Shown here piece by piece: positions 1 through 64,000 of a stretch of DNA of 64,000 bases. The position numbers were made by a program, and so were the translations under genes. Numbering within the stretch: the stretch's first letter is position 1; the number at the start of each line of letters is the position of its first letter. The DNA comes from Candidatus Omnitrophota bacterium (GTDB lineage: Bacteria > Omnitrophota > Omnitrophia > Omnitrophales > JACROU01), in contig JAJDCD010000025.1 of NCBI GenBank assembly GCA_029261035.1, forward strand, positions 66,926 to 130,925, in the 5' to 3' direction. Under the pieces are notes generated by a model. The model ran no database searches, was not told the DNA's origin, and worked only from the letters and a program-made list of their open reading frames with translations.

Positions 1-832
1 CATCATTCGTAAGGACAAAAGCAGCCTTCTTGATAAGAGCAAACGACTCTCTAAGTTTCCTCTTCCCAATCCAATTAACTACAGAAAACTCAGGGCCTAA
101 CTCAAGAAAGTCTTCTGCCAAATCCTTTTCTCCAGGGCTTCCCAACAGTACAATTTGCTTTGTTGGTAAATCCATTTTCAACAAACTTAAAAGCTGCACA
201 AAGTAATTCACAGGCCAACGTTTAAATTGAGCATCTCTTCCCCAAGAATCACCCCCGCCAGGGGCCACAACAATATAGCTATCATCACCCGAATTAAAGG
301 CACTCTCTCTCAACACATCCACTTCATTTATTTCTCGTTCTAATACATGAAGATGCATTTCCTGAGAGGAAGCTTCTACTTCTAAAGGTTTCAATAAATC
401 TAAATAATATTTGATCACATGCTTATTAGAATAACCTTGAGGTAACTGAAAACGATCCGATAAAAACAGCCCCCTCTTATGGTAATCAAATCCGATTCTT
501 TTGTGAATCCCTAGAAAAAATTTAGCCAAAAATGAATATTCTCTTGAAAGAGACACATCAATAAGCGTATCAAATTTTTCTTTTCTTAACCGCAATATCA
601 AACTAAAAACAAATTTCAACTTTCTTAAAAAGCTTTGTTTTCGAAACCACCCTCGATCAATAGGAATAGATTCATCCACATAAGAGTCATTCTCGAACAC
701 AGCTTCTGTCCTTGACCCTAGAAGTAAGACAATCTTCTCAACACGAGCTTCTTTCTTAAGAGCTCGAATGAGAGGAGTTAAAAAAAGACAATCTCCAATG
801 CCGAAAGGATTAACAATAAGTATACGCTTCAA
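1..832 (-). CDS. GT9-family ADP-heptose:LPS heptosyltransferase-like glycosyltransferase. The N-terminal part is present; the 3' end runs off the window start.
   Basis: The minus-strand translation of 1-832 reads (TTG)KRILIVNPFGIGDCLFLTPLIRALKKEARVEKIVLL ... VVAPGGGDSWGRDAQFKRWPVNYFVQLL ... LLGSPGEKDLAEDF, which is the typical heptosyltransferase N-terminus and mid-region. The TTG start at 832..830 overlaps the end of the next paralog. The gene is absent from the ORF track only because it is truncated. Confidence 0.55.
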   Translation of the reverse strand, partial: MKRILIVNPFGIGDCLFLTPLIRALKKEARVEKIVLLLGSRTEAVFENDSYVDESIPIDRGWFRKQSFLRKLKFVFSLILRLRKEKFDTLIDVSLSREYSFLAKFFLGIHKRIGFDYHKRGLFLSDRFQLPQGYSNKHVIKYYLDLLKPLEVEASSQEMHLHVLEREINEVDVLRESAFNSGDDSYIVVAPGGGDSWGRDAQFKRWPVNYFVQLLSLLKMDLPTKQIVLLGSPGEKDLAEDFLELGPEFSVVNWIGKRKLRESFALIKKAAFVLTND

Positions 833-1868
833 AGGCTTCAATGGCTTTTATAACCTCCTCAACAGTAATCGCATCTAAACATGCAAATGAATACGGGCAT
901 TCATGCGCCCAACAAATATCACAACCCACATCTTTGTGTAAAACCTTTGACTTCTCACCCAAGGGCCCCCAGCGCAACGGACTCAAACCAGCCTGATTTC
1001 GTCCAAAAATAGAGATAACCGGCGTATCCAAAGCACAAGCAATATGGACAGGTCCTGAATCGTTTGATATCAACATCTTCGCATCTTTAATCGCACAGAC
1101 AGACTCTGACAATTTTAACTTTTCTGTTAAATCAACAATATCCGACTGAACCCATTCTTTTATTTGTTTCACAAGAACATGTTCTTGATGACTTCCAATA
1201 AAAGCAATCGGAATATTTTTATTCTTAATTACATAATCCGCTAATGCCGCAAAATGACTTGGAGCCCACATCTTAGATGGACAGCTCGCTCCTGGATTAA
1301 TAGCAATATACTTCTTTTCTTCTAAACCTAATTGACTTTTAATTCGATTCCACTCAACTTGAGCTCGATCTTGGACAACCACTCTTGTATTCAACTTAGA
1401 AGGACACTGAATATCTAAAACACGAAGTAAATCAAAATTGTATTCAGCTTCATGCTTCTTGCCTTCTTGTTTTAGATGAGGAACTACATGAGTCAGCAAA
1501 CGATAATTCTTATACTTATATCCCAGACGAATTGGAATCTTTGCCAAATAAGAAACCCAATGAGAACGATTATTAGGATGAAGGTGAATCGCAATATCAA
1601 ACCGTTTACGCCTTAAGTCTCTAGCAAAGCTCCACGTGCCCTTCCAGCTCTTTTGCCCTTCCTGCTTATCATAAACAATAACTTCATCCAAAAAAGGGTT
1701 GCCCTGGATCAAATTTTGAGTCAAAGGAGAAACCATCATAGAAATCACCGCTTTAGGAAATTGAAGTCTCAAAGCTTCTATGACAGGAGTGCTTAAAACA
1801 ACATCCCCAATACGGTCTGTCCGAGTCACTAAAATGCGGTTTATTTTTTCATTTACTATTTCATTCAT
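810..1868 (-). CDS. GT9-family LPS heptosyltransferase (WaaC/WaaF/WaaQ-like)
   Basis: 352 aa. N-terminal motif ILVTRTDRIGDVVLSTPVIEAL. C-terminal motif SNDSGPVHIACALDTPVISIFG. Cys-rich C-terminus CDICWAHECPYSFACLDAITVEEV. Confidence 0.75.
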   Translation of the reverse strand: MNEIVNEKINRILVTRTDRIGDVVLSTPVIEALRLQFPKAVISMMVSPLTQNLIQGNPFLDEVIVYDKQEGQKSWKGTWSFARDLRRKRFDIAIHLHPNNRSHWVSYLAKIPIRLGYKYKNYRLLTHVVPHLKQEGKKHEAEYNFDLLRVLDIQCPSKLNTRVVVQDRAQVEWNRIKSQLGLEEKKYIAINPGASCPSKMWAPSHFAALADYVIKNKNIPIAFIGSHQEHVLVKQIKEWVQSDIVDLTEKLKLSESVCAIKDAKMLISNDSGPVHIACALDTPVISIFGRNQAGLSPLRWGPLGEKSKVLHKDVGCDICWAHECPYSFACLDAITVEEVIKAIEAFEAYTYC

Positions 1869-1879
1869 TATTCAGAACC

Positions 1880-2917
1880 TCAAACTAACAATGTTTCTAT
1901 TTTTTCGTTTACTTCTTCTGCTTTTAAGTCGTCCAAACATTTCCTTCGATCAATATGACATTGAGCCATTTCACAAGGCGAACATTTTAAATCGTGACGA
2001 ACAACCAAACTTCTCTCGTCTTCGTGCGCATACTTCCAAGGATTTGTTGGGCCAAAAATAGCTACCGTTTTCTTCCCAAGCTCAACAGCAATTTGCATCA
2101 ATGCAGAATCATTCGATATAACAATTTCCGACACAGCAATACAAGCAGCCGCTTCCTTTAAGCTCGTACCGCCCCCTAAATCATAAACACCTTCCGGAGA
2201 ATCCGATTTATCCTTTAACGAACGTGTGAGCTCCATTTCTGCATCTCCACCTAAAATAACTACAGCCAACCCTTTGCTTTGCAAGTAAGACACAACACCT
2301 AAAAAACCCTCTTCAGTCCATCTCTTTGTACTACTGTTCGCTCCAGGAACAACAACAGCATAAGACTCGCCATCTTTTAAACCTAATTTTTTCAACTCAC
2401 AAAATACTTTCTCTGATTCCTGCTCACCATACAATTCAATCACCTTTCGATTAGAAAGATCCAAACCTAAAGGCTTTAAAACGGACAAATGTTTTTCTCT
2501 CACAGACTGAGATTCTTTAAACTTACGACGAAAAAGAGATGTTCGATACTTTGAACGAACCAATAAAGGAATCGCCGTATGCTTTAAATCAACAATCAAA
2601 TCATAACGTGTTCGAACAATCTCTCTAACCCATTTCCATTTATCCATCAATCCCCAATTTTTTTCATAAACAAATATTTGATTCAAATCAGAACACCCTT
2701 GAAACAAAGCCAAAGGAGCCCTACCACAAATCATATCCACACGAGCACCAGGAAACTCCCCCCTCAAAACAGAAAGCACCGGCAACGTCAAAATACAATC
2801 CCCAATATTAGTCAAATTAACAAACAAAATTCTCTGAACCCTCTTCTTATCCACTAAATCACCACCTAATTGATATGCTTTTAGCTTTTGACTTCGACGC
2901 CAGATGCGAATCCGCAA
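1880..2917 (-). CDS. GT9-family LPS heptosyltransferase paralog
   Basis: 345 aa. Motifs ILFVNLTNIGDCILTLPVL and SNDSALMQIAVELGKKTVAIFGPTNP. C-terminus CSPCEMAQCHIDRRKCLDDLKAEEV. Confidence 0.75.
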   Translation of the reverse strand: MRIRIWRRSQKLKAYQLGGDLVDKKRVQRILFVNLTNIGDCILTLPVLSVLRGEFPGARVDMICGRAPLALFQGCSDLNQIFVYEKNWGLMDKWKWVREIVRTRYDLIVDLKHTAIPLLVRSKYRTSLFRRKFKESQSVREKHLSVLKPLGLDLSNRKVIELYGEQESEKVFCELKKLGLKDGESYAVVVPGANSSTKRWTEEGFLGVVSYLQSKGLAVVILGGDAEMELTRSLKDKSDSPEGVYDLGGGTSLKEAAACIAVSEIVISNDSALMQIAVELGKKTVAIFGPTNPWKYAHEDERSLVVRHDLKCSPCEMAQCHIDRRKCLDDLKAEEVNEKIETLLV

Positions 2918-3120
2918 GCTTTATAGCGGATCCTGAATCCTAAACCAACTCCACTATCCAACGAATGCTTTTATCCCTGATAACAGTTCTTATCCATAAC
3001 AATAAATCAGGTTTCGTTATTAATACAATAACGAAACACATTAAACCAAGAAACAATATGGGCTCGACGCCCATCTTGTTTCAACCCCTCACAAACCCAC
3101 CAGCGTTGATAAATTTAAGG

Positions 3121-3196
3121 AAACTAAAATATTCCCGCCGCGAGTTGCGCAGGCCACAGGCCGAGCATGTCTGAGCGCCGGGAACATTTTAGTTTC
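3121..3196. repeat. GC-rich conserved 40-nt core, ccgcgagttgcgcaggcNNNaggccgagcatgtctgagcg, closed by a 16-bp stem. Copy 1 of 2. Candidate structured ncRNA or REP-like element.
   Basis: It is flanked by aactaaaatattcccg / cgggaacattttagtt, an inverted repeat matching at 15 of 16 positions. It is intergenic between two GT9 genes. See the second copy at 22331-22394. Confidence 0.4.
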
Positions 3197-3217
3197 CGAC
3201 AACCCAATAAAAACACC

Positions 3218-4258
3218 TTATATATGAATAACCTTCTCCACCCCAACCCGCTCAACAAGAGAATCCCCAGAACCCAACCAACCTTCCCCCTCAATCCTCT
3301 CCAAAACCCCCACTGGCGTCAAATCATCCATCATCCCCGACTCCGCCTGAATAATAAGCGTATTCCCACTCCCTCGAGGCGCCGTATCCTTATAATCCGT
3401 AGGCCCAAACAAAGCAACAACATCCGTCCCCACAGCCCCAGCCATATGCATAGGACCCGTATCACAGGTAACCACAAAACGCGCTTTCGATAAAAGAGCT
3501 CCCAACTGCCCTAAATCCGTTTCCCCCGCAAATGAAACGGGATCTGCTTTCTTCGTATGCTTAATAATACTCTCCGCTAAAACAACATCACTTTTAGACC
3601 CTATAATTACAATCGGCAATTGGTATTTCTCATAAATCAAATCTGCAAGTTCCGCAAAATAAGACGTAGACCAACGCTTCGGCTCCCAATTGGCTCCTGA
3701 ATTAAGAACAACAAAAGATTTATTTGTAGAAAAATTCTTTTCCTCTAACTTTTTTTGAATCACATCATTCTCTTCTCGAGTTGGAACAAACTCACAATAA
3801 TAATTCTTAGGAATTTCCAGACCATCTGCTCTTAAAAGGTTAACAAAATAATCTGTTTGATGCGGAGGATTCTTTGGCTGCTCAATCGCATGAGTCAAAA
3901 ACATTCTTCTTTGTTTAGACATATAAGCAACCCTCTCTTTAATCCCTGCAAGCACACACCAAAAAGCTCTAGTTTTAGAAGGATGCAAAATATACACTTT
4001 ATCAAATTTTTCTTTTCGAAGCTGCAATATCAATGAAATTTTTTCTTTAAATCCACGGTTTAGTTTTTCATTAAATACAATAATACGATCGACATAAGGA
4101 GTATGATCAAGCACCCACTGGCAAACAGGAGGGACAATACACACAATTTCACAATTAGGATCATTCTCTTTAATCAATTTAAAACAAGGTGTTTGCATAA
4201 TCACATCACCAATCCAATTCTTCGTAAAAACTAAAACTTTTCTTCTTTTCATTCCCAC
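3218..4258 (-). CDS. GT9-family LPS heptosyltransferase paralog
   Basis: 346 aa. Motifs VLVFTKNWIGDVIMQTPCF and CDTGPMHMAGAVGTDVVALFGPT. Confidence 0.7.
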   Translation of the reverse strand: MGMKRRKVLVFTKNWIGDVIMQTPCFKLIKENDPNCEIVCIVPPVCQWVLDHTPYVDRIIVFNEKLNRGFKEKISLILQLRKEKFDKVYILHPSKTRAFWCVLAGIKERVAYMSKQRRMFLTHAIEQPKNPPHQTDYFVNLLRADGLEIPKNYYCEFVPTREENDVIQKKLEEKNFSTNKSFVVLNSGANWEPKRWSTSYFAELADLIYEKYQLPIVIIGSKSDVVLAESIIKHTKKADPVSFAGETDLGQLGALLSKARFVVTCDTGPMHMAGAVGTDVVALFGPTDYKDTAPRGSGNTLIIQAESGMMDDLTPVGVLERIEGEGWLGSGDSLVERVGVEKVIHI

Positions 4259-4296
4259 CCTCCAAATTCTATTCTTTAATCAAATTACTATTTAAG

Positions 4297-5424
4297 CTAA
4301 TTGCAAAGCTCCATCACTTCTTCATAGGTTCCATTTAATTTCCCACACAACCCCTCTAAAGAAAACTGTTCTATAGCAATTCTCTGCCCTTCTTCACCCA
4401 TCTGATCTCTTAAAGGTGCGTCGTCAATTAATTGACTTATTTTTTCGGCTAAGGCTTGAGGATCTCTAGGAGGCACCAAAAACCCATTAAGCCCATCTTT
4501 AACCATCATATAAATCCCGCCTACATTCGTCACAACAACAGGTTTTTTCGAGCTCATCCCTTCTAAAATACACAAACCAAAACCTTCCTCATAGATAGGT
4601 GGGTGGACAAAGACATCGATCAATCCCAATGGAATGTTCACATCCTCCATAGCATCTGCAAAAACAATATGTTCCGTCACCTTTAACTCTTCAGCTAATT
4701 TTAATAAAGTGGGTTTATACTTCCCTTCACCTACTAAGAAAAATTTTGCGTTTGGATTATTTTTAATCACGTAGGGTACTGCACGAATAAGATACTGATA
4801 CCCTTTAACTTCTTCCATTCTTGCAATACTACCAACAACGATATCTTCATGCCTTAACCCAAAAAAATCTTTTAGTCCTTTTTTATCTTTATCAGACAAA
4901 CTTTTATTGTAACTATCAACATCAATTCCATTAGGCAATAATAGAGCTTGGTTTTTAGCCACCTTAAAGGTGTTTACCAAACTCTCTCGTACAGGTTCAC
5001 TAATTGCTGTAACTCGGGCACCCCAACAAGGAAACAATCTTCTAAAAAGGTGTCTTTTGTAAATCCCATGACATGTTGTGATATAAGGAACTTTTGTAAA
5101 ACGCCTTAAAAGTGCTGCCGCAACTTGCGCTACACGCGTGTGCGCATGAACAATACCAACACCTTCCTTTTTAATAATTTCCATAAGCTGTAATACAGAA
5201 AAAAGCACTTTGGGATGTGCTGCATTTTTTGTTTTTATTGGTATCGTGTAATGAGTCACACCCTCTTTCTCAAGACGTGCAACTAAAACACCTCCCGAAC
5301 TTGCAACAACAGGCTCTTTTCCTTGTTGCTTTAACTTACAAGCAAGGTTCACAACATAAGTACTAATACCACCAATATTCAAATGAGTGGTTAACAACAA
5401 CACCTTCATAAGACTTCCTTTCAA
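4297..5424 (-). CDS. GT4-family (group 1) glycosyltransferase
   Basis: 375 aa. Motif VLLLTTHLNIGGISTYV. E-x7-E region EGFGLCILEGMSSKKPVVVTNVGG. Confidence 0.7.
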   Translation of the reverse strand: MKGSLMKVLLLTTHLNIGGISTYVVNLACKLKQQGKEPVVASSGGVLVARLEKEGVTHYTIPIKTKNAAHPKVLFSVLQLMEIIKKEGVGIVHAHTRVAQVAAALLRRFTKVPYITTCHGIYKRHLFRRLFPCWGARVTAISEPVRESLVNTFKVAKNQALLLPNGIDVDSYNKSLSDKDKKGLKDFFGLRHEDIVVGSIARMEEVKGYQYLIRAVPYVIKNNPNAKFFLVGEGKYKPTLLKLAEELKVTEHIVFADAMEDVNIPLGLIDVFVHPPIYEEGFGLCILEGMSSKKPVVVTNVGGIYMMVKDGLNGFLVPPRDPQALAEKISQLIDDAPLRDQMGEEGQRIAIEQFSLEGLCGKLNGTYEEVMELCN

Positions 5425-7565
5425 TGTGAGTTTTGTAATGGCTCCGTCACATGCGTTAATTTAATCTCTTCTATCGAATCCAATACTTCTTCTACTGTAA
5501 TTTGTTTCATACAATCCAATTGAACTTTACTATGACAACTATTCGAATAACAAGGAGCACATTTAATCTGCTTCCAATGCACTCTGATCTTCTTTGAAGG
5601 AGGAACATGTTTCTCCGGAGAAGTCGGCCCAAAAAGAGCCACAACAGGAGTCAAAGAAGCTGCAGCGATATGTAATGGTGCCGAATCTGGGGTCACAAGA
5701 ACTCGAAACTTTTTAGTTAATGCAATCAACTCCCCCAAAGAAGTCTTTCCAACTAGATTAACAACCCCCTTAGAGTGCATTTGCAAAAACTTTTCGGCCA
5801 AATGATTCTCCTGAGCAGCCCCTATTAAAACAATACGTGCTTGATACTTTTTTTGGAGTTCTTCTGCTAAATGAACAAACCATTCCAAAGGCCAACGCTT
5901 TGTAACCCACTTAGAGCTGGCTCCTAAAGCAAACCCTACAAGAAACGCATCCTCGGACACCCAAGATTTTTCTAACTGCTTTCTTACTTGAAGCTCATCT
6001 CTAGAACTAGCCCATAACTCCAAACGGTCATCTAAAGTCTTTATTCCCAGCTCTTTTAAAAGCTGGAACTGATGATCTAAAGGCGGAATTAATTTATTAA
6101 ACCCCTTCGTTCCTCGATTCAATAAACGACCTCCTTTTCCTCGAATATAACCAAATCGTTCTGGAATTTGAGCTAAAAAAGCAAGGAGGTGCGTCTTAAA
6201 ATTATTTTGAAAATCTATAGATAAATCAAAACTACGATTACGAATCAAATAACACAAAGCAGGAAATCGAAAACCCAAACTCCACAAACGATCTCTTTTA
6301 AAAGGAATAATTTCATCTAAATAAGGGCACCCCTGCACTACTTTTATCCATTTTTCATCGACAAGAATGCTTATATGTGACTTAGGAAATTTTTCTTTCA
6401 ACATTCTTAAACTTGGAATAACTAGAACAAGGTCTCCCAAAGCTCCTAATTTTATTACCAATATTTTTTTCTCTCTTTGTAATTTCTCATAAACTTTTAT
6501 TGTTTTTTCAAACATAAGATCGAGAGAAAAGTTTTCTTCCACTTTCTTACGCAAAGCATGTGCATATTGAATACATAAGTCTTGGTTTTCAATCATCTTC
6601 ACCATAGCCTCTGACATAAGCACAGAGTTTGAGGGAGGAACAAGAAGTCCATTCACCTCATGATCCACAATCTCACTAACACCTCCCACACGCGTCGCCA
6701 CCACAGCAGTCCCAGATGCCGCAGACTCCACAATAACACGACCAAAGCCTTCCGGCGTCTTAGTTGACAGAACAAGTAAGTGCGCACGCTTCAATATCTC
6801 AGGGATATCATTGCGAGGCCCTAAAAACTGTACAACCTCTTTTAAATCTAATTCATCAACCAAATCTTTGAGATAGGCTTCTAGCTTTAGTCCCCTTTTC
6901 CCATTTGCTCCACCAACAATCCAAGCGCGTGTATGAGGGTGCTTTCGATGAACTAAATGAAAAGCTCTAATAAAATCCGAATGCCCCTTCAAAGAAGTAA
7001 TTCTGCCAATATTAACAATATTAAACTGAGACACATTGGATTGGTATTTTTCTATATTGAATTCAAAACTAGACAAATCCACTCCTCGATATATCAAATC
7101 CATACGTTCTTTTGTTACATTAAAATTTTCATGAATGTGATTACCAATAGCTTTAGAAATTACAATAACTCGTTTCCCAAATCCCATAACACGAGAAAAT
7201 ATATGTGTTGAATAATAACCATGACAAGTCGTTACAAACTGAACTCCCGTTTTTTTTCTCACTTTTTTACAAGCAAAATAAGCAATCCAAGCAGGTATTC
7301 GAGATCGGGCATGAACAATATCAATCTTCTCCCGAATCAACAAGTCAGCTAATTTACCGACAAGAAATAAAGAAGATAAAGATTTCTTATGCACAGGCAA
7401 GGAAATATGATGCACCTTTGCTTTCTCTAACTGTTTAACTAAAACACCTCCATTAGAAACCACATAAGGATCATGACCTCTCGCCTTAAGAGCTAAAGCC
7501 AAATCAATAGTTCCGCGTTCTACACCACCATGATTTAATTCTGGGAGAATTTGCAAAACTCTCAT
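5421..7565 (-). CDS. Bifunctional fusion of an N-terminal GT4 glycosyltransferase and a C-terminal GT9 heptosyltransferase
   Basis: 714 aa. Residues 1-355 carry GT4 motifs (LQILPELNHGGVERGTIDLA; EGFGRVIVESAASGTAVVATRVGG). Residues 360-714 carry GT9 motifs (ILVIKLGALGDLVLVIPSL; VTPDSAPLHIAAASLTPVVALFGPT; the CAPCYSNSCHSKVQLDC tail). The gene overlaps its neighbours by 4 nt. Confidence 0.65.
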   Translation of the reverse strand: MRVLQILPELNHGGVERGTIDLALALKARGHDPYVVSNGGVLVKQLEKAKVHHISLPVHKKSLSSLFLVGKLADLLIREKIDIVHARSRIPAWIAYFACKKVRKKTGVQFVTTCHGYYSTHIFSRVMGFGKRVIVISKAIGNHIHENFNVTKERMDLIYRGVDLSSFEFNIEKYQSNVSQFNIVNIGRITSLKGHSDFIRAFHLVHRKHPHTRAWIVGGANGKRGLKLEAYLKDLVDELDLKEVVQFLGPRNDIPEILKRAHLLVLSTKTPEGFGRVIVESAASGTAVVATRVGGVSEIVDHEVNGLLVPPSNSVLMSEAMVKMIENQDLCIQYAHALRKKVEENFSLDLMFEKTIKVYEKLQREKKILVIKLGALGDLVLVIPSLRMLKEKFPKSHISILVDEKWIKVVQGCPYLDEIIPFKRDRLWSLGFRFPALCYLIRNRSFDLSIDFQNNFKTHLLAFLAQIPERFGYIRGKGGRLLNRGTKGFNKLIPPLDHQFQLLKELGIKTLDDRLELWASSRDELQVRKQLEKSWVSEDAFLVGFALGASSKWVTKRWPLEWFVHLAEELQKKYQARIVLIGAAQENHLAEKFLQMHSKGVVNLVGKTSLGELIALTKKFRVLVTPDSAPLHIAAASLTPVVALFGPTSPEKHVPPSKKIRVHWKQIKCAPCYSNSCHSKVQLDCMKQITVEEVLDSIEEIKLTHVTEPLQNSH

Positions 7566-9502
7566 AATAGAGCCCTCAAGCTTTCCGAAATCTTTTTCTT
7601 ATCATCATAAATTAAACGTGTTCTTCGTTGATTCATCTCAACATCCAACTCTTTCTCAACATCAAAAGGATTCACAACGCGAAGCACTCCCTGTTTCTGG
7701 AGATGTTTTTGAAAACGATAATGTTTAGAAGCTAGACCTTTTGAGTTCATTTTCAAAATCAACACATCTTTCCCGCTTGCCACTCCTTCTGAAATCATGG
7801 ACACACTATCTTCTGAAACTAGGATCACATCACTTACGCCCATCATCTTCCGGGCAATTCCCTCTGGATTATCTTCATTAGCAATAACCAAAAGAGGCAC
7901 CTCTGGATGTTTCTCAAATTTATCTTTAAGCACTTTTTCGTATTGCTTAGACGTTCTTCTAGAAGTGGTTATGATCAATTTACAGTTATTCTTATGAACA
8001 AATCGATCCAAACCCTCCACAAATTGTTTGAAAAATTGTGGCGAAAAATCATACCCTTTGGTTTTACCCCCAAGAAAAACAGAAACAACCTTTTGGTGAT
8101 CCAAGTTCAATTCTTGCCTCAAAAGCTCTCCATCAATTTTTAATTGTTCTGAATCCACTAAGTTAGGCGCTACCCGCGTCAACAAAACCCCTTTAGATTC
8201 TTTTACGCGATCATGTTCAGGAATTAAACTTAAATCTGGTTTCATCAAATTAAAAGGAAACGGCCGCTTCATTAACACAATATTTTTAACTTGGAATTCC
8301 TTCTTTAAAATAAAATTAAGTGGCAAAACAGAAAAGCCACAGGAAACCACAAGGTCAGGTGCTGTTTGAACTAACTGTTCATAAGACTCTTTTTCAAGAA
8401 AAGCTTTCAAAACATGCATTCTCCCCTGAGACCAAGGTAAAAGAATCAAAGAAAATAGTGAAAACATGCGTTTAGCCCATTTGCTTTTATAACGAATTTG
8501 AACCGTATCTAATTTAAACTCGAAACGTTCGTCCAGCTCATCCAAATCTTTAATCATTTGAGCAATAGCTCTGGACTGAACTTCATGCCCCGGTTTTCCA
8601 TCCGACAAAACTACAATGTTTTTTGTCCAATTATATTTCCATCGTTTAAAAAACCACAGCCACTGTTCTGGAAACTGTGTAATGTATTTTTGTAAATAAT
8701 CCATATACTGCTGTGTGTATTTTTCTATATCTTTTTTCACATCATCTGTTTTCACAACTTCGATTGGCTCTTCAAAATAAATTCGATGTTGAGAACCTTT
8801 TTCTCTAACAAGAAAAGAGGTTTGTATAATAGAACCCGTTCGATAAGCAATTTCAATAATCCCTTGTGGCGCTGTAGTTTTTCGACCAAAAAAACGAACA
8901 GGGACCCCCTCTTTGCCTCCAGATTGATCTCCCAAAATTCCTAAGAGCCCATTTTCTCTACTTAATGCTCTTAGAATAGCTTTCACACCAGCTCCCTTGC
9001 GAATCATTTTAGATCCATGACATTCTCTTAACTTTGTCAAAAAATTTTCTAATCTTTTTAATTTTTGATCTTTTACGACAACATAAATAGGAAAACCTTG
9101 AAAACACCCCCAAAGACTTAATAATTCCCAGTTCCCAAAATGTGCCGTTAGAAAAACAACCCCCTTCGTTCTTTTAGCAATGCATGCGTCATAAATTTCT
9201 CTCCGGTATTCAACAACATGTTTATCAGAATAAGCTTGATTCATTTTTGGAAAATAAAGTATTTCCACAAAATTTTGAGCCAAATTCATATAGTTTTGAC
9301 GAATAATTTTCTTTAACTCTGGCCCTGAATACTGATTACCAAAAGCTATCTTAAGGTTTGCATACACTCGTTTAAATCGAATTCCTAGCAAAGCAAGAAA
9401 CCACCCGAAACAACGTGCGAAAAACAAAGATACTTTGACAGGCAAACATTGACACAAAAAAGCGGCAATTCTAACGAGAGTATAAGCTATTAAGTCGAGC
9501 AT
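7562..9502 (-). CDS. Lipid A late acyltransferase (LpxL/HtrB family) fused to a C-terminal ELM1/DUF1022-like predicted glycosyltransferase domain
   Basis: 646 aa. The N-terminal ~300 aa carry the TAHFGNWELL HX4E acyltransferase motif and the LGDQSGGKEGVPVRFFGR motif. The C-terminal ~340 aa resemble the ELM1-like domain. The ELM1 assignment rests on recalled family features. Confidence 0.55.
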   Translation of the reverse strand: MLDLIAYTLVRIAAFLCQCLPVKVSLFFARCFGWFLALLGIRFKRVYANLKIAFGNQYSGPELKKIIRQNYMNLAQNFVEILYFPKMNQAYSDKHVVEYRREIYDACIAKRTKGVVFLTAHFGNWELLSLWGCFQGFPIYVVVKDQKLKRLENFLTKLRECHGSKMIRKGAGVKAILRALSRENGLLGILGDQSGGKEGVPVRFFGRKTTAPQGIIEIAYRTGSIIQTSFLVREKGSQHRIYFEEPIEVVKTDDVKKDIEKYTQQYMDYLQKYITQFPEQWLWFFKRWKYNWTKNIVVLSDGKPGHEVQSRAIAQMIKDLDELDERFEFKLDTVQIRYKSKWAKRMFSLFSLILLPWSQGRMHVLKAFLEKESYEQLVQTAPDLVVSCGFSVLPLNFILKKEFQVKNIVLMKRPFPFNLMKPDLSLIPEHDRVKESKGVLLTRVAPNLVDSEQLKIDGELLRQELNLDHQKVVSVFLGGKTKGYDFSPQFFKQFVEGLDRFVHKNNCKLIITTSRRTSKQYEKVLKDKFEKHPEVPLLVIANEDNPEGIARKMMGVSDVILVSEDSVSMISEGVASGKDVLILKMNSKGLASKHYRFQKHLQKQGVLRVVNPFDVEKELDVEMNQRRTRLIYDDKKKISESLRALL

Positions 9503-10505
9503 CCAACTTTTCCTCCCCTGAAACTATTTTTAGTTTTACAGAGACAACCACAGGATCAATCCACTTATTCCAAATATCCTTTTGCCTCATCCAATCCTTC
9601 TCTGTAGTAAAGACTTCTTGTATCAAACCATCATCTTTTAATTTCTTTATTTTTTTTAATTCCTGAATTGAAAAATTATGATGATCTAAAAAATTAATTT
9701 TTTTCTCAACCCGAATACCCATACACTCTACCAATCGATAAAAGGATTCAGGAAATCCAATACCAGACACACAGGCTACGGACTGATTTAAAAATGAGCC
9801 CACTTTCAAAGATTCTTCTGAAGACGCTCTGAATAAATCCCTTAGCTCATGCTCCGCTTCAATCAAATCCGCTTCAGGCGCATAATGCTCAATCTTTTGT
9901 TTTAAAAAACTCTCATCATCCTGAGATAAAGAGCTCCTGTGCGTTAAGACAATAACATCAGCTCTGTTCAATTCGGATAAAGGCTCCCTTAAACTCCCAA
10001 GAGGAATAAGGTTATTTGTCCCAAAAGGGCAGGCTCCATTAATCAACAGAACATCAAGATCTCTCTTCAGCTGAACATGCTGAAAACCATCATCGAGTAA
10101 AGCAATATCAAAATCTCTTCCATTCAAATAACGTGTGGCTGTCTTATGTCTATCTTTACCAACAGCAATTAAAGCTTGAGGACAAGAAGACTCCAACTCC
10201 AAAACTTCATCATGAGAATACCCTCTTGTCAGTATCATCACTTTTTTAGACTGCTCTTCTATTTTTGAAGTCAGATACTTAATAAAAGGGGTTTTTCCCG
10301 TTCCGCCCCAAGTAATATTCCCAACACTCACAACAGGAAACGATAAGGAGTTCTTTCTCAAGATTCGATATTTAAAAGCAGCCTTTCTAATTCCTATAAT
10401 CACTGAATAAAAAATACTAGCGATAGTCAGAAAAGGCACTATTATTTTATCTGTCAAAGTTTCGGCACCTGACTCTGCAATTTTTTTCACTTTAAGCTTC
10501 ATCAC
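9471..10505 (-). CDS. lpxK: Tetraacyldisaccharide 4'-kinase
   Basis: 344 aa. P-loop VGNITWGGTGKTP. The length and lipid-A context fit LpxK. Confidence 0.75.
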   Translation of the reverse strand: MMKLKVKKIAESGAETLTDKIIVPFLTIASIFYSVIIGIRKAAFKYRILRKNSLSFPVVSVGNITWGGTGKTPFIKYLTSKIEEQSKKVMILTRGYSHDEVLELESSCPQALIAVGKDRHKTATRYLNGRDFDIALLDDGFQHVQLKRDLDVLLINGACPFGTNNLIPLGSLREPLSELNRADVIVLTHRSSLSQDDESFLKQKIEHYAPEADLIEAEHELRDLFRASSEESLKVGSFLNQSVACVSGIGFPESFYRLVECMGIRVEKKINFLDHHNFSIQELKKIKKLKDDGLIQEVFTTEKDWMRQKDIWNKWIDPVVVSVKLKIVSGEEKLDARLNSLYSR

Positions 10506-10647
10506 AAAATTCCCAACCGTTTATCTCATTCGATACAGCTTGATTCAAATCACAACACTTTATTTAAAACCTCATACTTTCGCACCTAGTGTGCCCGGCC
10601 TTTAGACCTGGAACACATTAAAGTGGCAACTCAACAGCCTCAACTAC

Positions 10648-11970
10648 TTATACCTTCTCAACAAACTGAGGCTGAGACACAAACTTCTCAATCCACTCCA
10701 CATGTTTCTGACTGGATCCTTGAAGGCGTTCAACAACAGCTTTTGCATTCCGACCTAATTCCATCTGACGTTTCTTATCTTTTAACAAATAACGTAATCG
10801 TGTCTCCAGCAAAGAATGGTCCGAAATCATTTGAACAGCATCATTCATCGCCAACTGTTGATAGACATCATGAAAATTGTATACGTGAGGGCCTGTTAAA
10901 ATAGGCTTTTCATAATAGGCTGGTTCAATTGGATTCTGACCTCCATGATGAATTAAACTTCCACCCACAAAAACAATGTCTGACATGAGGTAAAGGTCTT
11001 TCAACTTTCCTATCTGGTCTACAATTAAAATATCTTCTGCACTTATAGGAGAGACTGCGCATGAAAATAACTTTGGTTTCAAACCCACTCTAGTAACTTC
11101 TTCTGAAATCACTTCTGCTCTCTCGGGATGTCTAGGCACTAACAACAGTCTCAAATTAGGAAATTCTTTCTTCAAAGACACAAAAGCTTCTAATAAAAAT
11201 TTTTCTTCCTTTTCATGAGTACTTCCTGCAATCAAAATCTGATCTCCTAAAGAAAATCCAAGAGACGTCTTCATTTCATTAGAATTACTAACAGAAGAAA
11301 TCCCACTGATAATTTGGTCATACTTCATATTACCCATCAGCTTCACTTTTTCTTCAGTGATAAGTTGAGCAAAACGTTTAAAATCTAACTCGGATTGAAC
11401 TAAACAAAAATTAACGGAATTGAATATAGGCTTCATTAAAAAACCAACTTTCTGATACCCCCTTAAAGAATCCTCAGACATCCTTCCATTCACTATTCCC
11501 ACCACAATATTTTGTTGATGAGCAAGCTGCACAAAATTAGGCCAGATTTCTTTTTCTGCTAATAGAATTAAATCTGGTTTCAAAGCCTTCAAAACACGTC
11601 GAATTACAAAACTAAAATCTAGAGGAAAGTAAATTAAGATACAATCTAGAGACTCCGCAACTTTATAACCCGTAGGAGTTGTTGTAGATATCAAAACTAA
11701 ACTTTCAGGAAACTGCTGCTTCAACTGATGAATAAAAACCTTTAAAGACAATACTTCCCCTACACTGACCGCATGAATCCAAATCAGTTTCTTGCCCTGT
11801 TTTTTGTTTTTTTGGATTCTGCTCAGAATTTCAGGTTCAAACTTACCCCAGCGTTCATTCCAATACCGATTTCCATCCTCAGCCTGTTTAGAACGGAGCA
11901 AAAACTTAGGAAAGGAAAATAAAGCAAATACAAAAAATATAAAATCAAATAATAAAATACGTATAAACAA
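10648..11970 (-). CDS. waaA: 3-deoxy-D-manno-octulosonic acid (Kdo) transferase
   Basis: 440 aa. N-terminal membrane anchor. Motif KLIWIHAVSVGEVLS, the KdtA signature. The C-terminus is GT-B-like. Confidence 0.75.
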   Translation of the reverse strand: MFIRILLFDFIFFVFALFSFPKFLLRSKQAEDGNRYWNERWGKFEPEILSRIQKNKKQGKKLIWIHAVSVGEVLSLKVFIHQLKQQFPESLVLISTTTPTGYKVAESLDCILIYFPLDFSFVIRRVLKALKPDLILLAEKEIWPNFVQLAHQQNIVVGIVNGRMSEDSLRGYQKVGFLMKPIFNSVNFCLVQSELDFKRFAQLITEEKVKLMGNMKYDQIISGISSVSNSNEMKTSLGFSLGDQILIAGSTHEKEEKFLLEAFVSLKKEFPNLRLLLVPRHPERAEVISEEVTRVGLKPKLFSCAVSPISAEDILIVDQIGKLKDLYLMSDIVFVGGSLIHHGGQNPIEPAYYEKPILTGPHVYNFHDVYQQLAMNDAVQMISDHSLLETRLRYLLKDKKRQMELGRNAKAVVERLQGSSQKHVEWIEKFVSQPQFVEKV

Positions 11971-11995
11971 TATGATTACTCCTAAATATTTTAAA

Positions 11996-12901
11996 TTAAG
12001 CCCTAGGATGCGCTTGTTCGTACGATTCTTTTAAGCGCTTGGTGGACACGTGTGTGTATATCTGAGTCGTAGATAAATTTTGATGCCCTAAAAGCTCTTG
12101 AACACTTCTCAAGTCCGCACCTCGATCTAACATATGAGTTGCAAAAGAATGCCTTAACACATGAGGGGAGATTTCTTTTGCTAGAGAAATACGTCTAGCA
12201 TATTTAAGAACAATTCTACGAACACTTCTATCTGTAAGCCTCGTCTTTCCTTTATTAAGAAATAAAGCGCCTAATTCACTTTGATCGTCTCTTTTATTAA
12301 TATAGTCTTTCATTGCGTCCAAAGCTTTAGAGCCTACCGGCACCATACGTTCTTTCTTCCCTTTACCACGCACTTTGAGAACCTCGCCTAAAAAATCAAC
12401 GTCCTCAATATTGAGTCCCACCAGTTCACTAACACGAATCCCGCTAGAATATAATAACTCCAGAATCGACTTGTCTCTTTTTTCTATTTTAGTGTTCTTA
12501 GAGGGCGCCTCTAATAAATTGCTTATTTCTTGCTCTTCTAAATAGATAGGAAGTTTTTTATCTTTTTTAGGGGTAGCAATATTAACTGCAGGGTTCTCTT
12601 TTACAAGGTTTTCTCTGGTTAAGAATTTAAAAAAAGAACGAAGGCTCGCTAATTTTCTCGAAATCGTACTTTTGGAAAAATCTTTCTCTGATAAAAAGGC
12701 TAAATAACGTCTGATTTCCAAATAATCAATTTTTTCAATCTCTGTATCCTTGAAAAAATTAAAAAAACTTTGAAGATCAACAGAATAATTTGTTATGGTA
12801 TGACTAGAAGCATTTTTTTCTGCTTCTAAAAATGTCATAAACCGTGAAACCAAAGTTTGATGCCTATTTTTTTGTTTAACTGTTTTCTCTTTTATACTCA
12901 T
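11996..12901 (-). CDS. Tyrosine site-specific recombinase of the XerC/XerD family
   Basis: 301 aa. Catalytic-region motif HVLRHSFATHMLDRGADLRSVQELLGHQNLSTTQIYTHV. Confidence 0.7.
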   Translation of the reverse strand: MSIKEKTVKQKNRHQTLVSRFMTFLEAEKNASSHTITNYSVDLQSFFNFFKDTEIEKIDYLEIRRYLAFLSEKDFSKSTISRKLASLRSFFKFLTRENLVKENPAVNIATPKKDKKLPIYLEEQEISNLLEAPSKNTKIEKRDKSILELLYSSGIRVSELVGLNIEDVDFLGEVLKVRGKGKKERMVPVGSKALDAMKDYINKRDDQSELGALFLNKGKTRLTDRSVRRIVLKYARRISLAKEISPHVLRHSFATHMLDRGADLRSVQELLGHQNLSTTQIYTHVSTKRLKESYEQAHPRA

Positions 12902-12963
12902 AATTACTTATTCTCCCAATCTTTTTTTACTGCTCTAAACTCTAATTAAAATTCAAAGCAGGA

Positions 12964-13164
12964 CTATCCCCCACCTACAAATTGGACAATCTCTAAAACA
13001 TCTTCCTCTTTAAGAAAAGTATCTGAATACAGCCCCTTCTCTATAACTTGCTTATTTATTTCACAAACAACGGCTTCTTTTTTAATGCCGTTTTCCTCTA
13101 AAAACTGTTTTAAACTGACAGAAACATCACACTCCTGCTGCTTTCCATTAACCGTTAAAAACAT
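12964..13164 (-). CDS. thiS: ThiS/MoaD-like sulfur-carrier protein
   Basis: 66 aa. Begins MFLTVNGK and ends in Gly-Gly (VQFVGGG). Confidence 0.5.
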   Translation of the reverse strand: MFLTVNGKQQECDVSVSLKQFLEENGIKKEAVVCEINKQVIEKGLYSDTFLKEEDVLEIVQFVGGG

Positions 13165-13270
13165 AACTATTCCCTCTGGATATGAATTAAGACTTCAAGA
13201 TGATAGCTCATTCTTATAGGACGTATTTTATCAAAATACTACAGGATGTAAAGTGGTAATTATAGGACGT

Positions 13271-13711
13271 TTATGCGGATTCCTGGTCTTCTGGGGGGTC
13301 TTTCTTTTTTCTCTTTCTCTTACTTTTATTTTTTTCAGGCTCTAAGCTAAAAAGATGCTCTAGATGTAGAATTTGGGAATCTTCTACCGCTTCTTCCTCA
13401 ATTCTTCGAATGAGTGCACTAAAATCCTCTTCTTTCATTTCTAGGTATTCTAAACATATTGTAGTCAATAGACGGGTTATTAAATTGGACTGAATTTCCA
13501 AATCCTGAAGACGATCATTTGCTTCTGAAACTTGTTCCCAAATTTTATCAATATGTGTTTTAAGGTATTCAAGATCCATTGGAGGCGCAGTGGCTTTACC
13601 CTTAGACACCTTCTTCGATGCTCTAGCGGAAGTTTTCTTTGGAGCTTTCTTTTTGACTATTTTTTTCGACTTTTTTTTCATCAATTCACACCTATAAAGA
13701 AAGAGTAACAT
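13271..13711 (-). CDS. Hypothetical protein with Lys-rich termini. Candidate histone-like, nucleoid-associated protein.
   Basis: The likely start is the internal MKKKSKKIVKKKAPKKTSARASKKVSKGK. It has an acidic coiled-coil centre and a C-terminal KNKSKRKRKKKD. Confidence 0.4.
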   Translation of the reverse strand: MLLFLYRCELMKKKSKKIVKKKAPKKTSARASKKVSKGKATAPPMDLEYLKTHIDKIWEQVSEANDRLQDLEIQSNLITRLLTTICLEYLEMKEEDFSALIRRIEEEAVEDSQILHLEHLFSLEPEKNKSKRKRKKKDPPEDQESA

Positions 13712-13810
13712 AAAATCAATTAATTAACGAATGAACAAAAAAGCATACTAACAGGCATAAAAAAGGGCAAAACAAGATCTTTGAAAAGAAATTGTCTTAC
13801 CCTAAAAAAA

Positions 13811-14413
13811 CTATTTACTATACGTAACTCTTGTTTTGGCGTAGGCGTCTATTAAACGTTCTCCGCCCTCTGGCTGCTCTCTATCCAATAATAAGAACAG
13901 GGCTAACACAGCAACAATAGGAAGTACAAGTAAACCAGAAACAGCCGCTGGAGAAAGAAAAGCGGTAATCGTTCCGATCGTAAAAATAACAATTCCTACT
14001 AAATACCAAACTCTTCTTACTAAAAGGCTAGGAAATACAATTCGAGCAAATTCACCCACATAACCACCCACTAAAACAATAGGTATAATTAAATGAATAT
14101 TACGAATTAAAGCTTGTGCAAATGTTATTTTCCCACCCACAAGACTTACAATTTTAGCATCAGCCATCCATCGACCTGGAGAAAAAACCAAGTCTCTAAA
14201 GATCATCCAACCTGCATTAACTAAGATCAACACCGTATTACGAACAATTTCAGGAGCAGAAAATAATGCTAATGCGGCCAAAACACCCAAAGCAAGTGGC
14301 ATAATAAGTAAATCAAAAATACAAGCAAGAGCTCTTCTTCTACGTTTAATGACTTCAGGGCTACCAACAGAACTCGATGATACTTGTTCTCCACCCCCTA
14401 TATTTTCTTCCAT
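13811..14413 (-). CDS. RDD-family integral membrane protein
   Basis: 200 aa. It has 3-4 predicted TM helices. The IFRDLVFSPGRW motif is RDD-like. Confidence 0.5.
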   Translation of the reverse strand: MEENIGGGEQVSSSSVGSPEVIKRRRRALACIFDLLIMPLALGVLAALALFSAPEIVRNTVLILVNAGWMIFRDLVFSPGRWMADAKIVSLVGGKITFAQALIRNIHLIIPIVLVGGYVGEFARIVFPSLLVRRVWYLVGIVIFTIGTITAFLSPAAVSGLLVLPIVAVLALFLLLDREQPEGGERLIDAYAKTRVTYSK

Positions 14414-14559
14414 AATAAAACTCCTTTCATATACCTCTATTACTAAAATTCATCCAAATAAAAGTTATAAAGACAGATCATTAATTACATTATCGACCAA
14501 ACACCCTTCATCTTTAAGTATACACGATAAGGAGTATACATAGAATCCTTACTCAGGCA

Positions 14560-15735
14560 TCAAGAAACTTTCTCAAATAAACCGCCCCACCTTCGACTGA
14601 CTTTCTTCTTCATTTCTAAGGATGTTAAAACCTTTAGAGTTTCTGTCACTGAGCATGAAAGCTCATCACTCATCGACTGAGAGTCCTTTGGCTGCTTTAA
14701 ATTATCGAGAAACAATGCTTCTTTTGGCGTCAATACCACAGGGGTTTCAATTCCAACTCGAGTAGAGTTGATTTGCACCGAATTCACATTCTCCCCTTCA
14801 TTAAAATCAAGCTCATATTTATCTTTTAACTGAGGGCTTAAATCTTCAGCAATTTCTGCTGCTGAAGTTACTAACTTAGCACCCTCTTTAATAAGCTGAT
14901 TCGTTCCTAGAGAGTAAGGGCTATTAATTTGACCAGGAACAACATATACTTCACGACCTTCATCCATACCTTGATGTGCTGTTATTAAAGACCCACTTTT
15001 TTGACCTGCTTCTACAACTAAAATACCTAAGGACAACCCTGCAATAATTCGATTTCTTTTAGGAAAATAATAAGGTCGGGGTTGTGTTCCTAAAGGAAAT
15101 TCACTCACCACAGCACCTTGCTCTACAATAGACTGATAAAGAGAAGCATTTTCTTTTGGATAAATAACATCAACTCCACATCCCAAAACAGCAATTGTTC
15201 TACCCTGAACTCGAAGAGCTCCTTCGTGGCTCATCTTATCTATACCACGAGCTAAACCCGAACAAATAGTAAAACCTCTATCTGCTAATTCAGAAGCAAA
15301 TTGCAAAGCTGTTTGATGGCCATAAATGGATGCTTTTCGAGAACCCACAATCCCAATGGACTGACGATCCTCTGGAAAGAGATGTCCTTTAACATAAAGT
15401 AAAATAGGAGGATCATAGATCTCAGACAAACTTTTTGGATAACGAGGATCAACATAAGAGATTAAATGAATATTTTGTTCATGACAACGATCTAGAATAA
15501 CATTTGGACGTACTTCGGAAGATGCTGCCACAATTCGGTTTGCAAGCTCTAAAGAAATATCTACATTCTGAACCATAGTGTGCGCGTTTCGACAACGAAC
15601 AATTTCCTCATAGTTACCAAAAAAATCTACGAGTTTTTGAAGTTTCTTAACACTCAAACCTTCGACAGAAGAAAGCACAATCAATTCTTTAAGCATGAGC
15701 CAACCCTTTATTGCTTGGCAGAAAATAGAGTCCAA
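14560..15735 (-). CDS. dprA: DNA processing protein A (DprA/Smf)
   Basis: 391 aa. Motif GIDKMSHEGALRVQGRTIAVLGCGVDVIYPKEN in a Rossmann-like DprA core. Confidence 0.75.
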   Translation of the reverse strand: MDSIFCQAIKGWLMLKELIVLSSVEGLSVKKLQKLVDFFGNYEEIVRCRNAHTMVQNVDISLELANRIVAASSEVRPNVILDRCHEQNIHLISYVDPRYPKSLSEIYDPPILLYVKGHLFPEDRQSIGIVGSRKASIYGHQTALQFASELADRGFTICSGLARGIDKMSHEGALRVQGRTIAVLGCGVDVIYPKENASLYQSIVEQGAVVSEFPLGTQPRPYYFPKRNRIIAGLSLGILVVEAGQKSGSLITAHQGMDEGREVYVVPGQINSPYSLGTNQLIKEGAKLVTSAAEIAEDLSPQLKDKYELDFNEGENVNSVQINSTRVGIETPVVLTPKEALFLDNLKQPKDSQSMSDELSCSVTETLKVLTSLEMKKKVSRRWGGLFEKVS

Positions 15736-15769
15736 TTAACCGATAAAAAATTACTTCTAAGATTTCCTG

Positions 15770-15877
15770 TTACTTATAAAAGAAAGCCCAAAGATAATCG
15801 TTAGCAGCGAACTTAAAAAAGTGCACTAAGCCAAAACCAATTAAAAGACCTAAAATAAATTTTATTTTTTTAGCCAT
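15770..15877 (-). CDS. Small hydrophobic ORF of 35 aa, a possible membrane peptide. It is below the ORF-track size cutoff.
   Basis: ATG at 15877 and TAA at 15770. It translates to MAKKIKFILGLLIGFGLVHFFKFAANDYLWAFFYK. It lies in the dprA-aroB gap. There is no homology support. Confidence 0.2.
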   Translation of the reverse strand: MAKKIKFILGLLIGFGLVHFFKFAANDYLWAFFYK

Positions 15878-15948
15878 GATTTTTCCTCAAATAAACGAAT
15901 TCTAAATATAAACTCTGAAAAATAACGCTATTTTTTCAGATAGAGGAA

Positions 15949-17043
15949 CTAAAGAACCGTTTTTAATATCTCTTCGATGAGAGATGGTGAAATCCCTTTC
16001 ACAGCTGCCAATTCTCCAATAGATTGAGGAAGAATAAATTTCACTTCACCTTTCCTCACCTTCTTATCTACCAAAAAATACTTTGCAACTGCTTTAGGTT
16101 TCAACCTCATTCCTTTGAGGGATGTAGGAAGTCCTGCAGATTGGATTAAACGAAGCTGTCTATCTAACACATTGCGTTTAATAAAACCAAGACGATACGC
16201 CATCTCACATGCAGCTACCATTCCCACACTCACTGCTCTTCCATGCGTGATTTTTTCATAACCCAAAGCGGCTTCAAATGCATGACCAAATGTATGGCCA
16301 TAATTTAAAATATCTCTAAAACCTTGAGTTTCATCAACGTCTGATTCTATCACAAAAACTTTAATTTTTGAAGATTCTAAAACTATTTTTTCCAAAATCT
16401 TAATATTCCCCTTGGCGGCCTTCGAAATATTCTTCTCTAACCAAGGGTATAAAGCCCCCCCTTGAATCATTCCATACTTCACAACTTCTCCCAAAGAGTC
16501 AGAAATAGTCTGTTTTGATAGGGTTTTCAACAATGAAATATCCGAGAAAATAGCCTTAGGTTGATAAAAAGTACCCGCTAAATTCTTACCTGATTTTAGG
16601 TTAATTCCCGTCTTACCCCCAATTGAACTATCTACTTGAGCTAAAAGAGTAGTTGGAATCTGTATATACCCTACCCCTCTTTTATACGTCGATGCGGCAA
16701 ACCCTGTCACATCTCCAACCGTTCCACCTCCAAATGCAATTACAAAAGAGGCTCTATCCAACTTACTTTTCAGCATCGCATCATATAAACGGAACAACTC
16801 TCTCTGACTCTTGGCAACTTCCCCATCCGGTAAAATATGAAAAACAGGTTTCATTTTTGCTTTTTTAAGTACTGCTGAAATATAAGGTTTATGCTTTCTC
16901 AGAATTCGGTTCTGACTCACTACCAAAATATTCCCCTCCGCTCCTACTGATTTTAAAAATGAAGGAAGTTTTTGGGAAAGCACTCGAGATCCTATGAAAA
17001 TAGGATGGGAATCTTTTCCTAAATTTACTAAAATTTTATACAT
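15949..17043 (-). CDS. aroB: 3-dehydroquinate synthase
   Basis: 364 aa. Motifs GGGTVGDVTGFAASTYKRGV and IPTTLLAQVDSSIGGKTGIN. Confidence 0.85.
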   Translation of the reverse strand: MYKILVNLGKDSHPIFIGSRVLSQKLPSFLKSVGAEGNILVVSQNRILRKHKPYISAVLKKAKMKPVFHILPDGEVAKSQRELFRLYDAMLKSKLDRASFVIAFGGGTVGDVTGFAASTYKRGVGYIQIPTTLLAQVDSSIGGKTGINLKSGKNLAGTFYQPKAIFSDISLLKTLSKQTISDSLGEVVKYGMIQGGALYPWLEKNISKAAKGNIKILEKIVLESSKIKVFVIESDVDETQGFRDILNYGHTFGHAFEAALGYEKITHGRAVSVGMVAACEMAYRLGFIKRNVLDRQLRLIQSAGLPTSLKGMRLKPKAVAKYFLVDKKVRKGEVKFILPQSIGELAAVKGISPSLIEEILKTVL

Positions 17044-17047
17044 AGAT

Positions 17048-17566
17048 TTAAAAACTTTCTTTTTTTAAATTAAAATTATCACAAATTTCCTTTGCTACCG
17101 ATTCTGCAGACTTACCATCTGTATCCACCTTTAAATTAAATTGATTATAAAGAAGATCTCTACTTTTCAGAATATATTCTAATGTTTTTTTGGGATCATC
17201 TGACTTTAATAAAGGTCGATGGGTTCGATGTTTTACTCGAGACCACAGTGTATCTGCTCCTGCTTTCAAATAAATTACCTGTCCTGTTTGATTCATCAAA
17301 TCCACATTCCCCTGCCGAAGAACAATACCACCACCCGTAGCAACAACTTGTCTCTCTCTTAAAGATACTTTCTCTAAAAGATTTGATTCCACATCTCTAA
17401 AAGCCTCTTCACCTTTTGAACTAAAGATATCCTGAATAGAGATTTTCTCTTGAGCTTCAATCTCAGTATCTAAATCCACGAAACGATACTGGAGTAAATC
17501 AGCAAGCTCTTTTGCTGTCACAGATTTACCCGAACCCATCATTCCAACTAAATAAATATTATTCAT
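17048..17566 (-). CDS. aroK: Shikimate kinase
   Basis: 172 aa. P-loop IYLVGMMGSGKSVTAKELA. Confidence 0.8.
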   Translation of the reverse strand: MNNIYLVGMMGSGKSVTAKELADLLQYRFVDLDTEIEAQEKISIQDIFSSKGEEAFRDVESNLLEKVSLRERQVVATGGGIVLRQGNVDLMNQTGQVIYLKAGADTLWSRVKHRTHRPLLKSDDPKKTLEYILKSRDLLYNQFNLKVDTDGKSAESVAKEICDNFNLKKESF

Positions 17567-17596
17567 GATTTGAATACTCTAATGAAAAATTAAACT

Positions 17597-18715
17597 TTAT
17601 TGTTTAATCTGATTTAAGAAGCTTTGGTGGTTTCGCTTCATTTCATCAAGACTATCTCCACCAAATTTTTCAATAAGCGCATTTGCTATTTCGTAAGCAA
17701 CCACCGCTTCACAAATAACACTACACGCAGCGATTGCGCACGTATCCGACCTCTCAAAAGCTGCTTTCTCTACTTCCTTAGAAGTCATATTAACGGACTG
17801 CAATGGCTTTCTCAGTGTCGAAATAGGTTTCTTTGTCGCTTTAACAATAATCTCTTCTCCTGTTGTCATACCCCCTTCAAAACCGCCCAAATTGTTCGTT
17901 CGTCTATAATACCCTCGATCCTCATCAAAAAGAATTTCATCATGACTTTGAGAACCTGGAATACGACCTAACTCTTCAGATAACCCAAAACCCACTTCTT
18001 TTACTGCCTGAACACTTATAATCGCCGCAGCAATACGTGCATCCAGCTTACTATGATAAGTAGCAAAAGATCCTAATCCTGCAGGACAACCTTTAACACG
18101 AACTTCAAAACGACCCCCGTAAGTGTCGCCGTCTTTTTGAGCTTGATCAATCAAAGCAATCATTTTTTTCTCAGACTCAGGACAAATACAATTCAGCTGA
18201 GAATCTTTCGTTCTTTTTTCTATATCTTCAAAAGAAACATTCTTCTCATCCACACAAACATTTCCTAATTCGTAAACATACGAAGTTATTTTAATCCCAA
18301 AATGCTGCAAGAGTTGCTTAGCAATTGCTCCGACAGCAACACGAAGTGTTGTTTCACGAGCACTCGCTCTCTCGAGCACAGCTCGAATCCCTTGTTGGTA
18401 CTTTAAAGCACCCATTAAATCTGCATGTCCAGGTCTTGGCCTTTCAATTTCTGGCATTTTATGAATTTTGAAATCACTATTTTCAAGCAGAATTCCAATA
18501 GGCGTTCCCGTTGTGTGTTCTTTTAAATACCCAGAAGTTAACTGGACCATGTCTTTTTCTAGTTTCATACGACCGCCTCGGCCATAACCTTGCTGTCTTC
18601 TCCACAGCTCATGATTGATTTCATCCATATCCATAGGAACTCCACTAGGCATTCCTTCGAGTACAGAAATCATATATTTATTATGCGATTCTCCAGAAGT
18701 AATATAATTCAGCAT
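17597..18715 (-). CDS. aroC: Chorismate synthase
   Basis: 372 aa. The N-terminal GESH motif and the conserved RPGHAD and GGR..ARET regions are present. Confidence 0.85.
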   Translation of the reverse strand: MLNYITSGESHNKYMISVLEGMPSGVPMDMDEINHELWRRQQGYGRGGRMKLEKDMVQLTSGYLKEHTTGTPIGILLENSDFKIHKMPEIERPRPGHADLMGALKYQQGIRAVLERASARETTLRVAVGAIAKQLLQHFGIKITSYVYELGNVCVDEKNVSFEDIEKRTKDSQLNCICPESEKKMIALIDQAQKDGDTYGGRFEVRVKGCPAGLGSFATYHSKLDARIAAAIISVQAVKEVGFGLSEELGRIPGSQSHDEILFDEDRGYYRRTNNLGGFEGGMTTGEEIIVKATKKPISTLRKPLQSVNMTSKEVEKAAFERSDTCAIAACSVICEAVVAYEIANALIEKFGGDSLDEMKRNHQSFLNQIKQ

Positions 18716-18835
18716 TCAAAACTCCTTTTCTTTCATTCTCTAAATCTATATGAAGTCAGACGTCAGAAATCTGAAGTCAGAAAAAACTTTTCACAATCTG
18801 TTCTCTGACTTCTGTCTTCCGTCTTCAGTTATTTT

Positions 18836-19651
18836 TCAAAAAATCAATCGAAGTAATTCTTCTCCATAAAAAATATTAAATAAAGCTGCAAGCCCCAAAA
18901 AAGGCCCATAAGGCACTAATTCATTTTCTTTTACATATTTTTGAAATAAAGCATAAGGCAAAGCAAAAAATGGAGCCACAAAAAAGGTCATAATTGTAAA
19001 TTTAAAACCAATAAAAGCACCCACCATGGCCAGAAATTTCAAATCCCCTCCACCCATTGTCTCTTTCTTCAATATCATATCACCAATCAGGGATGTGATC
19101 CAAATAATACCGCCTCCCACCAACAGACCTAAGAAAGAGTCTAGAAATCCTTTGAGTCTCGTAGATTCTCCTAACAGTTCAGGAAACAAAGGTGCCATAA
19201 GTAAGCCAAAAATAGTTCCAGTCATCGTTACTTGATCTGGAATTTCCATATGCTTAAAATCTACCCAAGTCACAATCAGTAAACTATAAATAAAAAAGGA
19301 AAGCCAAAGTAATCTAGGTGACAAACCAAAAAGCACAAAAAGACCTAATAAAATAAGTGCCGAAATGAATTCAACAGCCCAATATTGAAACGCAATTTGT
19401 TTTTTGCACGCTCTACACTTCCCACCCAACATCAAAAAACTTAGTAATGGGATATTGTCGAACCAAGCAATCTGTTTTCTGCACTCCACACAAAAAGATC
19501 TCGATTTAAACATAGAAACTTGATTAGGAAATCGGTAGATACAAACGTTCAAAAAACTCCCAATACAAGCCCCTAAAACAAAAGAAGCTATCGCAAACAA
19601 GATAAAGAAGGACTGTCCTAAATCATATAAATACTGAAGCGTTGAATCCAA
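18836..19651 (-). CDS. pilD: Type IV prepilin leader peptidase / N-methyltransferase (A24 family)
   Basis: 271 aa. Cys-box CIGSFLNVCIYRFP ... CVECRKQIAWFDNIPL ... CRACKK. It has multiple TM helices. Confidence 0.7.
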   Translation of the reverse strand: MDSTLQYLYDLGQSFFILFAIASFVLGACIGSFLNVCIYRFPNQVSMFKSRSFCVECRKQIAWFDNIPLLSFLMLGGKCRACKKQIAFQYWAVEFISALILLGLFVLFGLSPRLLWLSFFIYSLLIVTWVDFKHMEIPDQVTMTGTIFGLLMAPLFPELLGESTRLKGFLDSFLGLLVGGGIIWITSLIGDMILKKETMGGGDLKFLAMVGAFIGFKFTIMTFFVAPFFALPYALFQKYVKENELVPYGPFLGLAALFNIFYGEELLRLIF

Positions 19652-19660
19652 AAAACACCT

Positions 19661-20548
19661 CTATTTTGCTTTAATGGCCTGTGTTAACGCTTTTTCCATA
19701 ACACGTACAGGCGCTTTTTTACCCGTCCAAATCTCAAAACTTTTACTCCCCTGATGGAGTAACATTCCCAATCCATTCAGAGTCTTCCACCCTTTTGTTT
19801 TTGCGATCTTTAAAAAGGGTGTCTCTGAAGGAGAGTAAATCAAATCAACAACACACTGACTCTTCTTAGCCTTTGGAAAGAATTTATTTTGAACAATGGT
19901 TTTGTCTGAAGCTTTCAAACCAAGAGAAGTTGTATTTACAATAAGATCGTTATTAGAAATTAATTCTTTCAGCGAAGTATTATTTTTTAAAGCTCCTGAA
20001 ACAAATTCTACTTTTTTGAAACGCATTCCAAAATCACGGCAAAGCGTGCGCGCTTTACTAACCGTTCTATTAAGAATTGTTATTTGCTTAACTCCAGCTT
20101 CGCAAAGACCATAGACACAAGCCCTACTAGCTCCGCCCGCTCCTAATACTAAAACCGATTTCCCCTTAGACTTCCATTTCAAACCTTCACTCAAAGATTG
20201 CATAAAACCATAAGCATCCGTGTTATAACCCCACAGTTGTGAGTTCTTCTTTACTACGGTATTTACAGCTCCTATAGCCTTAGCTTCTGGACTAATTCTG
20301 TCTAAATAAGGCATCACCGTTTGCTTATAAGGTACGGTTAAATTAAAACCATACAACAACAGTTGCTTCTTCTTAGACATTACTTTCTTAAAATAAGTCT
20401 CTTTGAGTTCTATCGGAACATAAAATCGAGAAAGTTTAAGGGAGTCAAACCCAGCTTGATGCATCGGAGGAGATAACGTGTGTTTTAGAGGGAAGCCAAA
20501 AACACCATAAAGTTGAATTTTTCCTGGCGCTATGCGTTGTGGTTTCAT
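19661..20548 (-). CDS. aroE: Shikimate 5-dehydrogenase
   Basis: 295 aa. Motifs GFPLKHTLSPPMH, GYNTD and VLGAGGASRA. Confidence 0.8.
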   Translation of the reverse strand: MKPQRIAPGKIQLYGVFGFPLKHTLSPPMHQAGFDSLKLSRFYVPIELKETYFKKVMSKKKQLLLYGFNLTVPYKQTVMPYLDRISPEAKAIGAVNTVVKKNSQLWGYNTDAYGFMQSLSEGLKWKSKGKSVLVLGAGGASRACVYGLCEAGVKQITILNRTVSKARTLCRDFGMRFKKVEFVSGALKNNTSLKELISNNDLIVNTTSLGLKASDKTIVQNKFFPKAKKSQCVVDLIYSPSETPFLKIAKTKGWKTLNGLGMLLHQGSKSFEIWTGKKAPVRVMEKALTQAIKAK

Positions 20549-20603
20549 AAAAGACCTACTTAATTGAGAGCCGTTAGCACAAAGGTGACTAGAAAAACTT
20601 TTA

Positions 20604-22151
20604 TTAAATCAATGAAGACTTAGCTGGTTTCTTAGCAATATGAGCTGCAATTTTATTCAAAGCTCTTAAATACGCCTGAACACTTGCTTCAATCACATCG
20701 GTACTGGATCCACGTCCAATAACTTCTTTACCTTGAACCTTCATCTTGACTCGAACTTCACCCAAAGCATCTTTGCCGCTGGTCACAGAATTGATGGAAT
20801 AGTCCGTTAATTTAACCTTAATTCCAGTAATTTTTTCCAATGCTCGATAACAAGCATCTACAGGGCCGTCCCCTTTTGAGCTGCCCGATTTCAACTTTCC
20901 ATGAACTCTCAATTTAATTTTTGCTTTGGGGGTCTCATCTGTAGCAATTCTTGTTTCCATATGAACCAATTCCCAAACTGTAGGAATATCAGAAACAACA
21001 TCTTCAACTAAACGTTCGACATCTTCGTCAAAAACATACTTCTTTTTATCTGCAAGAATTTTAAACTTCTCAAACACACCATCCAACTCTACGTCTGTCA
21101 ATTCAAAGCCCAACGTTGTCAAACGATCTCTAAACGCATGTCGTCCAGAGTGTTTCCCCAAGACCAACTCACTCCCCTTTAAACCTACAGTTTGAGGATC
21201 AATAATTTCGTACGTTTGTCTCATTTTCAACACACCATCTTGATGAATCCCGGATTCATGACTAAACGCATTTCGACCCACAATGGCTTTATTCGGCTGA
21301 ACAATCATTCCTGTTAAATGAGAAACCATCTTAGAACTTTTAATAATCTCGTCTAATTTAATATCTGTATAACAATCCATAATATCTTTACGCGTATCAA
21401 TTGCCATCACCAACTCTTCCAAGGATGCATTTCCAGCACGCTCACCAATACCATTAACAGTACACTCCACCTGATTAGCTCCTGCTGAAACAGCCGCCAA
21501 CGAATTAGCCACGGCCAACCCTAAGTCATTATGACAATGAACAGACAAAACCACTTTTTTGCCTAATTGAGGATTGTTTTTAATCAAATATTTAATTAAA
21601 TCTTTAAACTCTTGCGGCACCGTGTATCCAACAGTATCTGGAATATTAATAGAAGTGGCACCTGCTTTAATTGCCGCCTTAACCATGTCTGATAAAAATT
21701 TTCTCTCCGTTCGGCAAGCATCTTCAGGAGAAAATTCGATCTGATCGAAATCTTTTCTACAATCTTTAATATATTTTGTAGTTAAATCAAATAACTCTTG
21801 TTTGGTTTTATGAAGCTTATGCTCACGATGGATTTGACTGGTCGCCAAAAAAACATGAATCCTTTTATTTTGTGCAAACTTCAAAGCCTTTTTTACAGCC
21901 TCAACATCCTTCTTTACCATACGAGCCAACCCACAAATAACAGGTTTTTTTACCTGTTTAGAGATCTTCTGAATAGCTTCAACCTCACCAGGAGAAGCTG
22001 CTGGAAAACCCGCCTCAATAACATCTACATTCAATCGCTCTAACTGAAGAGCCACCTTTAGCTTCTCAGCTGGAGTCAAAGATGCCCCAGGAGACTGCTC
22101 ACCATCTCGTAACGTAGTGTCAAAAATATGTATTTTTCTCTTCTTCTTCAT
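20604..22151 (-). CDS. leuA: 2-isopropylmalate synthase
   Basis: 515 aa. Motif IFDTTLRDGEQSPGASLT. It has a HxH metal site and a C-terminal LeuA dimerisation domain. Confidence 0.85.
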   Translation of the reverse strand: MKKKRKIHIFDTTLRDGEQSPGASLTPAEKLKVALQLERLNVDVIEAGFPAASPGEVEAIQKISKQVKKPVICGLARMVKKDVEAVKKALKFAQNKRIHVFLATSQIHREHKLHKTKQELFDLTTKYIKDCRKDFDQIEFSPEDACRTERKFLSDMVKAAIKAGATSINIPDTVGYTVPQEFKDLIKYLIKNNPQLGKKVVLSVHCHNDLGLAVANSLAAVSAGANQVECTVNGIGERAGNASLEELVMAIDTRKDIMDCYTDIKLDEIIKSSKMVSHLTGMIVQPNKAIVGRNAFSHESGIHQDGVLKMRQTYEIIDPQTVGLKGSELVLGKHSGRHAFRDRLTTLGFELTDVELDGVFEKFKILADKKKYVFDEDVERLVEDVVSDIPTVWELVHMETRIATDETPKAKIKLRVHGKLKSGSSKGDGPVDACYRALEKITGIKVKLTDYSINSVTSGKDALGEVRVKMKVQGKEVIGRGSSTDVIEASVQAYLRALNKIAAHIAKKPAKSSLI

Positions 22152-22254
22152 AAAAAACTTCTCTCTATTAAAATTTAAACTTCTTCCTATAGCATCTATT
22201 TTTAGACCACAGCAATATACCTAAAACATATTGCGCGAAGCACCTCTACCAAAC

Positions 22255-22285
22255 AAAAAAGCTTAGCTCGACGCTAAGCTTTTTT
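22255..22285 (-). terminator. Intrinsic-terminator-like hairpin between ilvC and leuA
   Basis: The sequence is aaaaaa agcttagc tcgac gctaagc ttttt. It is a perfect stem with A- and T-runs on both sides, so it could act bidirectionally. Confidence 0.45.
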
Positions 22286-22330
22286 ACATTACTCCTCCTA
22301 CCCATAATTTAAGTTCCTAGGAGGAGGAAA

Positions 22331-22394
22331 GATTATCTTCCGCCGCGAGTTGCGCAGGCAGAAGGCCGAGCATGTCTGAGCGTCGGAAGGTAAT
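22331..22394. repeat. Second copy of the GC-rich conserved core with a covarying closing stem
   Basis: The core ccgcgagttgcgcaggcagaaggccgagcatgtctgagcg is flanked by gattatcttccg / cggaaggtaatc, matching at 11 of 12 positions. The core is the same as at 3137-3176 except for a 3-nt variable patch. Confidence 0.4.
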
Positions 22395-22426
22395 CTTGTC
22401 CGACGACGACCCTTGCTTAAATTCCC

Positions 22427-23458
22427 CTACCTCTTCCCAACACTTAAAGCACTTTGAGAACCAGAACTTGACTGAATCCAAGGCATCATTTTTCTTAACT
22501 CATCCCCCACCTTTTCAATCAAATGGCTATCATCACGATCTCTCATTTTATTATAATTACTACGATCTGTTTTATTCTCATTCATCCATTCTTCAGCAAA
22601 CTTTCCTGATTGAATTTCAGAAAGAATATTTTTCATTTCTTTTCTTGTCTCTTCAGTAATAATTCTGCGACCACGAGAATAATCTCCGTATTCTGCAGTA
22701 TCAGAAACTCGACGATGCATCCCTTTAATTCCGGAAACGAAAATAGCATCCGTAATCAATTTCAATTCATGAAGACATTCGAAATAAGCAATTTCAGGTT
22801 GGTACCCTGCATCCACCAAAGTTTCAAATCCAGCACGAATCAATTCACTGGTACCACCACAAAGAACCGCTTGCTCACCGAACAAATCAGTTTCTGTTTC
22901 TTCTTTAAATGTAGTTTCGATCACACCCGCTCTTGTTCCACCAATACCTTTAGCATGAGCTAGTGCAAGTTGCTTCGCATTTCCTGTAAAATCTTGCTGA
23001 ACCGCGATCAAACAAGGAACCCCTTTACCTTCCATATATTGAGAACGCACTAATGCACCTGGTCCTTTTGGAGCTACTAGAAAAATATCCACATTTTCAG
23101 GAGCCTTGATATATCCAAAATGAATATTAAAACCGTGAGAAAAAATCAACCCCTTACCTTCAGATAAGTGCTGTTTAATCTCATTTTCATACACTTCTAA
23201 CTGAATATGATCCTGAGTCAAAATCTGAATGTAATCCGCCTGCTCCGCTGCTTCAGCTGCAGTTACAGGTTGAAAACCATCTTTTACTGCTTGATCAAAA
23301 CTAGGGCTTGGTTGTCTTTGTCCAATAACAACATCCACACCACTATCTTTTAAATTTAAAGCTTGGCCTCTTCCTTGAATGCCATATCCAATAATTGCTA
23401 CTTTTTTTCCTTTTAACAGATTCAAATCTGCATCTTGATCGTAATACATCTTAGCCAT
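22427..23458 (-). CDS. ilvC: Ketol-acid reductoisomerase
   Basis: 343 aa. Motif [24 protein letters not shown]. Confidence 0.9.
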
Positions 23459-23493
23459 GATACTTTTCCTTTCGGTTTTAAACTCTAAAGTCT

Positions 23494-23528
23494 AAAAAAG
23501 GGGTCACTCGATTTACGAACGACCCCTT
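23494..23528 (-). terminator. Terminator- or attenuator-like hairpin between ilvH and ilvC
   Basis: The stem aaggggtc / gacccctt has a 15-nt loop. On the minus strand it is followed by TTTTTT, the complement of the A-run at 23494-23499. Confidence 0.4.
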
Positions 23529-23569
23529 AGTCAAAATAAAAACAAGTTCTTAAAAGCTTAGCTCTCGTC

Positions 23570-24198
23570 TTACTTTTTAGCTTTCGCTACTTTTTTCTTA
23601 GCTTTAGATTTCTTTTTAACTGTTTTTTTAGCTGTCTTTTTTTTGACAACCTTTTTCTTACTCGTCTTACTTTTTGCTTTAGGGGCTTTTTTTAATTTTG
23701 AATTACTTGTCTTCTCAATATCTGAATTACGACTAATAGCTAAAAGCCCAGTTCTAACCACTTCGACCAAACCATAAGGTTCTAGTAATTCAAGCATCGC
23801 GTCCACTTTACCTTCAGTTCCTGTGATCTCAACAGTAACAAGTCTAGCATTCACATCTACAATTTTTGCTCTAAACGTATTAACTACTTGAATCACTTCA
23901 GAGCGAAGTGAGGCAGGTACTTTTAATTTCGCAATCACGAGTTCACGCGTGATTCGATCTTGTTCAGGCAAATCAAAAACTTTAATTACATCCACGAGTC
24001 GGTTCAATTGTTTTACAACCTGATCCAAAACACGATCATCACCGCGCGCCACAATAGTCATACGAGAAACACTAGGATCTTCCGTTTCTCCTACAGCTAA
24101 GCTATCAATATTAAAACCTCTGGCAGAAAACAAACCAGAAACAGATGCAAGAACACCAAAATGATTTTCAACTAAAACCGAGATCACATGCCTCATAA
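23570..24198 (-). CDS. ilvH: Acetolactate synthase small (regulatory) subunit with a C-terminal Lys/Ala-rich histone-H1-like tail
   Basis: The ACT domain begins MRHVISVLVENHFGVLASVSGLF. The preferred start is ATG 24198, which has an AAGGAG RBS 5 nt upstream. The ORF-track start at 24274 overlaps ilvB and adds a non-conserved 26 aa. The tail is KKAPKAKSKTSKKKVVKKKTAKKTVKKKSKAKKKVAKAKK. Confidence 0.8.
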
Positions 24199-24257
24199 AA
24201 ACTCCTTTGTCAAAGCTATAAGTCCTTGGCAACAAATGCCAAAACCCTAAGCTAAAT

Positions 24258-25946
24258 TTAAGCCATCCCCTCAATCATTTCTGAGTTGGACTTTCCTGCA
24301 GGAACCATTGGGTACACATTGTCTTCTTGTTGAACTTTAAAATGAAGAATCACAGGTCCTTTATATTCTTGAGCCTGCTTAATTATTTCAGGAACTTCAT
24401 GTTTCTTTGTTGCTCTTAAACCCAAAGCACCATAAGACTCCGCTAACTTAACATAATCGGGTCCTGGGATATAAGAATAAGAATACCGTTTATCATAAAA
24501 AATCTCCTGCCATTGCCGAACCATACCCAAATAGTTATTATCCAAAATCGCAATTTTAACAGGTAGTTCATGATCCACTGCTGTGGCCAATTCCTGAATA
24601 TTCATTTGGATACTACCATCTCCAGCAATACACCAAACATCTTTACCTGGCTTGGCAAAAGCAGCTCCAATCGCTGCCGGAAATCCAAATCCCATAGTCC
24701 CCAAACCACCACTCGTTACGTTTGTTCGCGGCTTCGTATAGTTCCAAAATTGAGCGGTCCACATTTGATGCTGACCCACCTCTGTCGTAACGACAGTTCC
24801 TCGATCACAACGTTTCGTAATCTCTTCAATCACATACTGAGATTTTAACTGTTCCTTTTCTCCTTGCGTATACTTTAGAGGATGCTTTGTCTTCCATTCA
24901 TTCAATTGCTTATGCCAAGGATTAATCTTTAGTTTTTTAATCTTTTTGGTCATCTCACTTAAGATTTGCTTCGCATCCCCAATAACATAACAATCTACTT
25001 CTACGTTCTTAGAAACAGAAGACGGATCAATGTCTAAGTGAATCTTTTTTGCTTTAGTTGCAAACTCAGAAACTTTCCCAGTAACACGGTCATCGAAACG
25101 GGCTCCAACAGCAATTAAACAATCACTTTCTTGAACTGCATGATTTGCGTAATATGTTCCATGCATACCTAACATTTTCAAAGAAAGAGTATCATCTTCA
25201 GGGTAAGCTCCTAATCCTAAAAGAGTCGTCGTAACAGGAATATTCGATTTCTTTGCAAAGTTATACAACTCTTTAGCTGCATTTGAAATAATAGCACCAT
25301 GACCTACGTAAAGAACGGGCTTCTTACTTTTTTGAATAATTTCTATTGCCGCATCTACATTTTGAGGGTTCGCCGCTTTAGGTGGATTGTATCCACGAAT
25401 GCTCACCTTTTTAGGATATTCAAACTCAGCAACATGCTGACTAATATCGATAGGAAAATCAATCAAAACAGGACCAGGCCTTCCCGTTTTAGCAATATAA
25501 AAAGCTTCTTTAGTAATTCTAGCAATATCTTTTACATCTTTAATTAAATAATTATGTTTTGTAATTGGACGTGTAATGCCAATAACATCCGCTTCTTGAA
25601 AAGCATCATTGCCAATTAAATAACTACGAACTTGTCCTGTAATAGCAACCATAGGAGCCGAGTCCATAAAAGCGGTGGCAATACCTGTAACTAAATTAGT
25701 TGCTCCAGGTCCAGAAGTTGCCATAACAACACCTGGTTTCCCTGTCGTTCTACCAACTGCGTCAGCCATGTGGGACGCACCTTGTTCATGACGCACTAAA
25801 ACCAATTTGATATCCGCATCATACAAAGCATCAAACACAGGAAGAATCGCTCCTCCAGGATATCCAAATATAACGTCTACACCTTCTTTTTTAATGCACT
25901 CAACCAAAATCTGCGCACCCGTCATCTTCATAACTAAATTCTCCAA
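24258..25946 (-). CDS. ilvB: Acetolactate synthase large (catalytic) subunit
   Basis: ThDP and FAD motifs GYPGGAILPVFDAL and GDGSIQMNIQEL. The likely true start is ATG 25931 (MKMTGAQ), which has a GGAG RBS. Confidence 0.85.
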   Translation of the reverse strand: MENLVMKMTGAQILVECIKKEGVDVIFGYPGGAILPVFDALYDADIKLVLVRHEQGASHMADAVGRTTGKPGVVMATSGPGATNLVTGIATAFMDSAPMVAITGQVRSYLIGNDAFQEADVIGITRPITKHNYLIKDVKDIARITKEAFYIAKTGRPGPVLIDFPIDISQHVAEFEYPKKVSIRGYNPPKAANPQNVDAAIEIIQKSKKPVLYVGHGAIISNAAKELYNFAKKSNIPVTTTLLGLGAYPEDDTLSLKMLGMHGTYYANHAVQESDCLIAVGARFDDRVTGKVSEFATKAKKIHLDIDPSSVSKNVEVDCYVIGDAKQILSEMTKKIKKLKINPWHKQLNEWKTKHPLKYTQGEKEQLKSQYVIEEITKRCDRGTVVTTEVGQHQMWTAQFWNYTKPRTNVTSGGLGTMGFGFPAAIGAAFAKPGKDVWCIAGDGSIQMNIQELATAVDHELPVKIAILDNNYLGMVRQWQEIFYDKRYSYSYIPGPDYVKLAESYGALGLRATKKHEVPEIIKQAQEYKGPVILHFKVQQEDNVYPMVPAGKSNSEMIEGMA

Positions 25947-26189
25947 TCCGTAATATGAATAAATAAAAGTCTTTAAATTATCGTCAAAAAATGTTTTCCA
26001 TTAAGAAATTGTTTAACTTAGCAGAAAAGTGACACTCCTAAGGAGCCTATAAACTAGCAAGACATAAACGATGATTATAACAATGGTGTTATCATCTGTC
26101 TATAGCTTTCAGCTATCAACCGTTAGCTATTAGCTTTAGGTAATTTAAGTCCTATAACCAAAATTTTGCGGTCTCTTTAGAGAAAAGGT

Positions 26190-26223
26190 GTCATTCCCGA
26201 ATTCCTTAGTCGGGAATCCATGC
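26190..26223. repeat. Hairpin repeat of the gtcattcccga-N8-tcgggaatccatg family, copy 1
   Basis: 8-bp stem attcccga / tcgggaat. Same family as 63941-63973. Confidence 0.5.
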
Positions 26224-26285
26224 TATATAAATTTGAATAAAAAAAGGATCCTCGACACAAACATTCGGGGATGACAATTGGGAAT

Positions 26286-26327
26286 GTCATTGCAATGCAT
26301 TGGACTTTGAGCCGTGGCAATCTCAGA
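26286..26327. repeat. Solo copy of the 42-nt gtcattgcNNN...gccgtggcaatctcag element
   Basis: It has the same ends as the inverted repeats bracketing the GIY-YIG gene at 49265-49306 and 49612-49653. Confidence 0.5.
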
Positions 26328-26373
26328 CAAATGAACCTTTTCCCTAAAAGCTAAAGGCTATAATCTAATAGAC

Positions 26374-28383
26374 TTACTTCAGAACAACTTCCCTAGCCTT
26401 CTCTACCTTTAATTCGTCTTTAACAAGCTCCACGTAGGCACGTAAAACTTCAGCAACTGAGGTTGCTTGCGCTGCTCCTCCTCTAGGATAATGGATCTTA
26501 TTTCCATCAAAAACTTCCGAAATATACCCTAAACCAGCATCCTCCAAATGTTCCAAAATAGCATCCAACTGCTTTAACATTCTTCGTTTGATGGTTTTTG
26601 TTCTTCCATAAGCTCTCAAGGATCCAAAAATATAGGCCCCCATTAACCAAGGAAAAACACACCCCTGATGATATATTCGATCTCGCTCAAAAACATCCCC
26701 AATATAAACCCCTTTATATCTAGGATCTTCAGGCGACAAGCTTCTTAATCCATAGGGAGTTAAAAGATGTTCATCTATTTTTTTCATTACCGGTTTCCAA
26801 CGGCTAGTGGAAAGTACCGGAAAAGGAAGACTAATAGAAAATACCTGATTCGGTCGAATCGTATCATCGTTTTCTTTTTCTCCTACGACATCATACAAAC
26901 AAGTTTCTTTTCTATTCCAAAAACGTTCATTGAAATTTTCCTTGGTATTAAATGCAAAATCCCGATAAACACCGCTCTCTTTTTCATCTTTGAGTAAATT
27001 TGAAAAAAACTCCATAATTTTTAATGCGTTGTACCACAACGCATTTACTTCTACCGTTTTTCCATAACGACTGGTTACAGGTTCATTCCCCACAGCAGCA
27101 TCCATCCATGTTAAACGTGTATGTTTATTCCCAGCTTTTAACAAAAAGTCTTGATCCATCTTAATATCATCCCGAGCCCCCTCAATGTAAAATTTGATAA
27201 TCTTTTTCATGGCGGGATAAAGTTTCTTAGAAACTGTCAGATCATCCTCTGTTAATTGGTAATACTCATAGACTGCATTCACAAACCACAAAGAAGCATC
27301 CACAGAATGATAGTCGGGTGTTTCAGAATGGTCCGGGAAATAATTAGGAATCATTCCCTGACTCACATAACGCGTATAAGCTAACAACAACTCTTTCGCC
27401 TCTTCAATCCTTCCCGTAGACAATGTTAAACCAGGTAATGCTATAAAGGTATCTCTTCCCCAATCTTCAAATCTCGGATAACCCGCAATCACACGCTTCA
27501 ATCCATCTTTAGCTGTCACAATAAAACTTCTAGAATTCCTCCACAGTTGACGTATTGCAGGATTTGAAATTTCTTCAGGAATTTCATCTTGTTCTCTTCT
27601 AGCCTCTTCAACTAGTCGAATGCGTTTTAGATTTAATTCTTTTTTCTTTTTTGTCGTTGCCAACAAATACACTTCCGACTCATTCAAAAATGAATATATA
27701 AAGGAACACGGCTGAAATAAATCTTCCTCACTCTCAGAACCTCTTTCTTTTTCACCCACCAACTGTGCGTGATTAAACCACGAAAATGATTTGTCTAAAA
27801 TTACTGAGTTATGATAAAAATAAATTGGCGGCAGCTCTGAGTATGGGGATAAGGAAACAACACCTACCTGTGTCTTCAACTCAGAATTTAATTCCTTATT
27901 TTCAAAACCTAAACTATGAAATTCACGATAAGCTAACTTAGGTTTTACTTCTAATCTTATTTTTTCAGGGTCTCCTGACAGTAAACGATAAGTTATGACT
28001 GTTGAGTTTTCCCCTTGAATCATAAATACATTTTTTTCTATAAGAATGTCATCGATTTGAAATATAAAAGAAGGAAAAGGAGAAAGTAAAAATTTAGATA
28101 AGTGATTGTAACCTTTTGGAAAGACTTTGTCTCGATAGACATTGGTAGATAATTCATACTTCTTAGAACCCACAAAGACAACTTCTTCCAAATGACTTAA
28201 AAGAACGAAACGCGCTCTTGGTGGCTGAGTTGCAGCAACAAGCAAACCATGATATCTACTCGTATTTGCACCAATCAGTGTTGAGGACGCATAACCCCCA
28301 ATCCCATTGGTCTCAATCCACTCTCGTTTTATCGCCCAATCAAAATCTTTGCACGCTTCTTTATCAAAAGACAAAGTATTCAT
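26374..28383 (-). CDS. Glycogen debranching enzyme (amylo-alpha-1,6-glucosidase family, archaeal-type GDE)
   Basis: 669 aa. GDE_C-like segments include GAAQATSVAEVLRAY, NALWYNALK, WFVNAVYEYY and HQGCVFPWLMGAYI. Confidence 0.7.
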   Translation of the reverse strand: MNTLSFDKEACKDFDWAIKREWIETNGIGGYASSTLIGANTSRYHGLLVAATQPPRARFVLLSHLEEVVFVGSKKYELSTNVYRDKVFPKGYNHLSKFLLSPFPSFIFQIDDILIEKNVFMIQGENSTVITYRLLSGDPEKIRLEVKPKLAYREFHSLGFENKELNSELKTQVGVVSLSPYSELPPIYFYHNSVILDKSFSWFNHAQLVGEKERGSESEEDLFQPCSFIYSFLNESEVYLLATTKKKKELNLKRIRLVEEARREQDEIPEEISNPAIRQLWRNSRSFIVTAKDGLKRVIAGYPRFEDWGRDTFIALPGLTLSTGRIEEAKELLLAYTRYVSQGMIPNYFPDHSETPDYHSVDASLWFVNAVYEYYQLTEDDLTVSKKLYPAMKKIIKFYIEGARDDIKMDQDFLLKAGNKHTRLTWMDAAVGNEPVTSRYGKTVEVNALWYNALKIMEFFSNLLKDEKESGVYRDFAFNTKENFNERFWNRKETCLYDVVGEKENDDTIRPNQVFSISLPFPVLSTSRWKPVMKKIDEHLLTPYGLRSLSPEDPRYKGVYIGDVFERDRIYHQGCVFPWLMGAYIFGSLRAYGRTKTIKRRMLKQLDAILEHLEDAGLGYISEVFDGNKIHYPRGGAAQATSVAEVLRAYVELVKDELKVEKAREVVLK

Positions 28384-28423
28384 AATTCACCTCTGAAGTA
28401 AGTATAACAGAGAATAGAAGTCC

Positions 28424-28506
28424 AAGATCCTTCGCTTCACTCAGGATGACAAATAAAAAATAATTTAGAAGAAAGCTTGTCATCCTGGAGTATGGGGAAG
28501 GATCTT
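28424..28506. repeat. Nested inverted-repeat element with outer stem aagatccttc / gaaggatctt and inner stem caggatgacaa / ttgtcatcctg
   Basis: It lies immediately downstream of the giant gene. A related copy is at 54994-55060. Confidence 0.5.
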
Positions 28507-28567
28507 AAGAAATTATTGAATTTACCTTTTGTCAGAGATCTTGCAACAGACTGCTTCACTTCAACCT

Positions 28568-31500
28568 TTATGCAGCTGTGAGAAGGGCTTGATACGCTTT
28601 AAAAGCTTGTTGGAGTTTACTGATTTTTTCTCTTAAGGAATTTTTAACAAAAGTAAAAACACCTCTCTTCTTATCTTTCCGAATATTGTCACGCACAGGT
28701 TTCATTAATGGATGAGACATATCCCCTTCGCTCATTCCCAACAAGAAAGCATGCGGCAATGCATAACGATTAAAATCTGCTAACTCAATACCTAAATCAC
28801 TTAACTCATTTGAAGAAGGGGTCTCTAACCTTTGGATCAACATAAGATCAATCGCACTTAATAATTCGGACGAACCTACAACGCTCAATCTACGATGAAC
28901 CATCGCCTGAGTTATATTTACACTCACTTCTTCAAAATACTGTTTTGCCAAATTTAAGATTTGAACAAAATCTTTTCCTGTTAAATAAGATTGAAAACTA
29001 TCGACTTCATCCCCTTTAAGTATAGGAATAACAAGAATTCGATCATTAATTAGCTCCCCATTTTTATCCTTCAAGAATTTTATTTTATTTTCAATCTGTT
29101 TGGCTTCTTTATTGGTTCCATAATAAAAAATTAAAGACACTGTTTTTGGATTATTCGTAAGTAATAGTGACTCCGACTCTACATCAAAGTAATCACTTGT
29201 TTTCATAACAACAGAAAAAGTCTCTGAATTCAAATCATAGGCATTAAACACACGACTTTGAGTTTCCGAAAGCACTCGATCAAAAGAAACAACCCTTGGA
29301 GATTCAGCATCCGCACTTTCAGCCGCAAAAGCTTTTGGATACCAAGAACTCATAACAAGTCTGTAAAGAGAGCTCTTCGCAGAAGAATAAAAGGACAAAG
29401 GTAAAATGCGTCCCGAAAATAACTGTGCCGTTTCTCTAACACGATCCACAACACCCAAACTTGCAGCAGAAACGTCTGCTAACTCAGGGTCATTGGAATA
29501 AATAAACCCTCCTCCAGAAGTACGATTTATAATATTTGCATGAAACACCGCTAAATCATGCTGATCTAACAAAGTATGAACTTGGTTAAAAAAAACAAAA
29601 TCTGATTTCCCAGACTCCAAATCACCTCTTGTTTTATACTTAAATGCCTGAACCCAAGCATTTACCTCTGGGTTATCAAGGTCCACTGTCACAAACTGCC
29701 AAGAGTCACTGACCCCTGGTAAAAAAGAAAATGCTTTTCTGATGTTGTTTCTCATGTCCTCAAAGTCTTTCTCCAAAGGAGTTACCGTTCTAAATCCTTC
29801 ATTAGGAATATATTTTTGAAACTTGTGCTTAAACCCATTCCACTGACCATAAACACCTCCATCTTTGTGTCTTAAGTCTATGAATGGGTAAATAATCTCC
29901 CCTCTTTTAAATGCTTCTAACACACGAGTGTCTCTATCTAAAATATTAAAATCTAAAGGAATCTCTTCTAAAGACACCCCCTCCTTTTGATACGCAGTCA
30001 TCATCAAAATTAAAATACTTAAAGGTTCTTCAAATACACCTGGACCTATTAAATCGATGGTTATTTTTTTATTTTGTTCATCGCTTTCCTTTTTCTTTCT
30101 AATCAACTCTCTTAACTTTAAATAAAAACTTTCATACTGTTTATGAGTCCTAAAAAACAACCCATACCGACCCGTTCCTTCATAATCCAAAGGAAGGGTA
30201 ACATCACTTTCTGGCTGAACCCAATACAAACTAAATTTTCCAAATTCTCTTTTATACTGGTCCATATCCTTAATTCCATTCAAATACATAAAGTACTCTC
30301 TAAAATCATCGTACCCACTAGCACGTGCAAAGCCTGACAAAGCCTTCAAAAAACTCTCTGAAAAGATGCGTCCCATATCTAATTGATGTATAAATGTTGC
30401 TCTAAAAGCTAAACTAGAAAGCATATCCGAAATCAAAACTCCATCCACACTCCCTATTCTTTTCACTAGACTCTTAGACACTTGTATTTCTCCTGTTTTA
30501 AAATCCGTTTGCTGCTGTCCCAGACTAGAAGCTCTCGAACGAGCAGCATCCATCACATCAACAACATCTTTAATTGTTTCTTTTGTATGATATGGAAGCA
30601 TAGACATCTTTACAGAATATGTTGGATCATCCTGAATTTTTAATAAATAATCATGCGGAGTCATTAAAATTAACTCTGAGTAACGAGCCATTGCAATTTT
30701 TCTGCTTTGCTCAGCAAATATTCGGACCATTCTGTCTTCAGTATATTCAGAGACCTGCTGTAAAAAATTAATTTGTTCTTTTAAGTAATCAACAAGCATA
30801 ATTAAATTCCACAAAAAAGAAGGTGTTGTTCCAGACTCACCCCAAAGCTCCCACAAATCACTATAGGGACTATCCAGTATTTCTATAAACTTATTTTTCT
30901 CAAGCAAGTCTCTAAAAGCACGTCTAGATTCAACAGAATTAACCGCTTTAATAATTCCCGCAGATGTAAATCCTGCTTTAAATAGCACTTCTTGTTTCCT
31001 CTCCAAAATTTCTCTTCTATCTTCTTCCAAATCATTATTCAAAATATTACTATTTCTATCGTACGCATCATGAGCTCTTTCCGACAATGTAGCAACAAAA
31101 TCTGTTGGAATATCAACATAAAGCAAACTTGTAACTCTAGGTAACCAACCCATTCTAACCTTTGCTTCAAAGTATTCCTCAGCAAAAAAACTTTTCCACA
31201 AAAATTGATACACCCCTTTTAAGTCGTTTACATTTAAAAGCTCTTGCTCCTTCTCTTTATTCCACCCACTATGATTCAATAATCCTTGAACCAAGCCTTC
31301 TACAAAGAACTCAAATCCATCATATTTCTCAAAATGATGCAAACTATCAACAGCAGAAACCGAAGATAATAAAGCGTCACTCACTTTCAGTTCTTTGCGC
31401 CTAGCACTTGTGAAAGGGTATTCATAAAGCATTCTAGAAGCAAAAAAGTCTGTCAAAACAAATCGTTGTCCTTGATTTATAGTTATTAATTTTTCTGGGT

Positions 31501-34500
31501 TTGTTAAGGGAATACGTCCTTGAACAAATTGATATGCCAATGCCTTTCCATAACCATAAGCAGCTTGTTGCACCCATGACTTCTCATCCTTTTTTTCTAT
31601 TAATTCTCCTTCATGAGTTGCTCGAATGGAACCTGGGCTCAACCTTAAAAGATACCCTTGTTTATTCGTTTTGTGTTCAAATTGAATACTAGCAATTACC
31701 CTAACAAGAGTCTCTTTTTCATACCCTTCTAAAGTAAAAGTCCCATATTGTTGCAAAGCATCAAATTCTCTTTTAGCCTCTCCAGCCGTCAGTCCTCCTC
31801 GAATACCTCTAAAGGAATCTTCGTAATCATAACCGCCTTCTGGAGTCCCAACCCCTTTTAATTCAAGAAAAAACTCTTGGCCATTCAACGAAAAAATCAA
31901 AGGCATTCCATTCTTTAAAACAATTCCTGTCCTCCCACCTGCACGCGTACCAATTTCAGGAGGAGTTACAGACATCAACACACTATAATCTTCCCCAATA
32001 TCTTCAGAGCTCGTAACAAGAACAGCCCCTGATAAAAAGTATTCTTTTAAGTCCTCCGGAACCATTTCCCAATCTACGGATGTTTCCATACTAACTTCAT
32101 CCATCAGAGTAAATGCGAGAGGTATTTCTTCCACAGATCTCAAATCTGTCCATTGAGCCTTAAAAGTCGCTGAGTCAGCATTTACAACATTTCTAAACTC
32201 TCTCCCTTTAGAATACACTGGTTGTATTTTTCCATCTCCATCTCTTGATAACCCAACAAGAAGATCGCCTTCCTGTCTAGCACTTTCAAACCTCTCTCTA
32301 ACCTCAGAATCTTCTACACTTTCAAGCTCGCTCAACTTCTCAGGCTCTGGCCAAAAATCGATTTTCTCACCACTATTTCGCTGCCAAATAACAAGCCCTT
32401 TCTGTAGAAGCTTACTTCCAAAATCAGAAAAAAACCTCAAGCCCCCCTCAAGCTTTTGGTAAGCTTTTGTAGGAGAACCATAAAGCTCTCTCAACATATC
32501 AAGCGTATGAACCCTTCCTTGGAGTTTGGATTCTTTGCTAAAATATTCCGACATAGTTTCGAAGTGAATCTTAGCAAAACTAATGTTAGGCCTATTAAAA
32601 GCTCCTATAAGATCTTCTATATGTCTATACGTATCTTTATGCCATTTCTTAATTCTTTGCTTTAACCTACTACGTAAAGACCAATAATCATTTTGAGGCT
32701 GCACTTCTGAAACAATTAAAACAGGATTATTAGACGCATCCCTCGATACCACGACATGCATCCAACCAATAAGACCTGGTCCCTCTGGAAAATTTTTCAA
32801 ATCCACCTCTCCCAAAACACCTCTAACCTCCTCTAAATCTTTTGTGTATTTAGTACCCTTTGAATCAACCAAAACATACACAACCAACGTTGGCTCATAA
32901 CTTTCATTAAAGAATGGGAGACGATCAATGCTTGCAGACAACTTGTATTTACCTAACTTTGAACTTTTATTAATACTCTCTTTAACTCTCTCTAAAAACC
33001 TCCAGTTCTCCAAGTAAATTGCTAAATTTCTACTTTGATCTGAATTCTCATTATTCAAACCAAGAGAAGATGCATCTACCTTACTCAACACTTTCTCTCG
33101 ACTTGCTACAACAGGAAGGTCGCCATCAGTTATTGAAGCCTGATAACTTTGATAAATCTCTTCAAAATAACTGCTATTAGAAAATAACTCAAAAACATCT
33201 TTCGATAATTTTGGATCAGAAAAAGAAAAATCAAAACCTAGCAAAACAACATTAATTAATTGCTGCACCCTTTCATCAGACAATCCTAAATGAGATAAAT
33301 TATTACTCATAGAGTCCCTTAAATAACCAGCAAACTGATTAGCAACATCAATATAAAATTGAACTTTTCCTTGATAATCAATTAAATAAAACTGTAATTC
33401 TCCCTTATGATCATCAACAACCACCTCCGCATTAGGCCATCCTCCCACCTTTTGATAGAAAGAACCTATAACCTTCCCAAACTGATAAAAGGCATTATCA
33501 AGAAAACCTTCATCCCCTAACCTTTCTCTGTTAACTAAAAGCCATTCATCAAAACTAATTCCAGGAGTATAGTCTTTGATATAAACTCTAATTGGATCTT
33601 CCTTATCAAATCCAATCTGAACAAATTGAAGAGGGCGAGTTAAGTAAGGCGTCTTTTCATAATCTTTCATACTTTCTTGGTATTCCATATACGTATGAGA
33701 ATCCGTAACAGCCCCATCCACACGATACATAAACTTGTCTGTAGCTGCCGTTAGATAAAAAACTTCATCTGGGCTTCTTAGCACAATAAGGTCCACCTTC
33801 TTATTGGACCCTTTAGCCTTACTTAAATCTATGAGCTCAATATCAAATTCGGAAAGTGGCTTGTCTGAACCTCTAAGTTCAAGAACATTTTCAAGTGTTC
33901 TTAATCCAGTTTTCTTATCCTTTACCAATAAAGCAGCCAAGATGCTTAAATGTGTGTCATGAATACCCTCTAACTCCTTATGAGAATCATAAACTTTAGT
34001 TTTAGCCAATATCTTTTCAACCTCTTCATCAAATTCAACCCGTTTAAAACGAAAGAATCTTCTCGTGCTCTCCTTAACTGATTCTTTAAATACAAGAGTC
34101 TCTTTTAATTGTTCAACACCCAATGATTGAGCCTCTGAAATCAAAGAGTCTTCCTGAGTAACCACACCTTCCTTTTCTTCTATAGACATAATCTGACTAA
34201 AGAAGTCTTTAACCACCCTTTCCATTTCGTTCTGTAACGCTAAATTATTTTGACTGTAGTGCTTATGCTGTGTTCCTTTCTGTAAAGTCACTACGTTTGA
34301 CCCTGAATCAGACCGCACTTCTGGATCAATGATAAAACGATGAGATACATTCTTCAAACCAGAGAAGGCCAAAACAAGATCCAGCTCTTTAGCAGAAGGA
34401 TCCACTGAAAAATAAACAGAACCCACCCCACTTGGAAGGCCCTTCACTTTTAAAGAAACATGCCAATCATAACCTCTCTCTAAATCAAAAAGCTTAGGAC

Positions 34501-37500
34501 CTTCATGTTCGATTTCTTCTGGTAGATTTTCTTTTTTGAACAGATCTTTAAACCTTTGAATTAAAGGAGTTGGATCAATAGGATAAATAGATGAGAAAAA
34601 GATAGCATCCGAAGCCTCTTCTGCTTCAGACAAATCTAACTCTAAATTAATTAAAGTAACTTCTTCATCCAAAGCAGGAAAGGAAATACGTCTGCTGTCC
34701 TTATCAAAAGATAATATGGGTTTAAAGGTCTTCAGAGAATCAAAAAGTCTCGCGCTCTGAGAAGGATAAATCGGCTCTTCTGATTCATATAAAACATAAT
34801 ACGTATCATCCACTAATACATAAGGGTCTAAATTTTCGGAGGTCCATATACGAGAAACATTCCCTACGTAGGCTTTACCATCAGACTGTTCTCTTAAAAA
34901 ACGATTTAACTCATATTCAAACAACAGTTCTTCAGTGCTAACATCGTCTCTTTTCATTAAAACATACTGCTTCCCATCAACATCCTCAAAACTCCAATAA
35001 ACATCGCTCAGTTTTTTTACCTGGACAAAACCTTCAATTCCAAATAAAGGCTCCACTCTCTGAATAAACTCCCCTTCAACACCTAAACTTCGGGCGGTGA
35101 AAAATTCTAAAACATCTCTATTGGGGTGCTTATTTTTAAATTCGTTACGACCTCTAAAGTTAACTCCTGTTCCAGTTAAATCAACCACCTCTAACTTTAC
35201 TAAGTTAAGTAAAGCTTCTAAGTTTCGATTCTTCACATCTCTTATTCTAGCCAAATACAGTTCCTTCAAATTAGTTAACTTGCTAATTATCTCTAAATCA
35301 CTTCCTTTTATTTGAGTCCTAGTTAGATTCAGCACTTCTAAATTTCTTAGAGCTTCTAACTGTTTTAACCCAGTTCCAGTTACCCTAGTTCCACTTAGAC
35401 GAAGTTCCTTCAGATTAGTTAATTGGATTATATCCTCAAGAGCACGATCTCCAACTTCAGAGCCTATCAAAGAGAGGGTTTTTAAATTTAGTAAATTCCT
35501 TAAATAGTTTAACCCTTCATCCATTACTTGGGTTCGATCCATTATAAGGCTTTCTAAATTCGTCAACTTTCTCAAATGTACTAACCCTTCACCCGTTACT
35601 TGCGTATCTTTTATATCAAGATTTTTCAAACTTATTAAACCACTCAAATGAGTCAGCTCTTCATTTCCAATGTCAAGTTCACTCAGATCAAGACTTCTCA
35701 AATTAGCATGTTCTTTTAAATGCCCAAGCTCTTCATTTCCAATGTCATAATAAATAAATAAAAGAAATCCTAAATTTTTTATCCCTCTTAATTTACTTAG
35801 TGAGACATTTTCAAATGGTAAGAAACCAAGTTTGATATTTAGCATTAAAGTATCTTCTTCAAAACCTACAGCTTCTCTAAATTCACCTTGTTCATATACA
35901 GAAGGATTATTCAAATCATCTAAACGACCTTTTATATCCTCTCTCACCCGTGCTTTATATTCTTCTATCACCTGTTGACCTTTTTTCGTTTCTCTTATTC
36001 GTCGTATAGCTTGTTTATGCTGCTCATGATAACTATCTGGAAAAAGGATACCTTGAGCCCACCCTCCTTCCAACACTCTCATCACTTCATCTTCTCTTCC
36101 AAGTCCTCCCAGCCTATGAAGAACCATCCCTCTCAACCCAAAATTTTCTGGGTATTCGTGCAACGCTCTCATCATTTCATTTAATCCCATATCAGGGCCT
36201 ATACCAAGGCTTTGCGCTTCTGTACTTTTAGGCTCATCTTCATCATCTGTTTCAACCCAAGAGATATTTCTATAATTTACCTCTACATCTCTTCTTGCAA
36301 GATAAATTCCTCCCGCTCCTGTCCCGACAGCAACAAGCAATAAGAGTGCGGGAATAGCTATAGGCATAGAGAATAAGAAAGAAAACAAACCTAAGGTAAA
36401 CATGTTGATTCCTAAAAAGACAATTCTTTCTCCTCGAGTAGAGCCTGGGGTCAAAGTGCTTTGTGGAAAATCAAAATCTTGAACATCCTCATCTCCTAAA
36501 CTAGCTCCCACAACAGCTCTTCGATCTCTTTCTCTATCATCAAGAATGCTTCTTTCTTCAAAAGACACATCTGACATTTCGCTTCTCAACAAATCCTGAT
36601 AATTACTCACCTGATCGAACAAAAACCAATTACGTTCTGTTGGCTTTAATCTTAATTGTTGTTCAGCTTGAGCAGCTCGATATTCCTCAAGCAATTCATC
36701 GTACTCCAACAACTCACTCTCATCTCCTTCGTAACGAAGTAATGCTGCTTGAAACATTTCGAGCAAAAGTCCTAATTTCAAGTCTAAATGCCTCAATTGC
36801 TCAATTTGATCAAAAACTTCTTTTCCCTTTTGCACAAAAAAGTTTTCTTCAAAAATATATCCACGAAGAACTTCATAAGTTGTTTTTTTCTTTTTTATTT
36901 GAATAGGTTGCCCATCTACATCTCGTGATGCTGTAGCCACTGGCATAAGCATTCTTCTTTCTTCAGACCAAACACCCGAATTGATTTCGCGAGACATTGC
37001 CCAAATAGCTGCAGTCCATAGAAAAGGAATCAAAGTCATCAGGATACTAAAAATAGAAAAAATAGTTGCGTTTTGAATTGCCGCATCCGGGCCAGGGCCA
37101 ACAATAAATGAATGAATACCTATAGGAAGCAAAGAAAATGGCATATATTGAAATAAAAACTTCGTGAAAAAATCTTGAAAAAGTACAATTCGGTTCGCAT
37201 GTCGTTCAGGGTTTTGAACAGCAGACACAAAAGAGTATAATTGAGAAGACATGGCACTATAAGCATCCCCTGCACTTCCTCCATAGGCTCCGTGCCAAGC
37301 AAAGATTTCATCCGCCTCTTTTCTGTAAGATTTTCCTAAAGCACGAATATCTTTTATGACTTGTTTTACAGCTTCATTCCGATCAGAAGAAAGGTTCGGA
37401 TTAGAAAAAATATTCGCCACTTCACTTACTGCCACTGAGCGTTTTTGTATCGACCTCATGGATGGAAGCAGCATAATAAGTGCTGTTGCAAATACATTCC

Positions 37501-40500
37501 TATGGGGAGGCGGAATATTCGTATTAATAGCAGCATCCCTCAGAATAAGCACCGCTTTTTTGCGGTTGCCAATGTAGCCCTCCCGTCTCATCAGTGCAAC
37601 AATAACTTCCGCAGCCTGCTGCACCTGTCCTTCTGTATATAACCGCCATGCATCATCAAATTCTAAAGCAGGTTCTTGAGATCGCAATTCTTCTTTCCCC
37701 AAACTCGCTCCTTCAATTTGACGATCATCTTTTTTCTTCTTTTTCTTAAGCTTTATACTTAGCTTTTCTGGAGTTTCTGATATGTCTGGGGTTGTTGAGA
37801 TGGAAAAACCCAAACTTGAAAATCGAATAGAAAGCTGATCTTTATAACTCTCTATTTGAGCTTGCATCCTTGGGCTCTCAGTTTGAAACTCATCTAGAAA
37901 CTCATGAAATCCCTGTACATCTTGAATAATTCGATTTTTTAAATTAAGATTATCGAAATCATCTGCATATTTAAAAATAAGGGATGCAATTTCATTTAGT
38001 AAAATTAACCTTGAGTCTAAACTGTCCAGATATTCAAATTGACTCAATAAATATTTGCGTGACTGTTTATCGTTAAATAAAGATTTTTCTGATTCCCATA
38101 TCAACCTTCTAACATGGCTTACAATGTCACGATCAGCTAATTTGTTTTGATCAAAGAGCTCCTCACGAAGCTCTCTTCTTTCTCTTATTTTATTGAATAC
38201 TTTTTTAAGAGTCCCAACAATGACAATAAGAGAAACAAAAGATATCAATACATTGATATTAAAATGAGATGTGTAAAATCGATGAGGATTAACGTCGAAA
38301 AAAGAATGGTAAATGCTAACTAAAGGAATAATAGCAATCACCCAAGCAAAACTCGCCACTAATGCAAGACCTTCTATTTCATTAAAATCCCTATTTCTAT
38401 AAACTGTCAAAGGATCTTCTATTAAATGCTCTGTCTCAAAGATGAAATCGGATGTAAGATAATACTTTTGCTTATCATCTTCTTTTCTAATTGAGTAATT
38501 AAAACGATCTGTATTCTCCTGCATCAAATAAGTCCTCAATAAACGCTTCGCATCTAACCCATATTCTGAATTTGTTAAAATTTCAGCATACTGATCAATT
38601 TCTTCTCTCGATTGAGAAATTACGCCTTTCATCCCTTCTGTTGCTAAAATAAGCTCAACATAATAACGAGCTACACTTCTTCTCTTCTTTCTGTCTTTAT
38701 AGTAATACAGATGATGACTGTGCAAATATTCAATTATTTCTCTTTGATAAATATTTTCTGCTGGCAATGGCCTATATTCCAAAAGCAAATCCAAAGCTTC
38801 TCCATGACGTTGTGCTTCTCTTAAAGACCGGTGTCTAACAGCCAATTTATTTGCTTCATCATCTGTTAAATCCACACTAACTCTTTCTTTTGGATCAGAT
38901 CTGTCTGAATAATCAAACGGAAATTCATCTTTGGAAAACTGCTTACCCAAACTCGCACCTTCTAGCTGACGGTCATCTCTTACTTTTCCAGTTTTAGAAT
39001 CTTCTGCAATTGGAGGGGCGGAAATATCTCTTTGAATATCTGGAAATGGAATATCAGGAAATTGTTGAATTAAGAATTCCCGCAGGTTTTTAGATTGGTC
39101 TTTGATGGGCTCCGACACGGAACTTATTTCTGTTAAAAATTGATAAAAGGCTACAATTTCATTATTGAGCCACTCTACCAACAATGGGTTTTCTTTTTCT
39201 TCCGAATATTTAATGACGGCTGCTGCTAATTCATTCAGCAAATAAATTTGAGCATCCGTGGTTCTCAGTTTTTCAAATTGAAGTTTAATGTATTGACGAT
39301 GTTTTTCATCATTAAAGAAATAGCTGTCTGTTGTCCATAACTTCTTATTAACTGCCTTAACAATTTCTTGATCACTCTCACCTAAAGATTCAAAAAGAAT
39401 TTGGTTCTGAAGTTCTAGATAATTAAGATCTTTTCCTCTGTTTTTATCCAACATCATTCTAAAAATAGCAATTAAAGATATGATTGGAATTAAAATGGCA
39501 ACTCCTCCAAGAACATAATCCGATATCTGAGAAGCCTCTAGCAAAACACGAGTGCCTAAGGTAATAAAAATTGCTGGCATTGGAACAAGTATCCAATTTT
39601 GTTTTCTGAAAATTACATTAAAAATTGAAGGGTTTCCAATTTCTTCCAAGTAAGCTTGAGGATCTAAAATCATTCTAGAAGCATGTTCTGCATCTCGTGC
39701 TGTTTTATAATAAGGCCCAGCAGGTCCTGAACCATATTGACCACCACCCCACTCAACATACTCCTTATACTTTTGGGCGCCTTGCTCATTTAGTTCTTTT
39801 GAAAGCTGTTTCAATAGATTTGAAGCTGTTTCCGCTGAAACAGCAGACGAGATTAGATCAACCATTTTGTCTTGAAGGTCCCAATCATCAAATTTAGATT
39901 CTACACCTGGCAACAATTGAATAAAAAACTTAGCTGCTTTTCTTCGAATTTGCACAGGTTGTGTTTGATCAAACAGCAATGGATAAACTAAATCAAAACT
40001 TTGTTTTCGATATTCATCATTATCGGGTAATATTCCTGGAGAACGCGCTAATAGAATATGAATCATCTTTTCATAAAAACCCAATTGAAATAAACCCTTA
40101 GCTTGAGTCAATCGATTTCTAGCATCTTCGATACCTGCTACGGATAACCTTTCATCAAAACCAAACTGCCTTTCAGTAAGTGGCGAGTTTCCCATAATAG
40201 AGCGTCGACGAGACACTTCCTCTCCAGCCGCACCAGGATCAAAATCACGCCATTTAAGCCACATCTGCTCTGTATCTACAACTGTCAAATCCAAAGGCTC
40301 TGGATGCTTTTCATAAATCTGTCTAATTTCTTCTCGAGATACTGGAGTCTGGTAAAAACTAACATGCAATAAATTCTCCATACCTTCAATCAAACTAATG
40401 TCTACCGACTCTAAACCATCTAGATTTAAATCAATCTCTTCTTTCCATTCATTCAGAATAACTCTCTTATCCCACTCCTCTTCTAGTCCATTGACTCTTA

Positions 40501-42574
40501 AAATTTCTCTTACCCTCTCTTTATCTTTTTCATAAGATCCTAATGATTGGGCCAAAACAGCTTCTTCGCTCAACGGTTGGGTTTGGTTTTTGTTTACAAC
40601 AAAGGTAGGGCGAATAATCACAGCTTCTTGGATAGGGATTAGAATAGACTGATTTGTCAGTCCCAAGCTTATCTCTACACCTTTTTTATCAGAAGAATCT
40701 TCCAAACCTGTTTGATAATTCACAGTCAAATCTGCTTGTTTAAAAAGAACATTGGATTCCAAATAGCGACTTATATTTTGAACTAAAACTTCTGTATTGT
40801 TTCTTAAATTTGGATTTAAAGATAATTCGCGCTCAATCAGAATATTTAAAAGATCAATCACAGCATCAACAAGCATTTCCACTTGCCTTTTTTCATCTCC
40901 TCCTAAAAGTTGAATTTGTTTCAGATCCCCTACCATCCCAAGCACTTTTTGAATTTGGGAGGTATCAAAAATAGTTTTACTCATTCCCATAACAGACTGG
41001 TGATACTTCTCGTGACCAAACTCCGTTTGGATTTGAGGCTGAACTCCAACATAAGATATGTTTTTATCCTTAATCAATTCTGCTAATCCTTCGGAATGAA
41101 AACCTCCCGTAATTAAGATGGCTTTTTCTTGTTTCATTTGTTTCATTTGTTTTTGAAGTTGCTCAAATAAAGCTTTATTACGTTCTTCGGCTAATCGGTA
41201 GAACTCGATAGCATTCTTATAGACAGGTTTAAATGTTTTTTGATTTTCTAAAAGAGTTCCCAAATCTCTTTCTTCTTGGTTTGAGAGTTGCAGAAGACGA
41301 TCCGTCAACTTACGCACATCTCCATTCAAACCTTTCCAATCAGAGTATGACAATTCAAAAGCAATCAATTTCTTAAATAAATTCAAATCCTCACTCAGCT
41401 TAATTAAAATCTGTTCATTTTCGTTCTTAGATAAAAATTCATATAAATTTCTACTTAATTGGTTCATTTCATTAAAAAACTCAGGACCTGTAATTTCGCT
41501 CTGAAGAATGAAGTGTTCTGAAAACTTTCTTAAATTTTTATACGCTGAAAGATCTATTTGAGCCTGCAAACTTGCTTCATAAATAAACTGAAAGAATTCT
41601 CGGGGAGCTTTTCCTGTCGTTTCGTAAAGTCGTGTCACCAAAGATTGGTTGATCTGATTTCGTTTTGTAATGGACGTTAGCCCTCGAATCAGATGCTGCT
41701 TATCCCGCTCATCAAAAACTCGTTCTCTCATCAGATGAATTAGTTGTGTTACTTCCTTCTGGAGACCCTCATCATCTAACTCTCGTTCTCTATCTTGAAC
41801 ACGAAGCATTCGACACAGAAAGGGATATTCTTTTTGGTTTAAGGGTGAGGTCAATTCTATATTAAGAAACTCTTCTGCTTTTTTTTCTAAATAAGAGATA
41901 AATTGAATGAGTTCGATTTGTTTATTCTGATATTGCAGAACTTTTTTATCAAATTTTAATAACTCGGGATTGTAAATACGCGATTTTAAAATATTCAGTT
42001 CTCGGTCAAAAGAATCAAAAAAGGGTTTTGCTTCTTCTTTGGTTTGAAGGCCTTTACGGAACAAAGTGTAATCCTCTCGGTAAAGGTCTGTTTTTTCAAC
42101 TCCTTCAAAAAAGATACCTTCATAATCTTTTAGCCCTTCAGATATTTCCAAAGCAAAAAGTTCTCCACCTGTAACCTCCCCCTTCTGAGCTAAGGCGTCT
42201 GCTACCTTCATATTAATATCTGCATAAGGAAAAAAGTGATAACTACGAGGATCTAACGAAGAGGACGCTCCTTCTAAACCAATTAACTGATAATCATGTT
42301 CACGGACTAAGTAATCTAAAATACTTTGGATATTTTTCTGTGCTTCATAGTTCGCATGAGCATCTTGAATATGAACAATCACTTTTTCGGAGTCTGCAGG
42401 AATAACTTCTTTGACTGTACCTAGTTGTTGAGGTAAGGAGAGTTGAAGAGCACTTTGAGACACACTTTTTACGTTTAGCGACAATAGCCCCTCTGGAACA
42501 GACCATGCCACTGTAGTTGTCGTAAAGCAAATAAGCACAAAACTAGCTATAAACCTCAAGTATTTAAAACCCAA
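28568..42574 (-). CDS. Giant secreted and membrane-associated multi-module protein of 4668 aa, function unknown. It has a signal peptide, a conserved N-terminal domain, at least 4 TM segments, an LRR block and nine A-x-S-L-G module boundaries.
   Basis: A single uninterrupted ORF. The TTG start has an AAGGGAG RBS 7 nt upstream. The signal peptide is MGFKYLRFIASFVLICFTTTTVAWS. The LRR block is at DNA ~35155-35800. Confidence 0.85.
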   Translation of the reverse strand: MGFKYLRFIASFVLICFTTTTVAWSVPEGLLSLNVKSVSQSALQLSLPQQLGTVKEVIPADSEKVIVHIQDAHANYEAQKNIQSILDYLVREHDYQLIGLEGASSSLDPRSYHFFPYADINMKVADALAQKGEVTGGELFALEISEGLKDYEGIFFEGVEKTDLYREDYTLFRKGLQTKEEAKPFFDSFDRELNILKSRIYNPELLKFDKKVLQYQNKQIELIQFISYLEKKAEEFLNIELTSPLNQKEYPFLCRMLRVQDRERELDDEGLQKEVTQLIHLMRERVFDERDKQHLIRGLTSITKRNQINQSLVTRLYETTGKAPREFFQFIYEASLQAQIDLSAYKNLRKFSEHFILQSEITGPEFFNEMNQLSRNLYEFLSKNENEQILIKLSEDLNLFKKLIAFELSYSDWKGLNGDVRKLTDRLLQLSNQEERDLGTLLENQKTFKPVYKNAIEFYRLAEERNKALFEQLQKQMKQMKQEKAILITGGFHSEGLAELIKDKNISYVGVQPQIQTEFGHEKYHQSVMGMSKTIFDTSQIQKVLGMVGDLKQIQLLGGDEKRQVEMLVDAVIDLLNILIERELSLNPNLRNNTEVLVQNISRYLESNVLFKQADLTVNYQTGLEDSSDKKGVEISLGLTNQSILIPIQEAVIIRPTFVVNKNQTQPLSEEAVLAQSLGSYEKDKERVREILRVNGLEEEWDKRVILNEWKEEIDLNLDGLESVDISLIEGMENLLHVSFYQTPVSREEIRQIYEKHPEPLDLTVVDTEQMWLKWRDFDPGAAGEEVSRRRSIMGNSPLTERQFGFDERLSVAGIEDARNRLTQAKGLFQLGFYEKMIHILLARSPGILPDNDEYRKQSFDLVYPLLFDQTQPVQIRRKAAKFFIQLLPGVESKFDDWDLQDKMVDLISSAVSAETASNLLKQLSKELNEQGAQKYKEYVEWGGGQYGSGPAGPYYKTARDAEHASRMILDPQAYLEEIGNPSIFNVIFRKQNWILVPMPAIFITLGTRVLLEASQISDYVLGGVAILIPIISLIAIFRMMLDKNRGKDLNYLELQNQILFESLGESDQEIVKAVNKKLWTTDSYFFNDEKHRQYIKLQFEKLRTTDAQIYLLNELAAAVIKYSEEKENPLLVEWLNNEIVAFYQFLTEISSVSEPIKDQSKNLREFLIQQFPDIPFPDIQRDISAPPIAEDSKTGKVRDDRQLEGASLGKQFSKDEFPFDYSDRSDPKERVSVDLTDDEANKLAVRHRSLREAQRHGEALDLLLEYRPLPAENIYQREIIEYLHSHHLYYYKDRKKRRSVARYYVELILATEGMKGVISQSREEIDQYAEILTNSEYGLDAKRLLRTYLMQENTDRFNYSIRKEDDKQKYYLTSDFIFETEHLIEDPLTVYRNRDFNEIEGLALVASFAWVIAIIPLVSIYHSFFDVNPHRFYTSHFNINVLISFVSLIVIVGTLKKVFNKIRERRELREELFDQNKLADRDIVSHVRRLIWESEKSLFNDKQSRKYLLSQFEYLDSLDSRLILLNEIASLIFKYADDFDNLNLKNRIIQDVQGFHEFLDEFQTESPRMQAQIESYKDQLSIRFSSLGFSISTTPDISETPEKLSIKLKKKKKKDDRQIEGASLGKEELRSQEPALEFDDAWRLYTEGQVQQAAEVIVALMRREGYIGNRKKAVLILRDAAINTNIPPPHRNVFATALIMLLPSMRSIQKRSVAVSEVANIFSNPNLSSDRNEAVKQVIKDIRALGKSYRKEADEIFAWHGAYGGSAGDAYSAMSSQLYSFVSAVQNPERHANRIVLFQDFFTKFLFQYMPFSLLPIGIHSFIVGPGPDAAIQNATIFSIFSILMTLIPFLWTAAIWAMSREINSGVWSEERRMLMPVATASRDVDGQPIQIKKKKTTYEVLRGYIFEENFFVQKGKEVFDQIEQLRHLDLKLGLLLEMFQAALLRYEGDESELLEYDELLEEYRAAQAEQQLRLKPTERNWFLFDQVSNYQDLLRSEMSDVSFEERSILDDRERDRRAVVGASLGDEDVQDFDFPQSTLTPGSTRGERIVFLGINMFTLGLFSFLFSMPIAIPALLLLVAVGTGAGGIYLARRDVEVNYRNISWVETDDEDEPKSTEAQSLGIGPDMGLNEMMRALHEYPENFGLRGMVLHRLGGLGREDEVMRVLEGGWAQGILFPDSYHEQHKQAIRRIRETKKGQQVIEEYKARVREDIKGRLDDLNNPSVYEQGEFREAVGFEEDTLMLNIKLGFLPFENVSLSKLRGIKNLGFLLFIYYDIGNEELGHLKEHANLRSLDLSELDIGNEELTHLSGLISLKNLDIKDTQVTGEGLVHLRKLTNLESLIMDRTQVMDEGLNYLRNLLNLKTLSLIGSEVGDRALEDIIQLTNLKELRLSGTRVTGTGLKQLEALRNLEVLNLTRTQIKGSDLEIISKLTNLKELYLARIRDVKNRNLEALLNLVKLEVVDLTGTGVNFRGRNEFKNKHPNRDVLEFFTARSLGVEGEFIQRVEPLFGIEGFVQVKKLSDVYWSFEDVDGKQYVLMKRDDVSTEELLFEYELNRFLREQSDGKAYVGNVSRIWTSENLDPYVLVDDTYYVLYESEEPIYPSQSARLFDSLKTFKPILSFDKDSRRISFPALDEEVTLINLELDLSEAEEASDAIFFSSIYPIDPTPLIQRFKDLFKKENLPEEIEHEGPKLFDLERGYDWHVSLKVKGLPSGVGSVYFSVDPSAKELDLVLAFSGLKNVSHRFIIDPEVRSDSGSNVVTLQKGTQHKHYSQNNLALQNEMERVVKDFFSQIMSIEEKEGVVTQEDSLISEAQSLGVEQLKETLVFKESVKESTRRFFRFKRVEFDEEVEKILAKTKVYDSHKELEGIHDTHLSILAALLVKDKKTGLRTLENVLELRGSDKPLSEFDIELIDLSKAKGSNKKVDLIVLRSPDEVFYLTAATDKFMYRVDGAVTDSHTYMEYQESMKDYEKTPYLTRPLQFVQIGFDKEDPIRVYIKDYTPGISFDEWLLVNRERLGDEGFLDNAFYQFGKVIGSFYQKVGGWPNAEVVVDDHKGELQFYLIDYQGKVQFYIDVANQFAGYLRDSMSNNLSHLGLSDERVQQLINVVLLGFDFSFSDPKLSKDVFELFSNSSYFEEIYQSYQASITDGDLPVVASREKVLSKVDASSLGLNNENSDQSRNLAIYLENWRFLERVKESINKSSKLGKYKLSASIDRLPFFNESYEPTLVVYVLVDSKGTKYTKDLEEVRGVLGEVDLKNFPEGPGLIGWMHVVVSRDASNNPVLIVSEVQPQNDYWSLRSRLKQRIKKWHKDTYRHIEDLIGAFNRPNISFAKIHFETMSEYFSKESKLQGRVHTLDMLRELYGSPTKAYQKLEGGLRFFSDFGSKLLQKGLVIWQRNSGEKIDFWPEPEKLSELESVEDSEVRERFESARQEGDLLVGLSRDGDGKIQPVYSKGREFRNVVNADSATFKAQWTDLRSVEEIPLAFTLMDEVSMETSVDWEMVPEDLKEYFLSGAVLVTSSEDIGEDYSVLMSVTPPEIGTRAGGRTGIVLKNGMPLIFSLNGQEFFLELKGVGTPEGGYDYEDSFRGIRGGLTAGEAKREFDALQQYGTFTLEGYEKETLVRVIASIQFEHKTNKQGYLLRLSPGSIRATHEGELIEKKDEKSWVQQAAYGYGKALAYQFVQGRIPLTNPEKLITINQGQRFVLTDFFASRMLYEYPFTSARRKELKVSDALLSSVSAVDSLHHFEKYDGFEFFVEGLVQGLLNHSGWNKEKEQELLNVNDLKGVYQFLWKSFFAEEYFEAKVRMGWLPRVTSLLYVDIPTDFVATLSERAHDAYDRNSNILNNDLEEDRREILERKQEVLFKAGFTSAGIIKAVNSVESRRAFRDLLEKNKFIEILDSPYSDLWELWGESGTTPSFLWNLIMLVDYLKEQINFLQQVSEYTEDRMVRIFAEQSRKIAMARYSELILMTPHDYLLKIQDDPTYSVKMSMLPYHTKETIKDVVDVMDAARSRASSLGQQQTDFKTGEIQVSKSLVKRIGSVDGVLISDMLSSLAFRATFIHQLDMGRIFSESFLKALSGFARASGYDDFREYFMYLNGIKDMDQYKREFGKFSLYWVQPESDVTLPLDYEGTGRYGLFFRTHKQYESFYLKLRELIRKKKESDEQNKKITIDLIGPGVFEEPLSILILMMTAYQKEGVSLEEIPLDFNILDRDTRVLEAFKRGEIIYPFIDLRHKDGGVYGQWNGFKHKFQKYIPNEGFRTVTPLEKDFEDMRNNIRKAFSFLPGVSDSWQFVTVDLDNPEVNAWVQAFKYKTRGDLESGKSDFVFFNQVHTLLDQHDLAVFHANIINRTSGGGFIYSNDPELADVSAASLGVVDRVRETAQLFSGRILPLSFYSSAKSSLYRLVMSSWYPKAFAAESADAESPRVVSFDRVLSETQSRVFNAYDLNSETFSVVMKTSDYFDVESESLLLTNNPKTVSLIFYYGTNKEAKQIENKIKFLKDKNGELINDRILVIPILKGDEVDSFQSYLTGKDFVQILNLAKQYFEEVSVNITQAMVHRRLSVVGSSELLSAIDLMLIQRLETPSSNELSDLGIELADFNRYALPHAFLLGMSEGDMSHPLMKPVRDNIRKDKKRGVFTFVKNSLREKISKLQQAFKAYQALLTAA

Positions 42575-42664
42575 TAGGACACTCCCTTTTTTAATAAGTT
42601 TAATATGTATTTAGCTTCTTTACAAGATTTATACTGCTATATATAGGGATACAACCCTATCCAT

Positions 42665-42708
42665 GTCCCAAAAGTGACAGTCACCTTGGTGACAGTCACT
42701 TTTGGGAC
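42665..42708. promoter_or_regulatory. 44-bp near-perfect palindrome with two GTGACaGTCAC half-palindromes 15 bp apart. Candidate operator upstream of the giant gene, or a uvrB 3' hairpin.
   Basis: The sequence is gtcccaaaagtgacagtcacc ttg gtgacagtcacttttgggac. The 21-bp arms have 1 mismatch. It sits about 90 bp upstream of the TTG start at 42574, next to the AT-rich tatatatagcagtataaat. Confidence 0.4.
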
Positions 42709-42718
42709 ACACATTCAG

Positions 42719-44785
42719 TTATTTACGTTTTGATTTAGGGTGGTAGATTCGGTGGGTTTTGGTCTTTGGCTTAATTGTAGACATTTGCCCGGGCTTTGAT
42801 TGGGGCAGTATTTCTAAGCCGTACTCTTTCTCGAGCTCTCTAATCTGGTCTCTGTATTTAGCTGCTTTATCAAAATCCAAAGCACTAGAGGATCGTTCCA
42901 TTTTTTCTTTTAGATAAGAAAGGTAGGTTTTAATATCATGCTCTTCTTTACTTTCTCCAACTACATCTGAAACCATATCTTCTGCTTTTCGAGTAGACGC
43001 AATACCATCATAAATTGCTTTTACAATTGATTTGGGTTCAATGTGATTATCTTCATTATATTTTTTCTGAATTTCTCTACGTCGATCTGTTTCTGTAATC
43101 GCTTTTCTCATCGAGTCCGTAATACGATCCGCGTACATAATGACACGCCCATTTAGGTTTCGAGCCGCACGACCTGCTGTCTGGATCAAGGCCACTTCAC
43201 TCCGTAAAAAGCCTTCCTTATCGGCATCTAATATAGCAACCAAGGAAACTTCCGGTAAATCCAAACCTTCTCTCAGTAAATTAATCCCTATTAAACAATC
43301 AAATTTTCTTAGACGAAGGTCTTTCAAAATTTGCACACGTTCTATAGCATCAATTTCAGAATGTAAATATCGGACTTGAACACCCATATCTTTTAAATAA
43401 CGAGCTAAGTCTTCGGACATCCTTTTGGTTAAGGTCGTCACCAAAACTCTCTCATGTTTAGCTGCTCGATCTTTAATTTCATGCATCAGGTCATCGATCT
43501 GTCCTTCCGTCTTTCGTATTTCAATTTCCGGATCAATCAAACCTGTAGGACGAATAATTTGTTCTACAACCTGATCTTTTCTTTCCATCTCATACGGGCC
43601 TGGTGTGGCAGAAACATACAGGGTCTGTCCTACTGCCTTCTCAAATTCTTTAAAATTAAGAGGACGGTTGTCTAAGGCTGATGGCAACCTAAACCCATGA
43701 TCTACCAATGTCTTTTTCCTTGCTTGGTCCCCGTTATACATACCCCGAACCTGAGGAACTGTCACGTGAGACTCATCAATGATCAAAAGGAAATCTTTAG
43801 GGAAGTAATCGATTAAAGTATAAGGTTTAGAACCTGCTTCTCTGCGAGAAAGGTGTCTTGAGTAGTTTTCAATACCACTGCAATAACCCACTTCTTGAAG
43901 CATTTCAAGATCGTAAAGTGTTTTCGAGTACAATCGTTTTGCTTCCAGCTCTTTTCCAGCAAGCTTCAAAGTTTTGACTTGTGATCCTAATTCATCTTCG
44001 ATATCCTTCATACCTTCTTTAATTCGCTCCGAAGTCGTCACAAAGTGCTTGGCTGGATATACTGCTATTTTTTCTAGATCTTGAACAGGTTGGTTCGTAT
44101 CTTTATCCAGAAGACAAATACGCTCTATCTCATCCCCAAACATTTCAATGCGAATTGGATTTTCCCCATAAGAAGGAAATAATTCTAAAATATCTCCGCG
44201 AACTCTAATATTCCCTCGTTTAAAATCAACATCGGCTCTAGAGTATTGGATAGCTATAAGTTCTTTCAACAAATCATCTCGATCAATATGCTGTCCCTTT
44301 TCTACCTGAACCAACAATCCTTGCCAATCCTCAGGAGATCCTAAACCATAAATACAAGATACCGAAGAAACAATGATCGCATCATCTCGAGAAAGAAGAG
44401 CGCTCGTTGCCGCTAAACGCAACCGATCCAAATCATCATTGATAGAAGCATCTTTTTCTATATAAGTATCTGTATAAGGGATATACGCTTCTGGCTGGTA
44501 ATAATCATAATAAGAAACAAAATACTCGACTGCATTTTCAGGGAAAAATTCTTTTAACTCGGAATATAACTGTGCCGCTAAAGTTTTGTTATGAGAAATA
44601 ACCAGCGTTGGCTTTTGATATTGAGCAATCAAATTAGCCATCGTAAAGGTCTTACCCGAACCGGTCACACCTAAAAGAACCTGTTCTTTCATCCCCTCTT
44701 GAAACCCTCGAACCAATTTCTCAATCGCTTGAGGTTGGTCTCCTTTAGGTTTATAGGGAGAAACCAGCTTAAATGTGTCTGTCAT
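42719..44785 (-). CDS. uvrB: Excinuclease ABC subunit B
   Basis: 688 aa. Walker [16 protein letters not shown]. Helicase motifs and a UVR domain are present. The C-terminus has a short basic tail. Confidence 0.9.
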
Positions 44786-44847
44786 TCATTTCTTCCTTAT
44801 AAGCTGTCACCCTCGACTTGATCGGGGGTCCAGAAAAATGAAACTGG

Positions 44848-44867
44848 ATTCCCGCCTCCGCGGGAAT
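44848..44867 (-). terminator. Hairpin attcccgc-ctcc-gcgggaat downstream of nadC. A possible terminator and a member of the cgggaatcca hairpin family.
   Basis: 8-bp GC-rich stem with a 4-nt loop. On the minus strand a T-rich tract (ccagtttcattttt) follows it. Confidence 0.35.
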
Positions 44868-44875
44868 AACAATGT

Positions 44876-45763
44876 TTATAGAATCTCCAATGAAAAATCA
44901 AAATTGGGAGCCGAGTGAGTGATAGCTCCAACAGAAATACGATCTACTCCTGTTTTTGAAATTTGTTTTATATTTTTGAGTGTAATTCCACCTGAAGCTT
45001 CTAGTAATGGTTCTTTTATCTTTATCTCTTTAGCTAATTGGCGAGAAATCACCACTGCTCTCTTCAGTTCATTTATCTTAAAGTTATCTAATAAAATCAT
45101 ATTCGGTTTATAAGAAAATGCCCAGGGCAGTTCTTTAATAGAATCTACTTCAATCTGTAACGGAATTCTTTTATTCCGTTCCTTCATCATCTTTTGATAG
45201 ATTTCAAATTCTTTATCTCCATCCAATTCACACAAAATAGTCTTATGGTTGTCCTTAATCAAATATTGATCATACAGACCAAAACGATGAGAAAAGCCTC
45301 CACCACATTCAACCGCATATTTTTCAACATCTCTCCATAAGGGGGTTGTCTTTCTTGTGGCCAACAGCTGGCATTGTTTAGAAGCAATTTGCTTTACATA
45401 AGATTGAGTCGTTGTAGCAATACCGGATAACTTCCCTAATAAGTTCAGGGCTAAACGTTCTGCGGTTAAAATAGAACGTGACGGACCTTCTATTTTTAGA
45501 ATGACCTGTCCTTTTTTTACAAGAGACGCATCCTTCTTCAAAACCTTAACTTTTAACTTGGAATCTAAAGATTTAAATATCAGAGGAATTAATACAGAAC
45601 CCGATAGAACTCCATTTTCTTTAGCTATAATCTGAGCTTTACTTTTAGAGGTCTTGGGAATAGACCACTGCGAAGTAACATCTCCAAAACCCACATCTTC
45701 TTTAAGGGCTGCGATGAGACGCTTTTTTAAAGATTGGGATATTTGTAACTTGGGTTGTTTCAT
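44876..45763 (-). CDS. nadC: Nicotinate-nucleotide pyrophosphorylase (quinolinate phosphoribosyltransferase)
   Basis: 295 aa. C-terminal motif LLDNF ... ASGGITLKNI ... DRISVGAITHSAP. Confidence 0.8.
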   Translation of the reverse strand: MKQPKLQISQSLKKRLIAALKEDVGFGDVTSQWSIPKTSKSKAQIIAKENGVLSGSVLIPLIFKSLDSKLKVKVLKKDASLVKKGQVILKIEGPSRSILTAERLALNLLGKLSGIATTTQSYVKQIASKQCQLLATRKTTPLWRDVEKYAVECGGGFSHRFGLYDQYLIKDNHKTILCELDGDKEFEIYQKMMKERNKRIPLQIEVDSIKELPWAFSYKPNMILLDNFKINELKRAVVISRQLAKEIKIKEPLLEASGGITLKNIKQISKTGVDRISVGAITHSAPNFDFSLEIL

Positions 45764-46485
45764 TTAATATGGGTTATCTTTTTCAGTTTTTCGATTTCTT
45801 CACCTTTCAGAAAACGCCATTCTCCTGCTTTAAGCCTAGATAAACCTAAAGGTCCGATAGAATCTCTTCGTAGTTTTTTCACATCATAGCCTAAAACGCC
45901 TAGCATCCTTCTGATCTGACGGTTCTTTCCCTCCTTCAGTTCAAAATGAAGTCGAGAAGATTTGGAATCCGCATGCAGCAATTTCACACGGCAAGGAAGC
46001 GTTTTTCCCTCTTCTAAATTTATCCCCTTTTCTAAGCGGGTCAAATCTCTTGATTCAAAATAACCTTTTATTTCTACTCGGTATTGTTTAACAACTTTAT
46101 ATCGAGGGTGAACCAACCGATTAGCCATATCCCCATCATTCGTTAAAAGCAAAAGACCTGTAGAGGCTTTATCTAAACGTCCCACAGGATAAAGACGACC
46201 TATTTTTTTAGGAAGACAATCCGTCAAAGTATCTTTCTTTTTCGAAGCTTTCATCGTACATTCAACGCCTTTGGGCTTATGTAAAAGAATATAAGTTGTA
46301 GCTTCCTTTTTGAGACGATTTCCATCTACTTCAATACGATCAGAACTTATATCTACTAAGGTTGGAATATGAGTAATCACTTCCCCATTCACACTGACAC
46401 GACCTTGCGTAATATACTCTTCTGAAGCTCTTCGACTCGCTATACCTGCATGAGCTAAACATTTAGCTAAACGTTCTTTGGCCAT
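45760..46485 (-). CDS. Pseudouridine synthase of the RsuA/RluB family with an S4 domain
   Basis: 241 aa. Motif GRLDKASTGLLLLTNDGDMANRL. The start ATGA overlaps the nadC start. Confidence 0.75.
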   Translation of the reverse strand: MAKERLAKCLAHAGIASRRASEEYITQGRVSVNGEVITHIPTLVDISSDRIEVDGNRLKKEATTYILLHKPKGVECTMKASKKKDTLTDCLPKKIGRLYPVGRLDKASTGLLLLTNDGDMANRLVHPRYKVVKQYRVEIKGYFESRDLTRLEKGINLEEGKTLPCRVKLLHADSKSSRLHFELKEGKNRQIRRMLGVLGYDVKKLRRDSIGPLGLSRLKAGEWRFLKGEEIEKLKKITHIK

Positions 46486-46489
46486 AATT

Positions 46490-49180
46490 TTATACCAATT
46501 CTTCTAAGGTTTTTTTTTCTTCTTGAAAAACCTTTTGCTTCTTAAGGGATTCTTGTAGTTTCTCTACTTCTTTCTCATACACTTCCTTAGGAGCATTATT
46601 TTTAAATTTATCATTCGATAATTTTTTTTCTAAAGAATGGATATAAGCATCCACATTATTCAAACTTTCATCCACCACTTTTTTTCTTTTTGCAATATCA
46701 ATATCCTGGCTTGCATCCACATAAAGAATAATCTCTTTCAAAACACCCACTTTAAACCATTTTCCTTTTTCTTTTTGAGAACTAATAAATTGAACTTCTT
46801 CTGCATTCGCTAAAAGCTTAATTTCAGAAGCCAAACCTTTCACAACACTATCCGCAGACTCTAGCTCACAAGCAATATGAATTTTATCTCTCGGAGCTAC
46901 ATTGTTTTCAGCCCGAAAGTTTCTCAGAACTGTTGCAATTTCTTGCAACAACTCCACTTTTTGAATGGATTCTTCATTAATCAAATCATGGTTCGTTTCA
47001 GGCCATTGACTTAAAGAAATAGATTCTCCTAAGTCTTTATTGCACAAAGCTTTAAGCTTCTGCCAAATTTCTTCTGACTGAAAAGGCATGATAGGATGGA
47101 TTAACCTTAAACTTTTCTCAATTACATGCAACATCACTTTTTCTGTTAACTGTCGTTCTCCTTTGGAAATGAGGTCTTCTCCCTCAGAAGTTAATTTTGG
47201 TTTAACCAACTCAATATACCAATCGCAAAATGCATGCCAAAAGAAATGATATAAATCACTAGCAGCATCATTAAAACGATATACTTCTAAAGCGAAATTC
47301 ACTTTTTTAATTGTGCTGTTGAGTTCGGCTAAGATCCATTCGTCAATCAAAGTTAGATTCTTCAATTCAGATTCAGACAATTCAAAGTCCTCTAACTTTT
47401 CAGATTCTAGATTCATAAATAGAAATCGGCAAGCATTCCAAATCTTATTAGTAAAATTTCTTCCAATTTCAAACTTATCCTTACTTAGATAAGCATCTTG
47501 CCCACTCCCTGTAATCATCATCAAACTAAATCGAAGAGCGTCTGCTCCAACTTCATCAATCACGTCTAAAGGATCAATCGTATTCCCTAAAGATTTTGAC
47601 ATCTTAGTTCCGTCTCCGTCCCGAATCGTTCCATGAATATTAACTGTCTTAAAGGGCTCTTTACCCAAGAATTCACAGCCAGCCATAATCATACGCGCAA
47701 CCCAAAAGAAAATAATTTCTGAACCCGTAACTAAATCTGTTGTCGGATAAAAGCGCTTAAGGTCTGGAGTCTCATCAGGCCAACCCAATGTAGAAAAAGG
47801 CCATAACCAAGAAGAAAACCAGGTATCCAAAACATCTTCATCTTGTCTTAAGTTCTTACTCTTACATTCTTGACACTCTGTTACATCTTCTCGAGAAACA
47901 TTAATATGTTCACAATCATTACAATACCAAACAGGAATACGATGTCCCCACCAAATCTGTCTAGAAATACACCAATCCCGAATGTTTTCCATCCAGTTTA
48001 GATAAACTTTCGTCCAACGATCAGGAATAAACTGAACTCGCCCTTCTTGAACCACCTTAATTGCTTTTTCAGCCATAGGTTTCATCTTAACAAACCATTG
48101 TTTCGAAAAATAAGGTTCTATTACGGTATCACAACGATAACAATGCCCAACGGCATGCTGATGAGGTTCTACTTTGAGAAGCAATCCTAATTCTTCCAAG
48201 TCTTTTACTATTTTCTTTCTCGCTTTAAAACGATCCAACCCTTGGTAGGCTCCACCCGCTTCATTAATAGAACCGTCTTCATTCATTACATTAATAAACT
48301 CAAGGTCATGACGTTTACCTATCTCAAAGTCGTTAGGGTCATGTGCTGGCGTTACCTTAACTACACCTGTTCCAAACTCCTTATCGACAAAATCATCTTG
48401 AACAACAGACAACTCACGATCCACAAGAGGAAGGTTTAATTTTTGTTTTACTAAATCGGAGTAACGCTCATCGGTAGGATTAATAGCAACAGCCGTGTCC
48501 CCCAACATCGTTTCAGGACGCGTTGTAGCAACAACAACAAACTTATCTTTGCTATCTTTGATCGGATATTTAATATGATAAAGAGAACCCTCACTATCTT
48601 TATGAGGAGCTTCTTCGTCTGAAAGAGCCGTATGGCATCGAGGACACCAGTTAATAATGTAATGTCCTTGATAGATTAACCCTTTTTCATAAAGACGAAC
48701 AAAGGTTTCTCGCACTGATCGAGACAAACCCTCATCCATCGTAAAACGTTCGCGAGTCCAATCACAAGAGGAACCTAAATGCCTTAATTGCTTCGAAATG
48801 GTAGACCCATGTTCTTCTTTCCACTTCCAGGTCTCTTCGAGAAAAGCTTCTCGCCCTAAATCATGACGTGTCTTCCCTTCCTTAGCTAACTTTCTCTCAA
48901 CTACATTTTGGGTCGCAATACCCGCATGATCCATTCCAGGCATCCAAAGTGTAGGCTGTTGTTTCATACGATGCCAACGGGTTAAAATATCTTGAATGGT
49001 ATTATTGAGAGCGTGACCCATATGTAAAATTCCGGTCACATTAGGCGGAGGAATAACGATAACAAAAGGGTCTAGATCTAAATTTTCATTAGGACAGAAA
49101 TAACGAGATTTTTCCCAAACTTTATACCAACGCGTTTCAACGTCTTTGGATTTATATATTTTATCGAGTTCTATTTTCAT
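46490..49180 (-). CDS. valS: Valine--tRNA ligase
   Basis: 896 aa. HIGH region PPPNVTGILHMGHALN. KMSKS motif present. C-terminal coiled coil. Confidence 0.9.
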   Translation of the reverse strand: MKIELDKIYKSKDVETRWYKVWEKSRYFCPNENLDLDPFVIVIPPPNVTGILHMGHALNNTIQDILTRWHRMKQQPTLWMPGMDHAGIATQNVVERKLAKEGKTRHDLGREAFLEETWKWKEEHGSTISKQLRHLGSSCDWTRERFTMDEGLSRSVRETFVRLYEKGLIYQGHYIINWCPRCHTALSDEEAPHKDSEGSLYHIKYPIKDSKDKFVVVATTRPETMLGDTAVAINPTDERYSDLVKQKLNLPLVDRELSVVQDDFVDKEFGTGVVKVTPAHDPNDFEIGKRHDLEFINVMNEDGSINEAGGAYQGLDRFKARKKIVKDLEELGLLLKVEPHQHAVGHCYRCDTVIEPYFSKQWFVKMKPMAEKAIKVVQEGRVQFIPDRWTKVYLNWMENIRDWCISRQIWWGHRIPVWYCNDCEHINVSREDVTECQECKSKNLRQDEDVLDTWFSSWLWPFSTLGWPDETPDLKRFYPTTDLVTGSEIIFFWVARMIMAGCEFLGKEPFKTVNIHGTIRDGDGTKMSKSLGNTIDPLDVIDEVGADALRFSLMMITGSGQDAYLSKDKFEIGRNFTNKIWNACRFLFMNLESEKLEDFELSESELKNLTLIDEWILAELNSTIKKVNFALEVYRFNDAASDLYHFFWHAFCDWYIELVKPKLTSEGEDLISKGERQLTEKVMLHVIEKSLRLIHPIMPFQSEEIWQKLKALCNKDLGESISLSQWPETNHDLINEESIQKVELLQEIATVLRNFRAENNVAPRDKIHIACELESADSVVKGLASEIKLLANAEEVQFISSQKEKGKWFKVGVLKEIILYVDASQDIDIAKRKKVVDESLNNVDAYIHSLEKKLSNDKFKNNAPKEVYEKEVEKLQESLKKQKVFQEEKKTLEELV

Positions 49181-49264
49181 ATTTTACTTAATAGTGAGTC
49201 AAATGTCTGAGATTACTTCGTCGGCATTTAATTCAACTCCTCGTAATGACAATCTCTCTGAGTC

Positions 49265-49653
49265 CGTCATTGCGAGCATCAACAAAAGATGCGTGGCAAT
49301 CTCAGGAGTAATGGTTATAAAGTTTCGTAAAGATCATTAAATTCTGGATTAAACTTTTGAATTAACTCTAATTTCTTTTTTCTCGATCCTGCTTTTATTT
49401 GCTTTTCCCTCTCTATTGCAGTTCTAATATCATCTGCTACTTCAAAGTAAATTAACTTATCCAAGTTATACTTTTTAGAAAAACCATCAGTGAGCTTTTT
49501 CTTATGCTCAAAAATTCTTTTCTTAAGATCGCTGGTAACACCCGTATAGATTGTAGTGTTGTTCTTATTTGTTAAGAAGTATATATAACCTGATTCATCC
49601 ATTTTTCTATGCCTGAGATTGCCGCGGCCTTTTTGTCGCTACCTCGCAATGAC
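49265..49653. mobile_element. Candidate miniature mobile element: a GIY-YIG nuclease gene bracketed by 42-bp terminal inverted repeats
   Basis: Left arm, 49265-49306: gtcattgcgag-N14-gcgtggcaatctcagg. Right arm, 49612-49653, is the inverted gtcattgcgag-N14-gccgcggcaatctcagg. Both ctcagg ends face the ORF. Solo copies of the arm occur at 26286, 56561 and 57815. Confidence 0.45.
49315..49602 (-). CDS. Small GIY-YIG (URI-domain) nuclease of the UPF0213/COG2827 type
   Basis: 95 aa. Begins GYIYFLTNKNNTTIYTGVTSDLKKRIFEH, where GxIY...YTG is the GIY-YIG core. It is the size of stand-alone URI nucleases. Confidence 0.75.
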   Translation of the reverse strand: MDESGYIYFLTNKNNTTIYTGVTSDLKKRIFEHKKKLTDGFSKKYNLDKLIYFEVADDIRTAIEREKQIKAGSRKKKLELIQKFNPEFNDLYETL

Positions 49654-49677
49654 GAAAAACGAGACTGAGCCGCTTTT

Positions 49678-51243
49678 CTAAATCTTTTCACCCTTGAGCA
49701 ATTTGTATTCCACAGCTTCGACAAGGGCTTGCCAGCTGGCTTCGATGATGTTTTCGGAAACACCCACTGTAGTCCAAGTTCCTTTTTCGTCTTGGAATGT
49801 GATGAACACACGCACTGTCGCACCGGTACCTTCAGCTTCATCGATGACACGCACTTTAAAATCCGTTAAATGAATTTTTTTGATTACAGGATAAAACTTA
49901 GAAAGCGCTTTTCTCAAAGCATTATCTAATGCATTAACAGGACCATCCCCATCTGCTGCTGTATGCTCTACAGCTTTACCTATTTTCAACTTTAATGTTG
50001 CTCGACTTGTGATTTTACCTTCTTCACTTTTTTCATCATGCACATTAAATTCAACCAACTCAAAAAATTTCTTTTCTTTCCCTGTCATTTTTCGCATTAA
50101 CAACTCAAAGGAAGCATCTGCTGCCTCAAATTGATAACCTTTACTTTCAAGTTCGTAGACTTTCTCTAATATTTTCTTGGTCTCTGGGGATTCTTTATCT
50201 AATCCCAAGGACATCTCTTTTGATTTGATCAACACATTAGATCGTCCTGATAATTCAGAAACTAAAAAACGTGTATTATTACCCACACTTTTAGGAGAAA
50301 TATGTTCATAGGTCTTCGAGTTCTTCATCATTGCATTGACATGAACACCCCCCTTATGAGCAAACGCAGAACGTCCAACATAGGGCTGGTTATTTTCAAA
50401 AGGCATATTGCAGATTTCTGCGATATAACGACTTAACTCTGTCAACTCTTGCATTTTTGACGCTGCAACTGTTGTAACCCCTAACTTAAAAACAAGATTA
50501 GGGATAACGCTGATTAAATTTGCATTTCCACACCGCTCTCCATAACCATTAATCGTTCCCTGAACCTGAGTCGCTCCGGCTTGAACTGCAGCGATTGAAT
50601 TCGCAACACCCAAATTACAATCGTTATGACAGTGGATCCCTATTTCTGTAGACACTTGAGTTTTAACCTCAGCGATGATTGCAGCAATTTCAGAAGGCAA
50701 GGTCCCTCCATTCGTATCACAAAGCACTAAATAACTCGCACCACCTCTTTCAGCCTCTTTCAATGTCTTGATTGCGTATTCTGAATTTTCTTTATACCCA
50801 TCAAAAAAATGCTCTGCGTCATAAATCACTTCCATACGCTTGGACTTCAAATATTTAACGGAGTCGTAGATCATGCTTAAATTTTCTTTCATTGAAGTTT
50901 TAAACACTTCCTTCACATGAAAATCCCAACTCTTTCCAAAGATGGTAACCACCTCAGCTTTTGCTTCCACTAATTTAGCTAAGTTTGCATCCTCAGAAGC
51001 CTTGATATTAGGCCTTCTCGTAGAACCAAAAGCTGCAACTTTGGCCTTTTTTAACTTTAATTTTTTCACTTCTTTAAAGAAACTCATATCCTTAGGATTA
51101 GAGCCTGGCCATCCGCCCTCGATGTAATGAACCCCAAATTGATCTAATTTTTTGGCAATCTTTAGCTTGTCATCCAAAGACAAACTCATCCCCTCTCCTT
51201 GGGAACCATCTCTTAATGTTGTATCGTATATTGTTACCTTCAT
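49678..51243 (-). CDS. cimA: (R)-citramalate synthase-type LeuA-family enzyme
   Basis: 521 aa. Motifs IYDTTLRDGSQGEGMSLS, HCHNDCNLGVANS and a C-terminal LeuA-dimer-like region. It is distinct from the canonical leuA at 20604. It clusters with the thr genes, which fits threonine-independent 2-oxobutanoate synthesis. Confidence 0.6.
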   Translation of the reverse strand: MKVTIYDTTLRDGSQGEGMSLSLDDKLKIAKKLDQFGVHYIEGGWPGSNPKDMSFFKEVKKLKLKKAKVAAFGSTRRPNIKASEDANLAKLVEAKAEVVTIFGKSWDFHVKEVFKTSMKENLSMIYDSVKYLKSKRMEVIYDAEHFFDGYKENSEYAIKTLKEAERGGASYLVLCDTNGGTLPSEIAAIIAEVKTQVSTEIGIHCHNDCNLGVANSIAAVQAGATQVQGTINGYGERCGNANLISVIPNLVFKLGVTTVAASKMQELTELSRYIAEICNMPFENNQPYVGRSAFAHKGGVHVNAMMKNSKTYEHISPKSVGNNTRFLVSELSGRSNVLIKSKEMSLGLDKESPETKKILEKVYELESKGYQFEAADASFELLMRKMTGKEKKFFELVEFNVHDEKSEEGKITSRATLKLKIGKAVEHTAADGDGPVNALDNALRKALSKFYPVIKKIHLTDFKVRVIDEAEGTGATVRVFITFQDEKGTWTTVGVSENIIEASWQALVEAVEYKLLKGEKI

Positions 51244-51296
51244 AATATCCTTTGTTTACTAGCGGTCAGCGTAAAGCGTTTAGCGAATAGGTTATC

Positions 51297-51333
51297 AAAC
51301 CCTCACCCTAGGCCTCTCCCTATCAGGGAGAGG
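51297..51333. repeat. Element aaaccctcacc-N5-cctctccct-atc-agggagagg. It contains a perfect 9-bp-arm palindrome and is nested inside an 11-bp inverted repeat.
   Basis: Flanking inverted repeat agcgtttagcg (51275-85) / cgctaaacgct (51358-68). A second copy in the opposite orientation is at 56451-56487. Confidence 0.45.
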
Positions 51334-51378
51334 GAAATAGCTTTTCTATACGCTCCACGCTAAACGCTCTACGCTAAT

Positions 51379-52605
51379 TTATATTACTGTTTTTCTACGA
51401 CTTAAACCAAATGCACTGTGTATCGCTCGGACAGCTGCTTTTCCTTTTTTACCATCCACGACACAAGAAATTTTAATTTCAGAGGTTGAAATCATTTCGA
51501 TATTTATTTTCTTTTTTGCAAGCGTGCTAAACATTTTCGCAGCGACACCTGAATGCGATTTCATACCCACACCCACCAAACTCACCTTTGCTATATTCTT
51601 ATCCACTTCTACCCCGCTCGCCTTTACAATTTTGGCTGCTTGATGGATGACAGGAAGAGTTCTTTTCAATTCCGATTTAAATACGGTAAATGAAATATCT
51701 GTAAAATTGGTCGTGGATTTATTTTGAATAATCATGTCCACATTCACATCACTTTTAGCGAGCTTCTCAAATACCTTAGCAGCAATCCCTGGAGTATCAG
51801 GAACTTTTAACAAAGTAATCTTAACTTCATTCTCTGTAATAGTAACTCCACTAACGAGCACTTGCTCCATTTTCTTATTCTCCTTTGTGATCAACGTTCC
51901 CGGATTATTGTTCATACTACTTCGAACCATAATCGGAACATTATATTTTTTCCCAACTTCAACTGAACGAGACTGCATTACTTTCGCGCCTAAAGACGCC
52001 ATCTCGAGCATTTCTTCATAACTAATCATATCCAACTTGCGTGCATCTTTAACAATACGAGGATCTGAAGTATAAACCCCATCCACATCTGTATAAATTT
52101 CGCATAAGGAAGCTTTTAACACATGCGCCAAAGCAACCGCTGTTAAGTCCGAACCTCCACGACCTAGAGTTGTAATCTCATTCTTAGAGGTGCTCCCTTG
52201 AAAACCTGCTACAATAACAATCTTACCCTTTCTCAATTCTCTGCGAATACGGTCGGTATTAATATCAACAATTTTGGCTTGCCCGTGTTTTTCATTTGTT
52301 GTTATTCCAATCTGCAAACCTGTCATCGAAACAGCATCTTCACCTAGCTCATGAATCGCCATTGCCAAAAGAGCTACAGACATCTGTTCTCCAGTCGTCA
52401 GCAACATATCCATTTCACGTTGGTTCGGAATCTTAGCGACTTGGTGGGCTAACGAATTTAATTCGTCTGTTTTTCCAGCAGGAGCAGAAACAACAACAAC
52501 CACTTGATTCTTTTTACGTTTTGTACGAACAATCCGTTTGGCTACACTCTTAACTTTTTCGATGTCTCCAACAGACGTACCACCATATTTTTGAACAATA
52601 ACCAT
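51379..52605 (-). CDS. Aspartate kinase, monofunctional, with ACT domains
   Basis: 408 aa. Motifs VQKYGGTSVG and VVVVSAPAGKTDEL. Confidence 0.85.
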   Translation of the reverse strand: MVIVQKYGGTSVGDIEKVKSVAKRIVRTKRKKNQVVVVVSAPAGKTDELNSLAHQVAKIPNQREMDMLLTTGEQMSVALLAMAIHELGEDAVSMTGLQIGITTNEKHGQAKIVDINTDRIRRELRKGKIVIVAGFQGSTSKNEITTLGRGGSDLTAVALAHVLKASLCEIYTDVDGVYTSDPRIVKDARKLDMISYEEMLEMASLGAKVMQSRSVEVGKKYNVPIMVRSSMNNNPGTLITKENKKMEQVLVSGVTITENEVKITLLKVPDTPGIAAKVFEKLAKSDVNVDMIIQNKSTTNFTDISFTVFKSELKRTLPVIHQAAKIVKASGVEVDKNIAKVSLVGVGMKSHSGVAAKMFSTLAKKKINIEMISTSEIKISCVVDGKKGKAAVRAIHSAFGLSRRKTVI

Positions 52606-52635
52606 TCTATTTCCTCTACCTAATCACACAACTCA

Positions 52636-53832
52636 TTATTTTTTAAGGAGCGTCGGAAGAATCTTATATGCATCGTTAACAACCACTTCAGACTCTGCGG
52701 CTTCAGCTTCAGTAAATATATTCCCGCCAGCAGACTCTATTCCCTTACCAGCAACTACAAAAGGAACACTAGAACGAAAATGCGTTCGTGTATTACATGA
52801 AGTTGAGTGATCCGGCATAATCAAAACACGCGTATCTGGATTCTCTTCTAAATACCGTCTTACTGGACCTACAATCTTAGAGTCAAAATCTTCAATTGCC
52901 TCTACCTTTAGTTTTGGATTGCCTTGATGCGCTGTTTCATCCGTAGCTTCCACATGGATATAAATAAAATCTTTCTCTTTCAAACTATTTAATCCAAATT
53001 CCACTTTTCCTTCATAGTTCGTATCCACGTAACCTGTAATGTCTGGTACCGGCAAAATTTCCAACTCCGCTAAACGTCCAATCCCACAAACCAAGTCCAC
53101 TGCAGAAACGATTGATCCTTTGATTCCAAAACGAGATTCAAAAGTCTCTATCTTAGGCATTACCCCTTGCCCCCAAAGCCAAATCATATTTGCCGGATTC
53201 TCATTTAAATCCACACGAACTTGATTGATCTCATGATCTTTTAAATGAATTTTAGCTTTTTCCATAATATCTTTTAAAATATCAGAACCATTTCCTGTCG
53301 GCCAATGGTCTTCAATCGATTGATCCTGAATATCATGAGGAGGAACACATTCGGCAGATAATCCTTTAATTCCTGCAGAATCCTTGATCACTGCAATATG
53401 CCTATATTGAATACCAGGATAAAGTGTAATTTTTTCAGAATCTATTTTTCCTTTTAAAAAATCTACGAGGGTATGAGCTTCTGTCGTACTGATATGCCCA
53501 GCACTGTAATCGGCCATTTTTCCATCCGCATCGGTTACTAAGTTCATCCTAAAAGCAACTTCACCCTCATTTAACTTAATTCCCATATTAGCGGCTTCCA
53601 AAGGAGCTCTTCCCGTATAACATTCTTTTGGGTTATAGCCCAAAATAGAAAGGTGCCCTACATCAGAACCCGGAGACAAACCTGCAGGAATCGTATCCGC
53701 TCGACCCATTCGTCCGTTTTCGCAAAACCAAGTTAGGTTTGGCATATGACTCGATTCTAACGGGGTCTTTCCACCCAAAGCTTCGCAAGGTTCATCACTC
53801 ACACCATCTGGAACTAATACAATATATTTCAT
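52636..53832 (-). CDS. Cofactor-independent phosphoglycerate mutase, archaeal type (apgM-like). It sits in the thrB position of the threonine operon and is a candidate non-orthologous homoserine kinase.
   Basis: 398 aa. Motifs MKYIVLVPDGVSDEP and PDHSTSCNTRTHF. It lies between aspartate kinase and thrC. There is no GHMP-type thrB in the window. Confidence 0.65.
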   Translation of the reverse strand: MKYIVLVPDGVSDEPCEALGGKTPLESSHMPNLTWFCENGRMGRADTIPAGLSPGSDVGHLSILGYNPKECYTGRAPLEAANMGIKLNEGEVAFRMNLVTDADGKMADYSAGHISTTEAHTLVDFLKGKIDSEKITLYPGIQYRHIAVIKDSAGIKGLSAECVPPHDIQDQSIEDHWPTGNGSDILKDIMEKAKIHLKDHEINQVRVDLNENPANMIWLWGQGVMPKIETFESRFGIKGSIVSAVDLVCGIGRLAELEILPVPDITGYVDTNYEGKVEFGLNSLKEKDFIYIHVEATDETAHQGNPKLKVEAIEDFDSKIVGPVRRYLEENPDTRVLIMPDHSTSCNTRTHFRSSVPFVVAGKGIESAGGNIFTEAEAAESEVVVNDAYKILPTLLKK

Positions 53833-53850
53833 AGTTGTTTCCTCTGTCTT

Positions 53851-54915
53851 TTATAATTTCAAATTCATAGCATCCAAAACTTTATCTTTATTAGAATCCA
53901 CCGTTATCACTTCATCATCAAAACTGAGTGCAATATCAGGATCTTTTAATCCCGATCCCGTCAGAGTACAAACAACCGTACTTCCAGGTTTAATGTAATC
54001 TCTTTTTACTAATTTAATTAAACCAGCCACAGAAGCACAAGAAGCAGGCTCTGCAAAAACACCATCTCTTTCAGCAATAAAACGATACGCCCATTTAATT
54101 TCTTCATCTGTTACCGCTTCAATTAAACCGCCTGATTCATCACGTGCATTCACAGCACCGTCCCAACTTGCTGGATTCCCAATGCGAATCGCGGTCGCAA
54201 TTGTTTCTGGATTTTCAATAATTCGATTTTCAACAATAGGAGCCGATCCTGCCGCTTGAAAACCACACATTTTAGGTAACGTTTTATTTTTACCATGCTC
54301 TTTATACTCTTTGTATCCCATCCAATAAGCCGTAATATTACCTGCATTCCCCACAGGAATTAAATGGTAATCAGGAGCCTTTCCCAACTCATCCACAATC
54401 TCAAAAGCAGCGGTCTTTTGCCCTTGAATACGATATGGGTTAATAGAGTTCACTAACTTTACAGGATGACTATCCGTAATTTCTTTCACCAAATTTAAAG
54501 CGTCATCAAAGTTGCCTTTAATCTGAATCACTTTTGCTCCGTAACGATAAGCTTGGAGCAATTTTCCTTTAGCAATGTTACCCTCAGGGATCAACACAAA
54601 ACATTTCAAGCCAGAACGAGACGCATACGCAGCTGCCGCAGCAGAAGTATTTCCTGTTGAAGCACACATAATCGCTTTATAACCTTCTTCCAAAGCTTTC
54701 GACACCGCCATCGTCATTCCACGATCTTTAAACGAACCTGTAGGATTCAAGCCTTCAAACTTATAATAGACTTTAAAATCCAAGTTAAATTCTTTAGGCA
54801 AAGCTTCAGATATAATCAACGGAGTGTTTCCTTCATTCAAAGAAACAATTGGTGTCTTATCTGTTATGGGTAAAAACTCTGCATATCTCTCTATAATTCC
54901 AATTTTCTTAGGCAC
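53851..54915 (-). CDS. thrC: Threonine synthase
   Basis: 354 aa. PLP motif GSFKDRGM. Confidence 0.85.
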
Positions 54916-54993
54916 TCTTTTTCCTTTGTTTATAGCTATCAGCTTTTAGCCATTAGCCGGACAATCTTTTCAAACTGTCTTCCTGAGTGTAAC

Positions 54994-55060
54994 GAAGGAT
55001 CTATGACAAATGAAATAATAAAATTCTTCAAGATCCTTCACTGCGTTCAGGATGACAATA
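54994..55060. repeat. Mosaic hairpin repeat gaaggatct-N28-agatccttc followed by caggatgacaa
   Basis: It shares a ~30-nt segment (aagatccttcRCT..tcaggatgacaaWa) with 28424-28453. It lies between thrC and hom. Confidence 0.45.
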
Positions 55061-55083
55061 CAACTGTTCACACTTAACGAAAT

Positions 55084-56379
55084 TTAGCTTTCAATTCGGA
55101 TAACTCGTGTTTTTTCGCGAATCACCGATCGGTTTGAATCAATCTTTTTTACAGCCGTTCTAATATCCGCTTCATGTCCTTTGTACGTTAACAAAATCAA
55201 AGGCACTGTGGTCCCAGACTTTTTCTCTGTCTGGATCACATTAGAAATGCTCACGTTATGCTTTCCTAAAATTCCAGAGATATAAGAAAGCGTTCCGGGT
55301 TTATCAATCACAGAAAATCTTAAATAATAACGCGAAAGAATCGACGAAATACTTTTAACTTTAACCTGAGACTTAGAAGTTCGCGGCAAATTACTTCGAA
55401 TACCCTTTGCCCAATCAATCACATCACTTAAAACAGCACTCGCAGTAGGCTCCGGCCCTGCCCCTTTTCCATAAAGAAGAACTTCCCCTACTTCATCCCC
55501 TTCAAAAAGGATTGCATTAAAAGAACCATCCACCTTCGCTAAGATATGGTTATTAGGTAATAAGGTTGGTTGTACACGAGCCTCAATACCATCTTTTTGT
55601 TTCTTAGCTATTGCCAATAACTTAATCGAATAACCAAATCGTTTAGCAAAATCAATATCATGTTGCGAAATATGTTTAATCCCTTCGCAATCAACACTCT
55701 TAAAAGGAATCTTCTGTTCAAAACTATATCGAGCCAAAATAGCAATCTTATGCGCTGCATCAACCCCTTCAATATCAAAAGTAGGATCTAACTCGGCATA
55801 ACCCTTTGCTTGAGCTTCCTGAAGAGCAACATCAAAATCCACGCCATGCTGACTCATTTGAGTCAAAATATAATTACTGGTTCCATTAATAATCCCTAAG
55901 ATCGAATGGATATGATTCGCAGCTAACCCCTCTCTTAAGGACTTAATTACAGGAATACCTCCACCCACGCTCGCTTCAAAGAAAATTTGACGACCTAACT
56001 TCTTCGCTTCTTTATATATAGATTCTCCCTCTTCAGCAAGGAGAGCCTTGTTCGCTGTTACCACATCTTTACCATTACGAAAGGCTTCTAAGACAAATTT
56101 CTTCGCTAAAGCAACGCCACCCACAAGCTCAATCACCAAATCAATCGAGGGATCTTTCAATACATCCGATGGTTTTGAGGTTAACAACTTAGAGTCCAAG
56201 GACTTAAATCTCTTTTTCTTGGTATTCTTAACCAAAATCTTTGTAATATCAAAACGCACATCATAGCGTTTCTGAAAGAGACTCCTCTTACGAGAAATCA
56301 CACGATATACTTCCGAACCAATCTGTCCCAATCCTAAAAGTCCAATAGAGACCCTTCTCATAAATCCTCCAAAAGGCAT
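55084..56379 (-). CDS. hom: Homoserine dehydrogenase with a C-terminal ACT domain
   Basis: 431 aa. NAD-binding motif IGLLGLGQIGSEV. The alternative start ATG 56361 (MRRVSIG) has GGAGGA upstream. Confidence 0.85.
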   Translation of the reverse strand: MPFGGFMRRVSIGLLGLGQIGSEVYRVISRKRSLFQKRYDVRFDITKILVKNTKKKRFKSLDSKLLTSKPSDVLKDPSIDLVIELVGGVALAKKFVLEAFRNGKDVVTANKALLAEEGESIYKEAKKLGRQIFFEASVGGGIPVIKSLREGLAANHIHSILGIINGTSNYILTQMSQHGVDFDVALQEAQAKGYAELDPTFDIEGVDAAHKIAILARYSFEQKIPFKSVDCEGIKHISQHDIDFAKRFGYSIKLLAIAKKQKDGIEARVQPTLLPNNHILAKVDGSFNAILFEGDEVGEVLLYGKGAGPEPTASAVLSDVIDWAKGIRSNLPRTSKSQVKVKSISSILSRYYLRFSVIDKPGTLSYISGILGKHNVSISNVIQTEKKSGTTVPLILLTYKGHEADIRTAVKKIDSNRSVIREKTRVIRIES

Positions 56380-56450
56380 AAGTTAAACACACTAATATAC
56401 TCAAAAATAACCCTACAGTAAAGGGGTAAAAGGTAAATTTAGGAACTTTC

Positions 56451-56487
56451 CTCTCCCTCTCAGGGAGAGGACTCAGGTGAGGGTTTA
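56451..56487. repeat. Second copy, inverted, of the cctctccctNNNagggagagg / ggtgagggttt element
   Basis: The sequence is cctctccctctcagggagagg-actca-ggtgagggttt. It is bracketed by a 12-bp direct repeat ataagttaaaca at 56378-89 and 56488-99. Confidence 0.45.
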
Positions 56488-56560
56488 TAAGTTAAACAAA
56501 AAGAACAATTATAGGCTAATGGGTGAAGTGTGAAGCACTCTATACACTTGCCCATACTGT

Positions 56561-56599
56561 GTCATTGCGAGGCATTGGTAATGAAGCCGTGGCAATCTC
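56561..56599. repeat. Solo copy of the gtcattgcgag...gccgtggcaatctc 42-nt element
   Basis: The sequence is gtcattgcgaggcattggtaatgaagccgtggcaatctc. It is the same family as the GIY-YIG inverted repeats. Confidence 0.5.
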
Positions 56600-56608
56600 T
56601 ATCTCTGA

Positions 56609-57214
56609 CTATTTTTCCTTCAATATTTTCTTATGAATTTCCAGCAAAGGTTGGATATTACCTTGATCTGCTTCTTTTAATGCTGCTAGATAGGTCTTTC
56701 TAAAGGTCTTTTCGATGAACAGTTCATCCTCAGGCCATTCCAAGTAAGCTCCCAATTCACCTTTTAAGTAAAGGTTGGTAATTAATCGAGCCCACCTTCC
56801 ATTCCCATTACTAAAAGGATGAATCCAAACAAGTCGGTGATGCAAAAGAGCAGAAATCTCTATAGCATCTCTACCCTTCTCAACCCAATAAGAAAAATCC
56901 TCTTCTAGCTTTTTAAGTTCCGTAGAAATCTTATAAGGTTCAACACCCACATTAAACCCTACACTTCTAACTTTCCCTGCCCAATTCCAAACATCACAAA
57001 ACATATCTTTATGAACCCTCAAGAAAAAATGCATATCATATTTAACAGCTTCTTTAGAACTCAGGTTTAAATAATACTTCGTCAATGCTTTATTGATATT
57101 AATAAACTCAGCTTCAAACAGCTCCTCCCTTGTTGATAAATCTTGCTTTAGCCCAGAAATATCATCCAAAGGCGTCGCTCCTAATGGAGTTGATTGACTT
57201 AATTTTCTCGCCAT
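56609..57214 (-). CDS. Fic/Doc-family protein (Fido fold, candidate AMPylator)
   Basis: 201 aa. Fic motif IHPFSNGNGRWARLITN. Its start overlaps the upstream HTH gene by 16 nt. The pair resembles the HTH plus Fic pairs found on mobile elements. Confidence 0.75.
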   Translation of the reverse strand: MARKLSQSTPLGATPLDDISGLKQDLSTREELFEAEFININKALTKYYLNLSSKEAVKYDMHFFLRVHKDMFCDVWNWAGKVRSVGFNVGVEPYKISTELKKLEEDFSYWVEKGRDAIEISALLHHRLVWIHPFSNGNGRWARLITNLYLKGELGAYLEWPEDELFIEKTFRKTYLAALKEADQGNIQPLLEIHKKILKEK

Positions 57215-57690
57215 AAAACATCTCGATGCTTTGTCATAATTTGTTTTTTTAACTCTTCTACCTGTTCTTCAATTAAATCAGATGGAGGCTTCTGAGATTC
57301 CATAGCAGCATTCGCAACAGAAAGCTCTATAATCTCTCTCGCTTTCTCCTCCGCTTTTTTATCTATAAATGCAGCAATATCTTCTTTGGGAACAAGTTGA
57401 ATTAACAGCTCACAATTCAAACCTTCTGCAATTTTTTTTAACGTAGAAAGTCTCGGATCCACAGACTCATTCTCCACACGAGATAACATCATCTGCTCTC
57501 CATGAACTCGCTTAGCTAATTGCACCTGAGTCATTCCAAGTGCCTTTCTCATCAACTTCAACTGCCGACTCACAGCCTGCCTCAACGCAAGCCACTGCGG
57601 CAACTCCCCAACCGTATGGTACTTTCCACTAAATCGAACTAACTCTCTCTTGGTTTTCATATCTCTCACCTCTATATAATTATAATACAT
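57199..57690 (-). CDS. XRE-family helix-turn-helix protein, a putative regulator or antitoxin partner of the Fic protein
   Basis: 163 aa. HTH segment LRKALGMTQVQLAKRVHGEQMMLSRVE. It overlaps the fic start. An AT-rich promoter-like tract lies upstream at 57676-57730. Confidence 0.65.
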   Translation of the reverse strand: MYYNYIEVRDMKTKRELVRFSGKYHTVGELPQWLALRQAVSRQLKLMRKALGMTQVQLAKRVHGEQMMLSRVENESVDPRLSTLKKIAEGLNCELLIQLVPKEDIAAFIDKKAEEKAREIIELSVANAAMESQKPPSDLIEEQVEELKKQIMTKHRDVLWREN

Positions 57691-57842
57691 ATATGATATA
57701 TTTCAATATATATTTATATATTTTAATACTTCCCATATGGGCCCGGGCCTGAATGAGGAGGGCCTGAACGAGGTGCTAAATAGAAGAAAAGGTCATTGAG
57801 AGGCTTTAACAAAAGAGCCGCGGCAATCTCGGGGAATTGGAT

Positions 57843-57894
57843 AAAGGGGACAGGCAACTTTTCTATTTGTTAAAAAAAGTAGCCTGTCCCCTTT
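57843..57894 (-). terminator. 13-bp-stem hairpin immediately after the stop codon of giant gene 2
   Basis: The stem is aaaggggacaggc / gcctgtccccttt. The 27-nt loop contains a T-run. The hairpin overlaps the TAA at 57893-95. Confidence 0.35.
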
Positions 57895-60800
57895 ACGCTG
57901 CCGCCGCTACAAGCTCTTCAGCTTGGAACTGGGCATACACCTTATTTAATAGGGTTGTAATGAAACTGGCCCCAATAACCCATTCTTGACCATCAGGCTT
58001 GAAGCCGGCTTTGAGAAAAAGCTCCTCTCGAAGATCAGGGTAATTGGCTAATTGACGTAAGAGGGCTACGACCTGGACAGGATCTACTCCATTACCTGAC
58101 AACACTTCTAAGTCAAGACGTACTCGATCTCCGTTACTGAAAATCATCTGGAATACATTTTCGTTTGGACTCACCCAAATACCTGGCACCTCATATTTTC
58201 TTAATGAAGCTCTAAAAATTTCTGGATTCAAAAGCTCTCGACGCACATCTTTAAGTTTAAATTGTTTTCCAGGTAACTTATATAGAGCTTGAAGAAACTC
58301 CGGCTTACCTCTCCCCTCCCACGTTACCATCAACAAATCTTTTTTCTGCATCATGCTATTAAACTGAGATGCACTTCTTTCAGGGTCGTCCACATGACTT
58401 AAAATGATGTCATCCACGATCAGTGGAATGGGTTTATTGACTTCAGCTTCTAGCAACCCCGAAACTTCCAAAGATAAATATTGAGTCATCACCTCTAAGG
58501 ATTGATTAAAATCTATAATACGAGGATCTATGATTCGATCTACTGTATCTTCCAAAACTCCCATACGAATAAGTAAACTTTTAATAACCTCTAATGGAGA
58601 ATTTGGCATAAATAAGATTTGCCCTGCAAAGGCTTGAGCAACTTGAATCATTCCTTCAACCGAAACATCTCGCGCTTTAATTTGAGTTAAAGCAGGTTCT
58701 GCTCCCAAACTCTGCGCTTCAGCTCTGAGCCATTCTTCTTCCGGACCACTCAGTTCGTTCGCCTCATCTCCAGACTCTCGTTTCCATAATTCTGATAAAG
58801 TTTTTAACTGGTTTATAACTAAATCAAATCCTATACCTTCCTCTTTTTCTAGAATCATCAAAACCTCTTCCCCTCTTTTTGCTTTGATTAAATTTGCTCC
58901 ATATTTACCCTCAATAAACCATCTTAAAAAATTATTTTGAAAATCAACTTTTTTACTAATATCCTTCTCAGCTAACAACGTATCAAAAATAACAGAAAAA
59001 GCTTTTTCAATTCTTTCCAACTGTTTTAGTTTTTTATTTTCATCTAATACTGAAGGCATAGCTAAGAAAAGAAAAACCACTAAGGGTAAATAGCGCTTTT
59101 CTTCTTTGGCCAACCTTATAATTTGATCTCTCAAAAATGAGTCTGTTGCATATCCAAATTGAACCATCTCAGATAGATGGGAAAACACCTTAGGCAAAGG
59201 ATCATCCACATAAGGAACATAAAAACGATATATCAGAATTATAAACTCAATATTAAATATAGGGTGACGAACACCCATTTGTTCTTCTAATAAGATTTGA
59301 TTCCATATATGAATAGCTCCGGATAAACGTCTAGCTCTAACATTGGTCAACAACTCCTTTAAACCATCAAGTAATTCGTCCAAAGAAATGGTCACACGTC
59401 GTTTTGAAATGCTTGTAACCATTTCTTGTATTGCTTTGATAGAGTTTCTTGACAAATCTTTATCATGTTCAGCTATAAACTTCTGCCAAATTCTAAAAGT
59501 GTTAATATCATGAATGAATTTATACTCAAATAATACTTCTAAAAGCCTTAGTATTTCTTCCCCTCTAAAAAAGGTCTCAAATCCAAAAATTTTGGACTCA
59601 GCATCTGGTTTAAAAAATGCTCGTTGAAATTTTTCATCCAGTTTTGTTGACGGGCCTATTATCTGAGTCAAAGAAGAATTATCATACTTTTGTCTTATAT
59701 TCGAGTACGCCCCTAAACTCTGCGCATCCACTCTTAACCACTCAGGTTCCTCTCCTTCTGACTCAATACTTTCGAACGGCCCTTCTTTTCCCCAAACATC
59801 TGCTATTTGCCTTAGCTGTTCTAAAACTTTTTCCTCTCCAACAGCATCTTTTCTTCTTATAATCTCTAAAACCTCCTCCGTTCTAAACATTCCGTTAGAA
59901 CTTACTGTTAATCGTTCCCATACATCTAATCCTAATCTAGGCTCCTCCATACTCTCCATAAAAATCAAATATTCCATTAGAAAATTCGGATCTAATACTC
60001 GGCCACTCCTTTCCACCTGTTCAAGAAAACTACCAACAACTTCAAAAGAAGAAGAAATTGTAAAAATGTCATTCATTTCTACCACCTTACTGAGCCTTTC
60101 CCAGAGATCAGAATGGAGAACATCCTTATCTATCAATTCTTTTTTTATCAAAAAACCTAGGGTTCTTAACAGAGTAAAAGTACTTGTAAAAGAATCCTTG
60201 TTCAAATGAGCAAACCTAAATAATAAATTAATATCCAAAACTTGTTCATCAGCTCTCCCTGACTTCACAGCCACCCCCAACTCTACAAGCTGCTCAAAAC
60301 TGCCCATCTCCCGCAAATCATAATATTGAGCCATTATAATGAACAGTTCCTCATTCCATAATTTTTCTGGAATCCTCTCCTCTGCTATGCCGGTTTCCAT
60401 CCGTAACAAATCCTCTATAAGAGGTTGTATTTCCTTTGAATTCACCTGAACAAGCGCTTCCAAAAAATCTAAATTAAATCTTTCTATCCTTCGTCTTTTC
60501 TCTAGCAGGGAGTCTCCTAACTGTTCGATAGCTTGAAAAGACGTGATTCTATTATCCCTACTCCCTTTACTAACTATTTCAAAAATTCTTTCTATTTTTT
60601 CTAATTCACTTACATCTTTAAAAATTTCTGTTAAAACGATAAATGCCTCCATAGCCGCTTCTTCATCTTCAAGCACTTCAACTAACCCAGAAAAGTCCTG
60701 CTCAAACGCTTCCCACTCCATGTCCAGCCCCTCTAAAAGACCAGCCTCTTCATATCTATCACGAGCTCCTAAACTTTTTGCAGAAATGATGACGGGTGCC

Positions 60801-63800
60801 ACATCAATCAATCTCTCAACTATCCCATCTACTTCTTCCTGAGGGGCTGTAATCATTCTTAACGCTTCAACGGCTCTCGTCTTTAGGTCTGAGCGTATTT
60901 CATTTAAATTTCCGGTTTGACGATTTCTTTGGGTCCATCCAACAACATCGTTTAAGTTGGCTTCTAGATCTTTTTTTGTTTCATCACTCATTTCGTAGAA
61001 TACGTCTGGTGCATCAATCACAAAGCTGCGTCCAAACTCAGCGAAGGCGGATGTGTTTGTGAAGTGAGGAAAAGGAGTTCCTTGCACACGATCTGCAATG
61101 AACACCGTCATTTTAGAGGATTCAATGACAATTCCCGTCCCTACACCATCATCAATCGTAGAAATTTTAAAAGGTCCAACCTTTTTCCACTCTTTTCGCT
61201 TAGCTCTTTCGATTGGAAAATCGGTGCGCACCACATGGGAATGAATTTGGGCTTGGCTCGCTCCTCCCCGTGGAGGGTCTGCAATGTCTTGGTAGTGCCA
61301 GCCATTCATTGCCATTTTAAAACCATTTTGACCAAACTCTTCTTTGGGAATCATCAAGACATTAAAAGAATTTCCTTTTTCTGAAATCAGCTGTGTCGTC
61401 TTCGCAATAAGTGCGGCTAACTGCTGGTCTTCAACAGAGTCAGTTTGTATGACATTACTATTGGTATTCAATTCGTTTACGGCTGTAATAGCGTCCCGTA
61501 TATGTGTTTGTTGATTCCACTCTTTTTGATGAACAACATCGTCTGCTCTAGAAAAAGTCATATGGTACGGTTGGTCTTCGTCATACAAACCTTCTCTTAG
61601 TGGCCAAATGGCATAAGGATTAAACGCAAACCACCATCGATTCCCACTAGGACCCTCCCATCGAAGTCTAAATTGTTTTTCATTTGCTTTCATTCGTTCG
61701 GGGTAAAGCACTTTCATGACAGGTGTGTCTTCGTTGATTTTTTCTTTTTTAACTCCGGTTCGATTGGGTCTTTTTGCTCGTGCCACATTCTGCACAAAAA
61801 TAAACTCTGGATCCTCCTCTAACCCTACAGGCAATCCCCCTAGATAGGTTTTAGGAGATTCTTCTTCTGGAAAATAAAGTGCGTATTCCACTGTGTTTCC
61901 ATCTTCCATAATTTTTAAAAAATCTCTTCTTGATTTATCCATTTGTAAATTTAAAAAAGCTCTAACAGCATCCGACAAATACTGGAAATAATTTGCCCTT
62001 AATTCCGGCTCTCCTGGAACAAAAGGACTAACCGACTGCACTCTTAATGAAGCGTTCTGTCTAAGCGCTTCAAACGCTAGTACAATGTTTTTAATAATAA
62101 AATTGCTATTACTAACAGGAGCTCCCAGCGAAGCCGCTGAACTCAAATAATCATTACTAAAATCAATAGGAGCTGGTGTTGCAAGCGTTAACGCCACAAC
62201 AGCTTCTAACACTCTTTGTTTTCTATCTTTAGAATACCTCGAATGCATCCCACTTAAATCCAAAGATAAAGGCGCTCCTATGTTCGATTCGGAGATTTTA
62301 TTTAAAGTAGGAATAATTGATTTCAAATAAAGGTTACGACTATAATCAAAAGCTTCTATTTGTGGAGAGAGCGAGACAACGGAATACCCTTTCTTGCCAA
62401 GCAAGTCTTGAACCCCTTCACTATGAAAACCTCCTGTTATCAAAATTCCCCTATCCTCTTTTCTTGTTTTCATATGTTTAAGCATTCGTTGAACAAACTC
62501 ATTCTCTCTTTTCTCTGCCAAAACATAGAACTGGTGTGCTTTTTTGAAGAGAAGCATCATGGATTCCGTAGATTTAAAAAACGTCTTTTCTTGCAATAAT
62601 TTTTGAACATCTAATTGTAGCTGGAGTGGTACAGGACGAAGGCTTTCTTTGAAGAGCGTCGTATATTCTTCTCTATTTAATTCCAAAATCAAAAATCGTT
62701 TTAGAGAAAGGTAGAGTTGGTTCAGTTGCATGATATTCTTTTCTTCTGCTGTGCTGGTCAATTGAGCCGCTAGCATGTTTTCTAATAACCTAAGCTCTTC
62801 AAACAAACCTTGTGAATTAATTTCGGATTCGAGAATCTGATACTGAACCCATCGTGAAAAAGCCTCTAATTTAGGTGTTTCAACCCCTTTTTCCATAAGC
62901 TGCTCTACAACTTCTTCAAATAAAAACCGTGGGAACTTGATCTCACTCTCTACCCCTTCTCTCATACGATTAAGCCAAGTCTCAAATTGGGAATACAGTG
63001 ACGCACTTAAGTGAGGTTGAATACTTTCTAAAAACTGATTTGATTCTTTAAATGCTAAACTGAAATTAACTTTAGATTCGATAGACTTCATCGAAAACAA
63101 TCGAACAAGGTTAGGGTAATCTAATTGGTGGACGGGATCATCAAAGTTAATTTGAAGTGCTTTTTGACTGTACTTCTTTAAAGTTTCCAAATAAGAATAA
63201 AGGTAATCTGAATCTTTATGATACTTACGCCATTCCTTTACATAAAGTTTAAGTTCATTAGAAAAATAACGATTTTCTAATTGCATTAGTTTTATTTCCA
63301 CATCCTTCATCCATTCGGATGACATGGATTGGTTTTCTATCACATATTGAAACAACTGAAGGTCCTCATTGTAAATTTGAGAATCTTCAACTCCAAAAGC
63401 TTCAATGGGCTGAGCATTTTCTTGAGAAAGCAAAAACATCTCTGCGCCTGTAACAACTCCTTCCTGCATGAGTTGATCCGCCACTTCTAAATTAAATTTT
63501 TTATTCGGAGAAAAATGAAACAAGGAGGGATCTAACTTCTCTGTCCCTGCCTCTAAATACAACGTGGAGACTTCTTGAGACTCCGTAAGGACTTGCACCA
63601 TTTTTTCTATTTGTTTTTGCGCTTGATAATTACTGTGGACATCTTGGATATGAAAAACAATACCTTTGGGTTTGTCTGGCACATTAGAATAAGTCACCCT
63701 TCCTAACTCGGGTGGCATCACATCAGAAAAAAGAGAGGTTGTGGAAGAAGTTTGACGTAGAACTTCTCTAGGTTGCGGTGCTTGCGCCCACAAACAGCTG

Positions 63801-63853
63801 TTGAACGTAAATACAACTGCTACTATAAGTGTAGTCAGCTTATTAAAATTCAA
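57893..63853 (-). CDS. Giant secreted modular protein of 1986 aa, a paralog of the 4668-aa protein. It shares the N-terminal domain and has four A-x-S-L-G module boundaries.
   Basis: The TTG start has the same nucleotide context as its paralog. The signal peptide is MNFNKLTTLIVAVVFTFNSCLWAQA. Shared motifs include HIQDVHSNYQAQK and ILITGGFHSEG. Confidence 0.85.
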   Translation of the reverse strand: MNFNKLTTLIVAVVFTFNSCLWAQAPQPREVLRQTSSTTSLFSDVMPPELGRVTYSNVPDKPKGIVFHIQDVHSNYQAQKQIEKMVQVLTESQEVSTLYLEAGTEKLDPSLFHFSPNKKFNLEVADQLMQEGVVTGAEMFLLSQENAQPIEAFGVEDSQIYNEDLQLFQYVIENQSMSSEWMKDVEIKLMQLENRYFSNELKLYVKEWRKYHKDSDYLYSYLETLKKYSQKALQINFDDPVHQLDYPNLVRLFSMKSIESKVNFSLAFKESNQFLESIQPHLSASLYSQFETWLNRMREGVESEIKFPRFLFEEVVEQLMEKGVETPKLEAFSRWVQYQILESEINSQGLFEELRLLENMLAAQLTSTAEEKNIMQLNQLYLSLKRFLILELNREEYTTLFKESLRPVPLQLQLDVQKLLQEKTFFKSTESMMLLFKKAHQFYVLAEKRENEFVQRMLKHMKTRKEDRGILITGGFHSEGVQDLLGKKGYSVVSLSPQIEAFDYSRNLYLKSIIPTLNKISESNIGAPLSLDLSGMHSRYSKDRKQRVLEAVVALTLATPAPIDFSNDYLSSAASLGAPVSNSNFIIKNIVLAFEALRQNASLRVQSVSPFVPGEPELRANYFQYLSDAVRAFLNLQMDKSRRDFLKIMEDGNTVEYALYFPEEESPKTYLGGLPVGLEEDPEFIFVQNVARAKRPNRTGVKKEKINEDTPVMKVLYPERMKANEKQFRLRWEGPSGNRWWFAFNPYAIWPLREGLYDEDQPYHMTFSRADDVVHQKEWNQQTHIRDAITAVNELNTNSNVIQTDSVEDQQLAALIAKTTQLISEKGNSFNVLMIPKEEFGQNGFKMAMNGWHYQDIADPPRGGASQAQIHSHVVRTDFPIERAKRKEWKKVGPFKISTIDDGVGTGIVIESSKMTVFIADRVQGTPFPHFTNTSAFAEFGRSFVIDAPDVFYEMSDETKKDLEANLNDVVGWTQRNRQTGNLNEIRSDLKTRAVEALRMITAPQEEVDGIVERLIDVAPVIISAKSLGARDRYEEAGLLEGLDMEWEAFEQDFSGLVEVLEDEEAAMEAFIVLTEIFKDVSELEKIERIFEIVSKGSRDNRITSFQAIEQLGDSLLEKRRRIERFNLDFLEALVQVNSKEIQPLIEDLLRMETGIAEERIPEKLWNEELFIIMAQYYDLREMGSFEQLVELGVAVKSGRADEQVLDINLLFRFAHLNKDSFTSTFTLLRTLGFLIKKELIDKDVLHSDLWERLSKVVEMNDIFTISSSFEVVGSFLEQVERSGRVLDPNFLMEYLIFMESMEEPRLGLDVWERLTVSSNGMFRTEEVLEIIRRKDAVGEEKVLEQLRQIADVWGKEGPFESIESEGEEPEWLRVDAQSLGAYSNIRQKYDNSSLTQIIGPSTKLDEKFQRAFFKPDAESKIFGFETFFRGEEILRLLEVLFEYKFIHDINTFRIWQKFIAEHDKDLSRNSIKAIQEMVTSISKRRVTISLDELLDGLKELLTNVRARRLSGAIHIWNQILLEEQMGVRHPIFNIEFIILIYRFYVPYVDDPLPKVFSHLSEMVQFGYATDSFLRDQIIRLAKEEKRYLPLVVFLFLAMPSVLDENKKLKQLERIEKAFSVIFDTLLAEKDISKKVDFQNNFLRWFIEGKYGANLIKAKRGEEVLMILEKEEGIGFDLVINQLKTLSELWKRESGDEANELSGPEEEWLRAEAQSLGAEPALTQIKARDVSVEGMIQVAQAFAGQILFMPNSPLEVIKSLLIRMGVLEDTVDRIIDPRIIDFNQSLEVMTQYLSLEVSGLLEAEVNKPIPLIVDDIILSHVDDPERSASQFNSMMQKKDLLMVTWEGRGKPEFLQALYKLPGKQFKLKDVRRELLNPEIFRASLRKYEVPGIWVSPNENVFQMIFSNGDRVRLDLEVLSGNGVDPVQVVALLRQLANYPDLREELFLKAGFKPDGQEWVIGASFITTLLNKVYAQFQAEELVAAAA

Positions 63854-63940
63854 TAGAACGCCCCATATTTAATAGTTTTATAAACAATTTAACTATATCA
63901 CATTTAAACAATGCCTTCAAAGTGGTAAAGGGAACCTCTT

Positions 63941-63973
63941 GTCATTCCCGAAATCTTTTATCGGGAATCCATG
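63941..63973. repeat. Hairpin repeat of the gtcattcccga-N8-tcgggaatccatg family, copy 2, upstream of giant gene 2
   Basis: The sequence is gtcattcccgaaatcttttatcgggaatccatg. The stems match those at 26190-26223 and the loop differs. Confidence 0.5.
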
Positions 63974-64000
63974 ACAAATTGAATATCTCTCTTCTTTAAT

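Follow-up and report, generated by a model that had tools for sequence, protein, structure and literature searches.

The 64-kb window (the whole stretch of DNA analysed here) contains two copies of a GC-rich sequence of 40 nt, each enclosed by arms that pair with each other and that differ between the copies. An earlier note proposed that they form a structured sRNA or a REP element, which raises the question of whether this hairpin, designated here H1, works as RNA or as DNA, and what is conserved in it. A scan with the core pattern, leaving its 3-nt loop free, gave exactly two matches in the window, 3138–3177 and 22343–22382, both read on the plus strand, and none of 100 dinucleotide-preserving shuffles matched it. 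The two copies and their GC-rich core are thus confirmed: the cores are identical at 37/40 positions, with all three differences within the apical loop, and their GC content is 70 % in copy 1 and 67.5 % in copy 2, against ca. 37 % for the window average. The elements are assigned to the minus strand; in copy 1 the plus strand of the core reads CCGCGAGTTGCGCAGGCCACAGGCCGAGCATGTCTGAGCG, and the apical loop is the sole difference of copy 2.

The whole extended hairpin of copy 1 (3119–3197, minus strand; covariance-model score of 71.4 bits) consists of a 19-bp basal stem, with one transition mismatch and a 1x1 junction mismatch, and a conserved apical rod. Its arms, in which 3119–3141 pairs with 3175–3197 (23 nt at 91 %), constitute the longest short-range inverted repeat of the window. 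Copy 2 (22329–22397, minus strand; 75.3 bits) has a basal stem of 14 bp (AAGATTATCTTCCG / CGGAAGGTAATCTT) with one U.G/A.C position inside. The arms are therefore self-complementary, as first described, and somewhat longer than the 16 and 12 nt (15/16 and 11/12 matches) attributed to them; the mismatch beside the core that had been seen in both copies is also there, as a 1x1 mismatch at the arm/core junction. Each arm pair contains besides a single internal transition mismatch, A.C in copy 1 and U.G in copy 2. That the arms differ in sequence while remaining paired holds for all but their innermost 5–6 bp (TTCC(C)G / CGG(G)AA), which are common to both copies; outside them ungapped identity is only ca. 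30–40 %. The predicted folding energies of the whole hairpins are −40 kcal/mol for copy 1 and −33 kcal/mol for copy 2. Folding z-scores against shuffles, computed on segments slightly shorter than the whole hairpins, were −5.9/−6.0 on the two strands for the 76-nt segment of copy 1 and −3.6/−3.3 for the 64-nt segment of copy 2.

A scan of GTDB for the exact core pattern, covering one genome per species, retrieved one extra copy (L001, CAMARA010000018.1), from a gammaproteobacterial MAG, which is the only exact-pattern copy in that genome. Its core is TGCGAGTTGCGCAGGTGAAACCGAGCATGTCTGAGCA, with 33-bp arms containing two wobble positions, and the hairpin occupies the entire gap between the convergent stops of poxB and an aminotransferase-class gene. 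This 8-kb locus has 48 % GC, and its PoxB is 65–70 % identical to proteins from Legionellales, Berkiella and other gammaproteobacterial MAGs; the record is titled Francisella tularensis subsp. holarctica, an organism label that looks wrong. The same pattern gave eight matches in JGI metagenomes, seven of them by chance in GC-rich coding sequence and one real (L009), on a contig with 64 % GC, with core GCAGTTGCGCAGGCGAAGCCGAGCATGTTTGAGC and GC-rich arms of ca. 30 bp. The arms of L001 and L009 are unrelated to those of the window and to each other. Across the four copies, from three genomes of 37 %, 48 % and 64 % GC, the core is kept, the arms are unrelated and the composition of the arms is local. 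The window shares no accessory gene with L001 or L009, the only homology being that between PoxB and IlvB.

Other searches were negative. Two scans of viral contigs in IMG/VR produced nothing real, blastn comparisons of the core and of the whole module with plasmids and phages gave chance-level matches only, and a literature search for the core strings returned irrelevant matches only. A fuzzy regular expression and the covariance model identified no diverged copies in the window and ca. 200 kb of fetched loci; the model found, with filters off, only the two copies in the 64-kb window, and it found none in the other fetched loci. At gathering thresholds Rfam 15 gave no match in the whole window, nor any family at the four loci, where permissive E-value scans yielded sub-threshold generic long hairpins (e.g. 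miRNA precursors with 46 bits vs. a threshold of 95). The earlier note had set against its own proposal a plain repeat lacking compensatory stem changes, or a known Rfam element; instead, the L001 and L009 copies, from other phyla, have arms that are unrelated yet fully compensated, and Rfam had no match. H1 is a real structured element that is absent from every catalogue searched. Inspection and the Rfam scans also led us to reject an SRP-like RNA, group II domain V, a hammerhead and attC; a K-turn was discarded because the tandem G.A is lost in L009, with the adjacent helix mismatched, and a small peptide because the loop is 2 nt shorter in L001 and L009, shifting the frame. Another contig, L029, was an irrelevant chimera.

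All four copies can adopt a common fold, an extended stem-loop of 69–109 nt with predicted energies of −33 to −89 kcal/mol. The basal stem, of 14–33 bp, differs in each copy and is paired in all of them. The apical 34–40 nt form a GC-rich rod with three short helices, small internal loops and a variable cap loop of 3–5 nt; from the base upwards, the order is basal stem, small junction loop, YGC/GCR, GA/UC, UGC/GCA, a 3x2 internal loop, GGY/RCC and the 3–5 nt loop. The strong signal is the outer stem, in which 14–33 bp are paired from unrelated sequence of local composition in 4/4 copies. Two core pairs of L001 are changed on both sides (CGC/GCG to TGC/GCA and GGC/GCC to GGT/ACC); covariation in the core is not significant with four sequences, since 58/500 shuffles do as well, and the core is invariant in part because L001 and L009 were retrieved with exact-match patterns.

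The pairing did not point to one strand. Read on the proposed RNA strand, three of the transition mismatches in the arms (one in copy 1 and two in L009) would become G.U; three others (one in copy 2 and two in L001) would do so when the complementary strand is read, a 3:3 balance without the strand bias that selection on RNA would leave. As to the internal loops, the proposed RNA strand has pyrimidine-rich ones, and the other strand has the purine-rich, more motif-like ones. Additionally, stems of 30–33 near-perfect bp, as in L001 and L009, are what one would rather expect of DNA palindromes; among RNA helices under selection they are unusual, and as RNA they would be substrates of RNase III. 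The covariation read in the earlier note as the signature of a functional RNA or DNA hairpin is upheld in that pairing is kept through different arms; as an argument for RNA it is weakened by the strand balance and by these palindrome-like stems.

All 37 substantial ORFs of the window are on the minus strand. As had been noted, copy 1 lies between two GT9 genes and copy 2 between ilvC and leuA, by a terminator-like hairpin: the former starts 20 nt past the stop of a GT9 heptosyltransferase gene (3218–4258), upstream of the next GT9 gene, and the latter 32 nt past the ilvC stop (22427), upstream of leuA. The gap between stop codon and hairpin is 2 nt in L001 and 38 nt in L009, where the upstream gene is on the minus strand and the next minus-strand gene follows after ca. 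245 nt. The upstream gene runs in 4/4 loci in the direction of one and the same orientation of the core (GCTCAGACATGCTCGG...), and T-rich terminator tails follow that orientation at the window loci. Of the structured sRNA in the earlier note, the real hairpin with a conserved core is upheld; since every copy is situated just 3′ of a co-directional gene, a 3′-UTR element is as probable as a free-standing sRNA, or more so.

For the second GT9 ORF (1880–2917), the TTG start assigned mechanically at 2917 is probably wrong; the N-terminus of a relative (…RILFVNLTNIGD) points to a GTG start near 2862, behind a AGGTGGTGA ribosome-binding site, which makes the GT9-GT9 spacer ca. 355 nt long. In a related genome, both orthologous spacers contain runs of the heptad AAAAGCY (e.g. 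AAAAGCCAAAAGCTAAAAGCC) just before the start codons (L010, 11030–11111; L027, 10997–11061), and a short version precedes the GT9 gene in the window (ca. 2880–2895); these runs often pair with an upstream GCTTTTAGC. The window also contains two giant minus-strand ORFs, 28568–42574 (4668 aa) and 57893–63853 (1986 aa); at the position syntenic with the first, a relative has a counterpart of 3584 aa.

What had escaped the earlier note is that H1 belongs, at both window loci, to a longer module in which the apex of another hairpin is conserved as well. Along the minus strand, the stop codon is followed by H1, H2 and a terminator-like H3. In module 1, H2 (3092–3117, minus strand) is a weak predicted AU/GU-rich hairpin that pairs only as minus-strand RNA, and H3 (3050–3082, minus strand) carries the apex GCGTCGAGC at 3062–3070, where the plus strand reads GCTCGACGC, the minus strand continuing with ATTGTTTCTTGGTTT. 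In module 2, H2 (22292–22326, minus strand) is the hairpin CTCCTCCTA ... TAGGAGGAG, and H3 (22255–22285, minus strand) is a perfect 13-bp hairpin, AAAAAAGCTTAGC-GTCGA-GCTAAGCTTTTTT, with A/T runs on both sides and the same 9-mer at its apex (22266–22274). An exact match to this 9-mer occurs nowhere else in the window; its distance from the core is 68 nt in one module and 69 nt in the other. The H3 stems differ (ATGG/CCAT in module 1 vs. AAAAAAGCTTA/TAAGCTTTTTT in module 2). H3 qualifies as an intrinsic terminator by scan in module 1 and by eye in module 2; directly after H1, a U-rich tail is weak in copy 1 and absent from copy 2, L001 (in the sense of the gene) and L009. H2 and H3 are missing from the L001 and L009 copies.

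Just upstream of H1 there is a weak shared block, GGGTYGTCGG (GGGTTGTCGG at 3197–3206 in module 1 and GGGTCGTCGTCGG at 22399–22412 in module 2, both on the minus strand), which is not significant alone (52/500 shuffles score as well); local alignment scores of the module flanks alone were not significant either. Ungapped identity between the modules was 92.5 % in the core, 37–40 % in the 68 nt from the core to the H3 apex and 46 % in the next 82 nt, compared to 27 ± 6 % for random 68-mers of the window (99th percentile, 41 %). The shared H3 apex at fixed spacing, together with this residual homology, indicates from the sequence that the window copies are old paralogues of a diverged unit of at least 190 nt. 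Drift has altered the rest of the unit but has spared its core, the H3 apex and pairing in the two hairpins, which argues against a bare 40-nt piece entering pre-existing hairpins. Such a pattern, with a tip constrained in sequence and a stem constrained in pairing, points to a function and is as expected under purifying selection on both, although gene conversion could alternatively have kept the window cores identical.

The element is not general among relatives of the host. The best named matches of IlvC are from ‘Candidatus Omnitrophica’, and contigs encoding an IlvC 83–90 % identical have ilvC-leuA spacers of 58–92 nt, with no core; in the closest of these genomes, the syntenic GT9-GT9 spacer has 65 nt and no core, and the four-copy covariance model found no match in 42 kb of it or elsewhere in the loci fetched. 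With a GT9 protein only 51 % identical, these genomes are not very close to the host, so that the comparison establishes a lineage-specific presence and not necessarily a recent insertion. A search for empty sites, as expected from a core inserted into the loop of a pre-existing hairpin, found none among Omnitrophota relatives, whose spacers are short and unrelated and do not allow insertion boundaries to be drawn; at the L001 locus, relatives of that organism have different neighbours after poxB. The relatives each have a long hairpin of their own, of unrelated sequence and with arms of 20–30 bp, in the ilvC-leuA spacer (L012, 1766–1857; L013, 1094–1151). An intercistronic hairpin at this position thus seems to be a conserved need, and the hairpin seems to be conserved while its sequence turns over.

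The reading that we favour, tentatively and at somewhat less than even confidence, is that H1 is a structured RNA at the 3′ ends of mRNAs, whose stem is selected for pairing and whose tip is selected for sequence. With only four copies, we infer rather than observe that the module is transcribed, acts as RNA and binds a factor. The module, which begins 20–32 nt past the stop of a minus-strand gene and closes with the intrinsic-terminator-like H3, would be copied into the 3′ end of the mRNA of the upstream gene, or be released from that mRNA by processing, as a 3′-UTR-derived RNA. The long stem would provide a very stable, exonuclease-resistant structure insulating one gene from the next, and a putative trans-acting factor, probably a protein, would recognise the conserved tip by its sequence; the element would be gained and lost sporadically, with horizontal movement probable. 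This RNA reading is favoured by the position after co-directional genes, the closing terminator, the pattern of selection and the hairpins that relatives have at ilvC-leuA, and we also count for it the GC-rich island in an AT-rich genome. Against it we count the 3:3 balance of G.U positions, the stems of 30–33 bp, the pyrimidine-rich loops, the non-significant covariation in the core and the lack of H2 and H3 in L001 and L009.

Several of these adverse points fit better with an element acting at the level of DNA, a possibility that we consider doubtful but serious. H1 would then be a hairpin repeat extruded as a cruciform or in single-stranded DNA, its tip being the putative target of an enzyme for single-stranded DNA, such as an Ssn-type GIY-YIG nuclease, an HUH/RAYT-type enzyme or a recombinase, or else a small selfish element spread horizontally; its near-perfect arms would be kept or extended by intrastrand template switching and not by selection on RNA. 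The core is near-identical in three phyla, yet absent from the nearest relatives at both window loci, and the arms are very long, almost perfect and of local base composition, with wobble and mismatch positions divided 3:3 between the strands. The build of H1, a short hairpin with a free loop oriented by conserved non-palindromic flanks, recalls that of the NTS/SRM repeats, hairpin repeats that are cut as single-stranded DNA by GIY-YIG Ssn nucleases and provide a precedent for cross-phylum hairpin repeats as nuclease targets (PMC11893778).

The same genome contains a gene of the GIY-YIG type. A minus-strand ORF at 49315–49602 encodes a 95-aa single-domain GIY-YIG protein (Pfam E 1.3e-15), flanked by CGTCATTGCGAGG...GGCAATCTC hairpin repeats that are different from H1. 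There are three repeats around it (49207–49654), CGTCATTGCGAGG..GCCGCGGCAATCTCAGG at 49654–49612, an inverted copy at 49303–49264 and TGTCATTACGAGG..GAAGTAATCTCAG at 49251–49207, a locus that matches the repeat-ssn-repeat layout described for Ssn nucleases and NTS/SRM repeats (PMC11893778). At least nine more repeats of this TGTCAT-hairpin-ATC type are found at 26189–26324, 28424–28506, 54976–55057, 56560–56599, 57791–57830 and 63940–63973, so that the genome has at least 12 repeat copies. In two of them the flanks (GTCATTCCCG..CGGGAATCC) almost coincide with the Neisseria NTS, and at two loci the repeats form inverted doublets that resemble REPINs. Nothing in the window matched the regular expression published for SRMs, which for the TGTCAT-type repeats is probably due to longer loops. 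Two repeats (56560–57830) bracket genes for a Fic/DOC protein (56609–57214) and an HTH protein (57199–57690), a toxin-antitoxin-like pair that may have entered the genome as one unit. Finally, at 51268–51375, 18-nt local arms (94 % complementary) enclose the GC-rich hairpin CCTCTCCCT-ATC-AGGGAGAGG, preceded by CCCTCACCC, with the same nested build as H1 and a different tip.

The GIY-YIG gene with its flanking repeats, and this second nested hairpin, give more weight to an action on DNA. Nevertheless, the gene is 27 kb and 46 kb away from the two H1 copies and its own repeats differ from them, and H1 falls outside the published SRM consensus, without a GTCWY head. No nuclease or transposase gene is common to the window and L001 or L009, plasmids, phages and viral contigs gave no matches, and copy number is apparently low (two in 64 kb, and one exact-pattern copy in the L001 genome). 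The co-conservation of the H3 apex at fixed spacing and the residual homology between modules likewise do not correspond to fresh 40-nt insertions.

Cutting across the distinction between RNA and DNA, there is a smaller but not negligible chance that H1 is the recognition hairpin of an undescribed cross-phylum system, in which the 34–40-nt tip would be read by a dedicated RNA-binding or single-strand-DNA-specific protein. Such a system would resemble NTS/Ssn, though with a sequence that is new, and would pass from one phylum to another. If so, it would represent a new class of mobile ‘hairpin-tip’ elements residing inside host-derived long stems, or a new class of protein-binding RNA at 3′ ends. 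A tip that is a specific binding site would amount to a compact new module for recognition of RNA or single-stranded DNA, near base-for-base across three phyla, and would point to its partner protein.

A free-standing trans-acting sRNA gene, comprising H1, H2 and H3, with its own promoter in or just after the upstream gene and H3 as terminator, is unlikely. The module has the size of an sRNA (ca. 190 nt), ends in a terminator-like hairpin and has conserved blocks separated by covarying stems. However, there is no convincing minus-strand promoter upstream, the sole 9/12 site on that strand being downstream of H1, and the conserved sequence is almost wholly inside helices, leaving no obvious single-stranded seed. 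Moreover, the L001 copy fills the gap between convergent stops, with no room for a promoter, and neither L001 nor L009 has H2 and H3.

We consider still less probable that H1 is the sensor of a cis-regulatory leader, either a riboswitch or an attenuator, that controls leuA or the heptosyltransferase gene through H3 as terminator. The order on the coding strand, conserved structured domain, terminator and gene, would suit a leader, and the conserved apex of H3 is able, as read from the sequence, to pair with GCUCGGC or CGRCGC in H1. Yet the L001 copy, between convergent genes, has no downstream gene to control, and the genes downstream of the other copies are functionally unrelated (leuA, a GT9 gene and a gene for a secreted protein of unknown function). 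Energies of −33 to −89 kcal/mol also make H1 much too stable for a switch, and aptamer P1 stems of 14–33 bp are not known among riboswitches.

Chance similarity or an artefact of sequencing or assembly, such as an adapter or a fold-back chimera, is extremely improbable: all sources are metagenome assemblies, and in the probable source sample one short-read contig is broken within the core, but 0/100 shuffles match the core pattern, the locus was assembled independently in NCBI and Logan with identical sequence in the overlap (from the second half of the core onward), normal and different genes flank every copy on both sides, and the arms are short (14–33 bp) and not read-length fold-backs. The short arms and the ordinary genes on both sides also led us to discard PacBio, Nextera and other adapters. 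The short-read contig mentioned, from Logan SRR15505516 (L015, 1–27), has an identical leuA locus and starts inside the core; this break in the assembly graph could mean that the sample contains further copies of the core, or variants of it.

The preferred 3′-end RNA can finally be set beside known systems. Like integron attC sites, which are recognised as folded single strands, H1 conserves structure more than sequence; in attC, however, the base of the stem is conserved (R′′/R′ boxes) and the centre varies, the opposite of H1. The boxes RYYYAAC / GTTRRRY are absent, as read from the sequence, from the stem base in 4/4 copies, the window has no integron-type arrangement of integrase and cassettes, and its only tyrosine recombinase (11996–12901) is syntenic with that of a relative. 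A MITE does not fit, because the conserved part of H1 is internal, the outer inverted repeats differ and no direct repeats were found bracketing the modules. Like the RAYT-associated REP, BIME and REPIN sequences, H1 is an extragenic palindromic hairpin at the 3′ end of genes, and REP elements can stabilise mRNA and attenuate transcription. Nevertheless, REPs keep their whole palindrome and vary in the loop, whereas H1 keeps its tip and varies in the stem. The REP element proposed in the earlier note is a poor fit: the arms of H1 vary, two copies were all that the covariance model found in 64 kb with filters off, and only one exact-pattern copy is present in the L001 genome. Pfam scans of 27 of the 37 genes in this 64-kb part of the genome, and of the L001 genes, revealed no RAYT (Y1 transposase) gene.

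The NTS/SRM repeats are similar to H1 in the short free-loop hairpin, oriented by conserved non-palindromic flanks, and in being intergenic and present in distant phyla; they lack the long variable outer stem of H1. The regular expression published for SRMs (HGTCWY..hairpin..RNCYNB) did not match H1 on either strand; by eye, the H1 core has GTCTG instead of GTCWY, and L009 has GTTTG, without GTC. Another architectural parallel is offered by rod-shaped protein-binding RNAs such as domain IV of 4.5S/SRP RNA, also a long hairpin with conserved internal loops near the tip, which carry its function, and with a stem that drifts with compensation. There is no match to it in sequence or model, and H1, unlike this RNA, is not a single-copy housekeeping gene and is absent from close relatives.

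Orphan structured RNA motifs, the riboswitch-like candidates of Rfam, are GC-rich islands in AT-rich intergenic regions, and H1 resembles them in the conserved nucleotides of its internal loops and helices, the variable paired stem of P1 type, the few copies per genome and the scattered phylogeny. It differs in a basal stem that is far longer and more perfect (14–33 bp), in that no Rfam family comes near threshold and in its location after genes and not before them, with one copy between convergent genes. We would class H1 as a new orphan structured hairpin motif, one that offers a clean natural example of selection on the tip of a hairpin while its stem drifts fully compensated.

Follow-up and report, generated by a model that had tools for sequence, protein, structure and literature searches.

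Organization of the locus

We analysed a 64,000-nt stretch of Candidatus Omnitrophota bacterium (assembly GCA_029261035.1, contig JAJDCD010000025.1, positions 66,926-130,925 of the forward strand), which we refer to as the window. Its GC content is ~37%, and its proteins have their closest named homologues in Candidatus Omnitrophota/Omnitrophica MAGs. Thirty-six of its 37 called ORFs share the minus strand, a co-oriented run of unusual length, and the GC skew on the plus strand is negative across the whole 64 kb. An exact-protein look-up of the genes at its edges gave no record by which the stretch could be lengthened. The window contains a minus-strand cluster with the order ilvB-ilvH-ilvC-leuA, after which come genes for aromatic amino acids. 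The large subunit of acetolactate synthase is encoded by ilvB (24258-25946), which lies immediately upstream of ilvH (23570-24196), the gene of the small, regulatory subunit; ilvC (22427-23458) and leuA (20604-22151) come next. The gene order is the same in the nearest relative, L162.

A near-consensus sigma-70-type promoter (TAGACA, 17 nt, TG-TATAAT; 11 of 12 matches) is present at 26074-26102 of the minus strand, ~130 nt upstream of ilvB. An Rfam scan of the window matched no family and placed no leader or T-box near ilvB. The 114-nt intergenic region between ilvH and ilvC has an RNA folding energy of -32.1 kcal/mol (z = -3.2). After the ilvH stop and ahead of the ilvC start, a 13-bp GC-rich hairpin is followed by U6 (23494-23528, minus strand), forming a terminator- or attenuator-like element, and the ribosome-binding site of ilvC comes next. 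A GC-rich inverted repeat of different sequence occupies the same position in L162, as read by eye from the alignment rather than from a fold. Because the hairpin and its U6 sit inside the ilv/leu cluster, transcription of the cluster may be attenuated at this point or fall into two units.

Two very large ORFs with hydrophobic N-termini are found on the minus strand of the window. One, of 4668 aa (28568-42574), gives weak leucine-rich-repeat matches in Pfam at residues 2292-2472, and a comparable ORF of >3500 aa is located at the same position in L162; the other, of 1986 aa (57893-63853), has no Pfam match. Also on the minus strand, the gene of an HTH_3 protein (57199-57690) overlaps that of a Fic/DOC protein (56609-57214), a pair that looks like a toxin-antitoxin-type module. 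A stand-alone 95-aa ORF with a GIY-YIG nuclease domain (49315-49602, minus strand) is positioned between valS and a second LeuA/CimA-like gene.

An orthodox IlvH core

The ORF list gives ilvH as 23570-24274 on the minus strand. The true start is the ATG at 24196, which lies 6 nt downstream of the Shine-Dalgarno sequence AAGGAG (24202-24207, read from the sequence), and the product is therefore 208 aa long, tail included; the stop codon is a TAA at 23570-23572. Residues 1-160 (23717-24196), comprising the ACT and ALS_ss_C domains, match family profiles over their full length: PRK11895 (NCBIfam) over profile positions 2-161 of 164 (2e-64, 216 bits, cut-off 119) and TIGR00119 over positions 1-157 of 158 (8e-61, 205 bits, cut-off 57). 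Pfam assigns residues 5-72 to ACT_AHAS_ss and residues 84-156 to ALS_ss_C. In an AF2 model built with 68 orthologues, the block-mean pLDDT lies at 84-97 over residues 1-150 and at 75 over residues 151-160, and the predicted core contains the beta-alpha-beta-beta-alpha-beta unit twice, as expected. Every family criterion that we tested identifies the protein as an IlvH-type acetolactate (acetohydroxyacid) synthase (AHAS) small subunit.

Asn11, Gly14 and Asn29 (N11, G14 and N29), which we take to be the ACT-dimer valine-site residues of E. coli IlvH known from valine-resistant mutants, are invariant columns in the alignment of the 68 orthologues. This invariance argues that valine regulation is retained. 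The full-length core at residues 1-160, the adjacency to ilvB and the valine-site residues are all shared with canonical IlvH proteins (E. coli AHAS III, 2F1F; Nitrosomonas, 2PC6). In contrast to these, which end at ~163-165 residues, the window IlvH runs 48 residues further.

A genuine lysine-rich C-terminal tail

Residues 161-208 (23573-23716, minus strand; EKTSNSKLKKAPKAKSKTSKKKVVKKKTAKKTVKKKSKAKKKVAKAKK) form a Lys-rich tail. Its 48 residues include 25 Lys, 6 Ala, 5 Ser, 4 Thr, 4 Val and a single Glu, with no Arg, so that Lys accounts for 52% of the tail and the net charge is +24. At the window-wide Lys frequency of 8.4%, the probability of finding at least 25 Lys in 48 residues is ~5e-15. 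AF2 models this segment as coil without secondary structure (pLDDT 51-65), and the tail is predicted to be intrinsically disordered. The earlier note, written from the DNA sequence, had placed a Lys-rich tail on IlvH at 23570-23711. The tail is indeed in frame and lies beyond a complete IlvH, the ORF ends exactly as quoted there, and the coordinates were correct to within a few bases. The accompanying description, ~45 aa beyond the ACT domain, comes close to the length that we find and misplaces the starting point: the tail follows the second domain, ALS_ss_C, and not the ACT domain itself.

In the DNA, an imperfect 12-nt (4-codon) tandem repeat with 3.2 copies was detected by Tandem Repeats Finder within the tail-coding region (23603-23641, minus strand; period 12, 77% matches, score 50). 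The repeat would fit a tail that lengthened through short in-frame duplications. When the tail was used as the sole query, neither Pfam nor a set of 5.8 billion proteins gave a match at E<=10, a result that is uninformative for low-complexity sequence, where composition filters weaken such tests.

The earlier note had itself named the finding that would overturn it, namely that a frameshift or sequencing error had joined IlvH to a separate small ORF. We considered this possibility together with a fusion to non-coding sequence. The only feature in its favour is the presence of A7-A8 runs in the tail DNA, which are error-prone in principle. Against it, an identical 208-aa protein (P0001) is present both in NCBI and in an independent assembly, that of run SRR15505516 in Logan. 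The nearest relative (P0002/L162; 80% identity, GC 0.374) has a tail of 32-33 aa, which differs from that of the window by gaps of 42 and 6 nt, each divisible by three. Codon usage is normal, with 17 AAA and 8 AAG among the tail's Lys codons (68% AAA, versus 66% AAA in other genes), and the frame closes at a normal stop codon followed by the terminator-like hairpin. Finally, in-frame tails of differing sequence occur in >100 orthologue clusters and in 17 species representatives. The second assembly, the in-frame indels, the orthologue tails and the codon usage rule out a frameshift or assembly artefact, whose probability we put at practically nil; the tail is genuine.

The tail marks one Omnitrophota clade

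Our first homologue query included the tail, which could favour tailed matches, and the search was therefore repeated with the core only, using one genome per species and reading every match through to its stop codon. All 17 of the closest sequences (the window and L001-L016) carry a tail, of 19-48 aa and with a net charge of +1 to +24. Those with a taxonomic name are all Omnitrophota, while five bear no label beyond 'uncultured bacterium', and the GC content of the 17 genomes spans 0.37 to 0.57. A 19-aa tail with a net charge of +5 occurs in L069, from a different Omnitrophota group. In more distant Omnitrophota recovered by the core-only search, the tail is absent or short and non-basic, and the same search found it absent in Hydrogenedentota, Elusimicrobiota, Planctomycetota, Spirochaetota, Clostridia and others, including genomes with a GC content of 0.28-0.39. 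When the cores are placed in a neighbour-joining tree, those that bear tails group as one clade. Judged from these sequences, the tail appears to have arisen once, in one Omnitrophota clade. The comparison of ilvH orthologues that the earlier note had proposed thus separates a uniformly tailed clade from distant Omnitrophota and other phyla without a basic tail.

The 120 best homologue clusters obtained with the tail-containing query are nearly all 175-203 aa long and end in tails of quite different sequence, with a median length of 27 aa and a median net charge of +6.5. Their overall composition is 30.5% Lys, 13.8% Ala, 9.9% Ser, 8.1% Glu, 6.9% Pro and 6.2% Thr. The Lys to Arg ratio is 1001:92 (11:1) in these tails, whereas the corresponding cores have 1095:1200. 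A net charge of zero or below was found in 7 of the 120 clusters, and one subgroup has mixed Lys/Glu tails (for example NLKKEKEE...). Because charge roughly doubles from the ~16 preceding residues to the last 12 (means of +2.3 and +4.7), many tails look, from their sequences, like a spacer with a terminal Lys cluster. Across the clade it is the composition of the tail that is conserved and not its sequence; orthologous tails share no repeat unit, and the window tail has no PAKKA motif.

We searched 1.84 billion representatives exhaustively with HMMER and obtained 10,381 relatives. Among the 150 best representatives (50% identity clusters), a simple motif located the end of the core in 95, and only 2-5 of these 95 have Lys-rich ends; the two clearest look Omnitrophota-like, and the others are very short. 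Arg-rich 'tails' among the family representatives look like frame errors in high-GC DNA. These counts, together with solved bacterial homologues, which end at about residue 160-165, bear out the earlier view that such a tail is unusual for the IlvH family.

The GC content of the genomes shows a weak negative correlation with tail net charge (rho -0.40 to -0.45, p 0.05-0.09), which disappears once the two 37% GC genomes are left out; these two, the lowest in GC (0.37), carry the two most extreme tails. AT-richness was rejected as the sole cause of the tail, given that genomes of 44-57% GC have tails and outgroups of 28-39% GC have none. We likewise rejected the idea that ilvH fused with a small basic gene already present ahead of ilvC. 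Tail-less relatives show no space for one: in L024, the gene of a 157-aa IlvH begins at 10001, and the ilvC start is at 10478.

The tail is specific to IlvH in the sampled loci

We compared the maximal net charge per 25 aa across the 37 window ORFs. IlvH reaches +15 and a 136-aa ORF +13, with all others at or below +9. A net charge of at least +10 over the C-terminal 25 aa was found in 1 of 265 ORFs from tailed-clade loci, that one being the window IlvH, in 0 of 574 from the loci of other phyla and in 3 of 804 from unrelated contigs. In the closest relative, L162, IlvH is the only one of 14 ORFs to be so tailed. A proteome-wide fashion is therefore unsupported in the 37 window ORFs, the ~265 tailed-clade ORFs and the 14 ORFs of the closest relative. 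The tail is not a general trait of local ACT-domain proteins either: aspartate kinase and homoserine dehydrogenase, the other two ACT enzymes of the window, end in their ACT domains without a tail.

Within the pathway, orthologue C-termini show no terminal extension in IlvB and ~10 non-basic extra residues in LeuA. Some Omnitrophota have short, mildly basic C-terminal extensions on IlvC, such as that of L008 (27 aa, net +7; L008:1659-2729) and that of L071 (25 aa, net +10; L071:2834-3895), whose IlvH has no basic tail. These sequences suggest that the basic tail may move between pathway enzymes. In the sampled loci, the tail is a clade-specific and essentially one-gene trait with a faint echo on IlvC. 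The earlier suggestion of a lineage-specific compositional fashion is accordingly borne out with respect to the lineage, a single Omnitrophota clade, and is unsupported, in the sequence sampled, as a general habit of the proteome.

At the other end of a protein, the LeuA of the tailed clade has a short basic run (MKKKRKIHIFDT, MSGKRRKIHIFD, MKKKGRKIYIFD) preceding the conserved IFDTTLRDGEQ, seen in the window (20604-22151, minus strand) and in orthologues in L003, L005, L006 and L014. The run may be no more than an A-rich start region.

Two further proteins had been cited in the earlier note as carrying basic segments. The 136-aa ORF (13271-13681, minus strand), located downstream of dprA and an RDD-family gene, was annotated as 146 aa from 13711, and both versions are on record; the start is probably the ATG at 13681. 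The basic N-terminal run quoted in the earlier note is present, as is KRKRKKK near the C-terminus. The protein belongs to a small family of ~131-152 aa, represented by six clusters in 5.8 billion proteins and seen only in Omnitrophota-type contigs, with syntenic copies at L006:19480-19890 and L012:19637-20032. All copies have a basic N-terminus, and the conserved core reads DRLQDLEIHxNLLTRLLTTxCxE...RDSQILHLE. AF2 predicts helices at residues 34-79 and 84-111 (pLDDT >90), forming a helical hairpin between a disordered basic N-terminus and a disordered basic/acidic C-terminus. The protein has no Pfam match, and a fold search of the PDB was equally without a match.

The second case, a short basic tail on UvrB, is real as a sequence and unremarkable as a feature. 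The 34 residues (42722-42823, minus strand) that follow the Pfam UVR motif, which ends at residue 654, are mildly basic; the net charge of the last 25 aa is +9, no higher than that of some internal segments of other window proteins. Many UvrB homologues end, beyond the UVR motif, in stretches that are as basic or more so; these homologues come from unrelated metagenome contigs without taxonomy, and the comparison shows only that basic ends are common.

Possible roles of the tail

We tentatively favour the view, at somewhat less than even confidence, that the tail acts as a non-specific electrostatic anchor, tethering IlvH to a cellular polyanion. On this reading, which leans on analogy, a translated, disordered and polycationic extension would have been added to an otherwise orthodox valine-sensing IlvH. 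Selection would act on the existence and composition of the tail (Lys rather than Arg, with Ala, Ser, Pro and Thr) and not on its sequence, while the tail would lengthen and shorten through in-frame indels and short duplications. The tail would emerge from the exposed C-terminus of the holoenzyme's regulatory core and, with several small subunits per holoenzyme, several tails could bind a polyanion avidly. Candidate partners would be nucleoid DNA, RNA or ribosomes, polyphosphate and acidic lipid. The outcome would be that the first enzyme of branched-chain amino-acid synthesis is localised or concentrated. In the plant small subunit, a linker of ~80 residues leaves the core at the same C-terminal point; the holoenzyme can thus accommodate an extension at this end, which is likely to be exposed to solvent. 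To our knowledge, IlvH has no nucleic-acid function. The wide variation in tail length and charge counts against a tether, and the neutral or negative tails and those with mixed Lys/Glu look, from their sequences, more like a disordered tail of a generic kind than like a strict polycation.

That variation is what one would expect if the tail were a tolerated, functionless low-complexity expansion, produced at an exposed, unconstrained C-terminus by a shift of the stop codon and subsequent slippage of A-rich Lys-coding repeats, and harmless to the enzyme. The unconserved sequence, the range in length from 19 to 48 aa, the 12-nt tandem repeat in the tail DNA and the indels that separate even close relatives all agree with this explanation. 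So do the nearly neutral tails, the occurrence of the most Lys-rich ones in the two 37% GC genomes, and the short mildly basic extensions of IlvC in the same clade. Yet ~7.6% of random codons would be stops, and every sampled clade member keeps at least 19 codons open (19-48 across the clade). Lys is preferred over Arg by 11:1 even at 50-57% GC, the low-GC outgroups (0.28-0.39) have no tail, and the genes adjoining ilvH in these genomes have no tail of this type. Because the frame is kept open, the Lys bias persists and low-GC outgroups are untailed, we read the pattern as selection on composition rather than drift, and consider a functionless expansion somewhat unlikely.

Two further explanations keep the tail functional with other targets. 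As an intramolecular or inter-subunit regulator, it would fold onto acidic surfaces of IlvH or IlvB and tune assembly, activation or valine feedback. The C-terminal domain of the AHAS small subunit is established to contact the catalytic subunit, the valine-site residues are invariant, and the one hint lies in the charge of the IlvH cores, which are somewhat more acidic in the tailed clade (mean net -3.4) than in other lineages (-0.8). However, this small difference is far exceeded by the charge of the tails (+5 to +24), IlvB is slightly more basic and not more acidic in the tailed clade, and no conserved motif suggests a specific docking site; we regard a regulator of this type as unlikely. 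Simple charge compensation for an acidic core or partner was rejected, as the core effect (-3.4 versus -0.8) is too small. A polybasic membrane anchor, in which a terminal Lys cluster on a flexible spacer binds anionic phospholipids at the inner membrane, would account for the layout of many orthologues, where a neutral Pro-rich spacer leads to a cluster such as KKKxKKKKLAKAKK. The concentration of charge in the last 12 residues likewise resembles polybasic membrane-targeting ends. The tail nevertheless lacks hydrophobic or amphipathic residues for insertion into a bilayer, AF2 shows no helix in it, and we know of no reason for AHAS to bind membranes. We consider a membrane anchor very unlikely.

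A more far-reaching version of the tether, which we think distinctly unlikely, would make the AHAS regulatory subunit a recruited, multivalent polycationic scaffold that occupies the nucleoid, ribosomes/RNA or polyphosphate by means of several tails per holoenzyme. Such a scaffold would physically couple branched-chain amino-acid synthesis and its valine signal to the translation machinery or the genome, and would be the bacterial analogue of yeast Ilv5, which sits on mitochondrial nucleoids. Alternatively, the subunit would nucleate a condensate-like metabolon. The mildly basic ends of IlvC would fit such a pathway-level arrangement. The Omnitrophota of the tailed clade are reportedly ultra-small.

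Returning to the electrostatic anchor, its interest lies in where the tail is found. Lys-rich disordered tails recur in bacteria, nearly always on proteins that handle DNA or RNA, and here one sits on a metabolic regulatory subunit. Its restriction to one gene and its clade-wide retention in an uncultivated phylum suggest electrostatic localisation of a biosynthetic enzyme. Should the tail be functionless, it would still be a clean case of a clade-stable low-complexity extension.

Comparison with known systems

Our literature search found nothing on lysine-rich tails of Omnitrophota or on a C-terminal extension of an AHAS regulatory subunit. Metabolic proteins are normally depleted of low-complexity regions according to earlier, mainly eukaryotic, analyses cited in a prokaryotic survey (PMC6821194). 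The label 'histone-H1/Hc1-like' used in the earlier note holds for composition, with no detectable homology behind it. In common with the C-terminal domain of the eukaryotic linker histone H1 and with chlamydial Hc1/Hc2, the tail has a large excess of Lys over Arg together with Ala, Ser, Thr and Pro, a high positive charge and disorder. It differs in having 48 aa and no globular domain, the H1 counterpart being ~100 aa long. Pfam gave no match to the Linker_histone winged-helix domain, either for the whole protein (E<=0.01) or for the tail (E<=10), and none to the Hc1 profile for the tail at E<=10. 'Histone-like' labels drawn from composition do not imply homology.

The closest parallels are the tails of mycobacterial Hlp/HupB, Ku with its PAKKA repeats, Streptomyces HupS, topoisomerase I and Deinococcus HU, which are, like that of IlvH, terminal, predicted to be disordered, rich in Lys, Ala, Pro and Ser, and fast-evolving. 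Lys-rich low-complexity tails give Ku, Hlp/HU and topoisomerase I non-specific DNA binding, and bacterial Lys-rich tails are lineage-restricted and thought to have arisen repeatedly (PMC6821194, PMC3553676). At most, the IlvH tail would act as these do. In contrast to them, which sit on DNA-binding cores and modulate that binding, the IlvH tail is attached to a metabolic regulatory subunit. Its repetition is a weak 4-codon periodicity, with no PAKKA-type unit.

We know of no link between IlvH and polyphosphate. As an analogy, however, polyphosphate is a plausible alternative partner for the tail: this polyanion, which is not a nucleic acid, is bound by Lys-rich disordered regions, among them those of Pseudomonas AlgP, YihI and RNase R (PMC9239181, PMC12345225). 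AlgP, unlike IlvH, is a dedicated KPAA-repeat protein. A precedent for nucleoid coupling in the same pathway is offered by yeast Ilv5 (acetohydroxyacid reductoisomerase), a bifunctional mitochondrial nucleoid protein that is recruited on amino-acid starvation (PMC7463775). Ilv5 is the orthologue of IlvC and not of IlvH, is eukaryotic and organellar, and binds DNA through its folded protein rather than through a Lys-rich tail.

Follow-up and report, generated by a model that had tools for sequence, protein, structure and literature searches.

Short hairpin repeats recur from one intergenic spacer to the next in a 64-kb stretch of genomic DNA, which we refer to as the window. This raises the question of what these repeats are and whether anything encoded in the same DNA acts on them. 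The window has about 37% G+C, all its large ORFs lie on the minus strand and its GC skew is negative throughout; the best named matches of its ValRS place the source in the Omnitrophota. A sequence-only reading had described REP-like or MITE-like repeats sharing a TGTCAT/ATGACA core, in a mosaic of recombining modules. All the sequences that it quoted are present where it placed them. We find that the repeats are very probably Ssn-related motifs (SRMs) and belong to the CGTC/TGTC-tagged REP superfamily, and that the window's SRM-ssn-SRM cassette carries a gene for a putative nuclease of the matching type, Ssn.

By manual curation we defined 15 oriented elements, which fall between 26.2 and 64 kb, in the right 38 kb of the window. 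All follow one plan: (T/C)GTC stands unpaired as a head, the stem after it has AT at its start and again at its end and encloses a variable loop or inner stem, and the tail is C(C/T). The head is TGTC in 11 copies, CGTC in two, GGTC in one and a degenerate TGTT in one. The full GTC-A head is present in 13 of the 15, the exceptions being the copies at 44846 (GTT) and 54977 (GTCTT), and the stem starts with AT in 13, the exceptions being 44806 (AC) and 54977 (TT). A C directly follows the stem in every copy. Listings of the spacers and repeats show that the sub-families (a), (b) and (d) of the sequence-only reading are versions of this one plan and differ in their stems, which are ATTCCCGA or a near variant in class a, ATCCTGA...AGGAT in class b and ATTGCGAG...GCAAT in class d. 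Tails are CC or CCA in class a and CT or CTC in classes b and d. We found no evidence of recombination between modules; several stem classes that keep the same constrained positions are a simpler description than a mosaic.

Class a is represented by a heads-outward inverted dimer at 26190-26275. Its left arm (26190-26219, plus strand) reads GTC, ATTCCCGA, a 9-nt loop, TCGGGAAT and CC, with a predicted DNA fold of -7.1 kcal/mol (z -3.3), and its right arm (26246-26275, minus strand) has the stem ATCCCCGA/TCGAGGAT with one C.A mismatch. Another copy, at 63941-63970 (plus strand; -8.0 kcal/mol, z -3.6), is probably a left arm whose dimer is interrupted by the end of the window. It is followed by ATGACAAATTGAATA, the start of a spacer, which the sequence-only reading had listed among its (c) tails; these ATGACAAAT tails are real, and each marks where the AT-rich spacer of an inverted dimer begins, after the tail of the repeat. 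Two elements with near-variant stems are grouped under class a. The element at 44806-44831 (plus strand) has a GTCAC head and the stem ACCCTCGA/TCGGGGGT, and forms the left arm of a heads-outward pair (-7.3 kcal/mol, z -3.0). The other, at 44846-44870 (minus strand; -9.2 kcal/mol, z -4.2), is a dRS3/NTS-like SRM with a degenerate GTTAT head, ATTCCCGC-GGAG-GCGGGAAT with a 4-nt loop, and CC; it covers the ATTCCCGC-CTCC-GCGGGAAT palindrome noted earlier, which we found at 44848-44867.

Class b comprises a heads-inward pair and a heads-outward dimer. The left member of the pair (28425-28450, minus strand) reads GTC, ATCCTGAG...GAAGGAT and CT and lies just downstream of a 4668-aa gene; the right member is at 28479-28505 (plus strand). 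The dimer, at 54977-55056, is composed of 54977-55002 (plus strand, GTCTT head) and 55031-55056 (minus strand). Class d includes three solo copies on the plus strand, at 26286-26324 (degenerate; GTC, ATTGC AAT...GTG GCAAT, CTC), 56561-56599 and 57792-57830, the last with a GGTC head and a ATTGAGAG stem just downstream of a 1986-aa gene. A variant with ATTACGAG...GTAAT followed by C (49211-49250, minus strand) stands head-to-head with a copy at 49266-49303 (plus strand). In the three solo copies, as well as at 63941, the head strand is the C-rich plus strand.

We asked how often such elements arise by chance. A scanner for GTCAT plus seven pairs was swamped by chance matches in AT-rich coding DNA, and a stricter one (eight pairs, at least three of them G-C) returned only five matches; class-specific patterns and a 5-bp rule were used instead. 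The general rule (GTCAT, a perfect 5-bp stem starting at AT, then C) matched 12 times in the window, against a mean of 1.39 and a maximum of 5 in 200 shuffles, and 10 of these 12 matches are curated intergenic copies. The class a pattern, GTCATTCCCGA-N9-TCGGGAATCC, matched three times against 0.00 expected from 100 dinucleotide shuffles, exactly at 26190-26219 and 63941-63970 and with three mismatches at 26246-26275 on the minus strand. For class b, GTCATCCTGA-N7-GAAGGATCT also gave three matches against 0.00 in shuffles, at 28425-28450 (minus), 54977-55002 (plus) and 55031-55056 (minus), with an N8 variant at 28479-28505 (plus). For class d, GTCATTGCGAG-N19-GGCAATCTC gave four against 0.00 (26286, 49615 on the minus strand, 56561 and 57792), and further copies are those at 49266 (plus) and, with the ATTACGAG stem, 49211-49250 (minus). 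Repeats (a), (b) and (d) are thus real by the shuffles of each class pattern.

The elements are concentrated in one part of the window. TGTCAT is enriched about 4.6-fold in non-coding DNA, where 11 of its 41 copies lie against 2.4 expected (p = 2e-5). From 25.9 kb onward, 9 of the 11 spacers of at least 75 nt carry an element, compared with none of the nine in the left 26 kb (Fisher p = 3e-4). The sequence-only reading had further joined to the family a GC-rich element closed by ATTCCCG/CGGGAA arms. Those letters are indeed found at 3131-3184, but the element (3118-3197, with a second copy at 22330-22400) has neither GTC head nor C tail and the arms of its second copy differ, and we rejected it as a family member. 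Rfam at gathering thresholds gave no match anywhere in the window, and around 2900-3300 nothing relevant came up even when the limit was relaxed to E <= 1.

The gene that accompanies the repeats lies between two inverted class d copies, where the sequence-only reading had not noticed it. This minus-strand ORF at 49315-49602 encodes a 95-aa protein made of a single GIY-YIG domain (Pfam PF01541, E 1.3e-15, residues 5-77). On its 5' side, the copy at 49615-49653 (minus strand) has the orientation of the gene and its tail ends 12 nt before the ATG; on its 3' side, the copy at 49266-49303 is inverted with respect to the gene and its cGTC head points away from it. We compared the protein with a Neisseria gonorrhoeae chromosome, taken from one of two chromosome entries labelled as plasmids in PLSDB. 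It matched by tblastn with E 8e-17 and 40.7% identity, well within the published homology criterion for Ssn (tblastn E < 1e-10), and a pairwise BLASTP against the 94-aa gonococcal SsnA orthologue gave 41% identity over 86 aa (2e-28). The gonococcal homologue is a 94-aa ORF with Y6, Y17 and E64, as published for SsnA, and these catalytic residues align with Y8, Y19 and E66 of the window protein. The 3.3-kb stretch around it contains nine canonical NTS copies. A search of the PDB by sequence returned no match and NCBIfam only sub-threshold matches; in public data, more than 4,000 homologues have 55-74% identity to the window protein. By this homology, 49315-49602 is ssn, the gene of a predicted Ssn-type single-strand DNA nuclease, which standard annotation would merely call a "GIY-YIG nuclease family protein". 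There is no second ssn copy in the 64-kb window; the presence of one ssn beside at least three stem classes counts against the SRM reading.

Two published bodies of work bear on this arrangement. Di Nocera, De Gregorio and Rocco (BMC Genomics 2013; PMC3733652) defined the superfamily of CGTC-tagged REPs, in which the tag is often TGTC, the first stem pairs are A-T and T-A, stems have 8-9 bp, loops have 4-5 nt and tails are CCA. Neisseria dRS3 and Rickettsia RPE-4 and RPE-6 belong to it, and the repeats apparently lack a dedicated transposase, with no RAYT adjoining them. Chenal et al. (Nat Commun 2025; PMC11893778) showed that SsnA, a GIY-YIG protein of 94 aa (cd10448), binds at an extended dRS3, the NTS CGTCATTCCCGCGMAVGCGGGAATCYRG. 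SsnA acts only on single-stranded DNA and in one orientation, cuts a few nucleotides upstream of the motif, and binds neither the duplex form nor RNA. Cutting is controlled by the three bases that precede the NTS palindrome, and binding by the C that follows it. The usual arrangement of the gene is NTS-ssnA-NTS, and SsnA of N. meningitidis lowers transformation by NTS-bearing DNA (PMC11893778).

The window agrees with both descriptions in most respects. As in the Ssn/SRM system (PMC11893778), a 94-95-aa single-domain GIY-YIG protein with the same spacing of catalytic Tyr, Tyr and Glu is encoded between inverted hairpin repeats placed 5' and 3', an oriented GTC head precedes an AT-initiated palindrome with a C after it, and solo copies and dimers are numerous and non-randomly clustered in intergenic DNA, some of them next to genes for very large, possibly surface, proteins. 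GTC, AT...AT and C, which are invariant across the window's stem classes, are the very positions singled out by Ssn mutagenesis (PMC11893778). As in CGTC REPs (PMC3733652), the tag is unpaired CGTC or TGTC, the first pairs are A-T and T-A, copies are intergenic, dimers occur and class a has a CCA-like tail. The element at 44846-44870 fits dRS3 exactly (ATTCCC-N8-GGGAAT) and agrees with the superfamily in stem, loop and tail, while class a has the 8-bp stem and CCA tail but a 9-nt loop instead of 4-5 nt.

There are also differences. The host is an omnitrophote rather than Neisseria or Wolbachia. At the window's ssn the stem is ATTGCGAG/GCAAT in place of the published ATTCCCGCG; its internal loop is GA/GNG and its inner stem varies. 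Loops in the window span 7-19 nt, and at least three stem classes occur alongside one ssn within 64 kb. The outer stem of classes b and d is 5 bp long and their interiors measure 7-19 nt, compared with the 8-9-bp stems of CGTC REPs. Described dimers of the latter are mostly head-to-head, whereas heads-outward (tail-to-tail) dimers are at least as common in the window (three versus two), and no associated enzyme was reported in 2013 (PMC3733652). The published search string for SRMs, HGTCWYN(0-2)YYVSBRHN(0-5)WNVSBRGN(0-2)RNCYNB, was built by hand from 29 genomes (PMC11893778). It matched none of the 15 copies and nothing else in the window (0.11 matches in shuffles), which counts against the SRM reading; the same string found nine NTS in the gonococcal locus and a few in other loci. 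The string misses the window copies because their loops are longer and their stem letters different, and the ATTGCGAG class cannot match it. We read this failure as a limit of the string and not as evidence against membership.

We further investigated whether the cassette recurs in other genomes. Eighty homologous loci were taken from species-representative genomes of Omnitrophota, Spirochaetes, Nitrospirae, Planctomycetes, CPR/Patescibacteria, Firmicutes, Bacteroidota, Chloroflexi, Actinomycetota, Elusimicrobia, Melainabacteria and Proteobacteria, and the 73 with at least 150 nt on both sides were counted. Allowing one mismatch, GTCATTGCGA is present in the gene's orientation within 200 nt upstream of the ssn homologue at 59 of these 73 loci, an inverted copy lies within 200 nt downstream at 57, and 52 have both, compared with a background of 0.024 per 200 nt. 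The modal head-to-ATG distance is 42-52 nt, and the modal stop-to-head distance is 25-50 nt. Where homologues have other stems, the same variant stands on both flanks, for example GTCATGCTGAACTT on either side of the gene at locus L064. Further examples are ATTACGAG at L014, ATCCCGAG in Legionella, ATT(T/C)CGA in Nitrosomonas and ATTCTGA at L055 and L078, and a b-type copy, GTCATCCTGAG...GAAGGATCTCC, adjoins ssn at L042. At some loci, among them L032 and L036, the ORF reads through the 3' repeat.

These loci also bear on whether the hairpins form. In the window, strong single-stranded DNA hairpins are predicted only for class a copies and the elements at 44806 and 44846 (-7 to -9 kcal/mol, z -3 to -4). 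For classes b and d, with their 5-bp outer stems, nearest-neighbor DNA energies are weak or unremarkable, a point that counts against the SRM reading. For class d, we aligned 44 copies from other genomes with the five window copies (49 sequences); a hand-picked subset gave the same picture. The outer stem, ATTGC/GCAAT, is invariant and the internal loop is conserved as GA // G(A/T/C)(A/G), and four pairs of the inner stem show compensatory changes, as at columns 12/27 (CG 19, GC 13, UA 2) and 14/25 (CG 16, GC 13, AU 6, UA 4). The class d hairpin is real, because its inner stem changes in a compensatory manner across genomes. Primary sequence is conserved beside structure.

A closely comparable locus is available from a relative sampled twice, as L082 (JGI metagenome) and L083 (ENA). 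In both, ssn lies between cimA (citramalate-synthase-like) and valS, as in the window, and identity between the window and the relative is 74% for Ssn and 74% for ValRS. The same position together with a divergence equal to that of ValRS suggests that ssn has been inherited vertically and has kept its locus. The repeats differ. The pgm-AK spacer is 30 nt long and empty in the window, and 131 nt long with a heads-outward dimer in L082; the hom-thrC spacer holds a class b dimer in the window and three copies of other classes in L082; and the ssn-valS spacer of the relative contains a 57-nt tandem SRM array with four units in L082 and two in L083. The window and L082 also have heads-outward dimers that can be aligned with each other; these measure about 80-100 nt and consist of a repeat, an AT-rich spacer and an inverted repeat. 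Orthologous spacers thus differ in repeat occupancy, with flanks too diverged for insertion junctions or target-site duplications to be read, and the differences fit turnover or mobility.

Several other explanations for the repeats can be weighed against these results. With 37% G+C, short palindromes are common in spacers (404 inverted pairs were listed), and similarity among such AT-rich sequences could in principle arise by chance. The shuffles refute this, with three to four matches per class against 0.00 expected and 12 against 1.4 for the general rule, and the same elements occur in the syntenic relative and in many phyla; we give this reading next to no credence. Regulation at the RNA level, as intrinsic terminators or mRNA-stabilizing 3' hairpins that need no dedicated protein, is the least improbable of the alternatives, although we still consider it unlikely. 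Many copies lie just downstream of genes, such as those at 28425-28505 and 57792, which follow the 4668-aa and 1986-aa genes, respectively, and REPs of other bacteria can stabilize transcripts (PMC3733652). Yet none of the 15 elements has a T-tract or was called terminator-like, so that the earlier suggestion of terminators or stabilizers finds no footing, and terminator and promoter predictions in the window were no more numerous than in shuffles and overlapped the repeats in no consistent manner. Both orientations occur, and the copy at 49615-49653 stands directly upstream of a start codon. Types b and d fold weakly, it is sequence and not just structure that is conserved across phyla, and SsnA itself does not bind RNA (PMC11893778).

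The remaining two alternatives each invoke a DNA-binding protein of another kind, and we regard both as very improbable. The conserved TGTCAT/ATGACA core and its enrichment in intergenic DNA would suit duplex operator sites for a transcription factor recognizing TTGTCAT. But the core always comes with a stem and a C tail, in one fixed orientation; elements are found between convergent or co-directional gene ends besides upstream of genes, many phyla have a nuclease gene flanked by this motif, and the duplex form is not bound in the system that has been studied (PMC11893778). The earlier proposal that the core is a protein-binding determinant is supported as to recognition by a protein, which would be a GIY-YIG single-strand DNA nuclease instead of a transcription factor on duplex DNA. 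GTAG-type REP/REPIN or IS200/IS605-related hairpins mobilized by a RAYT (Y1 HUH) transposase would have a similar layout of short oriented hairpins and inverted dimers, with a small nuclease gene between inverted copies as in a REPtron. Here, however, the head is (T/C)GTC and not GTAG, the flanked gene is GIY-YIG and not Y1_Tnp, no RAYT is found next to CGTC repeats (PMC3733652), and the 15 window ORFs that were scanned are housekeeping genes or a Fic/HTH pair. The sequence-only view of REP-like intergenic repeats, some of them MITE-like inverted dimers, is borne out, with the plan being that of CGTC-tagged REPs.

Under the SRM reading, and by extension from the Neisseria and Wolbachia enzymes, for which these steps were demonstrated, the head strand would fold into a hairpin when the DNA is single-stranded, and Ssn would bind the folded hairpin and nick a few bases 5' of the head; duplex DNA, the complementary strand and RNA would not be substrates. 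The window's Ssn would act on the class d copies with ATTGCGAG...GCAAT. Classes a and b keep the head, stem-end and tail positions with different stems; most likely they serve other Ssn paralogues, encoded elsewhere in the genome, or are cross-recognized. By analogy with N. meningitidis, the role of the system would be to modulate recombination or uptake of DNA near the flanked genes, through the cutting of single-stranded DNA that bears the motif.

The heads-outward inverted dimers look like versions of the cassette without the gene. The difference in repeat content between orthologous spacers of related genomes faintly suggests that these dimers may behave like non-autonomous REPIN/MITE-type elements. 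A likeness of Ssn to IS elements and REP/RAYT systems has been raised as a hypothesis only (PMC11893778), and to it we add the observation that ssn diverges at the rate of ValRS while the repeats of neighboring spacers turn over. As in REPtrons, an apparently vertically inherited, single-copy and syntenic small nuclease gene lies between inverted hairpin copies, and the hairpin populates intergenic DNA as singlets and inverted dimers; unlike them, the enzyme is a hydrolytic GIY-YIG nuclease instead of an HUH Y1 transposase with a covalent intermediate, and the tag is GTC instead of GTAG. It is possible, if rather doubtful, that the heads-outward SRM dimers are non-autonomous mobile elements similar to REPINs, and that an Ssn inherited vertically from a single-copy gene copies or maintains them.

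The pairing of Ssn and SRM was published in 2025 (PMC11893778), and a link between a GIY-YIG protein and flanking hairpins is not new; the window is a further example and not a new kind of element, and nothing in its Ssn/SRM is biologically unexpected for the family. It differs from described examples in its Omnitrophota host, in long-loop variants including the ATTGCGAG class and in several stem classes beside one local ssn. Nevertheless, the most conspicuous intergenic repeats of the window are now explained and tied to a gene in the same DNA, and the pairing is extended to the Omnitrophota. The ATTGCGAG-type motif flanks most close Ssn homologues in many phyla and is missed by the published pattern, so surveys that use this pattern undercount the system. 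Each pair of Ssn and motif is a potential sequence-specific cutter of single-stranded DNA for biotechnology, which gives new Ssn specificities some practical value. If the dimers do prove to be mobile elements that depend on Ssn, this would be a second system of a domesticated nuclease with a population of hairpins, built on GIY-YIG instead of HUH and present across most bacterial phyla, and the ATTGCGAG class would be its most widespread form.

Class-d copies of the Ssn-related motif (SRM), the oriented hairpin repeat that brackets the nuclease gene ssn, also occur as head-to-tail tandem arrays in other genomes. One syntenic relative was sampled twice, and the array in its JGI metagenome record (L082, 10370-10600) holds four units with a period of 57 nt. 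The array in its ENA record (L083, 10370-10490) has the same period but only two units, although the two strains are near-identical. A third array, of three units with a period of 39 nt, lies upstream of ssn in the homologous locus L019. Altogether, this indicates that the copy number of SRM arrays changes rapidly, via slippage or recombination. The repeats also reach into coding sequence: in two other homologous loci (L032 and L036), the ssn reading frame continues through the downstream inverted SRM, giving Ssn C-terminal additions such as ...DLDCHGAKAPRNDG. Repeat-encoded peptides of this kind are frequent in spurious small ORFs.

Several other repeats share the window with the SRMs. A G+C-rich element of ~130 nt per copy is found twice, at 3060-3200 and 22260-22400; one copy separates two heptosyltransferase genes, and the other separates ilvC from leuA. 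Each copy carries a small hairpin whose TCGAC loop is identical while the stems differ (ATGGGC/GCCCAT vs GCTTAGC/GCTAAGC). About 45 nt beyond this hairpin, a long outer stem, whose letters also differ between copies, surrounds a 47-nt G+C-rich core with 91% identity (CCGCCGCGAGTTGCGCAGGC...AGGCCGAGCATGTCTGAGCG). We considered this element as a candidate SRM and rejected it, since it lacks both the GTC head and the C tail. It had no Rfam match and may represent either a structured RNA that has so far escaped recognition or a further family of repeats.

A 40-nt repeat (AAACCCTCACCC...CCTCTCCCT-loop-AGGGAGAGG) is present as inverted copies at 51297-51336 and 56447-56486, 83% complementary to each other. 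The former occupies the middle of a more extended imperfect palindrome (51244-51378), itself composed of short repeats of the (A/T)AGCG type, and the orthologous spacer in L082 has a different, GCGAATTGCG-type repeat in its place. Short periodic GCT/AGC repeats (e.g., TATAGCTTTCAGCTATCAACCGTTAGCTATTAGC) at 26100-26140, 51254-51285 and 54930-54960 lie on the gene strand, where they directly precede several start codons.

Overlapping minus-strand genes for an HTH protein (163 aa) and a Fic/DOC protein (201 aa) at 56609-57690, probably a toxin-antitoxin module, have a class-d SRM on either side (56561 and 57792). SRMs also adjoin very large ORFs: on one side of a 4668-aa minus-strand gene with weak LRR matches (28568-42574), on both sides of a 1986-aa minus-strand gene without a Pfam match (57893-63853), and upstream of a gene of at least 3900-7300 aa in the orthologous region of L082 (13663 onward). 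Upstream of the 4668-aa gene there is also a near-perfect 22+22-nt palindrome (TGTCCCAAAAGTGACAGTCACC / GGTGACAGTCACTTTTGGGACA; 42664-42709), perhaps an operator or a further repeat, and the giant gene of L082 is likewise preceded by a related sequence of the GTGACAGTCAC type (13420-13470).

For comparison, the canonical locus of the Neisseria homologue ssnA and its NTS repeats was taken from Neisseria gonorrhoeae chromosomes in PLSDB (NZ_CP119140.1 and NZ_CP119142.1), two 2.17-Mb records that are classed there as plasmids. Though limited to three cases, the placement of SRMs beside giant genes resembles the situation in Neisseria, where NTS cluster around genes for surface proteins.

Follow-up and report, generated by a model that had tools for sequence, protein, structure and literature searches.

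Giant 1 (g1) and giant 2 (g2), two open reading frames (ORFs) in the window (the whole 64,000-nt stretch of Omnitrophota DNA analysed here), are members of a family of modular proteins, predicted to be exported, that is essentially confined to one phylum. In both, a conserved leader domain precedes cassettes that meet at a five-residue motif, [A/G]-x-S-L-G. We infer, with confidence and doubt in about equal measure, that g1 and g2 are exported polyproteins cut at these junctions, possibly by the leader hydrolase. The Omnitrophota are uncultured ultra-small bacteria, suspected predators or parasites; they are already known for giant genes and encode the longest proteins known. An earlier note on this DNA proposed a family of giant modular exported proteins and left out three things: the recurrent motif at the junctions, the division into cassettes and the assignment to the Omnitrophota.

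Two giant ORFs with a common N-terminal domain

Both ORFs exist with the positions, strand and lengths previously reported for them (Table 1). Each starts with TTG, and a Shine-Dalgarno-like AAGGGAG lies 5' of g1. Residues 13-529 of g1 align with residues 11-514 of g2 at 28% identity (BLASTP, E 1e-53), which bears out the proposed paralogy and shared N-terminal domain; outside this ∼520-aa region BLASTP aligns nothing of g1 with g2, in keeping with the downstream divergence described before. The peptides quoted in the earlier note are all present, with ITGGFHSEG at residues 488-496 of g1 and ∼472-480 of g2. As claimed, both N-termini resemble Sec signal peptides by sequence, with a basic n-region, a hydrophobic core and putative cleavage-like ends (VAWS|V in g1, AQA|P in g2). 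Hydropathy likewise supports the transmembrane (TM) helices claimed for g1, as four hairpins (aa ∼994-1044, 1399-1461, ∼1800-1860 and 2050-2093), and shows no TM helix in g2.

Table 1. Positions of g1, g2, their parts and neighbouring features in the window
Feature	Position (nt)	Strand	Description
g1	28568..42574	-	4668 aa; putative signal peptide, predicted TIKI-like leader domain and 11 segments with 10 [A/G]xSLG junctions between
g1 putative Sec signal peptide	42500..42574	-	aa 1-25, ..TVAWS|VP; sequence and hydropathy
g1 leader domain	40985..42442	-	aa ∼45-530; predicted alpha/beta TIKI/Ere-like core, ∼320-aa all-helical insert
g1 junction 1	40538..40552	-	LAQSLG, S677; first in g1, 185 aa beyond GGFH
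g1 membrane-anchored part	36296..39595	-	aa ∼994-2093; four TM hairpins (hydropathy), in segments m1-m4
g1 junction 2	38945..38959	-	EGASLG, S1208
g1 junction 3	37697..37711	-	EGASLG, S1624
g1 junction 4	36494..36508	-	VGASLG, S2025
g1 junction 5	36203..36217	-	EAQSLG, S2122
g1 leucine-rich repeat block	35126..35821	-	aa ∼2252-2483, internalin-like
g1 junction 6	35081..35095	-	TARSLG, S2496
g1 junction 7	34118..34132	-	EAQSLG, S2817; aligns with AEARSLG of unrelated-order protein P0070
g1 cassette m7	33068..34126	-	aa 2817-3169; homologous to two P0070 copies, 23-25% identity
g1 junction 8	33059..33073	-	DASSLG, S3170
g1 protein-kinase-like (SelO-like) domain	30575..32329	-	aa ∼3416-4000
g1 junction 9	30518..30532	-	RASSLG, S4017
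g1 cassette m9	29462..30526	-	aa 4017-4371; common to L081b, 37% identity
g1 junction 10	29453..29467	-	SAASLG, S4372; aligns with GSSLG of L083 and L081a
g1 terminal cassette m10	28571..29461	-	aa 4372-4668; ends ..LLTAA
g2	57893..63853	-	1986 aa; putative signal peptide, predicted TIKI-like leader domain, then 4 cargo segments separated by 4 AxSLG junctions
g2 leader domain	62294..63736	-	aa ∼40-520; g1 leader paralogue, 28% identity, same conserved residues
g2 junction 1	62123..62137	-	SAASLG, S575; 99 aa after GGFH
g2 junction 2	60767..60781	-	SAKSLG, S1027
g2 junction 3	59711..59725	-	DAQSLG, S1379
g2 junction 4	58703..58717	-	EAQSLG, S1715
Hairpin after uvrB	42664..42709		22-nt arms
Hairpin after g2	57842..57895		21-nt arms
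HTH gene	57199..57690		downstream of g2
Fic gene	56609..57214		downstream of g2

A five-residue motif marks the cassette borders

The pattern [A/G]-x-S-L-G occurs 10 times in g1, where 0.23 sites are expected and 2000 shuffles gave 3 at most, and 4 times in g2 (0.08 expected). Example peptides spanning a junction are SLISEAQSLGVEQLK and DRQLEGASLGKQFSK. At these sites TCN and AGY codons are both used for Ser, and the Leu and Gly codons vary too; selection thus acts on the peptide, and a DNA-level repeat or recombination site is ruled out. The motif lies at cassette borders: homologues of m9, of m10 and of the end of m6 in L081b, L083, L081a and P0070 start or end at the same motif, and the order of modules differs among g1 and these proteins. 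At S4017, for instance, the cassette that follows is homologous to residues 2915-3131 of L081b, itself located after AKSLG, and the 17 residues preceding the junction have pLDDT values <50. In a sister lineage, R-S-E-x-R (RSExR) takes the role of [A/G]xSLG. Across 80 GTDB loci and the window, leader ORFs (154 kaa) contain 42 RSExR and 39 SLG-type sites, and other ORF stretches (325 kaa) contain 4 and 21, respectively.

On the polyprotein reading, the one signal peptide would direct export of the whole chain, and the junctions would be cut afterwards, most likely by the leader hydrolase acting in cis or in trans. Cutting would set free the leader and the soluble cargo proteins, with the TM-hairpin segments staying in the membrane. 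Alternatively, the motifs could be uncleaved seams between the modules of single giant scaffolds, adhesin-like and anchored in the membrane or at the surface; the motif might then act as a hinge or docking element, or its invariant Ser might be modified. Uncleaved giants are common among surface proteins, g1 carries TM hairpins and leucine-rich repeats (LRRs), and composition does not mark the junction flanks as strongly disordered (they are slightly less hydrophobic than average, 0.30 versus 0.35). However, strict conservation of five residues bordering unrelated cassettes is unusual for a passive linker, and two alternative motif types occupy equivalent positions. Moreover, natural C-termini (..TAA, ..AAAA, ..LAAA, ..LASA, ..KAA) mimic the residues just before the junction Ser, and cassettes are also found as stand-alone exported proteins. 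We regard uncleaved linkers as rather unlikely.

The leader domain has a predicted hydrolase fold

Modelling predicts for the ∼490-aa leader a core of the TIKI/TraB/erythromycin-esterase/RRSP hydrolase fold, in which a central parallel β-sheet is flanked by helices, as is typical of this superfamily. Conserved residues in g1 are D71, H73, Q79, E101, E160, R465 and H493. Across 37 sequences, conservation is complete or no lower than 90% at D71-x-H73, at E101, which lies 28 residues beyond H73, and at H493, the GGFH histidine; these residues form a predicted 2His/2acid catalytic-type set. For comparison, the 2His/2Glu set of the superfamily has a His-Glu pair spaced by ∼28 residues and a second His within a late GxxH-type motif. 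In the model, D71/H73, E101 and H493 sit at strand ends, as in the TIKI/Ere family (PMC6254334). Several features set the leader apart from that superfamily: its first acid is Asp rather than the Glu of the 2His/2Glu set (TIKI/Ere/TraB/ChaN), its core is split by the large (∼320-aa) helical insert, it lies behind a signal peptide and heads, or is encoded immediately upstream of, a larger exported protein, and it is nearly confined to the Omnitrophota.

No significant sequence-profile match links the leader to any member family (TIKI, TraB-PrgY-GumN, Ere, ChaN or RRSP-HopBA1). In Pfam, the g1 and g2 leaders match none of TraB_PrgY_gumN, Erythro_esteras and Cofac_haem_bdg at E ≤ 0.1; one of 37 leader homologues matches Cofac_haem_bdg weakly (E 0.006). 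NCBIfam and PDB sequences do not recognise the domain either, and the PDB sequence search returned no match for the full leader profile or for a profile of the core without its helical insert. The earlier view that the domain falls outside recognised families therefore holds for the Pfam, NCBIfam and PDB sequence libraries, and the profile search suggested at that time yields no confident assignment to a characterised family. In the structure search suggested alongside it, Foldseek found nothing significant in the PDB for the leader model; the predicted fold is TIKI/Ere-like. As the TIKI superfamily spans esterases (Ere), a haem binder (ChaN) and proteases, protease activity is not implied by the leader fold.

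Junction motifs track one clade of leaders

In a tree of the N-domains of 85 leader ORFs (L002_9848, with 8 SLG-type sites, was left out), all proteins with at least three sites fall into an upper clade, together with g1 and g2. Outside that clade there are isolated matches only: two SLG-type sites each in L002_4324 and L061, and one RSExR each in L055 and L067. The first junction, of either motif type, follows GGFH by 74-222 aa in nearly all upper-clade members, the exceptions being L005 and the truncated L008. Both motifs are missing from a larger clade of giants with the leader; hence the leader must have a function independent of these junctions. A de novo search in that clade found no recurrent junction.

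These distributions bear on a further alternative, namely that a different protease cleaves the junctions and the leader does something else, such as ester or peptide hydrolysis in the prey envelope or ChaN-like cofactor binding. Type I signal-peptidase-like and S41 tail-specific enzymes are candidates; both favour small residues at −3/−1 ([AG]-x-S|), and if the cut fell after Ser, most sites of both motif types would have Ser at −1 preceded by a small residue at −3. The motif is missing from the majority of giants with the leader, and P0070 has it with no leader signature in a short-pattern scan. For G-A|S sites, a C39 double-glycine peptidase would be another candidate, C39/S8 peptidases having been proposed to process Omnitrophota giants (West-Roberts et al., 10.1101/2023.11.21.568195). 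However, no C39, S8, S26 or S41 domain occurs in g1, g2 or the neighbouring genes scanned, and on these grounds we rejected C39 as the processing enzyme here. The way the motif tracks one leader clade and the close spacing between leader and first junction also argue against a separate protease. We consider this explanation unlikely.

The leader family is large and nearly restricted to the Omnitrophota

GTDB genomes contain the leader domain 393 times, almost always in Omnitrophota, so the family proposed earlier proves to be large and almost entirely contained within one phylum. Every leader domain among the GTDB homologues is preceded by an N-terminal hydrophobic leader. The domain is either fused to ORFs reaching >3800 aa or encoded as a separate gene. 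Of 14 such stand-alone genes, 12 are followed by a same-strand ORF, via an overlap or a gap of ≤258 nt; this ORF has 590-1002 aa, mostly 590-655, and is giant in two cases (3040 and 2406 aa). L030 and L051 (minus strand) have no such following ORF.

Positional orthologues after uvrB were found in the three closest relatives, where the leader and the junctions are kept and the cargo is swapped. The window UvrB is 71-80% identical to those of its nearest relatives in the collection, and the nearest of these with a source name (78% and 71%) are assigned to Omnitrophica/Omnitrophota. The idea that the giants are artefacts, i.e. assembly chimeras or fused pseudogenes, is effectively refuted and in our view highly improbable: the exact g1 and g2 proteins are each recorded from a single contig only, but the frames run uninterrupted for 14 kb and 6 kb, the leaders are conserved with catalytic-type residues intact, cassettes are common to other genomes, and a chimera is unlikely given the uniform composition and the leader-bearing giant after uvrB in all three closest relatives.

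Cargo cassettes

Among the TM-hairpin segments of g1, m1 and m2 are related (29% identity, E 2e-17), and m3 resembles them by TM-hairpin architecture only. The LRR block noted earlier in g1 stands: it has tandem LxxLxLxxN/T repeats, matches Pfam LRR_4 (29.1 bits versus a cut-off of 27), LRR_14 and LRR_8 as well as LRR in NCBIfam, and hits internalin A in the PDB (E 4e-8). The SelO-like domain has the two-lobed kinase fold; it carries a conserved Lys, its catalytic loop is of the HxxN type, and a metal-binding Asp is present. Members of its family also occur on their own, as proteins of ∼650 aa that have a hydrophobic leader, and within other giants. Outside the cell, a kinase-like cargo would have no ATP, unless delivered into another cell. 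Cassette m10 is the last module also in L083 (32%) and in the 7340-aa giant L081a (38%), and cassettes of relatives include WD40 propellers and a SpoIIE phosphatase.

In Pfam and NCBIfam, g1 and g2 matched nothing besides the LRRs, and the same holds for single cargo segments in PDB sequences. A word-indexed search found no homologue of g1 2496-4668; exhaustive HMMER searching alone found relatives, for parts of this region only. Using BLASTP, we saw no match beyond the leader between the g1/g2 cargo and all ORFs of the 80 GTDB loci. Jackhmmer detected no match of the g1/g2 C-terminal modules in other complete family members, indicating that the conserved C-terminal tail is merely a short signature.

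A fuller version of the polyprotein reading, which we put forward tentatively and with more doubt than belief, is that a TIKI-fold leader protease cuts Sec-exported chains at [A/G]xSLG (RSExR in sister lineages) and so releases an evolvable effector array (kinase/AMPylase-like, LRR, WD40, phosphatase) that may be used on host or prey cells.

Comparison with known systems

If cut as proposed, the giants would be bacterial secreted polyproteins, comparable in operation to autoprocessing MARTX toxins and to viral polyproteins. MARTX cassettes vary between strains and are freed by a protease domain in the same polypeptide, a C80 cysteine protease activated by inositol hexakisphosphate; one of these cassettes, RRSP, is structurally related to the leader. 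The likeness lies in multi-thousand-residue exported proteins with interchangeable effector cassettes and short linker sites between them. Unlike MARTX toxins, g1 and g2 have no RTX/glycine-rich repeats or C80 domain by Pfam (NCBIfam also gives LRR only), carry an N-terminal Sec-like signal instead of a C-terminal type I secretion signal, have their candidate protease at the N-terminus and in a different fold, and show a five-residue junction motif instead of Leu-X. Viral polyproteins (birnavirus VP4, potyvirus NIa-Pro) share with them a single product and short Ala/Ser-rich junction motifs between unrelated modules, whereas the giants are cellular chromosomal genes for exported proteins, the protease fold differs and processing is hypothetical.

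The Omnitrophota giants of the Archaeovorin/dockerin type are modular and rich in TM segments and cytoplasmic-type enzymes; the proposal is that cleavage turns each of them into several products and that they act on prey cells (West-Roberts et al. 2023, bioRxiv 10.1101/2023.11.21.568195). They exceed 30,000 aa and contain C39/S8 peptidase, dockerin/TSP3 and SecA-like domains; no cleavage points were known for them, which blocked their analysis (10.1101/2023.11.21.568195). By contrast, g1 and g2 have 4668 and 1986 aa, show no detectable C39/S8, dockerin or SecA-like Pfam families, and carry explicit candidate junction motifs and a TIKI-like leader that goes unmentioned in the two preprints on those giants. 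The [A/G]xSLG junctions may mark the so-far unknown cut points of such giant proteins.

Three features of the leader family, taken together, open the processing question to direct tests: the leader enzyme has a predicted fold to which site-specific proteases belong, two explicit and statistically strong motifs delimit shuffled cassettes, and natural variants have the leader as its own gene directly upstream of a partner ORF. The junctions are also rational points for dividing giant ORFs ahead of annotation or structure prediction. If the self-processing reading is true, the motifs would be the first defined processing sites of Omnitrophota giant proteins, and cleavage, if confirmed, would extend bacterial cell biology by a cellular polyprotein strategy for exported proteins and the TIKI superfamily by a new class of substrate.

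Genes and hairpins next to the giants

The HTH-Fic pair claimed to lie beside one giant is found downstream of g2. Evidence for a functional link of the pair to the giants comes down to adjacency, and we set such a link aside; a terminator-like hairpin separates the pair from g2. This hairpin, directly after the g2 stop codon, and its counterpart directly after the uvrB stop codon had been described as dispersed repeats; their sequences are unrelated and both look like terminators, and we rejected a repeat family for them.

Two giant ORFs with a common leader

Both giant minus-strand ORFs reported in the earlier note, termed here g1 and g2, are real, and an AAGGGAG ribosome-binding sequence lies upstream of g1. 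The proposed common N-terminal domain (the leader) is borne out by BLASTP, in which residues 13–529 of g1 align with residues 11–514 of g2 (28% identity, E = 1e-53); no further alignment was found outside these ranges. Both N-termini look like putative Sec signal peptides, as had been suggested, and the TM helices and LRR ascribed to g1 correspond to hydrophobic hairpins, absent from g2, at residues ∼994–1044, 1399–1461, ∼1800–1860 and 2050–2093 and to an internalin-like LRR block at ∼2252–2483.

Features of the window and of related Omnitrophota loci (L081, L083, L085)
Feature	Position	Strand	Description
g1	28568-42574	-	4668 aa, TTG start
g2	57893-63853	-	1986 aa, TTG start
hom, thrC, apgM, aspartate kinase, leuA-like, valS, pseudouridine synthase, nadC, uvrB		-	5′ of g1
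Glycogen-debranching enzyme		-	3′ of g1
HTH + Fic pair	56609-57690	-	between hom and g2
Hairpin	42664-42709		directly after uvrB stop; 22-nt arms, 95% complementary
Hairpin	57842-57895		directly after g2 stop; 21-nt arms, 95% complementary
PhdYeFM + PIN pair	L083 12081-12793		between uvrB and giant
Post-uvrB giant L081b			ORF >3183 aa
Post-uvrB giant of L083			2102 aa, WD40 propellers
Post-uvrB giant of L085			SpoIIE plus WD40

Recurrent junction motifs

A short motif, [A/G]xSLG, recurs along both proteins. Scored as S-L-G with Ala at -1 or -2 and numbered by the Ser, such junctions occur ten times in g1 (S677, 1208, 1624, 2025, 2122, 2496, 2817, 3170, 4017 and 4372) and four times in g2 (S575, 1027, 1379 and 1715), compared to 0.23 and 0.08 expected by composition; the largest counts in 2000 shuffles were 3 and 2, respectively. 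Codons vary by site (Ser TCN and AGY; Leu TTA, TTG, CTT and CTG; Gly GGA, GGT and GGG), indicating that conservation acts on the peptide and ruling out a DNA repeat. Splitting at junctions yields segments of ∼100–850 aa. In g1, segments m1 and m2 are paralogues (29% identity, E = 2e-17) that each carry a TM hairpin, the one feature in which m3 resembles them; in g2, m2 and m3 are paralogous. The A-rich runs at lysine stretches of g1, KKKKKK at residues 1611–1616 (window ∼37727–37744, just upstream of S1624) and KKKK at about residue 1893, are potential slippage sites.

Relatives nearest in leader sequence carry the same motif (8 sites in locus L001, 8 plus 2 in L002), and a sister group has R-S-E-[VMAIL]-R, with 10 sites in L051, 6 in L015, 5 in L010, 4 in L018 and 3 each in L016, L011 and L003. 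Neighbour joining of 85 leader domains, from which L002_9848 (8 SLG-type sites) was left out, places all proteins with at least three sites in the upper clade that holds g1 and g2. Outside it, L002_4324 and L061 have two SLG-type sites each and L055 and L067 one RSExR each; neither motif was found recurrently in this larger remainder of the tree. For both motif types, the first junction of upper-clade members (L005 and the truncated L008 aside) lies 74–222 residues past GGFH, a conserved leader motif. Leader ORFs (154,057 aa) contain 42 RSExR and 39 SLG-type sites, compared to 4 and 21 in all other ORF stretches (324,649 aa).

Junctions as cassette borders

UvrB of the window shares 71–80% identity with the nearest relatives in the collection, of which the nearest source-named ones (78%, 71%) are from Candidatus Omnitrophica/Omnitrophota. 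Gene order hom...uvrB-[giant]...glycogen-debranching enzyme is kept in the three nearest genomes (UvrB 78–80% identical), where the gene after uvrB encodes a leader 39–40% identical to that of g1 (HMM E = 1e-96 to 1e-125) and all giants have [A/G]xSLG sites. The cargo differs between these giants and the window. The slot between uvrB and the glycogen-debranching gene (window 28384–42718; compared with L081, L083 and L085) holds a different leader-bearing giant in each case between syntenic housekeeping flanks and is a variation hot spot.

Where cargo is shared, homology begins or stops at a junction in both partners. Residues 4032–4245 of g1 match L081b 2915–3131, which comes after AKSLG at 2911, and g1 4368–4668 matches L083 1852–2102 in an alignment that spans the motif itself. 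Residues 4382–4668 match the last module of the 7340-aa giant L081a (38% identity), after GSSLG at 2385; the fetched locus covers the tail of this giant (L081 1–8052; N-terminus outside), which has LRR and NUDIX matches and six [A/G]xSLG sites. P0070, an unrelated protein of 1412 aa, aligns across AEARSLG/SEAQSLG with g1 2666–2831 despite a different module order. For g1 2817–4016, an exhaustive HMMER search returned 104 relatives, most covering ∼3416–4000 and either ∼650–700 aa long with their own hydrophobic leader or within other giants; a Pfam domain was found in none. Other cargo includes LRR in g1 and WD40, SpoIIE and NUDIX in relatives; the rest matches no assigned family.

Predicted fold and distribution of the leader

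The profile search proposed earlier gave no match in Pfam, NCBIfam or PDB sequences, nor did the single sequence. Homologues number 35 in a collection of 5.8 billion proteins, all named ones being from Omnitrophota, and 393 stretches in GTDB species genomes, essentially all Omnitrophota MAGs; they are plentiful, yet confined to one phylum. A 37-sequence alignment shows H73, Q79, E101, G158 and E160 (g1 numbering) to be invariant and D71, N75, Y76, E77, R465, G490, G491, F492 and H493 to be at least 90% conserved. In the confident AlphaFold2 model from this alignment (pLDDT 89.5, pTM 0.81), the first ∼117 and last ∼55 residues make up a small α/β core, which an all-helical insert of ∼320 residues splits.

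Two features define what PMC6254334 terms the TIKI superfamily: a core with a parallel sheet and a 2His/2Glu catalytic set, exemplified by E3900, H3902, E3930 and H4030 of RRSP and H85/E113 of Bcr135. The leader has a similar linear pattern: D71-x-H73 comes after a strand, E101, 28 residues past H73, stands where the next one ends, and a late strand precedes the G-G-F-H that contains H493. Besides proteases, the superfamily includes esterases and a haem binder. Given this mixture, and given that the Foldseek search proposed in the note gave no significant match to the model, we consider a TIKI fold, assigned by one method, probable and treat the leader as a candidate hydrolase. Judged from the model, the novel domain of the note is a new family within a known hydrolase superfamily.

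Architecture across the family

In 80 fetched loci, the leader is always N-terminal, behind a hydrophobic stretch, and heads ORFs of ∼1000 to >3800 aa, many of which run off their contigs. The leader gene stands alone in fourteen loci. For 12 of these, the next same-strand ORF overlaps or follows within 258 nt (590–655 aa in nine, 1002 aa in one, and giants of 3040 and 2406 aa in two); L030 and the minus-strand gene of L051 lack such a partner. Both giant partners overlap the leader's stop-to-stop frame, and in L009 the called start is 5 nt past the leader's stop. That the leader is fused to or adjoins the next ORF is read here as a sign that it works together with what follows. Of the complete long members, 83% end in [A/S][A/V/L]; among other ORFs of 300 aa or more, the figure is 15%. 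Sub-clades (L002–L079 and the window) share tails ..RRKVMWSV, ..AVLKSL or ..AIRA, and ..LIQA closes the partners of stand-alone leaders; such conserved tails may serve as signals for sorting or recognition.

A proposed family of exported modular polyproteins

The best-supported reading of the family is that of exported modular polyproteins. One signal peptide would direct the leader, a putative hydrolase, across the membrane together with a chain of cassettes that varies by lineage, and the junctions would be processing sites, cut most economically by the leader itself. Alternatively, a different protease may cut them: two preprints on Omnitrophota giant genes propose C39/S8 peptidase cleavage at points stated as unknown (one, West-Roberts et al. 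2023, bioRxiv 10.1101/2023.11.21.568195), and the larger motif-less clade means that the leader must have a role beyond the junctions. The motifs could also be uncleaved linkers. Natural C-termini of this lineage (..LLTAA, ..VAAAA, ..ILAAA, ..TLASA, ..IQKAA) resemble the two residues before the junction Ser, which suggests, by inference only, that modules end just before it; at the C-terminal end of a second AlphaFold model, confidence is low solely in the 17 residues that precede S4017. The remaining rival, a very improbable one, is that the giant ORFs are artefacts; both proteins, in their exact sequence, are on record from a single NCBI contig (387,951 bp).

Weak points of the polyprotein reading are, besides the motif-less clade and the single method behind the fold, the ATP that kinase-like cargo would need, which implies delivery into another cell. 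MARTX toxin would be a functional analogue, although none of its defining domains occurs in the giants. A TIKI/TraB-like leader and junction motifs go unmentioned in both preprints, a further full-text search found nothing specific, and [A/G]xSLG is new here. The main interest lies in junction-delimited cassettes and a testable link to giant-protein processing in Omnitrophota.

Genomic surroundings

Genes around the giants are housekeeping, every one on the minus strand. The "dispersed hairpin repeats" of the note proved to be two hairpins of unrelated sequence, each terminator-like after a stop codon, so a repeat family was rejected in favour of candidate terminators. Toxin-antitoxin-like small pairs adjoin giants, HTH + Fic 3′ of g2 and PhdYeFM + PIN in L083. 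The adjacency noted for the former stands; nothing found beyond it ties such pairs functionally to the giants, and between g2 and the HTH gene lies a terminator-like hairpin. Two LeuA/HMGL-type synthase genes (20604–22151 and 49678–51243) presumably encode isopropylmalate synthase and citramalate synthase. In L083, apgM and the aspartate kinase gene are separated by an inserted bAvd/23S-rRNA-IVP-like gene (2361–2720) that the window lacks; proteins of this kind are an accessory type of diversity-generating retroelements.
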